NCBI GenBank assembly: GCA_043826455.1
Contig: JBDRQD010000067.1
Span: forward strand, 1 to 46,622
Direction of reading: 5' to 3'
Source of the DNA: Candidatus Bathyarchaeota archaeon
GTDB taxonomy: Archaea; Thermoproteota; Bathyarchaeia; TCS64
DNA length: 46,622 nt
Shown here in pieces: positions 1 through 46,622 of the stretch (positions are counted from its first letter, which is position 1; every line of letters starts with the position of its first letter). The notes beneath the pieces are model-generated. The model was not told where the DNA came from. It ran no database searches and saw only the letters and a list, made by a program, of their open reading frames with translations. The translations under genes were made by a program, and so were the position numbers.

Positions 1-146
1 AACATTTATACACATACCTATAAAATAAAAAGTACTTCTTTACATACACTTAACTAATGATAATCCTGGCACACTATAACATGATATATAACATTTTTTC
101 ACAGCATGGATATTGAACCGTGTTTGTCACCTAAAGGGTACAAAAC

Positions 147-389
147 ATGTGTAATATCGATAGACCGACAATCCTACGTGAATGGCAAGAGGCAATAGGA
201 TACTTGGTGGATATAAAAGATGATTTCATCTTTTTCAAAGGATTCACCGTCCTAATATATCCGCAAGACAAGGAGATAATCAAACAGCTCTCAGAAATGA
301 AGGAAAAAAGAGTCTCGATCCTCAGAACAGACATTAAAAATAAGACTTACCTTGTCAGGGTCAACCCAGTAGACCCGGGACAAGGGTAA
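147..389 (+). CDS. small mobile-element protein, homolog of the ORF at 31989-32255
   Basis: Shares L.EWQEAIG.LVD and RV(S/G)ILRTD motifs with 31989-32255; lies in AT-rich DNA beside the integrase. Confidence 0.75.
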   Translation: MCNIDRPTILREWQEAIGYLVDIKDDFIFFKGFTVLIYPQDKEIIKQLSEMKEKRVSILRTDIKNKTYLVRVNPVDPGQG

Positions 390-905
390 CAAGTAGGTAA
401 CACGCAAGCTCGACCCATTTATTTAATTGCGAACGTATTGTGAGTTATACTTCTATATGGCTATTAACATTTTAACTCTTGACATGACTAGGCGTTGGAC
501 TGGTTACCGTGTAAACCTTAATCTTAAGGTCGGATTGGTCCTCGGCGTACTCCAGTTTATTGTGTTTTTCTCCAAATACGACCACATTGTCCAGGTGGGT
601 CCATTTGTCGCCCACCACTTCCTCGAGTTACCGGCCTTCTTCTTCATCGGCTCAGGGTTCTCAGAGTTCTTCTACGACCTTGGATGGTCCTCAGCTAAAT
701 CTCAGATAGGAGGCCTGGCGATATATTTCTTTAATACATTGGTAACCACACGCGGGTTAGGTACTTTGAGCTTGGTCGCAGCCTTGATAGTGTCCTGCCC
801 ATACCTCTTCGGGTTTTACTACCACCGCCTTCTAATCAAGGGAAAACCCGCAGATTCGACCCAAAAAGGGGATCATTAGCCTGGTGAGAATGTGGTTGAT
901 TATGT

Positions 906-2108
906 TTAAGCTGGTTTAAGCTCCATGAGCTTCCTGGCCACATAGTCTCTGAACTCGGGGTCACTGAAAAGTAGATCCATGCCTCGGTCAACCTCGCCCC
1001 GCACCTCCTGCTCCAGCTCCACGGTCTCCATGTCTAGGGGCAGGCTGCACCGGGAGCAGTACTTGGATCCCGACGGGTTCATCTCCTTGCACCTTGGGCA
1101 CTGCCTAGGGGCCAGCCGGTTCTCCTCCTCGCTGCTCTCCTTGTCCTCCATGCCGTAGAGCTTCAGTATGGCCCCGTCCACGTCCCTTCCCGAGAGGTGC
1201 ACGTAGGTGCTGGCCATCTTGCTTCCCTGCACCCAGCCGAAGTACTCGCACATCTGGGCCTCCGTCAGGTGCTTGGCCAGGTGGGTGGCCCGGCTGTGGC
1301 GGAAGATGTGGGGATTCACCGCCTTCTTCACCTTAGCCCTCCTAGCCACGCTCTGGACCATCTTCCTAGCGCTGGGGTAGTCCAGGGGCTTGTCCTGGTT
1401 GGCGGTGCCGATGCCCACCCACAGCGCCGCCTCGGGGTCGTCCCTCATCGGGTGGACATTGAGCCACCCCGCCAGCTGGGGACTGGAAGCGACGATGATG
1501 ATGCGCCTCATCCCCGTCTTGCCCTCGACGATGAGGCGTGCGCCATGCTCGGTGAACTTGACGTGCTTCACCCTCATGGTGAGGAGCTCCCCTATCCTGC
1601 ACCCAGACTCGTAGAGCACCGAGATGAGGGCTTTGTCCCTTGGGTGGCGGGCGGCGTCGATGAGCCGCTCCACATCCTTCTCGGACAGCAGCTCGTCCGG
1701 GAGCCTGCTGCCCCTCTTGGCGAGCACCCTGATCCACTTGACGTTCGGCGGGTACGCCTCGCCGCCGCTGAGCCACTTGTAGAACTTTTTCAGTGTGACC
1801 CGGTAGTCGTGCTTGGTCCAGTCGGAGATCTCCCGCCTCTCCACCCAGCCCACAATCTCCACCAGGTCCTCCTTTCGGGCCTCGCGGAGACTGACACCGT
1901 GGGGCTTCGTCCACTCGGCTATCTTGTTAAGGATGTGGAGGTAGTGCTCCACCCTCTCCACGCTCAGGCCCTCCGCGAAGCCGTGGTCCCGGAACTCCAG
2001 TATCAGCCGCCGGTCGTCGTCCCCGATATCCGGGGAGGAACGTATCCTCTCCGTCACGAGGTCGAGGCGGTGCCGCCGCTTGTGGATGTCCAGGGCCCTC
2101 AAAAGCAT
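906..2108 (-). CDS. tyrosine recombinase/integrase with C-terminal zinc ribbon
   Basis: ESGCRIGE (R), GKTG (K), PHIFRHSRA (HxxR), YFGW (W), TYVH (Y); CPRC...CSRC at the C-terminus. Confidence 0.95.
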   Translation of the reverse strand: MLLRALDIHKRRHRLDLVTERIRSSPDIGDDDRRLILEFRDHGFAEGLSVERVEHYLHILNKIAEWTKPHGVSLREARKEDLVEIVGWVERREISDWTKHDYRVTLKKFYKWLSGGEAYPPNVKWIRVLAKRGSRLPDELLSEKDVERLIDAARHPRDKALISVLYESGCRIGELLTMRVKHVKFTEHGARLIVEGKTGMRRIIIVASSPQLAGWLNVHPMRDDPEAALWVGIGTANQDKPLDYPSARKMVQSVARRAKVKKAVNPHIFRHSRATHLAKHLTEAQMCEYFGWVQGSKMASTYVHLSGRDVDGAILKLYGMEDKESSEEENRLAPRQCPRCKEMNPSGSKYCSRCSLPLDMETVELEQEVRGEVDRGMDLLFSDPEFRDYVARKLMELKPA

Positions 2109-2147
2109 TCACCCCCTATCCCTGGGAACGAATATAAACTTGAGGTG

Positions 2148-2225
2148 TGGCGCCGCCATTCGGATTTGAACCGAAGGCCAACTGCTTAACAGGCAGACGC
2201 TCTAACCGAGCTGAGCTATGGCGGC
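2148..2225 (-). tRNA. tRNA-Asn(GTT), CCA encoded
   Basis: Reverse complement folds as GCCGCCA...TGGCGGC-G-CCA; anticodon loop CT-GTT-AA; T arm TTCGG-TTCAAAT-CCGAA. Confidence 0.95.
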
Positions 2226-2425
2226 TCGCGCTCCCAAATATTACGAGTGCTTATATTAATATTTGCCGTAGACTGCCCTCCTGCCCGGAAAGGATATTGG
2301 GACGGTTTTCAGCGACCAGTGCCCGCGTTCCAGGATCTTCATGAGCATACCCATCATCGTGTAGGAAGCCGAGAAGAGGTAGCCTCCCCGAGGCTTTTTA
2401 TCTCCTCTACGCGGTGTTCCATCCC

Positions 2426-3193
2426 ATGAGCCGCAGCTACAGCCGTGAGTCCGGGAAAGAGTTCGCCAAGATATCCAAGGAGTACGACAAGGGCAGGGCA
2501 GGCGAGAACGTGGAGCTCTGGGCGGAGGAGACGAGGAGGCTGGCCGCCCTCGACGAGGACTCGAAGGTGCTGGACCTGGGCTGCGGCACAGGCCTCTACA
2601 CCGTGGGCATCATGAGGCACGTGGGCTGCACCATGCTGGGAATGGACCCCGTGGCCGGGATGCTGGGCCAGGCCAGGGAGAAGAGCCGCGGCGTCCACTG
2701 GTTCGCCGGGATGGGGGAGTGGCTGCCCCTGCGCCCCGAGCTCCTGGACTGCATATTCAGCAGCCAGGTCTGGCACCACATACAGGACAGGCAGGGCACC
2801 GCCGACGAGAGCTGCCGCGTGCTGAAGCAGGGAGGCTGCTACATCATCAGGACCATCAGCCACAGCCAGCTCCACCAGAAGGTGGTCTTCAGGTACTTCC
2901 CCGAGATCAAGACGAACCAGCTCCGGGTGTACCCCAGCAACCACGACTTCCGAACCTACTTCAGGAACGCCGGCTTCAAGGAGACAGTGTTCCACGAGTA
3001 CAGCCTGGAACGCCACCAGACGGTGGAGGAGTTCGTGGAGGTGGCTGAGAAGAGGCTGTGGAGCATGTTCAGGCCCATCACAGAGGAGGGCCTCAGGAAG
3101 GGCGTAGCCGAGCTGTGGAAGTACAAGGAGGAGTCAGGCGGCCAGCCCGTCCGGAACGACGAGCTCATAACCCTTGTGGTCAGCCGCAGGTAG
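2426..3193 (+). CDS. class I SAM-dependent methyltransferase
   Basis: VLDLGCGTG motif I, LPL...DCIFS, CRVLKQGG; start could also be GTG 2414. Confidence 0.9.
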   Translation: MSRSYSRESGKEFAKISKEYDKGRAGENVELWAEETRRLAALDEDSKVLDLGCGTGLYTVGIMRHVGCTMLGMDPVAGMLGQAREKSRGVHWFAGMGEWLPLRPELLDCIFSSQVWHHIQDRQGTADESCRVLKQGGCYIIRTISHSQLHQKVVFRYFPEIKTNQLRVYPSNHDFRTYFRNAGFKETVFHEYSLERHQTVEEFVEVAEKRLWSMFRPITEEGLRKGVAELWKYKEESGGQPVRNDELITLVVSRR

Positions 3194-3241
3194 CCCACGT
3201 CCATGTTTTTAAGGCGCGGCTCCTAAAAAAAACTGATAGTT

Positions 3242-3802
3242 ATGATACCGGAAAAGATGCTCAAGGAGCTCAACCAGCAGATCAACGAGGAGCTCTACAG
3301 CATGTACATCTATGAGGCCATGGCCGCCGACCTGGAGTATAAGGGATACAAGGGCATGGCCACCTGGCTCAGGGTCCAGGCTAGGGAAGAAAAGATTCAC
3401 GCGGACGTCTTCTACAACTTCATAACGGAGAGGCAGGCCCACGTTGAGCTGGAGGCCATAGCCAAGCCGCCCAAGACGTGGGCGAGCCCCCTGGAGGTCT
3501 TAAAGGCCGCGTACGCCCACGAGCAGCACATCACGGGTCGCATCAACCACATGGTGAAGGTGGCCCAGGATGTGAACGACAACGCTTCCTGGAAGATGCT
3601 CCAGTGGTTCGTGGACGAGCAGGTGGAGGAGGAGGCCAACACCAGCGAGGCCGTCCAGCAGCTGGAGATCGCCGGGGCCCAGGCCCAGGCGGTCCTCATG
3701 CTGGACAGGGAGATGGGGGCCAGGGTCTATGTGGTCCCCGCCAACGCGCCGTTCTACCCCAAGCCCGGGCAGCCAGGGGCGGCCGCAGGGGCCGCCGCGT
3801 AG
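3242..3802 (+). CDS. ftnA: ferritin (non-heme, Ftn type)
   Basis: LNQQINEELYSMYIY, QAREEKIHA, HEQHIT, LQWFVDEQVEEE ferroxidase motifs. Confidence 0.93.
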   Translation: MIPEKMLKELNQQINEELYSMYIYEAMAADLEYKGYKGMATWLRVQAREEKIHADVFYNFITERQAHVELEAIAKPPKTWASPLEVLKAAYAHEQHITGRINHMVKVAQDVNDNASWKMLQWFVDEQVEEEANTSEAVQQLEIAGAQAQAVLMLDREMGARVYVVPANAPFYPKPGQPGAAAGAAA

Positions 3803-3858
3803 CCAACCTTTTTCTCATCAGAATATTTTATTGGCCGACTATGCAGACGGTTGAACGC

Positions 3859-5316
3859 TCAGCCTCCTGCGTTGACGAAGCTGAAGGGTACGGCCGCCCA
3901 CCTCCGCTCCATGCGTCTGAGAAGAGGAGCAGAGGCCAGCAGAAGCACCGCTGACACCGCCACAACGACGGGCGTAGCCAGCCCGGCCCTCATGGGCATC
4001 ATGAGGGCCGCGACCTCGGCCACGATCATGGGGGGCACCACGAAGGCGCAGAACCTGAGGATGACCCGGGCGTCGAAGAACATGGTGTTGGTCCAGAGGC
4101 CGGTGAGGTAGCTGGTTACCCCCACTACGTAGACGCTGGTGGCCCCAGCCAGCAGCAGCCCCAGGGGCACCAGAGACAGTTGACCCTTCAGGAAGCCGAT
4201 GCCCACCACGTAGGCCGTGGAGACCCCTGCCGTTAGGATGAAGTACAGGACCAGCTTGGCCTTCACCACCATGTCCACGGAAACGGGCTGCACGTTCAGG
4301 TACTCGTTGTGCTCCAGGTTGGTGAGGAAGCTGTAGGTCATGACCCCCATGAAGCCCACGAAGCCGCTGTAGAACACCACGTTGAAGCCCAGGCTGACGC
4401 CGACGCCAGCCTCGAAGACCCAGCTCATACCGTAGACTGCCAGCAGGTGGCCAGCGAAGCTCATGATCACGGGTGCTAGGGCGCCCGCGCGGCGCACCTC
4501 GGCCCACTCCTTGGCCACCAGGGTCCTGAGGCCGCCTGTGAAACCGAAGAGGCCCTCCGCGTCCAGGAAGCTGAATCCGGACCGGCTCTCCCTGGACTCG
4601 TACCGCTCCTTCATCAATGCGACGCCCGCTGAGGCGAGCGTGAAGGCCACGGCGGATGAAGCTGCAAGCGTCCACAGGCTCCTATCAGTCCAGTAGGTTA
4701 GGGGCAGGATGATCTGCTCCGGCGTCAGTAGCCCCAGGGGGTAAACCAGGGCAGCTGCTCCAGCTACGCCTGTGTTAAGCATTAGCCATAGGGGCCGGCT
4801 GCGGACGGACACGGCTGAGAGGGTGAAGCTGAGGCCCATTCCCATCATGAAGGAGAGGAACGTGGTGAGGCCCAGCATTGCCACGCTGCCTAGGCTTACC
4901 CCTGCCCCCGGGGCGGCCACGGCCAGGCCCAGCGTCAGGGGCACGTAGCTGTAGAGGAGGTAGAACACCGAGTCTTTGGCGTAGAAGACGGCCATCATCC
5001 TGCGGAAGCTCACCGGGTACGTCTGAGGCATCTGCATGATCATGCTGACCTGGCCCAGGCGCCTGGTCATCACGTGCTCCCCGATGGCCCCGAAGTTGCC
5101 CACGAAGAGGCCGTAGAGGACGCTGGCGACATGCAGCATCAGGAGGATGGTGGCGGTGGGCATATGGCTCAGCACCCGGGGCGCCACGAGGGCCAGGAAC
5201 GCTGTGAACAGGAAAATGGTGGCCGGGAACAGGGCTGAGCCCATGGGGCCCACGAGACTCTGGTGGAGCCTCCACTCCTCCTTCATCATGGCGTGGAGGA
5301 GCCTGAGGCTAAGCAA
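3859..5316 (-). CDS. ABC exporter permease-like polytopic membrane protein
   Basis: About 12 hydrophobic segments, two KEW/EEW-type motifs; start overlaps the end of the ABC ATPase gene. Confidence 0.8.
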   Translation of the reverse strand: MLSLRLLHAMMKEEWRLHQSLVGPMGSALFPATIFLFTAFLALVAPRVLSHMPTATILLMLHVASVLYGLFVGNFGAIGEHVMTRRLGQVSMIMQMPQTYPVSFRRMMAVFYAKDSVFYLLYSYVPLTLGLAVAAPGAGVSLGSVAMLGLTTFLSFMMGMGLSFTLSAVSVRSRPLWLMLNTGVAGAAALVYPLGLLTPEQIILPLTYWTDRSLWTLAASSAVAFTLASAGVALMKERYESRESRSGFSFLDAEGLFGFTGGLRTLVAKEWAEVRRAGALAPVIMSFAGHLLAVYGMSWVFEAGVGVSLGFNVVFYSGFVGFMGVMTYSFLTNLEHNEYLNVQPVSVDMVVKAKLVLYFILTAGVSTAYVVGIGFLKGQLSLVPLGLLLAGATSVYVVGVTSYLTGLWTNTMFFDARVILRFCAFVVPPMIVAEVAALMMPMRAGLATPVVVAVSAVLLLASAPLLRRMERRWAAVPFSFVNAGG

Positions 5317-6034
5317 CTTGGTGGTCCTCCACGGCGCGGAGGAAAACGTCCTCCAGGCTGCCCCCGTGCCTGATCTCGCTGAGGCGGCCCTGCTCCACGA
5401 TGCGGCCCCTGTGGATGAAGGCCACGTTGTCGCAGAGGCGCTCCGCTATCTCCAGGATGTGGGTGCACATGAACACTGTTCGCCCCTCGGAGGCCACGCC
5501 CAGGAGGTACTCTCGGACCCGGCGTTGGTAGATGGGGTCCAGGTTGATGAAGGGCTCGTCAAGGAGCAGCAGCTCGGGCTCGTGGATGAAGGCCGCGGCC
5601 AGCATCACCTTCTGCCTCTGCCCCTTGGACAGGTCCCTGCAGAGGACGTCCCGCTTCTCGTCCAGGTCGAAGAACCTGATCCATTGCTCCACTCTTTCAC
5701 CCATGTCCTCCAGGCCGCGGAGCCTGTACGTCAGCTCCAGGGTCTCCTGGGCGGTGAGGAACGTGGGCGGCGTCTCCGCCTCCGGCACGATGCCCACCCG
5801 CTGCTTCAGCCTTATGGGGTCTGTGTGGGCGACCCCGGCGGTGGTGGCTGACCCGGAGTCGGGGGCCAGCTGGCCTGTGAGCACTCTGAGGAGGGTGGTT
5901 TTGCCTGCCCCGTTGGGGCCGAAGAGCCCGTAGAACTCTCCCCTGGCCACGGTGAGGTTTACGTCGTCCAGGACCTTGACCGAGCCGAAGCTCTTGGATA
6001 TGTTCACAGCTTGTATGGCATGCAAAGTGTTCAC
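5309..6034 (-). CDS. ABC transporter ATP-binding protein
   Basis: GPNGAGKTT Walker A, LSKGQ signature, LLLLDEP Walker B, H-loop CTH. Confidence 0.95.
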   Translation of the reverse strand: MNTLHAIQAVNISKSFGSVKVLDDVNLTVARGEFYGLFGPNGAGKTTLLRVLTGQLAPDSGSATTAGVAHTDPIRLKQRVGIVPEAETPPTFLTAQETLELTYRLRGLEDMGERVEQWIRFFDLDEKRDVLCRDLSKGQRQKVMLAAAFIHEPELLLLDEPFINLDPIYQRRVREYLLGVASEGRTVFMCTHILEIAERLCDNVAFIHRGRIVEQGRLSEIRHGGSLEDVFLRAVEDHQVA

Positions 6035-6109
6035 CGGGGTGGGTTTGCGTCAACCAAGCCGGCTGTTTAAAAAAGTTTGATGAAACGGTGTCCGGTACTA
6101 GTGGTCCAC

Positions 6110-6448
6110 TTATTCCTCGACGGTGAACTTGGGCTCCGGGGACCACTCCCATGGGAATGGGGTGGGCCTGTCCTGGGAGTACAGTTGCCTGATCTTCTCC
6201 CGTAGCTCAGCGTCTCGCTTGGTGAAGGGCTTCGCCTCCTTCTGGGTGAGGACAGCCCTGAACCCGCTGAGGTGAACCATCAGGGTGTCCGCGGCAGCCG
6301 ACAGCTCCCGCTTGTCGTCCTTGTAGAGGTCGAGGCCGCCTGTGGGGAGCTGCGTGATCTTGGGTTTGAAGTCTCTGAGCTCGTCCTTGGCCTTGTCCAG
6401 GTTCACTGGGTTCCACCACCGGAATCGCACGTGCTGGTATTTCTCCAT
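6110..6448 (-). CDS. hypothetical protein
   Basis: Clean 112-aa ORF with host-like codon usage filling the intergenic space; no family recognised. Confidence 0.7.
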   Translation of the reverse strand: MEKYQHVRFRWWNPVNLDKAKDELRDFKPKITQLPTGGLDLYKDDKRELSAAADTLMVHLSGFRAVLTQKEAKPFTKRDAELREKIRQLYSQDRPTPFPWEWSPEPKFTVEE

Positions 6449-6567
6449 ATGTTGGGCTGGGAAGCCGCGGATAATAAGGATTTATCCTTGGTTGAAGCCT
6501 CCGGTGACGGAGTTCAAAGAAGGGTGTTTAATACCTGTTAAATAATTCACGGCCTAAAACTCTCGCC

Positions 6568-7323
6568 ATGAAGACGCTTGTCGTGGAGGCCAGCCCCAGG
6601 AGGGACGGCAACTCCATCACGCTAGCCCGCAGCCTCATAAAGGGGCTCAGGGACGCCAGCGAGACGGAGATCAGGGAGCTATTCCTCAACGAGATGGACA
6701 TACGCTACTGCATGGGCTGCTGGAGCTGCCTCAAACTAGGCGAGCCCGGCTGCGTCATAGACGACGACATGATCGGCGTCTACCCCCTGCTCATGGAGGC
6801 GGACCTACTGGTCTTCGCCACACCCATATACTGGTGGACCATCAGCGGCCAGATGAAGACCTTCATGGACCGCCTGGAGGGACTCCTGGACGGCAACGGC
6901 CCCAACAACCTCAGCGGCAAGACTCTGGTGCTGATAGTCGCATACGTGGCCGAGGACCCGGACGGCGTAGACCTCGCCATCAGGATGTACCGGTCCATAG
7001 CGGCCTGGGCCGGCATGAGCCTACACGTAGTCAAGTACAACTCGATTTCCAGCCACGTCAATGAAAACCCTGGGAAACTGGAGGAGGCCTACAGCCTCGG
7101 GAAGAGCCTCGCCGGGTACGAGACACCCGAGCTCACGGTGCCGTGCCCCATCAAGGGCTGCAAGGGCAGGTTCGCCTCCGCGGAGGCATTGGCCCGGCAC
7201 TTGGCCTCGGGGGCCGGCCCCACCCACAGGGAGTGGAGGCGGCTGAACGGGTTCAGGGACCTGGGCATGGCTGGCGACGACCACTGGAAAGACATCTTAA
7301 GGCACATTCAGGCTGGGGCCTGA
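6568..7323 (+). CDS. iron-sulfur flavoprotein / NADPH-dependent FMN reductase family with C-terminal C2H2-like extension
   Basis: SPRRDGNS, CxxCxxC-x7-C, ATPIYW, QMKTFMDR; tail CPIKGC-x12-H-x8-H. Confidence 0.88.
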   Translation: MKTLVVEASPRRDGNSITLARSLIKGLRDASETEIRELFLNEMDIRYCMGCWSCLKLGEPGCVIDDDMIGVYPLLMEADLLVFATPIYWWTISGQMKTFMDRLEGLLDGNGPNNLSGKTLVLIVAYVAEDPDGVDLAIRMYRSIAAWAGMSLHVVKYNSISSHVNENPGKLEEAYSLGKSLAGYETPELTVPCPIKGCKGRFASAEALARHLASGAGPTHREWRRLNGFRDLGMAGDDHWKDILRHIQAGA

Positions 7324-7371
7324 CCGCCCCCTCTTAAATACGGCCACCTGCATAGATGTCCCGGTGATTCA

Positions 7372-7674
7372 TTGGTAAACGACGTAAAGATCACAGTGGC
7401 GGCCCTGCTGAAGCCGGGCCCCATATTCAAGGAGCTGGCCGCCGACACGGTGACGCCCGAGTGCTCCCGCTACAAGGTGGGGGCCGAGTACATCAGCAAG
7501 GCCCTCAACATGCCTGAGGGGTTCTGCGCCTGGGCTTGGGCCGACATCCAGAGGGACGTGGCCCACCTGGCCATGGGCGGAGACTTCCCGTGGATCAAGA
7601 AGAAGGGCAGCATGGTCTCGTGCTGCACCGACGGCCTCCGGCCGGTGGTCTTCAAGCTCGAGCGCATCGAGTAG
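7372..7674 (+). CDS. TIGR04076-like protein
   Basis: PEGFCAWAW...SCCTDGLRPVVFKLERI motif pattern. Confidence 0.75.
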   Translation: MVNDVKITVAALLKPGPIFKELAADTVTPECSRYKVGAEYISKALNMPEGFCAWAWADIQRDVAHLAMGGDFPWIKKKGSMVSCCTDGLRPVVFKLERIE

Positions 7675-7751
7675 CTCCTCAGCTTGCCGCTGTTTTTTTT
7701 TCAGAATAAAAGCGTAATACGCGTCCAAGGACGGCGCCCGGCTGACGCGCC

Positions 7752-9197
7752 TCACTTCTTTACTCTGGCATCCCTCTTCTCGACCAGCGTCTTGGAGAAG
7801 GTCCCCGTGGGGTCGTGGATGTCAGGGTACTCGTACCACTCGTGCCCATGCCTGATGACGTCGTAGATGGGTGGGTCGCCGCCCATCTCATCCCAGATGC
7901 ACTTCCTGAGCCTCCTGCACGTCCCCGGGCTTTCCCTGCTTACGTCGTCCATCTCCTTCGGGTCAGCCCTGATGTCGTAGAGCTTCTCCTGGGTCCTCTC
8001 GTTGTCAGTCATGTAGACGTACTCGGCGTCCCTGGTCCAGAGCCAAGGATAGAAGATGCACGTGGCGTATGTCCGGGTCTGCTCATCCTCCCCGGTGACC
8101 CACCTCCAGGCGTTCCTGCCGTCTAGCCCCTTCGGCGTTTCTATCCCGGCCATCCCCATCAGGGTGACGGGGATGTCGTGGTGGGCGACATAAGCGTCAC
8201 ACTCCTCTCCGCCGTGGTCGCCTCCAGGCGCTTTGACTATGTAGACGAGGTCCATGAGCTCACGGTACATGTGGTCGGGCACCTTGTGCATCACTCCGTG
8301 GTCCATGATGTTGTGGCCATGATCGCTGACGAGGGCCACCACGGTGTCATCCCACAGCCCCATCTCCTTCACCTTTTCCAGAAGGGCCCCCACATAGGCG
8401 TCGCAGTGGGTCACCTCCCCCGCGTAGGAGGCCAGGGTGTACTCCAGCTCCCCCTCCCCAAACAGGTTGGGCCCGCCCACCGTGGGGATGATCCTCCTCC
8501 CCCTGTAGCTGCCGGTGTCGAAGTAGAGGTCCAGGTACTCCTTAGGCGGGTTCCAGGGCTCATGGGGGTCAAACTCGTCGATGACCATGAAGAACCGCTG
8601 CTTGCCTCCGTTCCTCTCAAGCCACCTGGACGCGGCGCCGAAGGTCCGAGGCGCGAACCAGTCCTGCTCGCATCTCCAGTCACTGACGTTGGCCAGACAA
8701 TAGGTGAGGCTGTGACCCACCATGCCGTACATGGACTCGCAGGGGAGGTTCTTCAGGCTCTCCAAGTCGCCTACGAGTGGAACCTTGTAGTGGTCCGCCT
8801 CCTGGCCGCGTATGAACTCCCAGCTAGTGTAGCCCCTGTGGTAGTTCATGGAAGGCTTGAACATGTGGTGCGTCGAGGCGAAGAAGCTGGTGAGGTACCC
8901 GTGGTGTCTGAAGACCTCTCCCACGGTCACTTGGTGCTCGGGGATGGGCTGCCAACCAGGAATCAAGACCACGTCTCCTTTGGCTGCTCTATAGTTTCTG
9001 CATGGGAACGTCCTCATACCCGTGTGCATGGCCCTTCTGACAGGAAGCGTGGGCAGCGCCTCAGGGTACGCGTTGATGAACCGGACTCCCTCAGACGCCA
9101 AGGCGTCGATGTTAGGGGTCTTGATCCAGTCGTTACCGTAGGCGCCGACGTGGTCTCGCCGCAGACTGTCCAGCATGATCAATATGACGTTATGCAT
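7752..9197 (-). CDS. sulfatase-like hydrolase (alkaline phosphatase superfamily)
   Basis: NVILIMLDSLRRD, TPNID, TLPVRRAMHTG, DPHEPW, SDHG. Confidence 0.9.
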   Translation of the reverse strand: MHNVILIMLDSLRRDHVGAYGNDWIKTPNIDALASEGVRFINAYPEALPTLPVRRAMHTGMRTFPCRNYRAAKGDVVLIPGWQPIPEHQVTVGEVFRHHGYLTSFFASTHHMFKPSMNYHRGYTSWEFIRGQEADHYKVPLVGDLESLKNLPCESMYGMVGHSLTYCLANVSDWRCEQDWFAPRTFGAASRWLERNGGKQRFFMVIDEFDPHEPWNPPKEYLDLYFDTGSYRGRRIIPTVGGPNLFGEGELEYTLASYAGEVTHCDAYVGALLEKVKEMGLWDDTVVALVSDHGHNIMDHGVMHKVPDHMYRELMDLVYIVKAPGGDHGGEECDAYVAHHDIPVTLMGMAGIETPKGLDGRNAWRWVTGEDEQTRTYATCIFYPWLWTRDAEYVYMTDNERTQEKLYDIRADPKEMDDVSRESPGTCRRLRKCIWDEMGGDPPIYDVIRHGHEWYEYPDIHDPTGTFSKTLVEKRDARVKK

Positions 9198-9285
9198 AAC
9201 CTGCTCGATCTGAAAGCACCCTACGAGTTTAAGGTAATTACTGTAGGATGAGACTCGCGCCTGCGTACGTGGAGCGCGTTGATGC

Positions 9286-10935
9286 CTACGCCTCGTAGAC
9301 GATCCTGCCGTTGACCATGGTCATCTGGGCCCTTATGCGGCGAAGCTCCTCTGTCGGCACCGTGTACAGGTCCCTGTCCCACACCACCATGTCGGCGTAC
9401 TTCCCCACCTCCAACGAGCCGAGCCTGTCCTCCATGAAGACGTGCTTCGCTGCCCAGATGGTGTAGGTCCTCAGCGCCTCCTGCACCGTTAGCCGCTGCT
9501 CCGGGCAGACCACGGCTCCGCTGAAGGTCTCCCTGGCCACCGCCGCCCAGAGCCCTATGCTGGCCGGGATGGGGCCAGAGGGGTAGTCCTGGCTGTTGCC
9601 CACGGGTATCCCCTTCTCCACGAAGGTCTTCAACGGCTTCACGCACTCGCCCCTGCCCTGGCCCAGGCTCTTGACGTATGTGTCCCCCTCGAAGTGGATG
9701 AACGTGGTCTGGACGTTGGCCATGACCCCCAGCCGTTTCACCCGGTCGATGGCCTCCTCGGTCGGGTAGTAGATGTGGATTATCTGGTGCCTGGGGTCCG
9801 GGCGGGGATTCTTGGTCATGGCGTTCTCGTAGCAGTCCAGCACCCAGTCGATGGCCCTGTCGCCGATGGTGTGGGTGCAGCACTGCCAACCCGCTTTGTG
9901 CAGTATTTCCACGGCCTCCATGAGGTCCTCCTTCTTCCATTTGGTGCGCCCGTAGTTGTCGGGCTCGCCCACGTAGGGTTCGTAGAAGAACCCGGTCCTG
10001 GGTACGACGCCGCCGTCGAGGCTCAGCTTGACGCCCCCCAGTTTGAACCAGTCGTCGCCGTAGGTGGTGAACCTCTGGACGGTGCCCTTGGCCTCCTCCA
10101 CGGTGCGGACGAACCCGTAGAGGGCGTACACCCTCATGGTGAGCTCGTCCCGCATGCGGACGTTCTGGTACGCCACCAGGTCGTTGGGCTCGGCCTTGCC
10201 TACGGTGGCGTCGATGACCGCAGTCATGCCCTCGCTGTTGTAGTCGTGGCACGCCTTGACGATGGCCCTCTCCTTCAGCTCGGTGGTGGCCACGGGGAAT
10301 GCGTTCCTGAAGGGGTCCGCGCTCGGGAGGATGGTGAGGAACACCCCCGTGGGCTCATCCGACTCGTCGCGGAATATCTTCCCGTACTCAGGCTCAGGGC
10401 TGTCCTTAGTGACCCCCGCCACCTCCAGTGCCAGGCTGTTGGCTGCCACCATCTGGTAGACGCGGCCCAGGTAGACCGGGTTGTCTGGCGAGACCGGGTC
10501 CAGGTCATATCTGTTCGGAGCCCTCTTGTCTGTGAGGAGGTTCTCGTCCCACCCGAACCCGAACACCCACTCCCCCTTAGGCGTCTCGGCTGCCTTCGCC
10601 TCCACAGCCTCCACGATGTCGGCGATGGACTTGACCCGGGGGTACCAGAGGTCGATGCCTGACACCGCGTTGTAGCCGTACCTGAGGAAGTGCTCGTGGG
10701 TGGTGATGAAGCCGGGGGTCACGCAGCGCCCACCGAGGTCGATGACGCGGGTGCCCTGTCGGATGAGCTTCTTTACCTTCTTGTTCGACCCTACGCACGC
10801 GATCCTGCCGTACTTGACGGCCACGGCCTCGACAACAGAGTCCTCGGTGTCCACCGTTATTACTTTCCCGTTGATGAGCACCATGTCGGCGCCCAGCTTA
10901 CCGGCTATCTTGGGCAGGTCCCTCTTCCAGTCCAC
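9286..10935 (-). CDS. amidohydrolase 3 family (YtcJ-like)
   Basis: PGFITTHEH, KLSLDG, HTIGDRA, SQDYP, GSLEVGKYAD. Confidence 0.9.
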   Translation of the reverse strand: MDWKRDLPKIAGKLGADMVLINGKVITVDTEDSVVEAVAVKYGRIACVGSNKKVKKLIRQGTRVIDLGGRCVTPGFITTHEHFLRYGYNAVSGIDLWYPRVKSIADIVEAVEAKAAETPKGEWVFGFGWDENLLTDKRAPNRYDLDPVSPDNPVYLGRVYQMVAANSLALEVAGVTKDSPEPEYGKIFRDESDEPTGVFLTILPSADPFRNAFPVATTELKERAIVKACHDYNSEGMTAVIDATVGKAEPNDLVAYQNVRMRDELTMRVYALYGFVRTVEEAKGTVQRFTTYGDDWFKLGGVKLSLDGGVVPRTGFFYEPYVGEPDNYGRTKWKKEDLMEAVEILHKAGWQCCTHTIGDRAIDWVLDCYENAMTKNPRPDPRHQIIHIYYPTEEAIDRVKRLGVMANVQTTFIHFEGDTYVKSLGQGRGECVKPLKTFVEKGIPVGNSQDYPSGPIPASIGLWAAVARETFSGAVVCPEQRLTVQEALRTYTIWAAKHVFMEDRLGSLEVGKYADMVVWDRDLYTVPTEELRRIRAQMTMVNGRIVYEA

Positions 10936-11053
10936 GATTATTCCTCAAGTCACCAAGAAGGGTGGTGAGGATATCTATGATTATCGGTACGCCCGGACTG
11001 GGAAAATTCCTACGCCTGCATACCGAACCCCCGTCAAACTGAGAACAGAGGGA

Positions 11054-12043
11054 TCATATCTTGGCTACGTTGACCGTCTCGGGGGTGAACATGTCCTCCA
11101 ACTTGAAGCGCGACTCGACGAGTCCCTGCTCCACCGAGTACTCGATGAATGTCTCGATGGTCCGCCGGTTAGCCTCCACGCCGTAGGGCCAGTAGTCCTC
11201 CCCCATTATCCGCACCGTCTCCTCCAGCTCGGGTATCATCCAGGGCAGCATGTACCTCAGAGCGCTCTGCTTGGACATCTCCTCCTCGCAAAGCCTCTTG
11301 CTCTCCTCGAACGCCTTGAGGAGGCTGTAGGCCAGCCATGGGTGGCTCTCGTAGGTCTCCCGCTTCAGGACCACCAGGTGCATTATGGGGAAGATGCCTG
11401 TCCGCTTGTAGTAACCCACCTCAACGGCTCTGTAGTCGGGGAAGAGGCGGGCCACGTTGGGTGACCCGGAGCGGAAGCTGTCGGGCTCCCTGGCGCCTAT
11501 GAGGGCGTCGATCTCGCCGGTGTCCAGCAGGTCGCTGAGGACCCAGGCGTCCGAGTGGGTCACCTGGAGCCCCGGTATGGGCCTGGTGGCGACTCGTTGC
11601 CTGCGGCCCGGCTCGTTGAGGCCTCCCGTGATCCACTGCATATCGGTGGGCTTGACCCCGTAGTCGTGCTCCAGGAAGCCCCGTATCCAGGTGTTGGCGG
11701 TCATGGTGTAGTCGGGCACCCCCACCTTCCTGCCTTTTAGGTCCTGGGGCTGCTTGATCCCCGCGTGGACGTTGACGAAGATGGATGAGTGGCGGAAGAA
11801 TCTGGACAGGAAAACGGGGACGCCCACGAAGCGGCGGTCCCCCCTGCCCAGCAGGATGGACATGGCTCCGAGGCTGAACTCGGAGGCGTCGAACTCGCCA
11901 TGCACAGCCATGCGCCAGAACAGTTCCTCGGGCGGCAGGGTGACGTAGTTAAGGTCTACGCCCTCTGGCTGGACCTCTCCGCTGGCTAGGGCCCAGGTGC
12001 GGTCGTAGGGCCCGCAGGCCAGGGTGATCTTTAGCTTCCCCAA
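11054..12043 (-). CDS. 4,5-dihydroxyphthalate decarboxylase-like protein (substrate-binding-protein fold)
   Basis: ITLACGPYDRT, FDASEFS, PVFLSRFFRHS, GIFPIMH, YWPYGVEANR pattern; substrate unknown. Confidence 0.8.
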   Translation of the reverse strand: MGKLKITLACGPYDRTWALASGEVQPEGVDLNYVTLPPEELFWRMAVHGEFDASEFSLGAMSILLGRGDRRFVGVPVFLSRFFRHSSIFVNVHAGIKQPQDLKGRKVGVPDYTMTANTWIRGFLEHDYGVKPTDMQWITGGLNEPGRRQRVATRPIPGLQVTHSDAWVLSDLLDTGEIDALIGAREPDSFRSGSPNVARLFPDYRAVEVGYYKRTGIFPIMHLVVLKRETYESHPWLAYSLLKAFEESKRLCEEEMSKQSALRYMLPWMIPELEETVRIMGEDYWPYGVEANRRTIETFIEYSVEQGLVESRFKLEDMFTPETVNVAKI

Positions 12044-12128
12044 CTATGATTCCTCTCGCGTACTATTTGGGCTCTGGGTAAATGAACTTGATCGGATACG
12101 CCTACACAGGTACGTGAAAAAAAAGGGG

Positions 12129-14213
12129 CTACCTGAAGGCCACGACTCCGGCTTTCTCCAAGACGGCGAAGAACTCGGCTACATGCTCAGCGGGCACAGG
12201 GGCGAACTCGGCGCTCACGGCGTCCCTTATCTGCAACATGTCCCGCTTGCCGTCGACGAAGTTCAGGGCCTCGTAGGCGACGTACTCTCCGTCGCGGAGG
12301 ATGGCGAGGTTCAGGGCCTCCCAGCCGCCAAGCCTATCGTATAGCCAGGCGCCGCCGTATAGATGCCTGTTTGGCCCGATCGGCCCTTTAGGCGTCTCGG
12401 CCCTGACAGGCACCCTTCCGCGGAGCGCCTCCTCCTCCGGGCTGCGCTCGGTTAGCTCCGCGGGGACATCCAGGTCCCCGGCCCTGCTGCGGTGGTAGGC
12501 GTCCAACTCGTCGATGAGGCGGTCGCCGTCCGCGGCCAGCAGGGAGACAATTTTGTCGGTGAGGGCGGAGGCTTCGGGGTCCCCCTCGAGCCAAGGCTCA
12601 ACGGCCTCGAGGGAGCGCTGCTCCACGTCGATGTTTGCCTCAAGGGATACCCGGGCCTCAAGGGCAGCTCTCGGCAGGTCGGCGGCCTCGGCATCAGATA
12701 TCCTCGCCAACGCCTTCCGCAGATGCGTCGCCAGCCGTTCCTTGGCTCTGGCGGCGCCAACCGCCACAAGCTCCTTCGCCTCCAGCGGCCCGGCGTTGGC
12801 CATGGCGTGGAGGAAGGCGGCTCCTATCACGACGTACCTCTTCATCTGTGTGGGGTCAGCGGTCTCCGGGTTGTCCTGGTGGGCCGCGATGTAGGGGTCA
12901 GGCCAGTCACCGATCTGGGCCGAGTGGACCCTCAGGTTGCCGTCGTTAAGCTCCTCGTGGTCGCTGAGCCCCCAATAGTAGGGGTTAACATCGGCGAGGA
13001 AGTCGTCCCGAGAGCCGAGGGGGTCGAGGATGGGCCAGGGGAAGTGCGGAGCCGCGGACATCTGCAGCGCCCTGTGAACCTTATTCCCCGCGATCATCCA
13101 CTCGAGGACCTCTTGGAGGGCGTCGTCGACCACGGTTGGGTTGGAGCTCGGGGAACGCTTCATGTGTACGCGTACACCGACGTTCTGATACTTGCCTGCC
13201 ATGTCGTAGTTGAGGACAAAAAGCCATTTATCCAGCGCCTCGGGGTGGCTGTGGAGGTAGACGAGGAAGCCCTTGTGCTCGGCCCCCCAGATGAACCGGA
13301 TCGTCCGCCGGGGACGGGGCAGAACCCCCCTTTCTATCAGGTGTGCCAGAGTCCGTGCTACCTCCAGGCTGACCCCGTCGCCTGTGGCGTTGTTGCCTCC
13401 GGTGTTCCTGTGGTCGATGTGGGCGGTGAGCAGCACCTCCTCGTCGGGGAGCTCGCAGCCGGGGATGACGCCAGTAACCTCCAGGTACTCGCCGGGACCG
13501 ACGTCCGCGTCGACCTTCACACGGACACGAACCTCCCCCCTCTTCAGCTCGGAGATCAGCTCCTGGGCCTGCCGATACGACACGCTGAAGCCGAACGAGG
13601 AGGGGGCCCCGTCTGGGCTCAGCCACGGCGTCAGGTCGCCGCTTGGGACTAGGTCGGGCAGGTCGAACCCGCCTGCCCTGAAGGTGATCACCCCAAGTGC
13701 CCCACGCTCGTACACCGCGGCTGCGTGGACCGCCCCCACAGGGCCTGTGGCCAGCACCACCTTGCCCTCCACGTCCCTTCCATCGTAATCCTCCGCGGAC
13801 CTTCCAGCGCCGACGTACACAAGCTCCGCCTCCGCCTCCGTGGTGCGGCTGAACCTGGCCAGCGCGCCAGGCGTTACGGCGAAGTCGGTCAGACGTTTCT
13901 CGTGTGGAGAGACCTGCCACAGGGACCCCTCCCTGGCGTCCCAGCTCGGCTCGGTTCGGAAGGCCCAGTAGTAGCGCTCTCCGTCAGACGGGAACTCCTC
14001 CAGCCTCACGTCTTCCAGGCCGACGGCCTCGGCCTGGCCCCGCATGTATTCGGCGATCTCCCTGAACTGGGGGGATGGGGCGTGGCCGCCCATCAGGTTG
14101 AGGCGCCTGAAGTGGCTGCGGGCGAGCTCCCCGGAGGCTTCCTCGATGATGGCCTGGAGGGTCTCGGGTGTCAGCCAGAGGGGTGGCTCTATCAGCGTTT
14201 TCTCATGGCTCAT
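12129..14213 (-). CDS. M28 family peptidase-like protein with PA domain
   Basis: PA insert (YDGRDVEGKVVL...GALGV), AHIDH, RTIRFIWGAE, NYDMAG, SDH; C-terminal EALNFVDGKR. Confidence 0.85.
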   Translation of the reverse strand: MSHEKTLIEPPLWLTPETLQAIIEEASGELARSHFRRLNLMGGHAPSPQFREIAEYMRGQAEAVGLEDVRLEEFPSDGERYYWAFRTEPSWDAREGSLWQVSPHEKRLTDFAVTPGALARFSRTTEAEAELVYVGAGRSAEDYDGRDVEGKVVLATGPVGAVHAAAVYERGALGVITFRAGGFDLPDLVPSGDLTPWLSPDGAPSSFGFSVSYRQAQELISELKRGEVRVRVKVDADVGPGEYLEVTGVIPGCELPDEEVLLTAHIDHRNTGGNNATGDGVSLEVARTLAHLIERGVLPRPRRTIRFIWGAEHKGFLVYLHSHPEALDKWLFVLNYDMAGKYQNVGVRVHMKRSPSSNPTVVDDALQEVLEWMIAGNKVHRALQMSAAPHFPWPILDPLGSRDDFLADVNPYYWGLSDHEELNDGNLRVHSAQIGDWPDPYIAAHQDNPETADPTQMKRYVVIGAAFLHAMANAGPLEAKELVAVGAARAKERLATHLRKALARISDAEAADLPRAALEARVSLEANIDVEQRSLEAVEPWLEGDPEASALTDKIVSLLAADGDRLIDELDAYHRSRAGDLDVPAELTERSPEEEALRGRVPVRAETPKGPIGPNRHLYGGAWLYDRLGGWEALNLAILRDGEYVAYEALNFVDGKRDMLQIRDAVSAEFAPVPAEHVAEFFAVLEKAGVVAFR

Positions 14214-14398
14214 GTCTATTCCTCTGCTCTACAAGTTCGTTTTACCCGGTAAAACATCATTTATCGTTCTCCGAGGAGGATATGAAACTTCAGGTTCCTT
14301 GTTTCGGCCGGGAGATCATGGAAAGGTGCGGAGCCATAGGTCTAGTTCTGTTAGCCACAAGCGAGTCATAAGCTTAGAAAAAGCTACCTTGAAGTGAA

Positions 14399-14503
14399 GG
14401 TGGCGTCGTTGGGCCCGCACGTTGAGGTGATCTTCAGTTTGCCCACTCCGATTCCTCCAGCATACTATTCACGCTCAGGGTAAATGAGCTTGATCGGATG
14501 CCT
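14399..14503 (-). pseudogene. 5' remnant and upstream region of a paralog of the 11054-12043 gene
   Basis: GTG at 14446 reads MGKLKITSTCGPNDAT vs MGKLKITLACGPYDRT; upstream GGGTAAATGA.CTTGATCGGAT also shared with 12076-12097. Confidence 0.8.
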
Positions 14504-14531
14504 CTTATCGCGTTGTTGAATATTCTCCCTC

Positions 14532-15779
14532 ATGGAGCTCAGTCATGATAAGCGTAGGCTCATCGACAGGGTGGAGGCGGACAGGGAGGAGATAGTGGGG
14601 TTCCTCAGGGGCTTCCTGAAGGCCAGGAGCCCCAACCCGCCGGGGGACACCCGGGAGGCCGCCAGGTACGTCGCCGAGTACCTGAACTCGAAGGGCATAA
14701 CGTACGATGTCGTTGGGCCTGACCCCGAGAAGCCTAACACAGTAAGCAGCTTCAAGGCGCCGAGCCGGGGCAGGACGCTGATACTGAATGGACACATGGA
14801 CGTCTTCCCGGTGGGCTCCGGGGAGGGCTGGAGCCACGACCCGTGGGGTGGTGAACTCGTGAATGGCAGGGTCTACGGGCGCGGCGCATGCGACATGAAA
14901 GCAGGGACAGCGGCGTCCATCTACACGTACCTGGTCCTGCATGAGTTACGAGACGAGCTGAAGGGGGGCGTCACACTGACGGTGGTGAGTGACGAGGAGT
15001 CGGGGGGCAGGCTCGGCTCCGGCTGGCTGGTGCAGAACGTGCCTGATGCGCTGGGGGACTGCTGCATCAACGGGGAGCCCAGCAGCCCGTACACCATCCG
15101 TTTCGGGGAGAAGGGGATACTGTGGCTCAGGGTCAAGGTCCAGTCCATGGGCGGCCACGGGGCCTACACCCATACCAGCCTGAACCCGATAAAGCTCGCC
15201 GCCAAGCTCATAACAGACCTGGAGAAGCTGGTAGACACTCCCGTGGACTACCCAGAGAACCTGAGGAGAGCCATCGAGGAGGGGAGGGACGCCGCTGAGA
15301 GGGCTCTGGGCCAGGGCGGGGCTGACGTGATGCGGAGGCTTAGTGTCAACGTGGGTACCATCGAGGGCGGTGTCAAGGTCAACGTCATACCCCGGGAGTG
15401 CAGCTTCGAGGTGGACATCCGCCTACCACCCGGACTTGGAAGGGAGGACGTTTTGCCCTTGGTCAGGGAGATCGTGGACCGGTACCCCGGTGCATCGGTG
15501 GAGGAGACCCGGTACGACGGGCCCCTGTGGAGCCCGCCCGACGGGGAGATGGCGGAGACAATGCGGGCGAACTCTAGGCTGCTGGGCATCGACCCCAAGC
15601 CCATCGTAAGCCTGGGCGGGTCCGACCTCAAATTCTGGCGGGGCCGGGGCGTGCCATCCTACTACTATGGGCCGACGAACCACGGCATGGGGACCGTGGA
15701 CGAGTACGTGGAGGTGGAGGAGCTGCTGCACGTCGTGAAGGTCCACCTGCTGTCGGCATACGAATACTTGACCCGGTGA
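14532..15779 (+). CDS. M20 family metallohydrolase (ArgE/DapE-like)
   Basis: SPNPPG, LNGHMDV, GRGACDMKAG, SDEESGG, GEPS, GGVKVNVIP, HGMGTVDEYV. Confidence 0.92.
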   Translation: MELSHDKRRLIDRVEADREEIVGFLRGFLKARSPNPPGDTREAARYVAEYLNSKGITYDVVGPDPEKPNTVSSFKAPSRGRTLILNGHMDVFPVGSGEGWSHDPWGGELVNGRVYGRGACDMKAGTAASIYTYLVLHELRDELKGGVTLTVVSDEESGGRLGSGWLVQNVPDALGDCCINGEPSSPYTIRFGEKGILWLRVKVQSMGGHGAYTHTSLNPIKLAAKLITDLEKLVDTPVDYPENLRRAIEEGRDAAERALGQGGADVMRRLSVNVGTIEGGVKVNVIPRECSFEVDIRLPPGLGREDVLPLVREIVDRYPGASVEETRYDGPLWSPPDGEMAETMRANSRLLGIDPKPIVSLGGSDLKFWRGRGVPSYYYGPTNHGMGTVDEYVEVEELLHVVKVHLLSAYEYLTR

Positions 15780-15934
15780 TCTCCCTATTGAAGTTCGGAG
15801 GAATAGGTGTGGGAGGAGAAACTAGAATACATGTTTACGTGTAAAATTGGGGAATGTGGGGCAATGCGCATGCAAAGCGACTTTTAGCCTATTTTATAAT
15901 CCTCCAGCCTAATATCATGTTCAAGGTAGTAAGG

Positions 15935-17053
15935 TTGAAGATCACTGACATCAGGACCATAGCCCTCAAGATACCCTTGAAAGAGGGGTCACCTGTCTCC
16001 GCTTACCCTAACCGGAGAAGAGTGCACATACTCGTCGAGGTTTCCACAGACGAGGGCATAACAGGGTACGGGGAGTCCATCCCGTACACCTACGGCTCCG
16101 TGGGCGGCTACATCGAGCAGCAGCTAAAGCCCCTGCTGGTAGGGGAGAACCCTATGCACGTGGAGAGGCTCTGGGACAAGGCCTACAGGGCGAGCTTCGG
16201 CCACGGCATCAGAGGCATCTCGCTGTACGCGTTAAGTGCAGTTGAGGTCGCCCTCTGGGATATCATCGGGAAAGCCAGGAAGCTACCGGTCTACGAGATG
16301 ATCGGCGGCCTCTGCCGAGACAAGGTCAAGGCCTACGCGAGTCTAATGGAGTACCGCAGACCCGAGGAAGTGGGAAAGATATCGGTTCAATGGGTAGAGC
16401 AGGGATACAAAGCAGTAAAGATCCATCAAGGAAGAAGCGACGCAGTGGAGTCCACGAAGGCGGTGAGAGACGCCGTCGGCGACGACGTGGAGATCATGCT
16501 CGACGTGAACGGCGCGTGGACGCCCATGGAGGCGATTAAAAACGCCAAAGCCCTTGAGAGGTACGACCTCACGTGGCTGGAGGAGCCCATCTGGCCCGTA
16601 GACGACTACCCCAGCCTGGCGAGGCTCAGGGAGAAGACAAGCATACCCATCGCCGGGGGCGAGAACGAGCACACACACCACGGGTTCAGGAACCTGATAA
16701 CCCAGAACGCGGTTGACATCGTCCAACCAGACGTGATCATGACAGGCGGCATATCCACATGCAAGAAGATATTCGCCCTCGCAGAGGCCTGGAACCTAGG
16801 CATAGCCACGCACAGCTTCTTCTTCGGGCCCGGCGTCCCCGCGGCGGTACACCTGAGTCTGAGCAACGTGAAGAGTGAGTGGGTAGAGATAAACGCGGTC
16901 CCGCTGGAGGCCTTCTTCATCACCCCGGCGTACAGGCCGGTTAAGGGATACGTCACGGCACCCGACAAGCCCGGGCTGGGCTTCGAGGTGGACTGGGGTG
17001 TAGTGGAGAAGTATGCCGTGAGGGAGTCTCCCGCCGGCTCCCTCTACTATTAA
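15935..17053 (+). CDS. mandelate racemase / muconate lactonizing enzyme family (enolase superfamily)
   Basis: ALWDIIGK, KxH, MLDVN, WLEEP, GENE, QPD, PGLG; likely TTG start at 15935. Confidence 0.92.
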   Translation: MKITDIRTIALKIPLKEGSPVSAYPNRRRVHILVEVSTDEGITGYGESIPYTYGSVGGYIEQQLKPLLVGENPMHVERLWDKAYRASFGHGIRGISLYALSAVEVALWDIIGKARKLPVYEMIGGLCRDKVKAYASLMEYRRPEEVGKISVQWVEQGYKAVKIHQGRSDAVESTKAVRDAVGDDVEIMLDVNGAWTPMEAIKNAKALERYDLTWLEEPIWPVDDYPSLARLREKTSIPIAGGENEHTHHGFRNLITQNAVDIVQPDVIMTGGISTCKKIFALAEAWNLGIATHSFFFGPGVPAAVHLSLSNVKSEWVEINAVPLEAFFITPAYRPVKGYVTAPDKPGLGFEVDWGVVEKYAVRESPAGSLYY

Positions 17054-17147
17054 CTAAACGCTCAGTAAAACAGTCAACAACTTTGAACGGGTGATTTTTT
17101 AGTTTTAAAAAGAAAGCTGAAATACATTGCTAATGGAAGTTCTATCC

Positions 17148-17720
17148 ATGAAACCAAATCGTGTTTTGATCTTAACGGCGAGTCCACGTAACAACGGCAA
17201 CAGCACGATCCTAGCATTGAAAGCCGCTGAAGGAGTCAAAGCCGCAGGCGGCGAAGCGGACGTTGTGCCGATAGGTAAACTGAAGATCGCCCCCTGTAAC
17301 GCGTGTGACTCGTGCAGAACGAAACCGGAGGAGGGTTGCGTAATCAAGGATGATATGCAGCCATTATACAAGAAAATCGAGGACGCACAGGGAGTAATAT
17401 TCGCTACCCCTGTCTACTGGTTCAACGTATCCGCGCAGATGAAACTATTCATCGACCGAACATACGCAGTACACGATGAAGACGGCTACGCGCTCACCGG
17501 GAAAGACGTCGGCGTGATCCTCACCTACGAGGACGAGGACGTTTTCGTTTCAGGCGGGATCAACGCGCTGCGCTCTTTCCAGGACATATGCGCCTATGTC
17601 AAAGCCAATCTCGTGGGAACTGTTCACGGTAGCGCGGGTAAGGCAGGAGATGTCCAAGCCAACGGAAAACTATTACAGAAAGCCTACGATTTAGGCAGAA
17701 AAATTGTAAATCCAAAATAG
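17148..17720 (+). CDS. iron-sulfur flavoprotein / flavodoxin family
   Basis: SPRNNGNS, CNACDSC-x7-C, ATPVYW, QMKLFIDR. Confidence 0.9.
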   Translation: MKPNRVLILTASPRNNGNSTILALKAAEGVKAAGGEADVVPIGKLKIAPCNACDSCRTKPEEGCVIKDDMQPLYKKIEDAQGVIFATPVYWFNVSAQMKLFIDRTYAVHDEDGYALTGKDVGVILTYEDEDVFVSGGINALRSFQDICAYVKANLVGTVHGSAGKAGDVQANGKLLQKAYDLGRKIVNPK

Positions 17721-17779
17721 ATTATTAAAAGAATAATTTCCTTCAAAACATCAAACCACCGTCAAACAAGAACACCCCA

Positions 17780-17897
17780 CGGCGGACACCGCCACCCACC
17801 ACCACCGCCCAGAGGACCCCTAAAAAGCCTCTAAACCAGAAAACAAGCCTGAAAACCGTGAATCGCGGTGGCGGTGATGGGACCCCCCTCCCCCCCC
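17780..17897. repeat. ~120-bp non-coding repeat, copy 1
   Basis: Near-identical to 20203-20320; internal inverted repeat CACCGCCACC (17787-17796) / GGTGGCGGTG (17867-17876); ends in C-runs. Confidence 0.92.
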
Positions 17898-17926
17898 GCG
17901 TGCACGTGCACACAAATGACGAGAAA

Positions 17927-17949
17927 GGTGCGGGAGGAGGGACTCGAAC
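17927..17949 (-). repeat. att-like copy of the tRNA-Leu 3' end
   Basis: Reverse complement GTTCGAGTCCCTCCTCCCGCACC is identical to 29303-29325; palindrome TTTTACTAGTAAAA adjacent at 17954-17967. Confidence 0.9.
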
Positions 17950-18173
17950 ACCTTTTTACTAGTAAAACTTTGCCTGCGTTTGTGTGATGTGAGGATAAGG
18001 TTATGGAGTATTCCTCTATACTGTAGGCTCTGATCCTCTCATACCCGGAAATCTTTAGGAGGATCAATTCGCTGATCCTCAGGCTTAAGCTGAGGCCTCG
18101 CAACGCTCACGCGCGCATGTGAGGAAAAGATTATTGTATTAGAAATTTTTTGGAGAGAATTCTAGGTTCAAAG

Positions 18174-19388
18174 CTACTTGGTAAAAATAGAGGATCTAAG
18201 AGGATCTTTAGAAAGAATTTGGAAAACTACTGCCGCCAAAACCATCATACCCCCCAGAATAACACCTATGAGGCCATAGCCAGACACAAGCAGCGCCCAC
18301 CCACCGACAGTGGCTCCGATAGTTGAACCAAGCATAGAGGCTGCTTGACCAACAGACATCATCGTACCTCTGAACCTGGGGACCTGTTCAAGGGCGAGAA
18401 GGTTGACTGAGGTAACCAACACTCCAGTGAAGAAACGGCCCAGGAACATCACACCCATAGAGATCCAAAGGTCAGGAAGGTTTGAGAAGGATAATATGGG
18501 GAGGCCAGCAGCGAGAGCGGAGAATACCGAGACGGGCTTCCTTCCATACTTGTTGACTAGTCGTCCGCTGGCTAACCCTCCCACCGTGAATAATAGGGCG
18601 CCGGCTAGGGTGATGATGGAGACGAGGCCGGTTGATAGAAGGAATCTCTGCCTGAAGAATGATGCTCCGTAGAGCAGGATTGACTGGTATGAGGCTGTCG
18701 CTAGGGCGTAGCCTACTAGGCAGGCGATGGCGGAGCTGCTTGAGAATACTCCTCTGAAACCTTCAAGGAAGTCTACACTTGAAGTCGTTTGAGGGCTCAC
18801 GCTGCGTGGTAGAGCTGTATGCACGAGTAGGAGTATTGAGAGAAACAACGGGAAAGCATATAGTAGGTAAACCATGCGCCACCCCATGAGGCTTGATACT
18901 GTGCCTATAAGTGGGGCTCCGATGACGTTGGCGAGCGACAGCCCAGCGGTGAGCCAGCTCATGGCGTGGGATCTTCCTTCTGGGGGGAAGCGTTCGCCGA
19001 CGAGCGTGGATGCCATTGGGCTTATGATCGCGTTACCCAGTCCTGACAGTGTGAATATTAGGAGCATTGCTGAGAGGCTTGGGGCTAGATAGGAGCCCAG
19101 GGCGGATATGGTTAGCAGGGCTAAGCCGATCAGCAGCAGCGAGGAGCTTCTGTATTTGACGCTTATAGCTGCGAGGATGAGGGCTCCTACTAAGCCGGCG
19201 AGTGATGAGGCTGTCTGGAGCTGCCCTGCGACGCCGACGGGGCACTGGAAGGTGTCGGCTATGTCTACTAGTAGTAGTCCTATTATTAGTGTGGGGGTGA
19301 TGCTTGCGAACCGGGATAACGCCAGTGATGGGAGTACAAGTCTGCCTATTTTTTGGGTAATTTTGGAGTCTTTTTCAGTGTCGCCCAT
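18174..19388 (-). CDS. MFS transporter
   Basis: About 12 TM segments, GRLVNKYGRKPV motif A-like, GAPLIG...GWR. Confidence 0.9.
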   Translation of the reverse strand: MGDTEKDSKITQKIGRLVLPSLALSRFASITPTLIIGLLLVDIADTFQCPVGVAGQLQTASSLAGLVGALILAAISVKYRSSSLLLIGLALLTISALGSYLAPSLSAMLLIFTLSGLGNAIISPMASTLVGERFPPEGRSHAMSWLTAGLSLANVIGAPLIGTVSSLMGWRMVYLLYAFPLFLSILLLVHTALPRSVSPQTTSSVDFLEGFRGVFSSSSAIACLVGYALATASYQSILLYGASFFRQRFLLSTGLVSIITLAGALLFTVGGLASGRLVNKYGRKPVSVFSALAAGLPILSFSNLPDLWISMGVMFLGRFFTGVLVTSVNLLALEQVPRFRGTMMSVGQAASMLGSTIGATVGGWALLVSGYGLIGVILGGMMVLAAVVFQILSKDPLRSSIFTK

Positions 19389-19627
19389 AGCGGGTCATCA
19401 TCTCCTTATATTCTCTATCCGCGACTGTGGAGATTGAACCAGTAGAAGGGGATATGCGGCATATTACGAATTGAAGCCTCTTCCGCATTTATAGTTTTAG
19501 GCTAAAATAATTTATAGTAGGTAAACCAAGATGTGACCAGGGTTCTGTTCAAATTAAAAGATGTGTGGAGCCCTGGCTCCGAGGTGGGGAGCCATACAAG
19601 TACCACATAGAGAGAAGAGGCGAGAAC

Positions 19628-19915
19628 ATGAAATATATGTTGCACTGGGAGATGTGCCCAGAGGACATGGATAAAGTCATACCTCTCTTCCAGAAGATGG
19701 CTGAGCTGAGAGGCACCAAAGGCTATCCAAAGGCACTTGCACCAGTCTACAACTTCGCAGGACAGACGAGCGGATTCACAATATACGAAGTCGATGACCC
19801 CCAGCAGATAACCAACTTCTACTTCCATTATCATCCCCTCTTGAAGATGACTTGGAAACCCATAGAGGAGACAACAAACACCGTAGCTACATATTTAAAG
19901 CTCAAGAAAAAGTAA
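19628..19915 (+). CDS. DUF3303-like small protein
   Basis: MKYMLHW...GFTIYEVDD...MTWKPI pattern; likely start ATG 19628. Confidence 0.65.
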   Translation: MKYMLHWEMCPEDMDKVIPLFQKMAELRGTKGYPKALAPVYNFAGQTSGFTIYEVDDPQQITNFYFHYHPLLKMTWKPIEETTNTVATYLKLKKK

Positions 19916-20003
19916 GAAACACCATGGAAACCTACTTCCCACCTTTTTCTATAAAATAAATTAAATTATGAAATATGGTGAACTGAGGATGAAATTATGC
20001 CCA

Positions 20004-20112
20004 ATCGAGGGGAGGGACTCGAACCCTCGAAGCCCTCAGACACGGGATCTCCCACCCAAAACACTCGGATCTTAAGTCCCGCCCCTTAGCCAACCTCGGG
20101 TACCCCCCCCCC
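20004..20112 (-). pseudogene. degenerate tRNA-Leu(TAA) copy with intron
   Basis: Nearly identical to 29224-29316 including the intron; acceptor 5' side is a G run, 3' side reads CCCTCGA, no CCA; upstream homologous but TATA lost. Confidence 0.85.
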
Positions 20113-20202
20113 ACGCACAATAAAGCACAGACCAACACATCACACCCTCACCCAGCCCAACCACACAGAAACCCCATGAATTGAGAACCCTATACGAAGA
20201 AC

Positions 20203-20320
20203 CGGCGGACACCGCCACCCACCACCACCGCCTAAGGACCCGTAAAAAGCCTCCGAACCAGAAAACAAGCCGTAAAACCGTGAATCGCGGTGGCGGTGAT
20301 GGGACCCCCCCTCCCCCCCC
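20203..20320. repeat. ~120-bp non-coding repeat, copy 2
   Basis: Direct repeat of 17780-17897; inverted repeat arms at 20210-20219 and 20289-20298. Confidence 0.92.
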
Positions 20321-20396
20321 CCCACGCACACACAGAGAGAAACAAAAACCACAAACAAAACAGAGCCCAAGAAACAGGGCCCCCACAAAATAGCAC

Positions 20397-20834
20397 CTAG
20401 TTAATGATCACGGTGTCCAGCTGAAAGTACCGCTGAGCCAGGAAACGAATCTTCTTAATGTTAGCCCCATTCTTACCAATAGCTATACCCTTATCCTTAG
20501 GATCCACGTTCACCATGGCGATCCTCTTACCCTCCATCCTATCCACCAACCGGATATCCTTCACCTTGGCCGGCTTCAACGCGTTCTTAATAAACTTCTC
20601 AGGCTCCGCCATGTACTCGTAGATCTCCACCTGCTTGTTGGTCATGGCGCGGAACCGCTTGATCTTCTCGCCGCCCTTGCCCACGGCGAGGCCCACCTCG
20701 CCCTTCTTGACGGTGAAGATGATGGTGTCCTCCTCCTCGTCGATGATACAGTCCACTATAGTGGCCCCCGTCATGTTCTGCAGGAGCTGGATATACTTCA
20801 TCTCAGTCTCCGTGATCTTGATGTTGTTAAGCAT
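20397..20834 (-). CDS. nusA: archaeal NusA (KH domains)
   Basis: GLAVGKGG and GIAIGKNGANI KH loops; follows rpl30e. Confidence 0.95.
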   Translation of the reverse strand: MLNNIKITETEMKYIQLLQNMTGATIVDCIIDEEEDTIIFTVKKGEVGLAVGKGGEKIKRFRAMTNKQVEIYEYMAEPEKFIKNALKPAKVKDIRLVDRMEGKRIAMVNVDPKDKGIAIGKNGANIKKIRFLAQRYFQLDTVIIN

Positions 20835-20835
20835 T

Positions 20836-21138
20836 CTACTCTTTCACCAGGTCAAGTATCCGGCTGTCACCGGGATCGTTTATCACGAGGGCTGAGACAG
20901 GGTAGGGTTTTCCGCACAGCACCCCCAGGTCTACGCTGTCCTTTGCGTGCGTCAGCACGGGTATCTCGGCGAGGCGGCCGTAGGTCGCTATGGCCTCGGC
21001 CTTCTCGGTTGGGCAGTTGGAGCTGAGGATGGCCATCTTGGCCCTGCCTCGCCTCATCTCCCTCACCGCCTCCTTGGATCCAAGCTGGACCTTACCGGTG
21101 GAGAGAGCGAGTCTCAGCTCATGTTCTACGCTACTCAT
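20836..21138 (-). CDS. rpl30e: 50S ribosomal protein L30e
   Basis: TGKVQLG, SSNCP, LGVLCGKPYPVS, DPGDS. Confidence 0.95.
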   Translation of the reverse strand: MSSVEHELRLALSTGKVQLGSKEAVREMRRGRAKMAILSSNCPTEKAEAIATYGRLAEIPVLTHAKDSVDLGVLCGKPYPVSALVINDPGDSRILDLVKE

Positions 21139-24100
21139 CGCGTCTGTCTCCTTGGTTCATGAACAGCTCGACGCTTCCTGTCCCCAGGGGCATCGACTGT
21201 CCGACAATGATGTTCTCGATCACCCCTTTAAGGGGATCGATCTCACCCTTTATGGCTGCGTCCACCAGGTGCTGTATGGTCAGCTCGAAGGCGGCCCTGG
21301 CCAGGACGCTGCTCTTCTCGCCGCTGATGCCGTGGCGGCCGATCTGCTGAACCTCCCCGGTCTTGGTCATGATGTCCGCCACCAGCATGACGTGGCGAAT
21401 GTCCACGTCCAGGCCCTGCTCCGTGAGAACCGCGTGGGCCTCCCTGATGAGGGCGTTCCTGGCTGCCTCGACGCCGAATATCTCAGCGATCTCGTGGATG
21501 TTGTTGGTCGTTGTCTTGGTGGGGTCCACTCCGTCGATCCTGAGCACTCCCTCCAGGTTGCTTCCGTCGGTCCTGATGACCCACTCTCCGTCCTCGACCG
21601 TTGTGAGGACGCGCTTGATCTCGGGTATTCCCTTGATGCGGGCCTCGGTGACGTTTTTGATGATGGGCTCGGGGTCCCTGGTCTTATCCTCCTCCAGGCT
21701 CACAAGGTAGCTGTGGTCGCCCTCCTGTGTGAACTTGTAGGGCATGGCCTTATCCACGTCCGCGGCTGAGACGCCGAGGGTCTCCATCCTCTCGGGGTCT
21801 AGGGTGATGTGGACGGCCTCCTCCCGTAGGTCCACGTTGATGGCGTCTATTATGTCGTCGATTGTGGTGTATGTGAGCTTCTGGGCTATCTCCCTGGCCT
21901 TCCTCTCGCTCTTGTTGTACTTGTCGGTGAGGTGGATGTTCATGACGGGCGTGCTCGGGCTCTTCCTGGCGTCCACGATCTCTATGAGCCGCGGAAGCCC
22001 CAGTGTGACGTTCAGCTCGGCTACACCTGCGTAGTGGAAGGTTCTGAGGGTCATCTGGGTGCCGGGCTCGCCTATGCTCTGGGCGGCCACTATGCCCACG
22101 GCCTCCCCGGGCTCCACCAGGCTGTAGTCGTAGTTCTTTAGGACGCTGTCTACGACGTCCCGGACGCTCTTCTCAGTGAGGCCGGCCTGCTTTATCTGGC
22201 GCCTCATCTCCTCCTTCAGGAGCTGAGGTATGTCCTCGGTGATGCCGTCGATCTGCTCGTCGATGAACTTCTCCTTGGCCGCCTTACCCTGCTCCTGGGT
22301 GATGCTGGTCCTGTCGGTGAGCTGGGCCACGTTGACTGCCACGCCGTGGTCGCTCTTGGCCGGGTCCACGCCGTCCTCGCCGTACATGAACTGGACGATG
22401 TCGCCCATGCTGTTCCTGACGGTGCCGTCGTACTCGACCCGGAGGTGCTCCAGGGCGTTGATGAGGCGGCGCTGCATGTAGCCGCTCTGCTGGGTGCGGA
22501 CGGCTGTGTCTACCAGGCCCTCCCGGCCGCCCATGGCGTGGAAGAAGAATTCCAGGGGCGTCAGGCCGTCCCTGTAGCAGTTGTATACGAAGCCTCTTGC
22601 GGCTGGCGCCGCGTCACCTTCCTTGAAGTGGGGGAGGGTCCTGTTCTCGTAGCCCCTCATGATGCGCTTGCCACGGATGCTCTGCTGGCCTACGCTTCCC
22701 ATCATCTGGCCTATGTTGAGGCTGCTGCCGCGTGCGCCGGTCCTGGTCATGATGATGCCGCTGTTCTCTATGGGGAGGCCCTCCTGGACGGTCTCGCCAG
22801 CCCGGTCACGGGCCTTGGCCAACTCGTTCATGACCTTGATCTCGAAGCTCTCCTGGAGCGTCTGCCCGGGCAGCCTCTCCAGGGCACCCGTCTCGTACTC
22901 CTCGGTGAGCTTCTGGACGTTCTTCTCCATCTGGCGCATGACCTTGTTGATCTCCTTCTGCTCCCGGTCCCCCAGGTTCAGCTCGTCGTAGCTGTAGGTG
23001 AAGCCGCGGAGGGTGAGGAACCCGTTGATGAGGCGGCTGATGCCATTGAGGAAATCATGGGCCATGTCTGTGCCGTAGTCCTTGATGATCCTGTGGAAGA
23101 TGGTGTCTGGCCGCTCTGCGCCGATGCTGTTCTTGTCGATGACGCCTGTCCTGAGCTGCCCGTTCTGGATGATGACGTAAGCGTCGTACTGGCACTTCTC
23201 GCGGCTGCACTCGGGGCAGTGGACGCATATGTTGGCCCTGGTGACGAAGCTGAAGTCCCGGGGCAGGAAGAGGCTGAACACCGTCTTGCCGCTCCACATG
23301 GGCTGGGGCTTCATGGCGGTAGGCTTGGGGATGTCCCCCGTGTAGCCCGTGTAGGCTATGAGCTTCCCCACCTCGTCGGCTGTGAGCATGGTTCCGCCGC
23401 GGGTCAGGAGGTAGGCGCCGCTGATGAAGTCCTTGGTGGCTCCGATGATGGGGGCCCCGTACCTGGGGCTCAGAATCTGGTCCTGGACCTGCATGAGCAT
23501 CCTGGCCTCGGTCTGGGCCTCCTTGCTCTGGGGTATGTGGAGGTTCATCTCGTCGCCGTCGAAGTCCGCGTTGTAGGGCGGGCAGACAGTGAGGTGCATC
23601 CTGAAGGTCTTGTAGGGGAGCACCTTGACGCGGTGCGCCATGATGCTCATCCTGTGCAGCGACGGCTGTCTGTTGAACAGGGCTATGTCGCCGTCCTTCA
23701 GGTGCCTCTCGATGATGAAGCCCGGCTCCAGGGTTTCGCCTATCATGGTGCGGTCCTGGACGAACTCCAGCCTGATGCGCTTCTGGTCGGGCCTGATGAT
23801 GTACAGGGCCCCGGGGTGCTTGTAGGGTCCGTTGAGGACGAGCCGCTTCATCTCGTCGATGTTGCGCTCCGTGACCACGTCCGGCACCGTGAGCTTGGTG
23901 GCTATGTGGACGGGCACGCCCACCTGGTTGATGTCTATGTTGGGGTCGGGGCTGATGACGGTGCGCGCAGAGTAGTCCACACGTTTGCCGCTCAGGTTGC
24001 CCCTGAACCGGCCCTCCTTGCCCTTGAGCCTCTGGGCCAGGCTCTTGAGGGTCCTGCCGCTGCGGTGCCTGGCGGGGGGTATGCCGCTCACCTCGTTGTT

Positions 24101-24976
24101 GAAGTAGGTGGTGACGTGGTACTGGAGGAGCTCCGAGAGGTCCTCTATGATGAGGGTGGGCGCGCCGGCGTCGATGTTCTCCCTGAGCCTCTGGTTGATC
24201 CTGATGATGTCCACCAGCTTGTGGGTGAGGTCGTCCTCGGCCCTGATGCCGCTCTCCAAGATGATGCTGGGCCGCACGTCCACGGGGGGCACAGGCAGCA
24301 CCTGCAGCACCATCCACTCGGGCCTGGCGGCCCCCGGCTCGAAGTCCAGGAGCCTCAGGTCATCGTCGGGTATCCTCTCGAACCACTCTCTGATCATGTT
24401 GGGGGTGAGGCGTCTGGTGACGTCCTCCTGGACCTCCTCGTCCTCGATGTCGAAGAACTCCTCCTTCTCGATCTCCAGGAACGTAGTGGGCTTGTTGAAC
24501 TTGACCACGGTCTGCACCATGCCGCAGTAGGGGCACTCCTTGTGGCGCTTGTACTTCTTGGCCTGCTTCATGATCTCGGCGGAGGTCTCGTCGCTCACCT
24601 TTCCGAACATCTCCAGGTCGTTGCGGCGCTGCTCTCTGAGCCTCTCCTTGGTCTCCTCGTCCAGGAGGATGCTTCCGCAGCCCCTGCACGTGGAGCTCAG
24701 GACCTTATAGATCTGCTTGGCGAACTCCACGTGGACCACCGGGACGGCCAGCTCTATGTGGCCGAAGTGGCCGGGGCAGTTGATGGCTATGTTACCGCAT
24801 GTGCGGCACCTCTGCCTGGGCTCTAGGGTCCCCAAGCGCTGGTCCATGAGGCCGCCCGCTATGGGGGCTCCGTCCTCGTCGTAGGTGTCGCTGGTCCCTA
24901 TCTCCACGACGCTGAGGCGTCTCACCTCGTCGGGGGAAAGGAGGCCGAACTGGATGGCGTCGATTACCTTACTCAT
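21131..24976 (-). CDS. rpoA: RNA polymerase largest subunit, fused A'+A'' (Rpo1)
   Basis: NADFDGD active site, CPGHFGH, GGREGLVDTA, then continuous A'' motifs GEPGTQMT, TLGLPRL, RHVML, RAAFE. Confidence 0.98.
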   Translation of the reverse strand: MSKVIDAIQFGLLSPDEVRRLSVVEIGTSDTYDEDGAPIAGGLMDQRLGTLEPRQRCRTCGNIAINCPGHFGHIELAVPVVHVEFAKQIYKVLSSTCRGCGSILLDEETKERLREQRRNDLEMFGKVSDETSAEIMKQAKKYKRHKECPYCGMVQTVVKFNKPTTFLEIEKEEFFDIEDEEVQEDVTRRLTPNMIREWFERIPDDDLRLLDFEPGAARPEWMVLQVLPVPPVDVRPSIILESGIRAEDDLTHKLVDIIRINQRLRENIDAGAPTLIIEDLSELLQYHVTTYFNNEVSGIPPARHRSGRTLKSLAQRLKGKEGRFRGNLSGKRVDYSARTVISPDPNIDINQVGVPVHIATKLTVPDVVTERNIDEMKRLVLNGPYKHPGALYIIRPDQKRIRLEFVQDRTMIGETLEPGFIIERHLKDGDIALFNRQPSLHRMSIMAHRVKVLPYKTFRMHLTVCPPYNADFDGDEMNLHIPQSKEAQTEARMLMQVQDQILSPRYGAPIIGATKDFISGAYLLTRGGTMLTADEVGKLIAYTGYTGDIPKPTAMKPQPMWSGKTVFSLFLPRDFSFVTRANICVHCPECSREKCQYDAYVIIQNGQLRTGVIDKNSIGAERPDTIFHRIIKDYGTDMAHDFLNGISRLINGFLTLRGFTYSYDELNLGDREQKEINKVMRQMEKNVQKLTEEYETGALERLPGQTLQESFEIKVMNELAKARDRAGETVQEGLPIENSGIIMTRTGARGSSLNIGQMMGSVGQQSIRGKRIMRGYENRTLPHFKEGDAAPAARGFVYNCYRDGLTPLEFFFHAMGGREGLVDTAVRTQQSGYMQRRLINALEHLRVEYDGTVRNSMGDIVQFMYGEDGVDPAKSDHGVAVNVAQLTDRTSITQEQGKAAKEKFIDEQIDGITEDIPQLLKEEMRRQIKQAGLTEKSVRDVVDSVLKNYDYSLVEPGEAVGIVAAQSIGEPGTQMTLRTFHYAGVAELNVTLGLPRLIEIVDARKSPSTPVMNIHLTDKYNKSERKAREIAQKLTYTTIDDIIDAINVDLREEAVHITLDPERMETLGVSAADVDKAMPYKFTQEGDHSYLVSLEEDKTRDPEPIIKNVTEARIKGIPEIKRVLTTVEDGEWVIRTDGSNLEGVLRIDGVDPTKTTTNNIHEIAEIFGVEAARNALIREAHAVLTEQGLDVDIRHVMLVADIMTKTGEVQQIGRHGISGEKSSVLARAAFELTIQHLVDAAIKGEIDPLKGVIENIIVGQSMPLGTGSVELFMNQGDRRDE

Positions 24977-24977
24977 A

Positions 24978-27900
24978 CTAGTCCGCCTCCTTGGTGAGCT
25001 TGAGGCTCGGGCTCATACACAGGCTCTGCATCTCCTGAAGCAGCAGCTTGAAGGCGTAGCTTATGGTCACGGGCTCTATGTCGCCCTTGCCCTCGCAGGT
25101 GGGGCACATGTACTTCCTCTGCCTTATATCGTAGAAGCCCTGCCTGCCGCACTTCTCGCATACGTAGATGGTGTAGGCGTCGCTCTCCTCTAGGAGCCTG
25201 TCCTTCAAGAGCATGGCGGCTCCGTGGCCGACGAGGCAGTCGCGCTCCATCTCCCCGAACCTGAGGCCTCCGCCCCTGGCGCGGCCTTCGGTGGGCTGTC
25301 TTGTGAGCATCTGGACCTGGCCGCGGGCCCTGGCGTGGATCTTGTCCACCACCATGTGGTGGAGCTTCTGGTAGAAGGCCACGCCCACGAATATCTCGGC
25401 CTCGAACATGTGGCCGCTCATGCCGTCGTACATCATCTCCCGGCCCCCGGGCTGGAAGCCCAGGTCCCTGAGTATCTCCTCTAGGGCCTTGGGGTCCTCG
25501 TTGGCGAAGGGTGTGCCGTCCACTATCTCCCCTCTCAGGGCGGCCGCCTTGCCGGCGATGGCCTCTATGAACTGGCCCACGGTCATGCGGCTGGGGTAGG
25601 CGTGGGGGTTCATGACGATGTCCGGGATGGTGCCGCTGGTGGTGAAGGGCATGTCCTCCGGAGCCACCAGCATCCCGATGACGCCCTTCTGGCCGTGCCT
25701 GGAGACGAACTTGTCCCCCAGCTCGGGGACCCTGTGGCTCCGGACCTTGACCTTGATCAGTTGGCTGCCCTCGATGTCCTTGGTGATGAACACCTGGTCC
25801 ACGACGCCCACCTCTGTGGGGCGGACGCCTATGCTGGTGTCTCGCAGCTGGGGGCCCCTGATCTCTATTCCGCGGTACTCCTCCATGAACCTGGGTGGGC
25901 TGGTCTTGCCTATGAGGACGTCGCCGCCCTTGACCTCCGCCTCTGTGGCTATGAGGCCGTCGGATTCAAGTTGCCTGTAGGCGTCTGCGCCGTGGTATCC
26001 GCGGATGCCTGCCTCCGGGATGGTGAGCCTGTCCTTGGCTCCGCCCAGGTACTGCTTGCACTCGGCCTTGTAGATCCTGTAAAAGCTGCTGTGGCCGAGG
26101 CCCCGCTGCACAGCGCCCTTGTTGAATATGATGGCGTCCTCCATGTTGTAGCCTATGCTGCTGAGGATGGCTATTATGAAGTTCTGGCCGGCTGGCCTGT
26201 CGTTGTAGGCGATGACCTCCATGGGCTTGGTGGCCACCAGGGGCTTCTGGGGGTAGTGGAGCAGGTGGCCGCGGGTGTCGGTCCTGTCGCCGTGGTTGAG
26301 GGCGTAGATGCCTGGGGCTTGCTTGGCCATGGCGGCCTGGTACGTGTTCCTGGGGCTCTGGTTGTGCTCGGCGTAGGGGATGATGCCTGCGCCGACGCCT
26401 AGGATGCAGTAGGAGCATATCTCCTGGTGGGTGTGCTCCTCCGTCAGCTCCTCGGCTTTGATGCCTATGTAGGCGTTCTCCTCCTCGTCGCTGTCCATGT
26501 ACTCCATGATGCCCTCGCGGATGAGGTCGCTCCAGGTCCACCTGTCCTGCTTTATGTTGCGGATGTGCCGCTGCTTGAGGAGGGGCTTGCCGTCCTCCAC
26601 CACTACGAGGGGGCGCCTTATGCGGCCCTCGTCGCAGTTGACGTATATCTCGTTGTAGGTGTTATAGTAGACTATGTTGGCTTCGCCGCTGATCTCGCCC
26701 TTGCGCCGCATCTCCCTGAAGGTCTTCACCAGCACCTGCGGTGACGTGGTGTAGCCTAGGAGGTAGCCCTCCACGAAGATCTTGCTGCCCTCGTGGCGTA
26801 GCTGCTCGTCGGCGTCCTTGGCCCGTGTGACGCCCATGAACTCTAGGGTGCGCTTCACCTTCTCGGCGTCGGTTCCGATGCTAACACTGCTCATGAGGGC
26901 CAGGTTCTTGACCAGGCCACAGTTGGCTCCCTCGGGGGTCTCGTTGGGGCACAGCCTGCCCCAGTGGGTGCTGTGGAGGTCACGGGCCTCGAAGTTGGGC
27001 TGGCTCCTGCTCAGGGGGCTCTGGAGCCTGCGGAGGTGAGAAAGGGTTGAGAGGGTGTTGGTCCGGTCGAGGAGCTGGGTCATTCCGACGCGGCCCCTGC
27101 GCCAGTTGCCGGTGGCCAGGGCGTGTTGGATGCGGCTGGTGATGATGCCAGGTCTGACGGCCGCGGATATGAGGACGCCCTTGCGCCTGGTGCTCATGCG
27201 CCTGAACTGGTACCGCATGTCGCGGTAGAGGCTCCAGAAGGCGGACCTGAACAGCTCGGCCAGTAAGGGCCCCGCCAGCTTGATGCGCTTGTTGCGGAGG
27301 TGGTCCTTGTCGTCCTCCTGCCTCTGCCCCAGTTTGAGCTCTATGATCCTTGAGGCCATCTCGCCCAGGAATATGGCCTTGTCGAGGCGCTCCTCGGGCT
27401 CGCGGCCTATGTGGGGCAGCAGGTTCCTGTCCAGGATTGTCTCGGCGCGCTTGACTCTAAACTCCTTGACTTGGCCGAAGGCGACGCGGTTGCCTATGTA
27501 GAGGATGGCGTCCTCCACGCTCTGGACGCTGCTGGCCTCCCTGAAGCTGGGCTCCATCTCGTCGAGTATCTCTGCGTCCAGGCTCACCATGTCCGCCACC
27601 TGCCTGTCGGTCTCGACGCCCAGGGCCCTCATGAGGACCACGAAGGGGACGGGGACCGGTACGCCGGGGATGGTGACGCTCATCTCCCCTTTGGTCTTGA
27701 GGCTCATCTCTATGCGGGCGCGGAAGCCCACGGTGGTGCTGAACACCTTGCCCCTGTACACGGGCTTGGCTCCGCGGTCGTCGGTCTCCACCAGGACCCT
27801 GTTGGGGGCCAAGTCCTCGAGACTGACGATGACGCGCTCGGAGCCGTTGACTATGAAGTAGCCTCCCACCTCATCCGGGTCCTCCCCCAGCTTCACCAGC

Positions 27901-28307
27901 TCGTCTTTGGTGTGGCGGCTGAGGAGGCAGAGGTTGGACTTGACCATGATGGGGATGTCGCCTATGTTGACCCGCTCGTAGGTCTCCCGGCCCTCGTCGT
28001 CCAGCTCTATCTCTAGGTAGAGGGGGGCGCTGTAGGTGAGGTTGCGTATGCGGGCTTCCCGGGGGTAGACCTCCCGGACGGTGCCGTCCACCTCCACGAC
28101 TCGGGGCTCACCTATCTCTATGGCGCCGAACTTTATGTTGTAGGTGTGGTTAGGGACCTCGATCTGGATGCCCCCTATCTCGTCTATTATCTGTTGCAGC
28201 GTGTTCCTGGTGAAGTCGTTATACGAGTCCAGGTGCTGCTTGACGAGCCCCTCCTCTTGGAAGAAGGACTTCATCAAATCCCAGTGGTCTTGGTCTGTGA
28301 GAAGCAA
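24978..28307 (-). CDS. rpoB: RNA polymerase subunit B, unsplit (Rpo2)
   Basis: GGYFIVNGSE, ETPEGANCGL, GDKFVSRHGQKG, GGLRFGEMERD, C-terminal Zn finger. Confidence 0.98.
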   Translation of the reverse strand: MLLTDQDHWDLMKSFFQEEGLVKQHLDSYNDFTRNTLQQIIDEIGGIQIEVPNHTYNIKFGAIEIGEPRVVEVDGTVREVYPREARIRNLTYSAPLYLEIELDDEGRETYERVNIGDIPIMVKSNLCLLSRHTKDELVKLGEDPDEVGGYFIVNGSERVIVSLEDLAPNRVLVETDDRGAKPVYRGKVFSTTVGFRARIEMSLKTKGEMSVTIPGVPVPVPFVVLMRALGVETDRQVADMVSLDAEILDEMEPSFREASSVQSVEDAILYIGNRVAFGQVKEFRVKRAETILDRNLLPHIGREPEERLDKAIFLGEMASRIIELKLGQRQEDDKDHLRNKRIKLAGPLLAELFRSAFWSLYRDMRYQFRRMSTRRKGVLISAAVRPGIITSRIQHALATGNWRRGRVGMTQLLDRTNTLSTLSHLRRLQSPLSRSQPNFEARDLHSTHWGRLCPNETPEGANCGLVKNLALMSSVSIGTDAEKVKRTLEFMGVTRAKDADEQLRHEGSKIFVEGYLLGYTTSPQVLVKTFREMRRKGEISGEANIVYYNTYNEIYVNCDEGRIRRPLVVVEDGKPLLKQRHIRNIKQDRWTWSDLIREGIMEYMDSDEEENAYIGIKAEELTEEHTHQEICSYCILGVGAGIIPYAEHNQSPRNTYQAAMAKQAPGIYALNHGDRTDTRGHLLHYPQKPLVATKPMEVIAYNDRPAGQNFIIAILSSIGYNMEDAIIFNKGAVQRGLGHSSFYRIYKAECKQYLGGAKDRLTIPEAGIRGYHGADAYRQLESDGLIATEAEVKGGDVLIGKTSPPRFMEEYRGIEIRGPQLRDTSIGVRPTEVGVVDQVFITKDIEGSQLIKVKVRSHRVPELGDKFVSRHGQKGVIGMLVAPEDMPFTTSGTIPDIVMNPHAYPSRMTVGQFIEAIAGKAAALRGEIVDGTPFANEDPKALEEILRDLGFQPGGREMMYDGMSGHMFEAEIFVGVAFYQKLHHMVVDKIHARARGQVQMLTRQPTEGRARGGGLRFGEMERDCLVGHGAAMLLKDRLLEESDAYTIYVCEKCGRQGFYDIRQRKYMCPTCEGKGDIEPVTISYAFKLLLQEMQSLCMSPSLKLTKEAD

Positions 28308-28653
28308 ACTAAATCATCCTTTGAGAGTGAATATGCGTAGGGTCGGGGCGGTTCAGGGAGCTGGGGAGAGGATCATGTTGTCTCATTTACCCGTTTTTCA
28401 CCTTGCCGAGAAACCTTCCTGACCCTAACGAGGCTATACGTTAGGACAACTACTTCCTAATAAATGTTACTCGGTGCGGAGCCTGTTCCATCTTTCTCTA
28501 GGCGATACAAGCTTTTTTAAGGCTCCTTTCAGGGTTCGGGAGCACACCCATTTTCACGTGGGAGGCCCTTCAAAAAATACAAACTTTTATAGGTGGACTC
28601 TGTATTTCGATAAGAGCCCAACAGATCCACGGAGCGGCAACAGATTGGCAGAA

Positions 28654-28872
28654 ATGATCGAGAAAGTGCTTGAACGGAGCGTCGGTAAGACGGTGCTCAT
28701 TAAGGTGCGGGGCGGAAGGACCCTCAGGGGCACCCTGGAGGGCTTCGACCAGCACGTTAACCTCTACATGAGTGACGCGGAGGAGGTCAGCGACATGGAG
28801 AACGTCCGTAGCATCGGTAACATAGTCCTCCGCGGCGACAACGTTATAATGATTAGCCCGCCGCCGGAGTAG
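28654..28872 (+). CDS. Sm-like protein (SmAP/Lsm)
   Basis: Sm1 GTLEGFDQHVNL and Sm2 IVLRGDNV; start ATG 28654 or TTG 28645; directly upstream of rpl37e. Confidence 0.95.
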   Translation: MIEKVLERSVGKTVLIKVRGGRTLRGTLEGFDQHVNLYMSDAEEVSDMENVRSIGNIVLRGDNVIMISPPPE

Positions 28873-28879
28873 ACAGGCT

Positions 28880-29062
28880 GTGCCCACGAAACATGCGCTT
28901 CATACAGGTAAGAGGATTCACATCCAGTGCAGGCGTTGCGGTAGGCGCGCGTACCATGTCACCAAGAGGACCTGCGCGGCCTGCGGCTACGGAAGCACCG
29001 CCCGTCTCAAGAGCAGCTCTGTGAGGCGTAAGGACATACAGAGGACCAGGCGTATCGTCTAG
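28880..29062 (+). CDS. rpl37e: 50S ribosomal protein L37e
   Basis: HIQCRRCGRRAYH...CAACGYG. Confidence 0.93.
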   Translation: MPTKHALHTGKRIHIQCRRCGRRAYHVTKRTCAACGYGSTARLKSSSVRRKDIQRTRRIV

Positions 29063-29183
29063 GCCCACGGGTTTCATATCCTTTTAGCTTTTCAGTTGCT
29101 CGTGTTTGTGTTTGATGTCTTAGGTGAGTCTATCACTGTGGCTGTACCTTTGGTGAAATTTTTTTGGTGTTGGTTGGGTAAGG

Positions 29184-29191
29184 TTATAAAT
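29184..29191 (+). promoter_or_regulatory. TATA box of tRNA-Leu
   Basis: TTATAAAT about 26-33 nt upstream of the tRNA 5' end. Confidence 0.65.
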
Positions 29192-29216
29192 TGTTGGCTT
29201 GTCCCTATTTGTGCGT

Positions 29217-29326
29217 GCGGGAGTACCCGAGGTTGGCCTAAGGGGCGGGACTTAAGATCCGAGTGCTTTGGGTGGGAGATCCCGTGTCTGAGGACTTCGA
29301 GGGTTCGAGTCCCTCCTCCCGCACCA
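29217..29326 (+). tRNA. tRNA-Leu(TAA) with 22-nt canonical intron (29257-29278), CCA encoded
   Basis: GCGGGAG...CTCCCGC-A-CCA; anticodon arm CGGGA-CTTAAG|A-TCCCG; long variable arm; intron forms a bulge-helix-bulge (CTTA/TGGG central helix). Confidence 0.96.
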
Positions 29327-29370
29327 AATTACTAGTAAAGTATTTAAAGTGAACCGCGTATAAACGCCTA

Positions 29371-29889
29371 ATGGTCAGGAAGAAGGAGCTGAAGCAGCGA
29401 GCCATCTACGTCTATCCACCCGCGGAGATAGCCCAGCGCTGGAAGGACCAGGCGGAGCGCTCCGGGGCCAGCATCAGCAGGTTCGTTATAGAGCATGTCG
29501 AGAACTCGCTGAACGCCGAGACAGACCCAGATTATCAGCCTAGAACCGGCCTCATCGAGGAGAACAAGAAGCTTGCCGAGGCTCTAAAGGAGAAGGACAG
29601 GTATAACCACCACCTGGAGCTCCTCGTGGATAAGCAGGAGGAGGATCTACGAGTCTACAGGTCCAGGATCTTCCCCGACACCGGTAACGAGAAGGTACGG
29701 GACTACGATAAGCGAATAGTGCAGATACTCAAGGAGACTGGACCACACACCAGCGACTCACTTCTCCTAAGACTGGGTGTAGGGCCAGACGACATGGCGG
29801 CTGTTAAGGCGGTCTCGGCGCAGCTAGAGGTCCTCCAGGTCTTTGGCCTGGTGAGGCAGACAAGCAGAGGGTGGACGTGGGCAGAGTGA
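29371..29889 (+). CDS. putative DNA-binding protein (N-terminal RHH-like, coiled coil, C-terminal wHTH-like)
   Basis: RAIYVYPP...WKDQAERSGASISRFVIEHV; C-terminal L..L..FGLV....RGW; stop overlaps integrase start. Confidence 0.75.
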   Translation: MVRKKELKQRAIYVYPPAEIAQRWKDQAERSGASISRFVIEHVENSLNAETDPDYQPRTGLIEENKKLAEALKEKDRYNHHLELLVDKQEEDLRVYRSRIFPDTGNEKVRDYDKRIVQILKETGPHTSDSLLLRLGVGPDDMAAVKAVSAQLEVLQVFGLVRQTSRGWTWAE

Positions 29890-30845
29890 CGGAGACAGCC
29901 ATGGTGAATGAGATGGTTCACGTTGATCTGGACCTGATACGGAGCTTCGTGGACGACTGCCGGCTCCGCGGCTACAGCCCCGAGACCATACGGAGCCACC
30001 GGTCAAACATCCGGACAGCGGCCAGGTTTCTCAAGAAAAGGGCCATAGGCTTCACCGATTTAGATAAGGAAGGATTAAGGCAACTCCTAGATTACCTGAA
30101 AAACGATCGTAAAGTGAGCACCAAGACCCTTGACATGTACTTCACGGCACTGTCAAGCTTCTATGAGTACCTCGTTTTCGAGGAGATCATAGAGAACAAC
30201 CCGATTCCAAGCTTCAGAAAGAGGTACCTGACCAAGTATAAAAACTACAAGCCGGGAGCACAGAGGAAGCTTCTCTCGGTGGAGGATATGAGCCGGCTCA
30301 TCAACGGAACCCTGGAGATCAGGGACCGGGCCCTCATGGCTGTGCTGGCCAAGACAGGTGTCCGGCGCGGGGAACTCATCTCCATGGACGTGGACGACAT
30401 CGACTGGGAGAACGGCAGGGTCAAGCTGAAGGGTAAGAACAAGCGCAGCAACCTCTACGTGTACTTCGACGACGAGACGGCCATCCTGCTGGGGAGGTGG
30501 CTGAGGGTCCGGGAGGGCTACGCTGCGCCGGGTGAGAGGGCCCTCTTCGTTGGGGATAAGGGTAAGCGTATTGGCAGGAACATGGTGTACAGGGTGGTGA
30601 CGGGCCACGCTGAGAGGCTGGGGCTCCATGATCCGAGTAGCCCACGGCTTGAGGACCATTTTAGCCCCCACTGCTTCCGCCACTGGTTCACCACCCACCT
30701 GCGCCGGAATGGCCTGAGCAGGGAGTTCATCAAGGAGCTCAGAGGAGACAGCCGCGGTGAGGCCATCGACATCTATGACCACATCGACCACGACGAGCTA
30801 CGCAAAGCATACCTGGCAGCTATACCAAGACTCGGAGTAACCTAG
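29886..30845 (+). CDS. tyrosine recombinase/integrase (XerC/D-like)
   Basis: N-terminal SAM-like domain; KTGVRRGEL, KNKR, PHCFRHWF, ELRGD, IYDH. Confidence 0.95.
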   Translation: MTETAMVNEMVHVDLDLIRSFVDDCRLRGYSPETIRSHRSNIRTAARFLKKRAIGFTDLDKEGLRQLLDYLKNDRKVSTKTLDMYFTALSSFYEYLVFEEIIENNPIPSFRKRYLTKYKNYKPGAQRKLLSVEDMSRLINGTLEIRDRALMAVLAKTGVRRGELISMDVDDIDWENGRVKLKGKNKRSNLYVYFDDETAILLGRWLRVREGYAAPGERALFVGDKGKRIGRNMVYRVVTGHAERLGLHDPSSPRLEDHFSPHCFRHWFTTHLRRNGLSREFIKELRGDSRGEAIDIYDHIDHDELRKAYLAAIPRLGVT

Positions 30846-30851
30846 AGGCCG

Positions 30852-31673
30852 TCAAAGATTAGACGCTTTTCTGTCCCTATTCAACTTAATCCACGCCTCA
30901 ACATTCTCCTTCATCAATTCCAATCCCCTAATATACGAGTCCATCGTCTCCCTCTTTAACCGAGCCAACTCCGGGTTCTCATCCACAGCCCTGAAAACAT
31001 CCATCAGACGCGAAAACCCCTCATCAGTCTCATATGCTGTGAAGAAGGGGTTTTTACTGACGATTACCCCTCCTTGAGGATTATACTGGTCCAGTAGCTC
31101 GAACTCCCTCGGTTTCGTCTTGACGAAGTTGATGAACCCGAAGGTGATGCGGTCCGCCCGCTCCCGATCCATATCGCTAAAGAAGGGGAAGAACCGTAGA
31201 AGCTGGTCCTCGTCTTTACCGGTGATCGTGTCACCGAACAGCATCATCTGAGCGTAGACGTCGCTTCTGGTGTTTATCAGGGCCACCTTGAAGCGGTGCT
31301 GGATCACCTCTCCTAGCCCCCTAGATGCGAAGTAGGGGTACCATTTGAAGGTAAGGAACTTTTCTGCGTGCTTCTCAGCGATCTCCTCGAACCTTGCGAA
31401 GGCCTCCTTGGGGCGGACGAGGAAGTATAGGATTAGCCCGTTCTCAGTTACATGGTAGCTCTGGGGTCCCTCGTTGGCTGGTGGAGGCTCGTCTCGCAGC
31501 GTCCTAGCGAAGGCTTCGTCGATTATCAGGGCCTGTTCGTTCATCTCCTTTAGGCGCCTCATGGCGGTGGTGTAGTGTTTACCTATCTTTTTCGCTGTCT
31601 CCTCGATGGTCTGTGGTCCCTGGTAGATAAGGATCTCAAGGATCTGCATCAGGGTTGAGGTGCTGGTCTTCAA
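30852..31673 (-). CDS. winged-helix transcription regulator-like protein
   Basis: N-terminal ILEIL...TIEETAKKIGKHYTTAMRRLKEM, wing YHVTENG; divergent from the RHH gene. Confidence 0.7.
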   Translation of the reverse strand: MKTSTSTLMQILEILIYQGPQTIEETAKKIGKHYTTAMRRLKEMNEQALIIDEAFARTLRDEPPPANEGPQSYHVTENGLILYFLVRPKEAFARFEEIAEKHAEKFLTFKWYPYFASRGLGEVIQHRFKVALINTRSDVYAQMMLFGDTITGKDEDQLLRFFPFFSDMDRERADRITFGFINFVKTKPREFELLDQYNPQGGVIVSKNPFFTAYETDEGFSRLMDVFRAVDENPELARLKRETMDSYIRGLELMKENVEAWIKLNRDRKASNL

Positions 31674-31687
31674 CTACGACACGCTTC

Positions 31688-31773
31688 ATCTGCATTATGG
31701 TGCATATTACTTGCATAATATTGTTTAAATAGTTTGCTGGTATATGGAACGGTAACTGCGTTATAATGCAGAT
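31688..31773. promoter_or_regulatory. divergent promoter/operator region
   Basis: Perfect inverted repeat ATCTGCATTAT (31688-31698) / ATAATGCAGAT (31763-31773); TGCAT at 31691, 31701, 31712; central TTTAAATA. Confidence 0.6.
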
Positions 31774-31783
31774 ATGGGGTGTT

Positions 31784-32002
31784 TTGGTGAAGAGGAGTGG
31801 GGTTCAAAGGGCGTTGTACGTCCCGGGGAAGCTGGACGAGCAGGTGGAGAGGACCCGTGAGAGGCTTGGTATGAGCCGGAACGCGTTCTACAGGTACGCG
31901 GCCACCAGGCTCCTCCAGGAGCTGTCGGTCCTCTCGGAGGCTGTCCACGGCGATAGCTCAAGCGTCGAGGCTTGTGGAGGAGGAGACGTTGACTGTCTGT
32001 GA
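31784..32002 (+). CDS. ribbon-helix-helix (CopG-like) protein
   Basis: RALYVPGKLDEQVERTRERLGMSRNAFYRYA. Confidence 0.75.
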   Translation: MVKRSGVQRALYVPGKLDEQVERTRERLGMSRNAFYRYAATRLLQELSVLSEAVHGDSSSVEACGGGDVDCL

Positions 32003-32255
32003 AGATGTCGGGTTTGATTCGCGTGTGAGGCTGGGCGAGTGGCAGGAAGCCATCGGCGTCCTCGTGGACGTAGATAGGGACGCGGGCGTCATCGCCTATA
32101 GGAGCCTTAAGGTCATCGTACCGCCGAGGGAGCTGGAACACCTCCCTGACCTGGAGGCCTTCACCGGTCACAGGGTGGGAATCCTGAGGACAGACCTCTC
32201 CACCAAGCCGCTTCTGATCAGGCTCGCCGAGGAGCCTGAGGAGGCAAACAGATGA
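31989..32255 (+). CDS. small mobile-element protein, homolog of 147-389
   Basis: EWQEAIG and RVGILRTD motifs; GGAGG upstream of TTG 31989 (alternative start 31974). Confidence 0.75.
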   Translation: MTVCEDVGFDSRVRLGEWQEAIGVLVDVDRDAGVIAYRSLKVIVPPRELEHLPDLEAFTGHRVGILRTDLSTKPLLIRLAEEPEEANR

Positions 32256-32397
32256 AAGCAGAGAAAAATGGGGGAGGCACTCCACACCGTAAAAACCATA
32301 AAGAACAGGGCAGCCTCGCCTCTGCGCGCGCTCCACCACGAGGACGGCACTATGACTACCCCGGAGAGGCATTGAAGAAACTGGAGGTGGCGCCTGC

Positions 32398-32709
32398 ATG
32401 CCACGACGAGAGCTCTGGCTGAACGTAAACGGCCGCCGGATAGTCACCGGCCACGTAGATATCGACACACTCCATGGGAAGAGGGCCATCTTTGCGCAGC
32501 CTCTGACCCCCGTCAACCCCAAGGACCTCGCCCTAACCATATGCGAATCCACCATCCAGGCCTGGGGCCACAACCCCATAATAGGTAGGGACGGTATCGT
32601 CAAGCTGAGTTTAGCAAAGAATGATACCTACGGCCTCATCCTCCGCGAAATAGCCCGCGCCTACTTTCTAGCCCTCAACTCACCCAACCCCAGGAGACCG
32701 CAGCAGTGA
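32398..32709 (+). CDS. hypothetical protein
   Basis: GGAGGTGG upstream; stop overlaps the next start (GTGA). Confidence 0.65.
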   Translation: MPRRELWLNVNGRRIVTGHVDIDTLHGKRAIFAQPLTPVNPKDLALTICESTIQAWGHNPIIGRDGIVKLSLAKNDTYGLILREIARAYFLALNSPNPRRPQQ

Positions 32710-34397
32710 GTGACCCAAATTTTTCTCCACCACACAGCGGGGAATATAATTCTGCATGGGAGAAGCACCGGGCGGCCCTCCGGGAGCACAGCCCCGCCCT
32801 CCAAGCTCTCCACCAGCGGGAACAGGACGCGGCTGAGGCCACCCGGGAGATGAGCCGCGAGAAGGTGGCCGAGACCCTTGGCACCACCATCGTAGACGAC
32901 AAGACAAGCAAGACCGTCACCTTCTACGGCACAGTCCTCAACTACACTGAGGAGGATCAGCAGAACTTCAGCAGCAACGCCCCCAGCAGCACAGGCAAGA
33001 GCTTTGTCACAGGAGAGGTGCTGCAGTACTTCCCCGAGGAGGACATACTGAACAAGGGCTACACCAGCCCCACCGCCTTCTTCCACGAGAACAGCAGGCT
33101 ATGCACGGCCGATGGCGAAGAGCTACCCAACAGGAACCAGTACGTGGACGAGGGCATGAAACGGTGGGAGGAAGCCAACCCTCTGCCCCCCAAGGGAGAG
33201 GGACGGGAGCAGTGGAAGGCTGAGCGCAAGGCTGAGGTCAGGCGGCTGAAGGGCGAGTGGGATGAGATAGACAAGTACTACGTCGTGGACCTGGAGGGCA
33301 AGATTCTTCACTTCAGGGACCAGCCCCACGACAAGCTGCTGCAGAACCTCAGGCCCACCCTAAGCCACGACGCGAAGATCGTAGAGTGCAACATCACCGA
33401 CAAGAGCAAGGAGGGGGGAAACCGAACCAAGAAGGTGCTCATAGTGGGGTACCCCACGGTCCACTTCAACTCTGTGCGGTTCAGCCTGGACGACCAGGAG
33501 CGGACCCGGCTGTGGCTGACGAGCCCCGAGATCACCCAGGACAAGTTCAGGAAGAGTCTCAGGCAGCAGAGCAGGGCCCTGGCGGACCGTAGAGCCTACA
33601 AGGACACCCTTCAACGGGACCATAACCGGGAGATGCTCAAGTTCAGGGTCCGGCTCATCAAGGAGTCGCCCGTAAGGAACGTGATCATACGAGCCGAGGA
33701 CGCCGACAGGATATATGCCAAGTTCATTAAGGATCACCCCACCCTCAGCCCACGTCACCAGAGGGACTTCCCCCGGATCATAGCCATGATCAAGGCCCAC
33801 GCCCTCTTCAACCAGTGGACCCGGGACCACACCGAGGACGGCGCCGCCGTTTATGCCAGCAGCGCCGACATAGAGGAGGGCTTCAAGCTATGCGAGGAGT
33901 TGGTCAAATCTAACGAGCTGGGGCTGCCTCCACACGTTTACAGGTTCCACGAGGAATCCCTTAAGCCGGCATTGGATGCGGCTGGGGAAGCGGGGCTGCA
34001 TAGGCCTGACGTGAGCCGCCTGTACTACACCTTCTACCACACCCGCATAGGCGACAAGCCGCTGGGAAACATGATCGCCCTCCTCCTGGAGACCGGGCTG
34101 GTGCTGGAGGAGACGGACCCAGAAGACAAGCGCCGCAAGAAACTGTATTCCCCCACACCTGGTGGAGAAAAAAGTGGGACACCTGAGACGCCTAACAGTG
34201 AAGCCCTAGTCGATGATGTGGCCGGGTTCTTCGCTGAGCTGGGCCGGGGCCAGGTGGGCGAGGGCAAGCTATACGCAGCCATGAAGCGCCGAGGCCATAG
34301 ATTCACAGAACCAGAGTTCCACGCCATACTGAAAGGCTACCCCGGGCTCTATGAGCTGGACGGCTGGACGGTCACTCTCAAGGAGGCTGAGCCATGA
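32706..34397 (+). CDS. MCM-like AAA+ ATPase/helicase with C-terminal wHTH; putative replication protein
   Basis: Walker A APSSTGKS, Walker B-like ILHFRDQ, QERTR arginine finger, lid RDFPRIIAMIKAHA...DIEEG, wHTH LLETGLV...DKRRK. Confidence 0.75.
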   Translation: MSDPNFSPPHSGEYNSAWEKHRAALREHSPALQALHQREQDAAEATREMSREKVAETLGTTIVDDKTSKTVTFYGTVLNYTEEDQQNFSSNAPSSTGKSFVTGEVLQYFPEEDILNKGYTSPTAFFHENSRLCTADGEELPNRNQYVDEGMKRWEEANPLPPKGEGREQWKAERKAEVRRLKGEWDEIDKYYVVDLEGKILHFRDQPHDKLLQNLRPTLSHDAKIVECNITDKSKEGGNRTKKVLIVGYPTVHFNSVRFSLDDQERTRLWLTSPEITQDKFRKSLRQQSRALADRRAYKDTLQRDHNREMLKFRVRLIKESPVRNVIIRAEDADRIYAKFIKDHPTLSPRHQRDFPRIIAMIKAHALFNQWTRDHTEDGAAVYASSADIEEGFKLCEELVKSNELGLPPHVYRFHEESLKPALDAAGEAGLHRPDVSRLYYTFYHTRIGDKPLGNMIALLLETGLVLEETDPEDKRRKKLYSPTPGGEKSGTPETPNSEALVDDVAGFFAELGRGQVGEGKLYAAMKRRGHRFTEPEFHAILKGYPGLYELDGWTVTLKEAEP

Positions 34398-34600
34398 GTC
34401 TGAAGGACGGCGACCTGGTGATCTGCCGGGTATGCGGCCGCCTAAGCTTCTACCGAGGCTACCAGACGTGCCCCCACATTGGCTGCTACTCGGGGCCCCT
34501 TGAACGGGTGGACCCGGACGATGTGGAGACCATCAAGGCGGCCGCACAGAGATTCAACGACCCATTGCCGCCGCTGAAGACAGGGGAGGCTAAACGGTAA
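34394..34600 (+). CDS. small zinc-finger protein
   Basis: CRVC...CPHIGC; overlaps neighbouring start and stop codons. Confidence 0.7.
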   Translation: MSLKDGDLVICRVCGRLSFYRGYQTCPHIGCYSGPLERVDPDDVETIKAAAQRFNDPLPPLKTGEAKR

Positions 34601-34848
34601 TGGTCCATAATCTGGCTGTGCGGCGCCGTCACCGGCTCAACGAGGATGAGACACCACTGGTCTATGGGTTGGTTGCTTGGAGGCTCCGCGTATTCCTAGA
34701 GTGCAGGGACGGCTTGGAGGAGGCTGAGGCCCTCTTCCGGCTACTCTACAGAATGGACCATTACGGGCCGGGGCGTCCAGGCTACCCTGAGCCCTTCACC
34801 TGGAGCCTCCTAGAATCTTACCTGAGCTCCGAGGAGGGGGAGCCATGA
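34600..34848 (+). CDS. hypothetical protein, distant paralog of 35665-35907 and 35914-36144
   Basis: RRHRL...E and GRPG motifs; coupled start/stop. Confidence 0.65.
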   Translation: MVHNLAVRRRHRLNEDETPLVYGLVAWRLRVFLECRDGLEEAEALFRLLYRMDHYGPGRPGYPEPFTWSLLESYLSSEEGEP

Positions 34849-35510
34849 CACGGGGCTGGTGGCGCGACCACCCCTATGAGAGGCGTAGCGTGCTCCGGGA
34901 CGTCGAGGGCTTCATCGGCTGGGGCGCCCTCACGGGTCTCGTCGAGTCAGCCGAGTCGGAGCTTGAGAAGGCCTTCCTCAGCACCGCGTTCCTGACGGGC
35001 GGCAGGGTATCCGAGGTCCTCAGCCTCACCAGGGACATGTTCGATGTCGACATGGATGAGGGAGTGGTCGTTATCAGGAATATGCTTCTTCTGAAGAAGT
35101 TCCGGAAGATTGGTGAGCTTCCCGGTGGAGGCTGGGAGACTCTTCCTGTTGACGCGGTCCGCAGGCCTTTCCCGGTCTTGCTATGTGAGCCTTTGGCGCC
35201 CATCATGGTTGATTGGGTTAAGCGGGCTAGCCGTCTTCTGTTTCCCAGTCCGAGGCGGCCCGGGAGGTCTCTCAGCAGGGCGTGGGGCTACAAGGTGGTC
35301 ACGCGGGTAGGCGAGAGGGCCGGGTTGAATGTCTGGCCTCACTGGTTCAGGAGCCAGAGGGCGAGCCAGCTGGCTGCAGACTATAATCTTCAGGTCCTCG
35401 ACCTGGTTGACTATTTCAGCTGGGATAAGATGGATATGGCTGTGCATTACAGCAGGCGGGGCTGGGCTGGGCTGCTGGCCCGGATGAGACCTCTGCCCCG
35501 GTACGTGTAG
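34845..35510 (+). CDS. minimal tyrosine recombinase (catalytic domain only)
   Basis: LTGGRVSEVL, LLKK, WPHWFRSQRA, YFSW, AVHY in only 221 aa. Confidence 0.88.
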   Translation: MTRGWWRDHPYERRSVLRDVEGFIGWGALTGLVESAESELEKAFLSTAFLTGGRVSEVLSLTRDMFDVDMDEGVVVIRNMLLLKKFRKIGELPGGGWETLPVDAVRRPFPVLLCEPLAPIMVDWVKRASRLLFPSPRRPGRSLSRAWGYKVVTRVGERAGLNVWPHWFRSQRASQLAADYNLQVLDLVDYFSWDKMDMAVHYSRRGWAGLLARMRPLPRYV

Positions 35511-35521
35511 GAGGTGATGTG

Positions 35522-35668
35522 ATGGCGTATGGTGGGTGGTACGGCGCGGCGGCGTCGAACCTCAGCAGGGAGTTGAAGGATCTGAGGGAGAGGCTCAGGA
35601 GGCTCAGGGAGGAGCTCTGCCCCGAGTGCCTAGAGAAGTACATGGAGGTAATGGAGGGGCAGCGGTGA
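35522..35668 (+). CDS. small coiled-coil/CxxC protein (48 aa, not in ORF track)
   Basis: GGAGGTGA upstream; MAYGGWYG...LRERLRRLREELCPECLEKY; TGA overlaps GTG 35665. Confidence 0.6.
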   Translation: MAYGGWYGAAASNLSRELKDLRERLRRLREELCPECLEKYMEVMEGQR

Positions 35669-35907
35669 CGGGTAAGCGGTACAGACTGAGTGAGAAGGAG
35701 CTCGATGTTGTCCTTGTCGGGTTGATCCTGCTCGTCGACCAGACCGAGGACTTCAATCTCTCTGATGACTCCCTGGAGCTGGCTAAGCGCTTGGTTCAGA
35801 GCCGGCAGGGGAGGCCCGGCGGCAGATGGTCTGACGCGGCTGACAGGCTCTGGGAGAGGGCTTCGAGGCGTGCCCAGGCCCTTGGCAAGCTGAAGGTTTC
35901 CACGTGA
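35665..35907 (+). CDS. hypothetical protein, tandem paralog 1
   Basis: KRYRL..EL...GL..LV...GRPGG..S..A.RLW.RA.RRA shared with the next ORF. Confidence 0.75.
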   Translation: MTGKRYRLSEKELDVVLVGLILLVDQTEDFNLSDDSLELAKRLVQSRQGRPGGRWSDAADRLWERASRRAQALGKLKVST

Positions 35908-35913
35908 GGATGT

Positions 35914-36144
35914 ATGGGTGAGAAGCGGTACCGGCTGACCCCTCGGGAGCTGGAGCTTATCACGGCTGGCCTGCTCGTGCTGGTGAACGAGGTGGATCTT
36001 GGCGACGCCATGTGCGAAGAGGTCATTGGGCTGGTTGAGAGGCTGTGCATGTGTAGGTCTGGGAGGCCGGGTGGGAGCCTTTCGCGGGAGGCTTCGAGGC
36101 TGTGGGGTCGGGCGGAGAGGCGGGCGGAGACAAAAAGGTGGTAA
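35914..36144 (+). CDS. hypothetical protein, tandem paralog 2
   Basis: Same motif series as 35665-35907. Confidence 0.75.
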   Translation: MGEKRYRLTPRELELITAGLLVLVNEVDLGDAMCEEVIGLVERLCMCRSGRPGGSLSREASRLWGRAERRAETKRW

Positions 36145-36384
36145 TGGATCCGTTGTTTTCGGGCGCATGTTGAATGGATCCATTTAAAAAGCGTGGAATA
36201 AACCCCTTTCGGGAATCCGGGCGTTTTTAGGGGCTTCCGGTTCGGTGGCAGGCAGGCAACCCCCCATGGGGTGTAGTATAGTATAGAGGGGGTGCAGGGG
36301 GCGCGTTTTCACGTGCTTTGTATTAGGGCTACGCTAAAACTGGCTAAACAGGCCGAGTATAAACGATACAGCCCTAACGTTGAC

Positions 36385-36840
36385 TTAGATCACTTTAAAC
36401 AGGCTTAAGAGGCGTTGAGTCCACCTTTTCCCCAGCACCAGGTACACCCACCTGAACCGGGGCGTGGCCCTCAACCCATCGAAGCCTTTAAGCCGGACGA
36501 CAGTGTGGCGTGTGGTGAACCGCCCCGTCACTGAATCATAGTATCGTGCACCAAAGTAGTATAGACGTGTTGTTTCTTCATGTTTATCTGTGTATCTGAA
36601 CGTCTCCGAGCCGGACTCACCGTACTCTGGATCATAGGGCTTATAGTTGCTATTATAGACGATATTACCTAAGGCGTTCGTCTTAAGCCTCGTGGAGCCA
36701 AGGTGATCTGAGTGAAAATACTCCACAGTGCCTGAACTGTAAGAAGCTAGGTGAAGGCTGCCAGCGTAGTAATGCTTCTCGTGGAAGCTGCCCATGACCT
36801 CATCCACAATGCTTACCTTCAAACATACAGTTAATAGCAC
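36385..36840 (-). pseudogene. truncated orphan Rhs core fragment
   Basis: HEKHYYAGSLHLA...DHLGSTRLKT...YYFGARYYDSVTGRFTTR, then homology stops before PxxxxDPxG. Confidence 0.8.
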
Positions 36841-36890
36841 TTACCTCAACTTGGATAAAACAACAAGTTTATACATCATATTCATTCAAC

Positions 36891-37517
36891 TTATTTTATT
36901 AAAAAATTATAGTTACTGGTGATTCGATAATAAGTTTTAAAAATGTCAGGTAAACCTCTAAACAAACCGATAATTAAAAAACATGTACCTAATAATATTC
37001 TAAGTGCAACATCCATAGAAGAAAATAACATCCAAATACCCATTATAAAAAATAATAATGAGATTATAAAATAATATTTTGATGAAATGATCAGTTCTTT
37101 TTTCATATTTATCAGATCATCTGAGTTATAGTTAAAAGACCAATCGGATATATTGACTTCTAAAAAATTTCCGAAATACCAAATCCAATGATACCACCAC
37201 TTTTTTAAAATCTCTGAATCATAACTTCGATCCCCAGGAGCATTAATTTTTATATATATATTTACATCATCATTTGATTGTGATAAATCTATCTTTATAA
37301 TTTTTTTCCAGTATATTGGATTAAAATGTAAAAATCTTCTTCCTTTATTTGAAGGCCAATATTGTTCATGAGTAGCTATAATTATGTTTAAAGTATTTGT
37401 ATTAATTACAGCAGAAATATTATTTAACCATTGAACACACTTATCATTAACTATATTAACGTTTGAATTGTCTACAACTATAGTCCAATCAATTATTTTC
37501 TCATCATCATGTATCAT
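36891..37517 (-). CDS. putative immunity protein of the orphan Rhs-CT (two C-terminal TM helices)
   Basis: Starts 3 nt after the orphan toxin stop; very AT-rich. Confidence 0.65.
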   Translation of the reverse strand: MIHDDEKIIDWTIVVDNSNVNIVNDKCVQWLNNISAVINTNTLNIIIATHEQYWPSNKGRRFLHFNPIYWKKIIKIDLSQSNDDVNIYIKINAPGDRSYDSEILKKWWYHWIWYFGNFLEVNISDWSFNYNSDDLINMKKELIISSKYYFIISLLFFIMGIWMLFSSMDVALRILLGTCFLIIGLFRGLPDIFKTYYRITSNYNFLIK

Positions 37518-37520
37518 GCA

Positions 37521-38399
37521 CTAATACCACCAATAATCTATTCTTTCAGCGTATATTTTTGAAGGTTTATTATTTATTTTAGGTGTAATCAATATTGATT
37601 CTCTAATTTGTTCTATTAAATTGTCGCCTGAGGTGTTAATTGCCTTTACAACAGCATCTTTGTTTGAACATAATGTGTTACTTGAAATAACTGTTGTAAC
37701 GTACCCAAATGTTTTCGCTGGTAATGGAGAAAGAGCTCCACCAACCAATGCACCAAACCCGAAGTCTGAAGCTACTTCATCAATATTGATTTCCTCTTCG
37801 TTTACAACATCTTCAACCATTCCACCCATGGCGTTAGCTGTCCCACTTACAACTGAACTGTATACAACTTTTGATATGATTGCGATGGGGGCTGTTGTCG
37901 CTATTACTACAGCTGCTGCCCCACATATTGCCCCATTTGTGAATGCACCTATTGCTCCTCTGAGAGTTACTTCTTTACCAGTTTGAAGTGTTTCATGGAT
38001 GTACCACATGAAATTTACTAATCCACCAAGCAAAGCACCTGCAATTATTGGATTTTCTCCGTCTGGGTCTACATATTTGTGTGGGTTGTTTCGGCAGTAG
38101 CTGTACCTGTTGAGTGATTGTGGATCAGACAGGTCACCGAACACCGAGTCGCGGGTGATGAACCGCCCCGTCACCGGGTCATAGTACCTTGCCCCGAAGT
38201 AGTAGAGGCCCGTAGCGTCCTCCTGCTTCCCCGTGTATCTGAACTCCTCCAACCCAGACTTACTGTACCCTGGCCCATACGGCTCGTAGTTCGACTCGTA
38301 GATTACGTTGCCTGAGGCGTCGGTCTTGAGCCTGGTGTTGCCCAGGTGGTCCACGTGATAGTACTCCACGGTCCCCGAGCTGTTCGAAGCCAGATGCAA
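37521..38399 (-). CDS. orphan Rhs core plus variant C-terminal domain
   Basis: DHLG...YYFGARYYDPVTGRF...NPHKYVDPDG, then a 178-aa Gly/Ala-rich tail unlike that of the main Rhs. Confidence 0.88.
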   Translation of the reverse strand: MHLASNSSGTVEYYHVDHLGNTRLKTDASGNVIYESNYEPYGPGYSKSGLEEFRYTGKQEDATGLYYFGARYYDPVTGRFITRDSVFGDLSDPQSLNRYSYCRNNPHKYVDPDGENPIIAGALLGGLVNFMWYIHETLQTGKEVTLRGAIGAFTNGAICGAAAVVIATTAPIAIISKVVYSSVVSGTANAMGGMVEDVVNEEEINIDEVASDFGFGALVGGALSPLPAKTFGYVTTVISSNTLCSNKDAVVKAINTSGDNLIEQIRESILITPKINNKPSKIYAERIDYWWY

Positions 38400-38419
38400 G
38401 GAACTAGCATAGATACGCT

Positions 38420-38803
38420 TTATATAAGAACCACCGTTTTTTCGTTCTTGAATTTATTAATTATTTGCTTGACGGCTCTTATTAATGCAATAAGCGGCAT
38501 AATGGGAGCTGACACTAAAAACGCATTCAGTGATGGAATACTAGTTGATTGATTTAAATAGTATAAAAATGGGCCTAATAAAATAACTAACCATTCTAAT
38601 GTCCTGTGCTTCTTAAGATAATTTAAAAATTCATACCAATAATAACCAATAGCCCCCAACACACAAACTCCTAACCAATAAAATGGCTGAAAAATTACCC
38701 CGACCTTTATAATCTCAGTAATAACCCAAATATTGAATAATAAAAGAAATAGAGATAAAATAGATACTACTAAAATGCCTTCTTTACGGTTTCTATCTAT
38801 TAT
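38420..38803 (-). CDS. putative membrane immunity protein of the main Rhs (about 4 TM, likely ATA start)
   Basis: Frame of the 38420-38662 ORF stays open to ATA 38800/38803, behind AGGAGGT in the Rhs 3' end; hydrophobic and AT-rich. Confidence 0.65.
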   Translation of the reverse strand: MIDRNRKEGILVVSILSLFLLLFNIWVITEIIKVGVIFQPFYWLGVCVLGAIGYYWYEFLNYLKKHRTLEWLVILLGPFLYYLNQSTSIPSLNAFLVSAPIMPLIALIRAVKQIINKFKNEKTVVLI

Positions 38804-41800
38804 TAGTACCTCCTGCTCTCATATAAATCATAACTTGTTGGTATATGTGTTGAGGTTTTTTGGAGTGTTTCTAAACCACTTGTGACAAGAGCTGTGCCGA
38901 AAGCTTCGAAAGCTATAGTACGTATTATTGAAGCAGCATTTCTAGAACTATCGGGATTTATCAACGCATTATAATAAGTACTAATTTTTTTCGGAGCAAA
39001 ATATTTCGATTGTTTTAATGTATACATACCATGTGTTCCTTCAATAATTTTATTACTCGCTACTGACATTGATCCGCCAACGATAAATCTAGTTGCTGCA
39101 TCCATTGCATTAATTTCATTTCCTTTTATTGTTGCCTCTGTAGCATAAGAGAAGACTTCAGCACCACCTTGGGCGGTAAATGATATCGTCTTAGCTACCA
39201 ACGAAGTGGAGCTATACCCTAACTTAACAGCTACTGATCCAGCTATTGGCCCAATAGCTGCTGAGACCGCACCACTTATTGCTCCTGATACCCCCGCTGC
39301 AACTAAACCTCTGTTAAATTCCTCGGTCCCGAATTCTTTACCCATAGCATATTGAGCAACGGTATACATCCCTATATTAATGGCTGCGCCAATTGCAGCT
39401 CCGACAACAATGTGCATCCAACGCCCGTCTGGGTCTGTGTATTTGTGTGGGTTGTTCCTGCAGTAAACGTATCTGTTGAGTGACTGGGGATCAGTGAGGT
39501 CTCCAAACACTGAGTCGCGGGTGGTGAACCGTCCAGTCACCGGATCGTAGTACCTTGCCCCGAAGTAGTAGAGGCCGGTGGGGTCCTCCTGCTTGCCCGT
39601 GTACCTGAACTCCTCCGAGCCGGACTCACCGTACTCGGGGCCGTAGGGCTCGTAGTTGCTCTCGTAGATGACTCCGCCGGTGCTGTTAGTCTTGAGCCTG
39701 GTGCTGCCCAGGTGGTCCACGTGGTAGTACTCGATGGTGCCTGAGCTGTTTGAGGCCAGGTGCATGGAGCCAGCGTAGATATACTTCTCGTGTGCTTCAG
39801 CTTTGATCTCATCGATGACAATGAGGCCGCTGTACACGTAGTCCGTCGTCCCCGCTGTATCCCACGAGCGTACCCTCCTCCCACCAGCATCATACGTGTA
39901 CTGGGCCGAGGCGACGCCGTTCTTCTTCACATTGATTAGCCTATCCTCAGGGTCGTACCTGTACGCCCAGTCGTTGGAGCCGTCGTCCCACGTGGCCAGG
40001 TTCCCGTTGCCGTCCCACGTGAACGCCATACCCGTACCTGATGATATACGGTTCATATTGTCGTATGTATAGCTGGTGACTGATCCTCCCCGGTTCAGCG
40101 ACAGCCTGTTCCCAACAGAGTCGTAAGTGTAGCTCAGGCCCCCCCAGGGGCCAGAGCTGCTCGTCAACCTGTCCAGCAGATCATAGCCGTACGTCTCGGT
40201 GGACGCGCCGTCGCTGATAGTTTTGACGCTCCCCGTCTTATCATAGGTGTAAGCCAGGCGAAGGAGAACCGTGGAGCCCCGCTTAGTCTCGATGCACACC
40301 GGCCGGTCACGGGAATCATAGGTGTATGTGGCTGTGACCCCGTTACCGTAGGTCACTAAACTGACCTTATCCGACTGGGTGTGCCTCACAGACGCGATGC
40401 CAACCACGTTTCTCAGCCTGTTTAGAGCATCATAGGTCATGGATACGCTGGACGAGTCAGGGTAGACGATGCCGATTATGTTTCCAACGCCATCGTAGCT
40501 GTACCCGACAGTATAGATGCTGCCCGCAATGTTGTACCGCTCCTCAAGGAGCCTGTTCCGCGCATCGTAGCTCCACGCCATGCTGGTACCGTTGTAGCTT
40601 GAGCCGATCCTGCGGCTCATTTCATCGTAGCTGTATAGCACGTCTACGCCTATGCTGCTCGCGTTCACCAGCCTGTCCAAGCCGTCGTACGTGTAGTAGG
40701 TATCTGAGCCCTCACGGTCAGTCTTTCTGATGAGGTTGCTGACTTTATCATAGGCCATCTCCTCGGTCAGGCTGTCCGAGTGCTGAATCTGGGTCAGCCT
40801 GTTGAGCTGATCATAAGTGTAGCTTGTCTCCCTGCTGAGACTATCAGTGATCTTAACAAGGTTACCTACCTCATCATAGATGTACCCTGTAACATAGAAG
40901 CTGCCAGCCTGGTAGTACTCGTCAACCTCAACAAGCCTGTCACACCAGTCGTACTTCAGCCTACGCTGCCTGCCCTCCTCGTCAATCACATCAACGTAGT
41001 TCCCTGCGTAGTTCACCACGTTCTGCGAGTATGAGCTATCAGGGTTGGTCTGCTTGGTCAACATTCCGGCCGCGTTGTACTCGTACCTGTAGGTGTAGCC
41101 GACCTCGTCAGTATACTTGCTTAGAAGGCCGAACAGGTTGTACTTGTAAGTCTTTGTTGAGTATGATGTGGAGCCATTAAACCGTTCGTACTTGGATTGT
41201 CTGCCCAGGCCATCATAGTACTGTTTAATCCTTACACCATTCTCGTCAGTGACTCTCACACTTGACTCAGACGTTGCCTTGCTGGTCGGCATAAAGTTGT
41301 GTTTTAACTGATAGGTTTCTGTGGCCGATCCTGTAGCGTAGACCAGCGATGTTTTTCCTTCATATGTCTCATCGCTGGAGGAGACGGTGCCGTATGGGCT
41401 GTCGGCTGTGCTGTCCGCTTCTAGCTGGGTCTCAGGGCCCCATGTAGCTCCATCTAAGTATTTGTAATAGATGCCATAGGGAGTCACTTGGCTCTGCCAG
41501 AACGCGTACAGGGTCCCGTATGCTGGCCCCTTGGATAGCTGCATCGACGCCCACTGGTTTGCATATGTCCAGGCTACGTTGGTGCCTGAGTTCCATGAGC
41601 CGGATGTGTAGGTTCGCATCCGAACCTTCGACCATGAGTTAGAGGTCAAGCCATATGACACGAATAGCCAGACGTCGTAGCCCCAGGAGGCGAGGTCGAA
41701 GGTGCAGTAGCTCCCTACACTGTCTATTGCTTCTTTTGAGCTCCACGATGCGCCGTTCCATAGGTATCCTTCGATGGCTGCTCTGTCAGAGTAGGCGAAG

Positions 41801-44800
41801 TATACTTTGTCGTTTGACAGAGGAGTTAGTTTACCATACACGTTTCTGATACAATCATCCATCTTTGTGGGGAACCCTGTGCGCGTGGTCCAACCCCCGT
41901 TCATGTTTGAGGAGCAGGTTACATACGGGTCCTTGTTCGATTCGGCTGCTCGGTAATCGAAGCAGATCCAGACATAGTTATCCGTGACAGTGATGCTCGG
42001 CCGGTACGCCCTTAATGATCCTGTGTCGTACGCTTTATTGAATCCTGACCATGTTATTGTTCCATCGCCGTTTGGGTTTCCTCTCATATAATAGACATCT
42101 GTACTGTCTTGGCCTTTAGAAAAGACTAGGTGTACATATTCCCCGTCGAAGTAGAGGTTCCAGTAGGCATAGTAATTTGATCCAGGTACCTGTGTTGCCG
42201 TTGACCATGTCTCCTGGTCAGTGGATGAATAGAATCGTAGAATATCGCTGTAATAAACGAAGACCCAGGTTCGTCCTTCCGCGTTGAAGGTTTGTGTGAA
42301 GAACCAATCTGAGTACGCACCTGTCATAACGACATCCATGTTTGGTGAGCCTGAAAACGTTACTTCGTCGTAATACTCAGCAGTTTTATAGGTAATAACG
42401 CTGTTCGTTTCAGGGTTCGTCTGCTTGGTTACCCGCCCCAGTACATCATACTCGTACTTTGTTGAGTTCCCGTAGGGATCCATGGCCCTCTTGAGATCCC
42501 CTGTACCATGATAGTAGGTGTAACTCGTCGTGACGTTTTTCGTGTCTGTTAACTTTTGCTTTGTCGCTGTCAAGTAGGCAGAGCTGTACGCCGGCCCATA
42601 CTCGTAGTATGTAGTCTGGCTCTCAGGATTTACCCCTCTAATCATGTTGCCGTATGAGTCGTAAGTGTAGCTGGCCGTAACCCACGAAGCATTAAGAAGC
42701 TTCTTTGTCTGAGTAAGTGAGCCGTCGAAGTTATACTGGTTGTACTGCTCGATGCAGCTGCTTCCGGCTCCGTTCTGGAGTTCGGCGGCGCCGAGGAGAA
42801 GACAGTGTATGTTGGGTTTAATGTTGTTACTGTAGAATGAGTCCGAGAATATGTATACCTGGCCGTTGGTGTCTTTGAACACTCCTGATGAGTCTGTATT
42901 GGAGTAGCTGCAGTAGCTGTTGTGCCCCTCATAGTCTCTTCTGTAGATGAGGTTGCCCCAGTTGTCATACTTCTGGATCATCTCAACGGCGTATGCGTTG
43001 TTACCCGGGTAGTGATCAATATCTATCCTTCTGCGGTCCTCTGATACTGTTTTAACGTCCTTGTATAGCCTTGGATCAGACTCCTTGCCATTATATGCCT
43101 CCTCAGTGACCGTATACTGGCTATAGGTCATCTTCGTCGTTTTCATGGTGTTCATTGTTTGAAGGGATTCTTTGATGGTTGTCTTATCGACGTAGTCGAA
43201 GCCACCATCGTAGATGAAGTATCTCTGGACGTGGTCTCCTTTACCATCGTATGCGATCTGTTTCTGTACTCTGTACTGGTAGTAACCGGAGCTATCGTAT
43301 ACATTGTACTCGTAGGCTGTGTGTCCACCGGTGGGGTACTCGACCTTGGTAACTAGGTAGTCTAAATTGTATGTGTACTTGGTTTTCCTCCCGTCCGGGT
43401 CAGTGACCTCGGTTAAAACGTATCCGCTGACTGCACCTGACCCGTAACTGTAGTTAACGGTTCTATTACCTGAGGATATGCTTGAAACCTGGCCGTTGGC
43501 GTTGTAGGAAAGCGATACTGTTCTTCCTATCGTGTCTGTAATGGTTGTGATCTTGTTTGCGCTGTAGGTGAATGAGATCGTATTTCCGCAGGTGTCTTTG
43601 ATGGTTGTGGGTTTGTAGGTTGAGTCGTAGTTATACCTTGTACCGTCTACAGTGAAGAGACTGTACGTGCCATTTGTGTAACCGTAGAGCTTGAAGTGGT
43701 CACCTGAGTGGTACTCTGTGCCTGATGCGCCAGCCCCATCGTACTTGTACCTCTGCCCATCGGGGAATCTGATATATGCGGGGCTTCCAGTCTTGGTCTC
43801 TATCCAGGGGAAAGATAGCTGCCAACCTTTTCCTATTGGTGCCCACGGGTAGTCCTGGTAGCTGTAGGTAGCCGTTGATGCTGGTTGGTTCCCGTAGAAG
43901 TAAGACGGAGGAGTATGCACTCTTGTGATAAACAGATCGAGGCCCCTCCCAGGAATGTACAAGTCAATCTGGGTTACTGTGAGGAAACCGGTTTGAGTTG
44001 AGACATACTCGTTCTCATTTTTGAAGTACTCCCCGTAGGGCACTAAACCTTGGTCTGTCCAGGGGTTGTGGTTCCCAGCGTCCATAGTCATGATTCGTGT
44101 GGTTTCATTCACGTTATCAAACGAGTTTGGCTTGAAGTCTAGTCTTCCACTCTTCACTGTTGGTAGGTCTAGTGCGCTTGTTTCGGTTATTAGGGCATCT
44201 TCTTTAGTAGTTTCTGTGAATGTCAGTTGAGCTCTTCCAGCTAAACTGTAGGTGATGTCTACGTGAAGGGTCGTGGTATCTGTGTCGAACGTTAGGCGTT
44301 TGTTGAAATCATCAAATGAGTTAATGGTCGGGTTTTTTAGCGGTTCTCCTTCTCTTTTTGGTGTGACTTGTATCCAGTCTTTCTCATCGTAGATAGCTAG
44401 AGTCCCGTTCTTATTTATGGCGAACCTTGTGTAACCAAACCGTGTGATACTCTCCCATATCTCATTGTTTATAGGATGAATAATGAGATCGATAGATTTT
44501 GATGCTATACACCAGTTTTTGAAGACGACTGTCACAGTTGGGTGCATGGTCGTCTCAGCTTCAACCATGTACACGTGGGTTACTGGTTGGTTTTGATATG
44601 TAGCGTAGTCGTTGTAGCCGTCGCCGTCAAAGTCGTATTTTATGAGTAGGATTTCGCCAAGGGCCTCTGGGGTCTCTATTATTGTGTTGAATTTTACGGG
44701 GAGAGGTGATTCTCCCTCTTTTACGTTTGAAGTGAATGTTATTGATGGCTCTTTTTCAGGTGTTCTATCATGGTATATCAGATATGTTTGTTCTTGGGGT

Positions 44801-45072
44801 TGTGTAGTATTTTTTGTATCTAGTTCAGGATCGGTGTAAGTATAATTATAGACTACCTCAAACGGTGAGAAGTCGGGTAATGTTTTATCTGTTGTATTAT
44901 ATTGATATTGGTCTTCAATAAACGGATTTGTTAATGGTATTCCATCTTGGTGAGTCTCATTTGTCGCCTCTTGTGTTGAGGCGAGGACTAGGGGTAGGTA
45001 TAATGGCCCCGATGTGACCATTAAGATTACTACTATAAAACCAACCAGGTTTTTTCTATTCATTGCACTCAC
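38803..45072 (-). CDS. Rhs/YD-repeat polymorphic toxin with signal peptide, PKD-like domain and inserted beta-propeller
   Basis: N-terminal basic plus hydrophobic signal; DUF6531-like DLYIPGRGLDLFITR; many YD repeats; core ending NPHKYTDPDG; 206-aa AT-rich tail. Confidence 0.95.
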   Translation of the reverse strand: MSAMNRKNLVGFIVVILMVTSGPLYLPLVLASTQEATNETHQDGIPLTNPFIEDQYQYNTTDKTLPDFSPFEVVYNYTYTDPELDTKNTTQPQEQTYLIYHDRTPEKEPSITFTSNVKEGESPLPVKFNTIIETPEALGEILLIKYDFDGDGYNDYATYQNQPVTHVYMVEAETTMHPTVTVVFKNWCIASKSIDLIIHPINNEIWESITRFGYTRFAINKNGTLAIYDEKDWIQVTPKREGEPLKNPTINSFDDFNKRLTFDTDTTTLHVDITYSLAGRAQLTFTETTKEDALITETSALDLPTVKSGRLDFKPNSFDNVNETTRIMTMDAGNHNPWTDQGLVPYGEYFKNENEYVSTQTGFLTVTQIDLYIPGRGLDLFITRVHTPPSYFYGNQPASTATYSYQDYPWAPIGKGWQLSFPWIETKTGSPAYIRFPDGQRYKYDGAGASGTEYHSGDHFKLYGYTNGTYSLFTVDGTRYNYDSTYKPTTIKDTCGNTISFTYSANKITTITDTIGRTVSLSYNANGQVSSISSGNRTVNYSYGSGAVSGYVLTEVTDPDGRKTKYTYNLDYLVTKVEYPTGGHTAYEYNVYDSSGYYQYRVQKQIAYDGKGDHVQRYFIYDGGFDYVDKTTIKESLQTMNTMKTTKMTYSQYTVTEEAYNGKESDPRLYKDVKTVSEDRRRIDIDHYPGNNAYAVEMIQKYDNWGNLIYRRDYEGHNSYCSYSNTDSSGVFKDTNGQVYIFSDSFYSNNIKPNIHCLLLGAAELQNGAGSSCIEQYNQYNFDGSLTQTKKLLNASWVTASYTYDSYGNMIRGVNPESQTTYYEYGPAYSSAYLTATKQKLTDTKNVTTSYTYYHGTGDLKRAMDPYGNSTKYEYDVLGRVTKQTNPETNSVITYKTAEYYDEVTFSGSPNMDVVMTGAYSDWFFTQTFNAEGRTWVFVYYSDILRFYSSTDQETWSTATQVPGSNYYAYWNLYFDGEYVHLVFSKGQDSTDVYYMRGNPNGDGTITWSGFNKAYDTGSLRAYRPSITVTDNYVWICFDYRAAESNKDPYVTCSSNMNGGWTTRTGFPTKMDDCIRNVYGKLTPLSNDKVYFAYSDRAAIEGYLWNGASWSSKEAIDSVGSYCTFDLASWGYDVWLFVSYGLTSNSWSKVRMRTYTSGSWNSGTNVAWTYANQWASMQLSKGPAYGTLYAFWQSQVTPYGIYYKYLDGATWGPETQLEADSTADSPYGTVSSSDETYEGKTSLVYATGSATETYQLKHNFMPTSKATSESSVRVTDENGVRIKQYYDGLGRQSKYERFNGSTSYSTKTYKYNLFGLLSKYTDEVGYTYRYEYNAAGMLTKQTNPDSSYSQNVVNYAGNYVDVIDEEGRQRRLKYDWCDRLVEVDEYYQAGSFYVTGYIYDEVGNLVKITDSLSRETSYTYDQLNRLTQIQHSDSLTEEMAYDKVSNLIRKTDREGSDTYYTYDGLDRLVNASSIGVDVLYSYDEMSRRIGSSYNGTSMAWSYDARNRLLEERYNIAGSIYTVGYSYDGVGNIIGIVYPDSSSVSMTYDALNRLRNVVGIASVRHTQSDKVSLVTYGNGVTATYTYDSRDRPVCIETKRGSTVLLRLAYTYDKTGSVKTISDGASTETYGYDLLDRLTSSSGPWGGLSYTYDSVGNRLSLNRGGSVTSYTYDNMNRISSGTGMAFTWDGNGNLATWDDGSNDWAYRYDPEDRLINVKKNGVASAQYTYDAGGRRVRSWDTAGTTDYVYSGLIVIDEIKAEAHEKYIYAGSMHLASNSSGTIEYYHVDHLGSTRLKTNSTGGVIYESNYEPYGPEYGESGSEEFRYTGKQEDPTGLYYFGARYYDPVTGRFTTRDSVFGDLTDPQSLNRYVYCRNNPHKYTDPDGRWMHIVVGAAIGAAINIGMYTVAQYAMGKEFGTEEFNRGLVAAGVSGAISGAVSAAIGPIAGSVAVKLGYSSTSLVAKTISFTAQGGAEVFSYATEATIKGNEINAMDAATRFIVGGSMSVASNKIIEGTHGMYTLKQSKYFAPKKISTYYNALINPDSSRNAASIIRTIAFEAFGTALVTSGLETLQKTSTHIPTSYDLYESRRY

Positions 45073-45196
45073 ACCGAATAGATCTCAAACCCTGAACTGA
45101 ATCTAATAAAAATTAATCTTATTCTTTTATTTAACATTAGCGAACTTGAAGTAATTAATAAAATCAAAGATATAGTAAGAGGAGGATTCCGAATAA

Positions 45197-46486
45197 CGCG
45201 CTGCCTTGTCCCGAAATTCATCCACGTTTAGAATATGTTTATCTTGATAGTTGGGGTCTCGTCCCCCAGTGGTCTGTCCAACCATGGGGGGTGAGTTCAC
45301 TTAGGACAAGATGAACACGAGACCCTAGAGACACTCTTCAGAAACACCGACTTAAGCATTGCTGAGAAGCAGCTAATCGGCTGCTACCACACCACAGGCC
45401 CAGGGAGGCCACCAAAGAACCCGCTGGGCATCTTCAGGGCCCTCTTGGTGATGCGTATGAAGGGCATCCGCAGCCTCAGGGAGCTCACAAGGATCCTTGA
45501 CATAGACAGGAGAATCAGAAGGCTCTGCCTGATCAGAAGTAACGAGCGTGGATACACCAGGTCCGTCATCAGCCGCTTCACAAGAAGGATTGGAGCCGAG
45601 AGGCTTCAGCTGATCATCGAGGAGAAGGTGGTCATGCTCCTCAGAAGGAGCCACGTCGAAGAGGTTGACGCGGTCCTCGACCCGAGCTTCGTCAAGGCCT
45701 GGAGCATCAGACACCCCGACGATGGCAGGGTAGGCTTCTCGGATACCGACGCGATGGTCGGGAGGAACGGCCGCGGGTATGATCTCGGCTACAAGCTCCA
45801 CCTATCGGTGGACCCGAAACGGATCCTCCCGCTGGCGGTCCTGGTCGCCCCGGCGAATGATAACGAGAAGAGGCACGCCCCGTCCCTAGTAGAGAAGACT
45901 AGAGAGGTTCTCGGTAGGGCTGGGGCCCGGCTCCGGAGGCTGATCGGTGACAGCCAGTTCAGCAGTGAAGCGGTTAGAGGCCTAGTCGAGGATTCGGTGA
46001 TACCGTACACGTCTAACCAGAAAGGTGTGGGCATCTTAAGGGTTGACAGGAGGTTCAGGACCCACGGCCCGGTGGAGCTGGTGGCTGAGTATCATAAGCG
46101 GCCGATGGCGGAGTCTGCTTTCAGCTATCTGAAGACTCAGTACGGGTTGACGGTGAATAAGGTGAGGCGTCTGGCGAATGTTTCGGTGTATGCTTTGCTG
46201 AGTGTGCTATGTCATGTGCTGGTGAGGGAGGCCGCTGAGAACGTGGGTCGGCCGGAGAAGGCGGTGTCGCCGACGTTCTTCAATACGTGAGTGGGGCTGT
46301 CTGGTGGCGGGGTGGGGAGTGTCTAGGTGGTGCTGTGCGTGTATTTTCGGTGGAGGGCTCGGTTTCCTGTGTTTATTGGCCTAATGATGGTTTTTAGGGG
46401 GGTTATCAGTGGTTTGATGGTTTGTCGTGGGCTTGTTTGGGGTGTGATGTTCATGTTGTGTGTCTATTTCGGGACAGGGCAGCGCG
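45197..46486 (+). mobile_element. insertion sequence (IS5/IS1182-like DDE)
   Basis: Inverted repeats CGCGCTGCCTTGTCCCGAAAT (45197-45217) and ATTTCGGGACAGGGCAGCGCG (46466-46486), 20/21 match; the terminal CGCG may be the target duplication. Confidence 0.9.
45301..46290 (+). CDS. DDE transposase
   Basis: GRPP...SLREL, VLDPS, GYKLH, IGDSQF, YHKRPMAESAFSYLK; frame open from 45295, first canonical start at 45445. Confidence 0.88.
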   Translation, partial: LGQDEHETLETLFRNTDLSIAEKQLIGCYHTTGPGRPPKNPLGIFRALLVMRMKGIRSLRELTRILDIDRRIRRLCLIRSNERGYTRSVISRFTRRIGAERLQLIIEEKVVMLLRRSHVEEVDAVLDPSFVKAWSIRHPDDGRVGFSDTDAMVGRNGRGYDLGYKLHLSVDPKRILPLAVLVAPANDNEKRHAPSLVEKTREVLGRAGARLRRLIGDSQFSSEAVRGLVEDSVIPYTSNQKGVGILRVDRRFRTHGPVELVAEYHKRPMAESAFSYLKTQYGLTVNKVRRLANVSVYALLSVLCHVLVREAAENVGRPEKAVSPTFFNT

Positions 46487-46622
46487 CGGGGGAATTCAAT
46501 AATTAGGTGTTGCTGGCTTGACGTCGTGCTTCTATACAAGCAAATAAGCCACCTCCCAGCCAGGTTCAACCAGAGAACACCCCAGGAAACCCTCGACAAT
46601 GGATCTCAGGCACCGTGAAACC

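What the first reader, a model, noticed from the sequence alone, without database searches (positions are those of the whole stretch)
17927..29338. att partner of tRNA-Leu lies on the wrong side and inverted: element probably split by an inversion spanning the RNAP cluster
Seen: 23 bp identical to the intact tRNA-Leu 3' end sit 11 kb upstream on the opposite strand. They match the intact gene (CCCTCCTCCCGC), not the nearby pseudo-copy (CCCTCCCCTCGA). No direct-repeat attR was seen to the right, and nusA lacks its usual rps12-rps7 neighbours. Inference: one inversion, with breakpoints just after nusA and inside the element, gives exactly this order and would lock the element in the chromosome. 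Alternatives are a 2-kb mini-island in a duplicated tRNA, or misassembly.
Basis: partly seen in the sequence, partly recalled or inferred. Interest (0 to 1): 0.78.

Follow-up and report, generated by a model that had tools for sequence, protein, structure and literature searches.

The report
RNA polymerase block flipped between tRNAs
In this archaeal assembly the RNA-polymerase gene block lies reversed between its usual neighbours and is bracketed by two opposite-facing copies of a leucine tRNA gene; it was likely flipped by recombination at a mobile element's attachment sites, a kind of event already known in other archaea.

Summary
The 23-bp inverted match is real, and relatives support an inversion, but not the proposed one. 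nusA lacks rps12 in 15 of 15 informative same-genus relatives, so that clue is void. Synteny carries the case: the flavodoxin/M20 block left of 17927 normally follows tRNA-Leu (G042 shows the empty site), and the genes that normally follow nusA lie on contig C25 behind a second palindrome-plus-core att site. That site is a candidate direct attR, so the element is probably not split or locked. The window is a whole contig ending in an IS, and the C67–C25 link is not shown. tRNA-Leu was duplicated; the spare copy carries a 2-kb integrase-less cassette. Best reading (0.42): the element's integrase recombined the two 23-bp cores, flipping 17950–29302. Close rival (0.30): homologous crossover in the tRNA copies or flanking repeats. 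A second assembly leaves the nusA–repeat junction (20299–20360) unbridged. The scan had noted the att cassettes and the repeat on other pieces of this genome; I found no note of this inversion. This is a new instance of a known kind.

The parts
14532..15779 (+). M20 peptidase, part of block X (normally downstream of tRNA-Leu(TAA))
   Evidence: Pfam; orthologue (73-76%) downstream of the tRNA in G014, G018, G033
15805..15846 (-). Decayed palindrome+core att relic, same orientation as the 17927 site
   Evidence: a more decayed form is present in G008 and G013
15854..17053 (+). Mandelate racemase/muconate lactonising enzyme family gene, block X
   Evidence: Pfam; 90% orthologue downstream of the tRNA in G002
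17127..17720 (+). Flavodoxin/FMN reductase, block X; first gene after tRNA-Leu in the empty site of G042
   Evidence: Pfam
17772..17914 (-). Dispersed ~140-bp repeat, copy b (41 copies found in the genome)
   Evidence: a repeat lies at the same place in G042 and beside flavodoxin in G013
17927..17949 (-). 23-bp att core identical to the tRNA-Leu(TAA) 3' end (attR type); likely left breakpoint
17955..17966 (.). 12-bp palindrome of the attR-type arm
   Evidence: same layout at direct attR sites in G057, G077, G017
17983..18007 (-). Boundary motif M, right end of the cassette
   Evidence: 22 hits with up to 6 mismatches; 0, 1, 0 for three shuffles
18174..19388 (-). MFS transporter, cassette cargo
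   Evidence: Pfam
19565..19915 (+). DUF3303 protein, cassette cargo
   Evidence: Pfam
19976..20003 (-). M-like motif directly after the pseudo-tRNA 3' end; left end of the cassette
   Evidence: seen by eye (not among the 22 pattern hits); same junction at C61:37198
20006..20157 (-). Degenerate duplicate of tRNA-Leu(TAA) with intron and 45 bp of promoter region
   Evidence: 86% over 148 bp; 13/45 differences upstream, 3/92 in the body, damaged acceptor ends; not called by ARAGORN or Rfam as a standard tRNA
20203..20345 (-). Dispersed repeat, copy a, between nusA and the pseudo-tRNA; alternative left breakpoint
   Evidence: its poly-C end is not bridged by the second assembly
20397..20834 (-). 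nusA
   Evidence: Pfam
20836..21138 (-). Ribosomal protein L30e
   Evidence: Pfam L7Ae/L30e family; name from operon context
21131..24976 (-). RNA polymerase largest subunit, fused A'A''
   Evidence: Pfam
24978..28307 (-). RNA polymerase subunit B
   Evidence: Pfam
28666..28872 (+). Lsm protein
   Evidence: Pfam
28880..29062 (+). Ribosomal protein L37e
   Evidence: Pfam
29217..29327 (+). Intact intron-containing tRNA-Leu(TAA); 29303-29325 is the attL core and likely right breakpoint
29329..29338 (.). 10-bp palindrome of the attL-type arm
   Evidence: conserved after tRNA 3' ends in relatives and proviral contigs
29371..29889 (+). 172-aa gene conserved just before this integrase family; function not shown
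   Evidence: 50-53% identical partners in G057, G073, G077; no Pfam family above cut-off
29871..30845 (+). Intact tyrosine integrase with N-terminal SAM-like domain
   Evidence: Pfam; NCBIfam XerA-like below cut-off; R, HxxR and Y motifs conserved in homologues
30852..46622 (.). Rest of the integrated DNA: second integrase-like gene, RHS/YD protein and orphan tips, IS1182/IS5-like transposase; runs off the contig in an IS end

Best explanation
The RNA-polymerase block lies reversed between its usual neighbours and is bracketed by two opposite-facing tRNA-Leu copies, and it was likely flipped by the element's integrase recombining the two 23-bp cores. Shown: the anatomy, the swapped neighbours, and the att layout of this integrase family. 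Inferred steps: (1) tRNA-Leu with its promoter and 3' repeat was duplicated into the interval between nusA and its convergent neighbour Y1, facing away from the original. (2) The spare copy collected a small cassette and one or more integrase elements in tandem, leaving an internal palindrome-core-palindrome (attP-like) junction and an outer attR next to Y1 (now on C25). (3) The attP-like junction recombined with the original, opposite-facing tRNA (attB), which inverts 17950-29302 instead of integrating anything. The products are the attL at 29303 and the attR-type site at 17949. The element right of 29326 would still be bounded by direct sites (29303 and C25:12822), so it is probably not locked; the cassette and the dead tRNA were carried away from it.
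For: Block X follows tRNA-Leu(TAA) in 5 of 22 relatives whose downstream DNA was examined, many of them cut short by contig ends (G042, G002, G014, G018, G033); in G042 it follows with only the repeat between. Y1 lies convergent after nusA in 10 of the 23 same-genus relatives (of 31 searched) that have it, and other C25 genes do so in G017 and G033. G014, G018 and G033 show both anchors in the unflipped order. Exactly two exact palindrome+TAA-core sites exist in this genome. Direct attL (core+palindrome) and attR (palindrome+core) pairs bound complete elements in G057, G077 and G017, and a palindrome-core-palindrome junction exists in G013. The contig's left end is accounted for by a tRNA-Asn attR on C36, which leaves the right end for C25. 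The site at 17949 is pristine and has the lowest upstream G+T of 34 repeat copies (0.39; 24 non-tRNA copies 0.56-0.82), as expected if it was a working tRNA end until recently. The C25 site has lost one base, and its repeat is the only one of 41 own copies with the older motif seen after the tRNA in G042. Precedent: an archaeal integrase inverts DNA between inverted tRNA-Leu sites in vitro (PMC5495485, passages).
Against: The final DNA arrangement is the same under the homologous-recombination rival, so the crossover position is inferred only from which sites look young. The pseudo-tRNA body differs by only 3/92, so a pristine core is weak evidence. The arm upstream of repeat b may be G+T-poor by nature, and the C25 arm scores almost as low (0.44). 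The cassette has ordinary ends of its own (M motif left, palindrome+core right), so the 17927 site needs no special origin. The C67-C25 link is not shown: the two contigs end in different IS types, and C25's left part has its own integrase and replication-like genes. No relative with the proposed intermediate (spare tRNA after nusA, unflipped) was found. Block X is mobile in the two closest relatives: flavodoxin is not next to tRNA-Leu(TAA) in G008 or G013. The nusA-repeat junction is not bridged by the second assembly. The bin is 7.2% contaminated.
Confidence: 0.42

Rival explanations
1. Same inversion, different crossover. After tRNA-Leu was duplicated, the block flipped by homologous recombination between the two then-identical tRNA units or between inverted copies of the dispersed repeat (breakpoints near 20203-20345 and in the C25 repeat). 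Each tRNA copy then took its own island, and 17927-17949 is simply the attR of the 2-kb cassette in the spare tRNA.
For: Gives the same final order with the same number of steps. Repeats flank tRNA-Leu upstream in G008/G013 and downstream in G042, so unequal crossover could duplicate it. The C25 repeat looks chimeric: its 5' half is closest to the G042 tRNA-side copy (rank 1 of 72), its 3' half to own-genome copies. The cassette ends match the layout at C61. Strains in two other studies carry the same att-repeat junction on the Y1 side with different upstream DNA, which suits an old arrangement with a working tRNA as the hot spot.
Against: It leaves the pristine site attached to the dead tRNA and the damaged site attached to the live one. 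The DNA just upstream of repeat b shows no G+T drift, while the spare copy's promoter has 13/45 differences. The spacer between repeat a and the pseudo-tRNA is not significantly similar to the G008/G013 spacer (z 0.8-1.2). G008 and G013 have no repeat between nusA and Y1.
Confidence: 0.3
2. No single local inversion. Block X moved next to nusA and block Y moved behind an att site by separate rearrangements or by replacement with DNA from a relative, and C25 is not adjacent to the window's right end.
For: No overlap or shared IS links the two contig ends. tRNA-Leu sites shuffle cargo in this genus: flavodoxin sits near tRNA-Leu(CAA) in G013.
Against: It needs two events where one explains both swaps. 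The C25 core matches only tRNA-Leu(TAA). The left contig end is already paired with C36.
Confidence: 0.11
3. Misassembly. The contig is wrongly joined at the poly-C end of repeat a (about 20300-20325), so block X, the cassette and the pseudo-tRNA are not next to nusA.
For: Logan contigs of the probable source run stop at 20298 and resume at 20361; the pieces on either side of repeat b overlap by only 23 letters. Several contigs of the bin end in this repeat.
Against: Contig ends overlap by 141 bases, while repeat a shares no 45-mer with any other copy. The att-repeat-Y1 junction is bridged in the same run and seen in two other studies, so nusA and Y1 are separated regardless. The tRNA duplicate itself lies inside one Logan contig.
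Confidence: 0.08
4. One reading: one inversion with breakpoints just after nusA and inside the element, leaving it split and locked.
For: It predicts correctly that the 17927 site and block X end up on the nusA side.
Against: Y1 is preceded by an att site plus repeat, not by raw element DNA. The left segment holds a whole tRNA duplicate and host-type cargo, and its proteins had no hit in the integrase-bearing elements of relatives. The rps12 clue is genus-wide.
Confidence: 0.07

Closest known systems
Integrase-driven inversions in Thermococcales, Int-pTN3 (PMC5495485, passages seen; PMC8371274 section 35 read)
   Same: Inversion breakpoints in opposite-facing tRNA genes, a tRNA-Leu-targeting tyrosine integrase at hand, and inversion between inverted tRNA-Leu sites shown in vitro for that enzyme.
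   Different: Int-pTN3 groups with the SSV-type integrases, which carry the att site inside the gene (PMC8371274 passages; PMC7253208 abstract start). Here the gene is intact, has a SAM-like N-terminal domain and lies 545 bp after the core. The inverted piece is 9-11 kb, and one tRNA is a lineage-specific duplicate.
TKV2/TKV3 inversion of Thermococcus kodakarensis (PMC8371274, passages and section 35)
   Same: Opposite-facing integration sites lead to a chromosomal inversion.
   Different: There the crossover is homologous recombination between two related elements. Here the cassette on the left showed no similarity to the element on the right (element DNA against the genome); the shared DNA is the tRNA, the core and the repeat.
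tRNA-integrated genomic islands and tandem arrays as defined by Islander (PMC4383910, passages)
   Same: Regenerated tRNA, integrase beside it, displaced 3' fragments, several fragments in a row.
   Different: The in-window fragment is upstream and inverted, the configuration that Islander rejects and uses to estimate false positives. Here such a fragment is real and marks an inversion.

Membership tests
tRNA-integrated tyrosine-integrase island (Islander definition) | Tyrosine integrase gene within the island | tested here: met
   29871-30845, PF00589 E 3e-28; motifs conserved in homologues
tRNA-integrated tyrosine-integrase island (Islander definition) | Regenerated intact tRNA at one end | tested here: met
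   tRNA-Leu(TAA) 29217-29327
tRNA-integrated tyrosine-integrase island (Islander definition) | Displaced 3' fragment downstream, same orientation, same replicon | tested here: inconclusive
   Candidate on C25:12822, but the contig link is not shown; the in-window fragment is upstream and inverted
Integrase-catalysed chromosomal inversion (Int-pTN3 type) | Synteny breakpoints at opposite-facing tRNA genes or att sites | tested here: met
   Neighbour swap around 17927-20345 and the tRNA/C25 att site; exact crossover not resolved
Integrase-catalysed chromosomal inversion (Int-pTN3 type) | SSV/pTN3-type integrase with att inside the gene | tested here: not met
   Intact gene downstream of the att site, SAM-like N-terminus, best NCBIfam match XerA-like
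Integrase-catalysed chromosomal inversion (Int-pTN3 type) | At least ~104 bp of identical inverted sequence for the non-att route | tested here: not met
   Longest identical stretch between the tRNA copies is now 28 bp; it may have been longer at the time
Integrase-catalysed chromosomal inversion (Int-pTN3 type) | Enzyme inverts DNA between inverted sites | not testable with these tools
   Needs an in vitro or heterologous assay
Inversion by homologous recombination between paralogous elements (TKV2/TKV3 type) | Two related elements in opposite orientation at the breakpoints | tested here: not met
   Element DNA 29330-38800 has no hit in the 2-kb cassette
Tandem accretion array at a tRNA | Several co-oriented tRNA 3' fragments separating cargo units | tested here: met
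   17927-17949 and 15805-15846 here; arrays in G013 and G017
Tandem accretion array at a tRNA | Integrase-less units mobilised in trans | not testable with these tools
   The cassette has no integrase; mobilisation not observable in contigs

The most novel reading that the evidence does not exclude
The 11.4-kb segment carrying the RNA-polymerase operon is a live invertible switch. The attL at 29303 and the attR-type site at 17949 are compatible, inverted and intact, so the element's excision reaction would flip the operon back and move the integrase genes away from the working tRNA promoter. Inversion would then compete with excision and switch the element on or off.
Probability: 0.12. Interest if true: 0.72.

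Novelty: new member of a known kind. Interest (0 to 1): 0.36.

Why it matters
It shows mobile-element att sites rearranging a core transcription operon in an uncultured archaeal lineage, outside the Thermococcales where the papers read here describe it. It is also a practical warning: island finders discard inverted tRNA fragments as false positives, yet here one marks a real breakpoint. The sites are short and defined, so the integrase model can be tested with one PCR set and one in vitro assay. As it stands it is a single-genome rearrangement with no shown effect on the cell.

Tried and rejected
rps12-rps7 as a marker of the breakpoint: rejected; among 30 nusA loci rps12 was found in 2, both class-level relatives, and it is divergent from tuf in 12 of 18 same-genus loci. 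Linking the window's right end to C25 through one shared IS: failed; the right end enters an IS1182/IS5-like copy shared with C69 and C34, while C25 begins in another IS, ISH3-like by my recall of the neighbouring protein. C28:1717 as the direct partner: less likely; it has 3 mismatches and the C28 flank links to C75 DNA in G013. Homology of the repeat-to-tRNA spacer with G008/G013: not significant. Looking for the element's own attP: the exact palindrome+core pattern gave 0 hits in viral and genome collections and 0 of 70 family genomes; five viral contigs with the integrase, three of them with tRNA and partner gene, did not show a far end. Flipped-back junctions: none listed in the probable source run, but contigs drop rare variants; the opposite-strand joint 17969/29332 in run X2 has only 37 letters on one side and was set aside. 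Lower depth over the cassette (11-13 against 16-17) was not interpreted. The small gene after nusA in G008 was not found in this genome with that query. Folding of the repeat and arms gave z from -2.2 to -0.05. Runs with small shares (X2-X5) were used only for the laid junctions. Paper searches listed nothing on this locus.
Full report
OBSERVATION. The window is the whole contig C67 of a 2.95-Mb, 81-contig archaeal bin (97.7% complete, 7.2% contaminated). The name Bathyarchaeia comes from earlier scan notes on this genome, not from a test here. The 23-nt pair 17927-17949 / 29303-29325 is 100% complementary, about 2e-5 expected by chance. It equals the 3' end of the intact intron-bearing tRNA-Leu(TAA) at 29217-29327. 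A degenerate duplicate of that gene, with 45 bp of promoter, lies at 20006-20157 on the minus strand (86% over 148 bp). Its intron is closer to the own intact copy than to G008/G013, so the duplicate likely arose in this lineage.

ATT ANATOMY. A palindrome lies after the core at 29329 and before the core at 17956. The layout core+palindrome, 172-aa gene, integrase follows a tRNA-Leu in G057, G073 and G077 (3 of 5 relatives with this integrase among 70 searched; the other two loci are cut or partial). Direct palindrome+core sites close elements 35.8, 18.8 and 3.0 kb further on in G057, G077 and G017. So 29303 is an attL and 17949 is an attR-type site. The same module occurs at tRNAs in three of five viral contigs. 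Exactly two exact palindrome+TAA-core sites exist in this genome: the one in the window and C25:12805-12843.

THE rps12 CLUE IS VOID. Of 18 same-genus relatives with nusA, 15 had enough downstream DNA, and none has rps12 there; three loci were cut by contig ends. In this genome rps12 is on C75, divergent from tuf, as in 12 of 18 same-genus rps12 loci.

SYNTENY SHOWS A SWAP. In G042 the order is Lsm, L37e, tRNA-Leu, repeat, then flavodoxin facing back, with no island. That is the DNA found beyond the 17927 core (265 of 380 aligned columns identical). Genes of this block X follow the tRNA in 5 of 22 downstream stretches examined (G042, G002, G014, G018, G033). Many of the other stretches are short; in several long ones (G005, G011, G037, G041) no orthologue was seen. 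The gene Y1 at C25:13013-13459, 170 bp after the C25 att site, lies convergent after nusA in 10 of the 23 same-genus relatives that have it (31 searched). In the other 13 it is on another contig, is only a distant paralogue, or was not placed. Other C25 genes follow nusA in G017 and G033. G014 has M20, tRNA, RNA-polymerase block and Y1 on one contig in the unflipped order; G018 and G033 show the same across a contig break. Here X is on the nusA side and Y is behind a tRNA-Leu att site. One local inversion explains both. I put the inversion itself at about 0.85. Against: in the two closest relatives flavodoxin is not next to tRNA-Leu(TAA), although in G013 the rest of X lies behind a palindrome-core-palindrome site in the expected orientation.

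IS THE ELEMENT SPLIT? Probably not. The window ends in an IS end shared with C69 and C34, so the missing direct attR can be an assembly break. The tRNA-Asn element at the window's left end is a control: its attR is on C36, followed by the DNA that follows tRNA-Asn in G013. That leaves the right end to pair with C25. The link is not shown. C25 begins in a different IS, and its left 12.8 kb has its own integrase and a paralogue of a window gene in mirror orientation, so at least two elements in tandem, or a further contig, lie between.

ASSEMBLY CHECK. Logan contigs of the probable source run cover 14500-17881, 17859-19406, 19386-20298 and 20361-33500. They bridge repeat b's poly-C to the att site and cassette, and nusA through the tRNA into the integrase. 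They do not bridge 20299-20360, and this run is not independent support. The C25 att-repeat-Y1 junction is bridged in that run; a contig of run X3 covers att, repeat and Y1 (617 bases, 28 differences) and one of run X2 covers att and repeat, both with different upstream DNA. Contig ends overlap by 141 bases, and repeat a shares no 45-mer with another copy, which makes a misjoin unlikely but not impossible.

MECHANISM. Every model needs the tRNA duplication. After it, the crossover can lie at the 23-bp cores (integrase), in the tRNA copies, or in the repeats, and the end state is the same. I commit to the cores (0.42). The 17949 site looks as if it was a working tRNA end until recently: core and palindrome are perfect, and upstream G+T is the lowest of 34 repeat copies scored (7 of 41 were dropped as too near a contig end). 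The C25 site has lost a base and carries the only old-type repeat of 41. The drift test came from an earlier scan note, and another note disputes that the repeat causes the drift. The evidence is soft: the pseudo-tRNA body differs by only 3/92, the arm may be G+T-poor by nature, and the cassette has ordinary ends of its own. The homologous route therefore stays close (0.30). That an attP-like site and an inverted attB give an inversion follows from standard tyrosine-recombinase topology (PMC8371274, passages).

COMPARISON. It works like the inversions at tRNA genes in Thermococcales (PMC5495485, passages; PMC8371274, section 35). It is not a member of the pTN3/SSV integrase family by gene layout, and it is not a TKV2/TKV3-type crossover between related elements. 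Islander rejects inverted tRNA fragments as false positives (PMC4383910, passages); this one is genuine. Five paper searches (listings only) showed nothing on this locus. No supplements were consulted. Earlier scan notes cover the att cassettes and the repeat on other pieces of this genome; sequence and word look-ups returned nothing on this inversion.

VERDICT. Observation confirmed; interpretation partly supported. A real but local rearrangement of a known kind, with the crossover site and the link to C25 still open. Interest 0.36. The boldest reading not excluded, a reversible switch carrying the RNA-polymerase operon, gets 0.12.

Noticed in passing
window 17772-17914 and 20203-20345; 41 copies genome-wide: A ~140-bp G-run/hairpin repeat. 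Eight copies directly follow a tRNA 3' end, flanks are G+T-rich on one strand, and copy types differ between G000 and G008/G013/G042 even at the same position, which suggests conversion among copies.
   Followed up: partly
window 17983-18007 and 19976-20003; C61:37198; arrays on C75, C33, C24; C25:13576: A second boundary motif (22 hits against 0-1 in shuffles) follows tRNA 3' fragments and precedes small genes; it may be a recombination arm or a protein-binding site.
   Followed up: partly
window 906-2225 and C36:77420-88794: A second integrated element at tRNA-Asn, with an intact 400-aa integrase; its attR is on C36. The genome has a second, different tRNA-Asn(GTT) gene on C59.
   Followed up: partly
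window 36385-45072: A 2089-aa RHS/YD-repeat protein followed by shorter RHS-core fragments with low-GC neighbours, like a polymorphic toxin locus with spare tips.
   Followed up: no
L261 (G037), L263 (G039), L265 (G033), just after tRNA-Leu(TAA): Related sequences that read by eye like an integrase N-terminal region start within about 30 bases of the tRNA end, perhaps a second element family with att inside the gene.
   Followed up: no
window 29871-30845, C-terminal part: All six integrase homologues aligned have RGD where the usual motif (recalled as LGH) has a catalytic His/Trp.
   Followed up: no
L019-L023, L025, L027 (order-level relatives): nusA is followed by convergent rps10 and tuf, so the nusA-rps12-rps7-tuf cluster was already rearranged early in this order.
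   Followed up: no
L142 (G018:C1) 6558 and 13255: Two apparently complete copies of another tRNA-Leu gene 6.7 kb apart in direct orientation, so whole-tRNA duplication occurs elsewhere in the genus.
   Followed up: no
C28:1699-1736 and 7380-7421, C30:11680-11720, C31:36757-36795, C80:6460-6500, C69:11902-11942: Further palindrome+core sites matching other tRNA-Leu 3' ends to varying degrees.
   Followed up: partly
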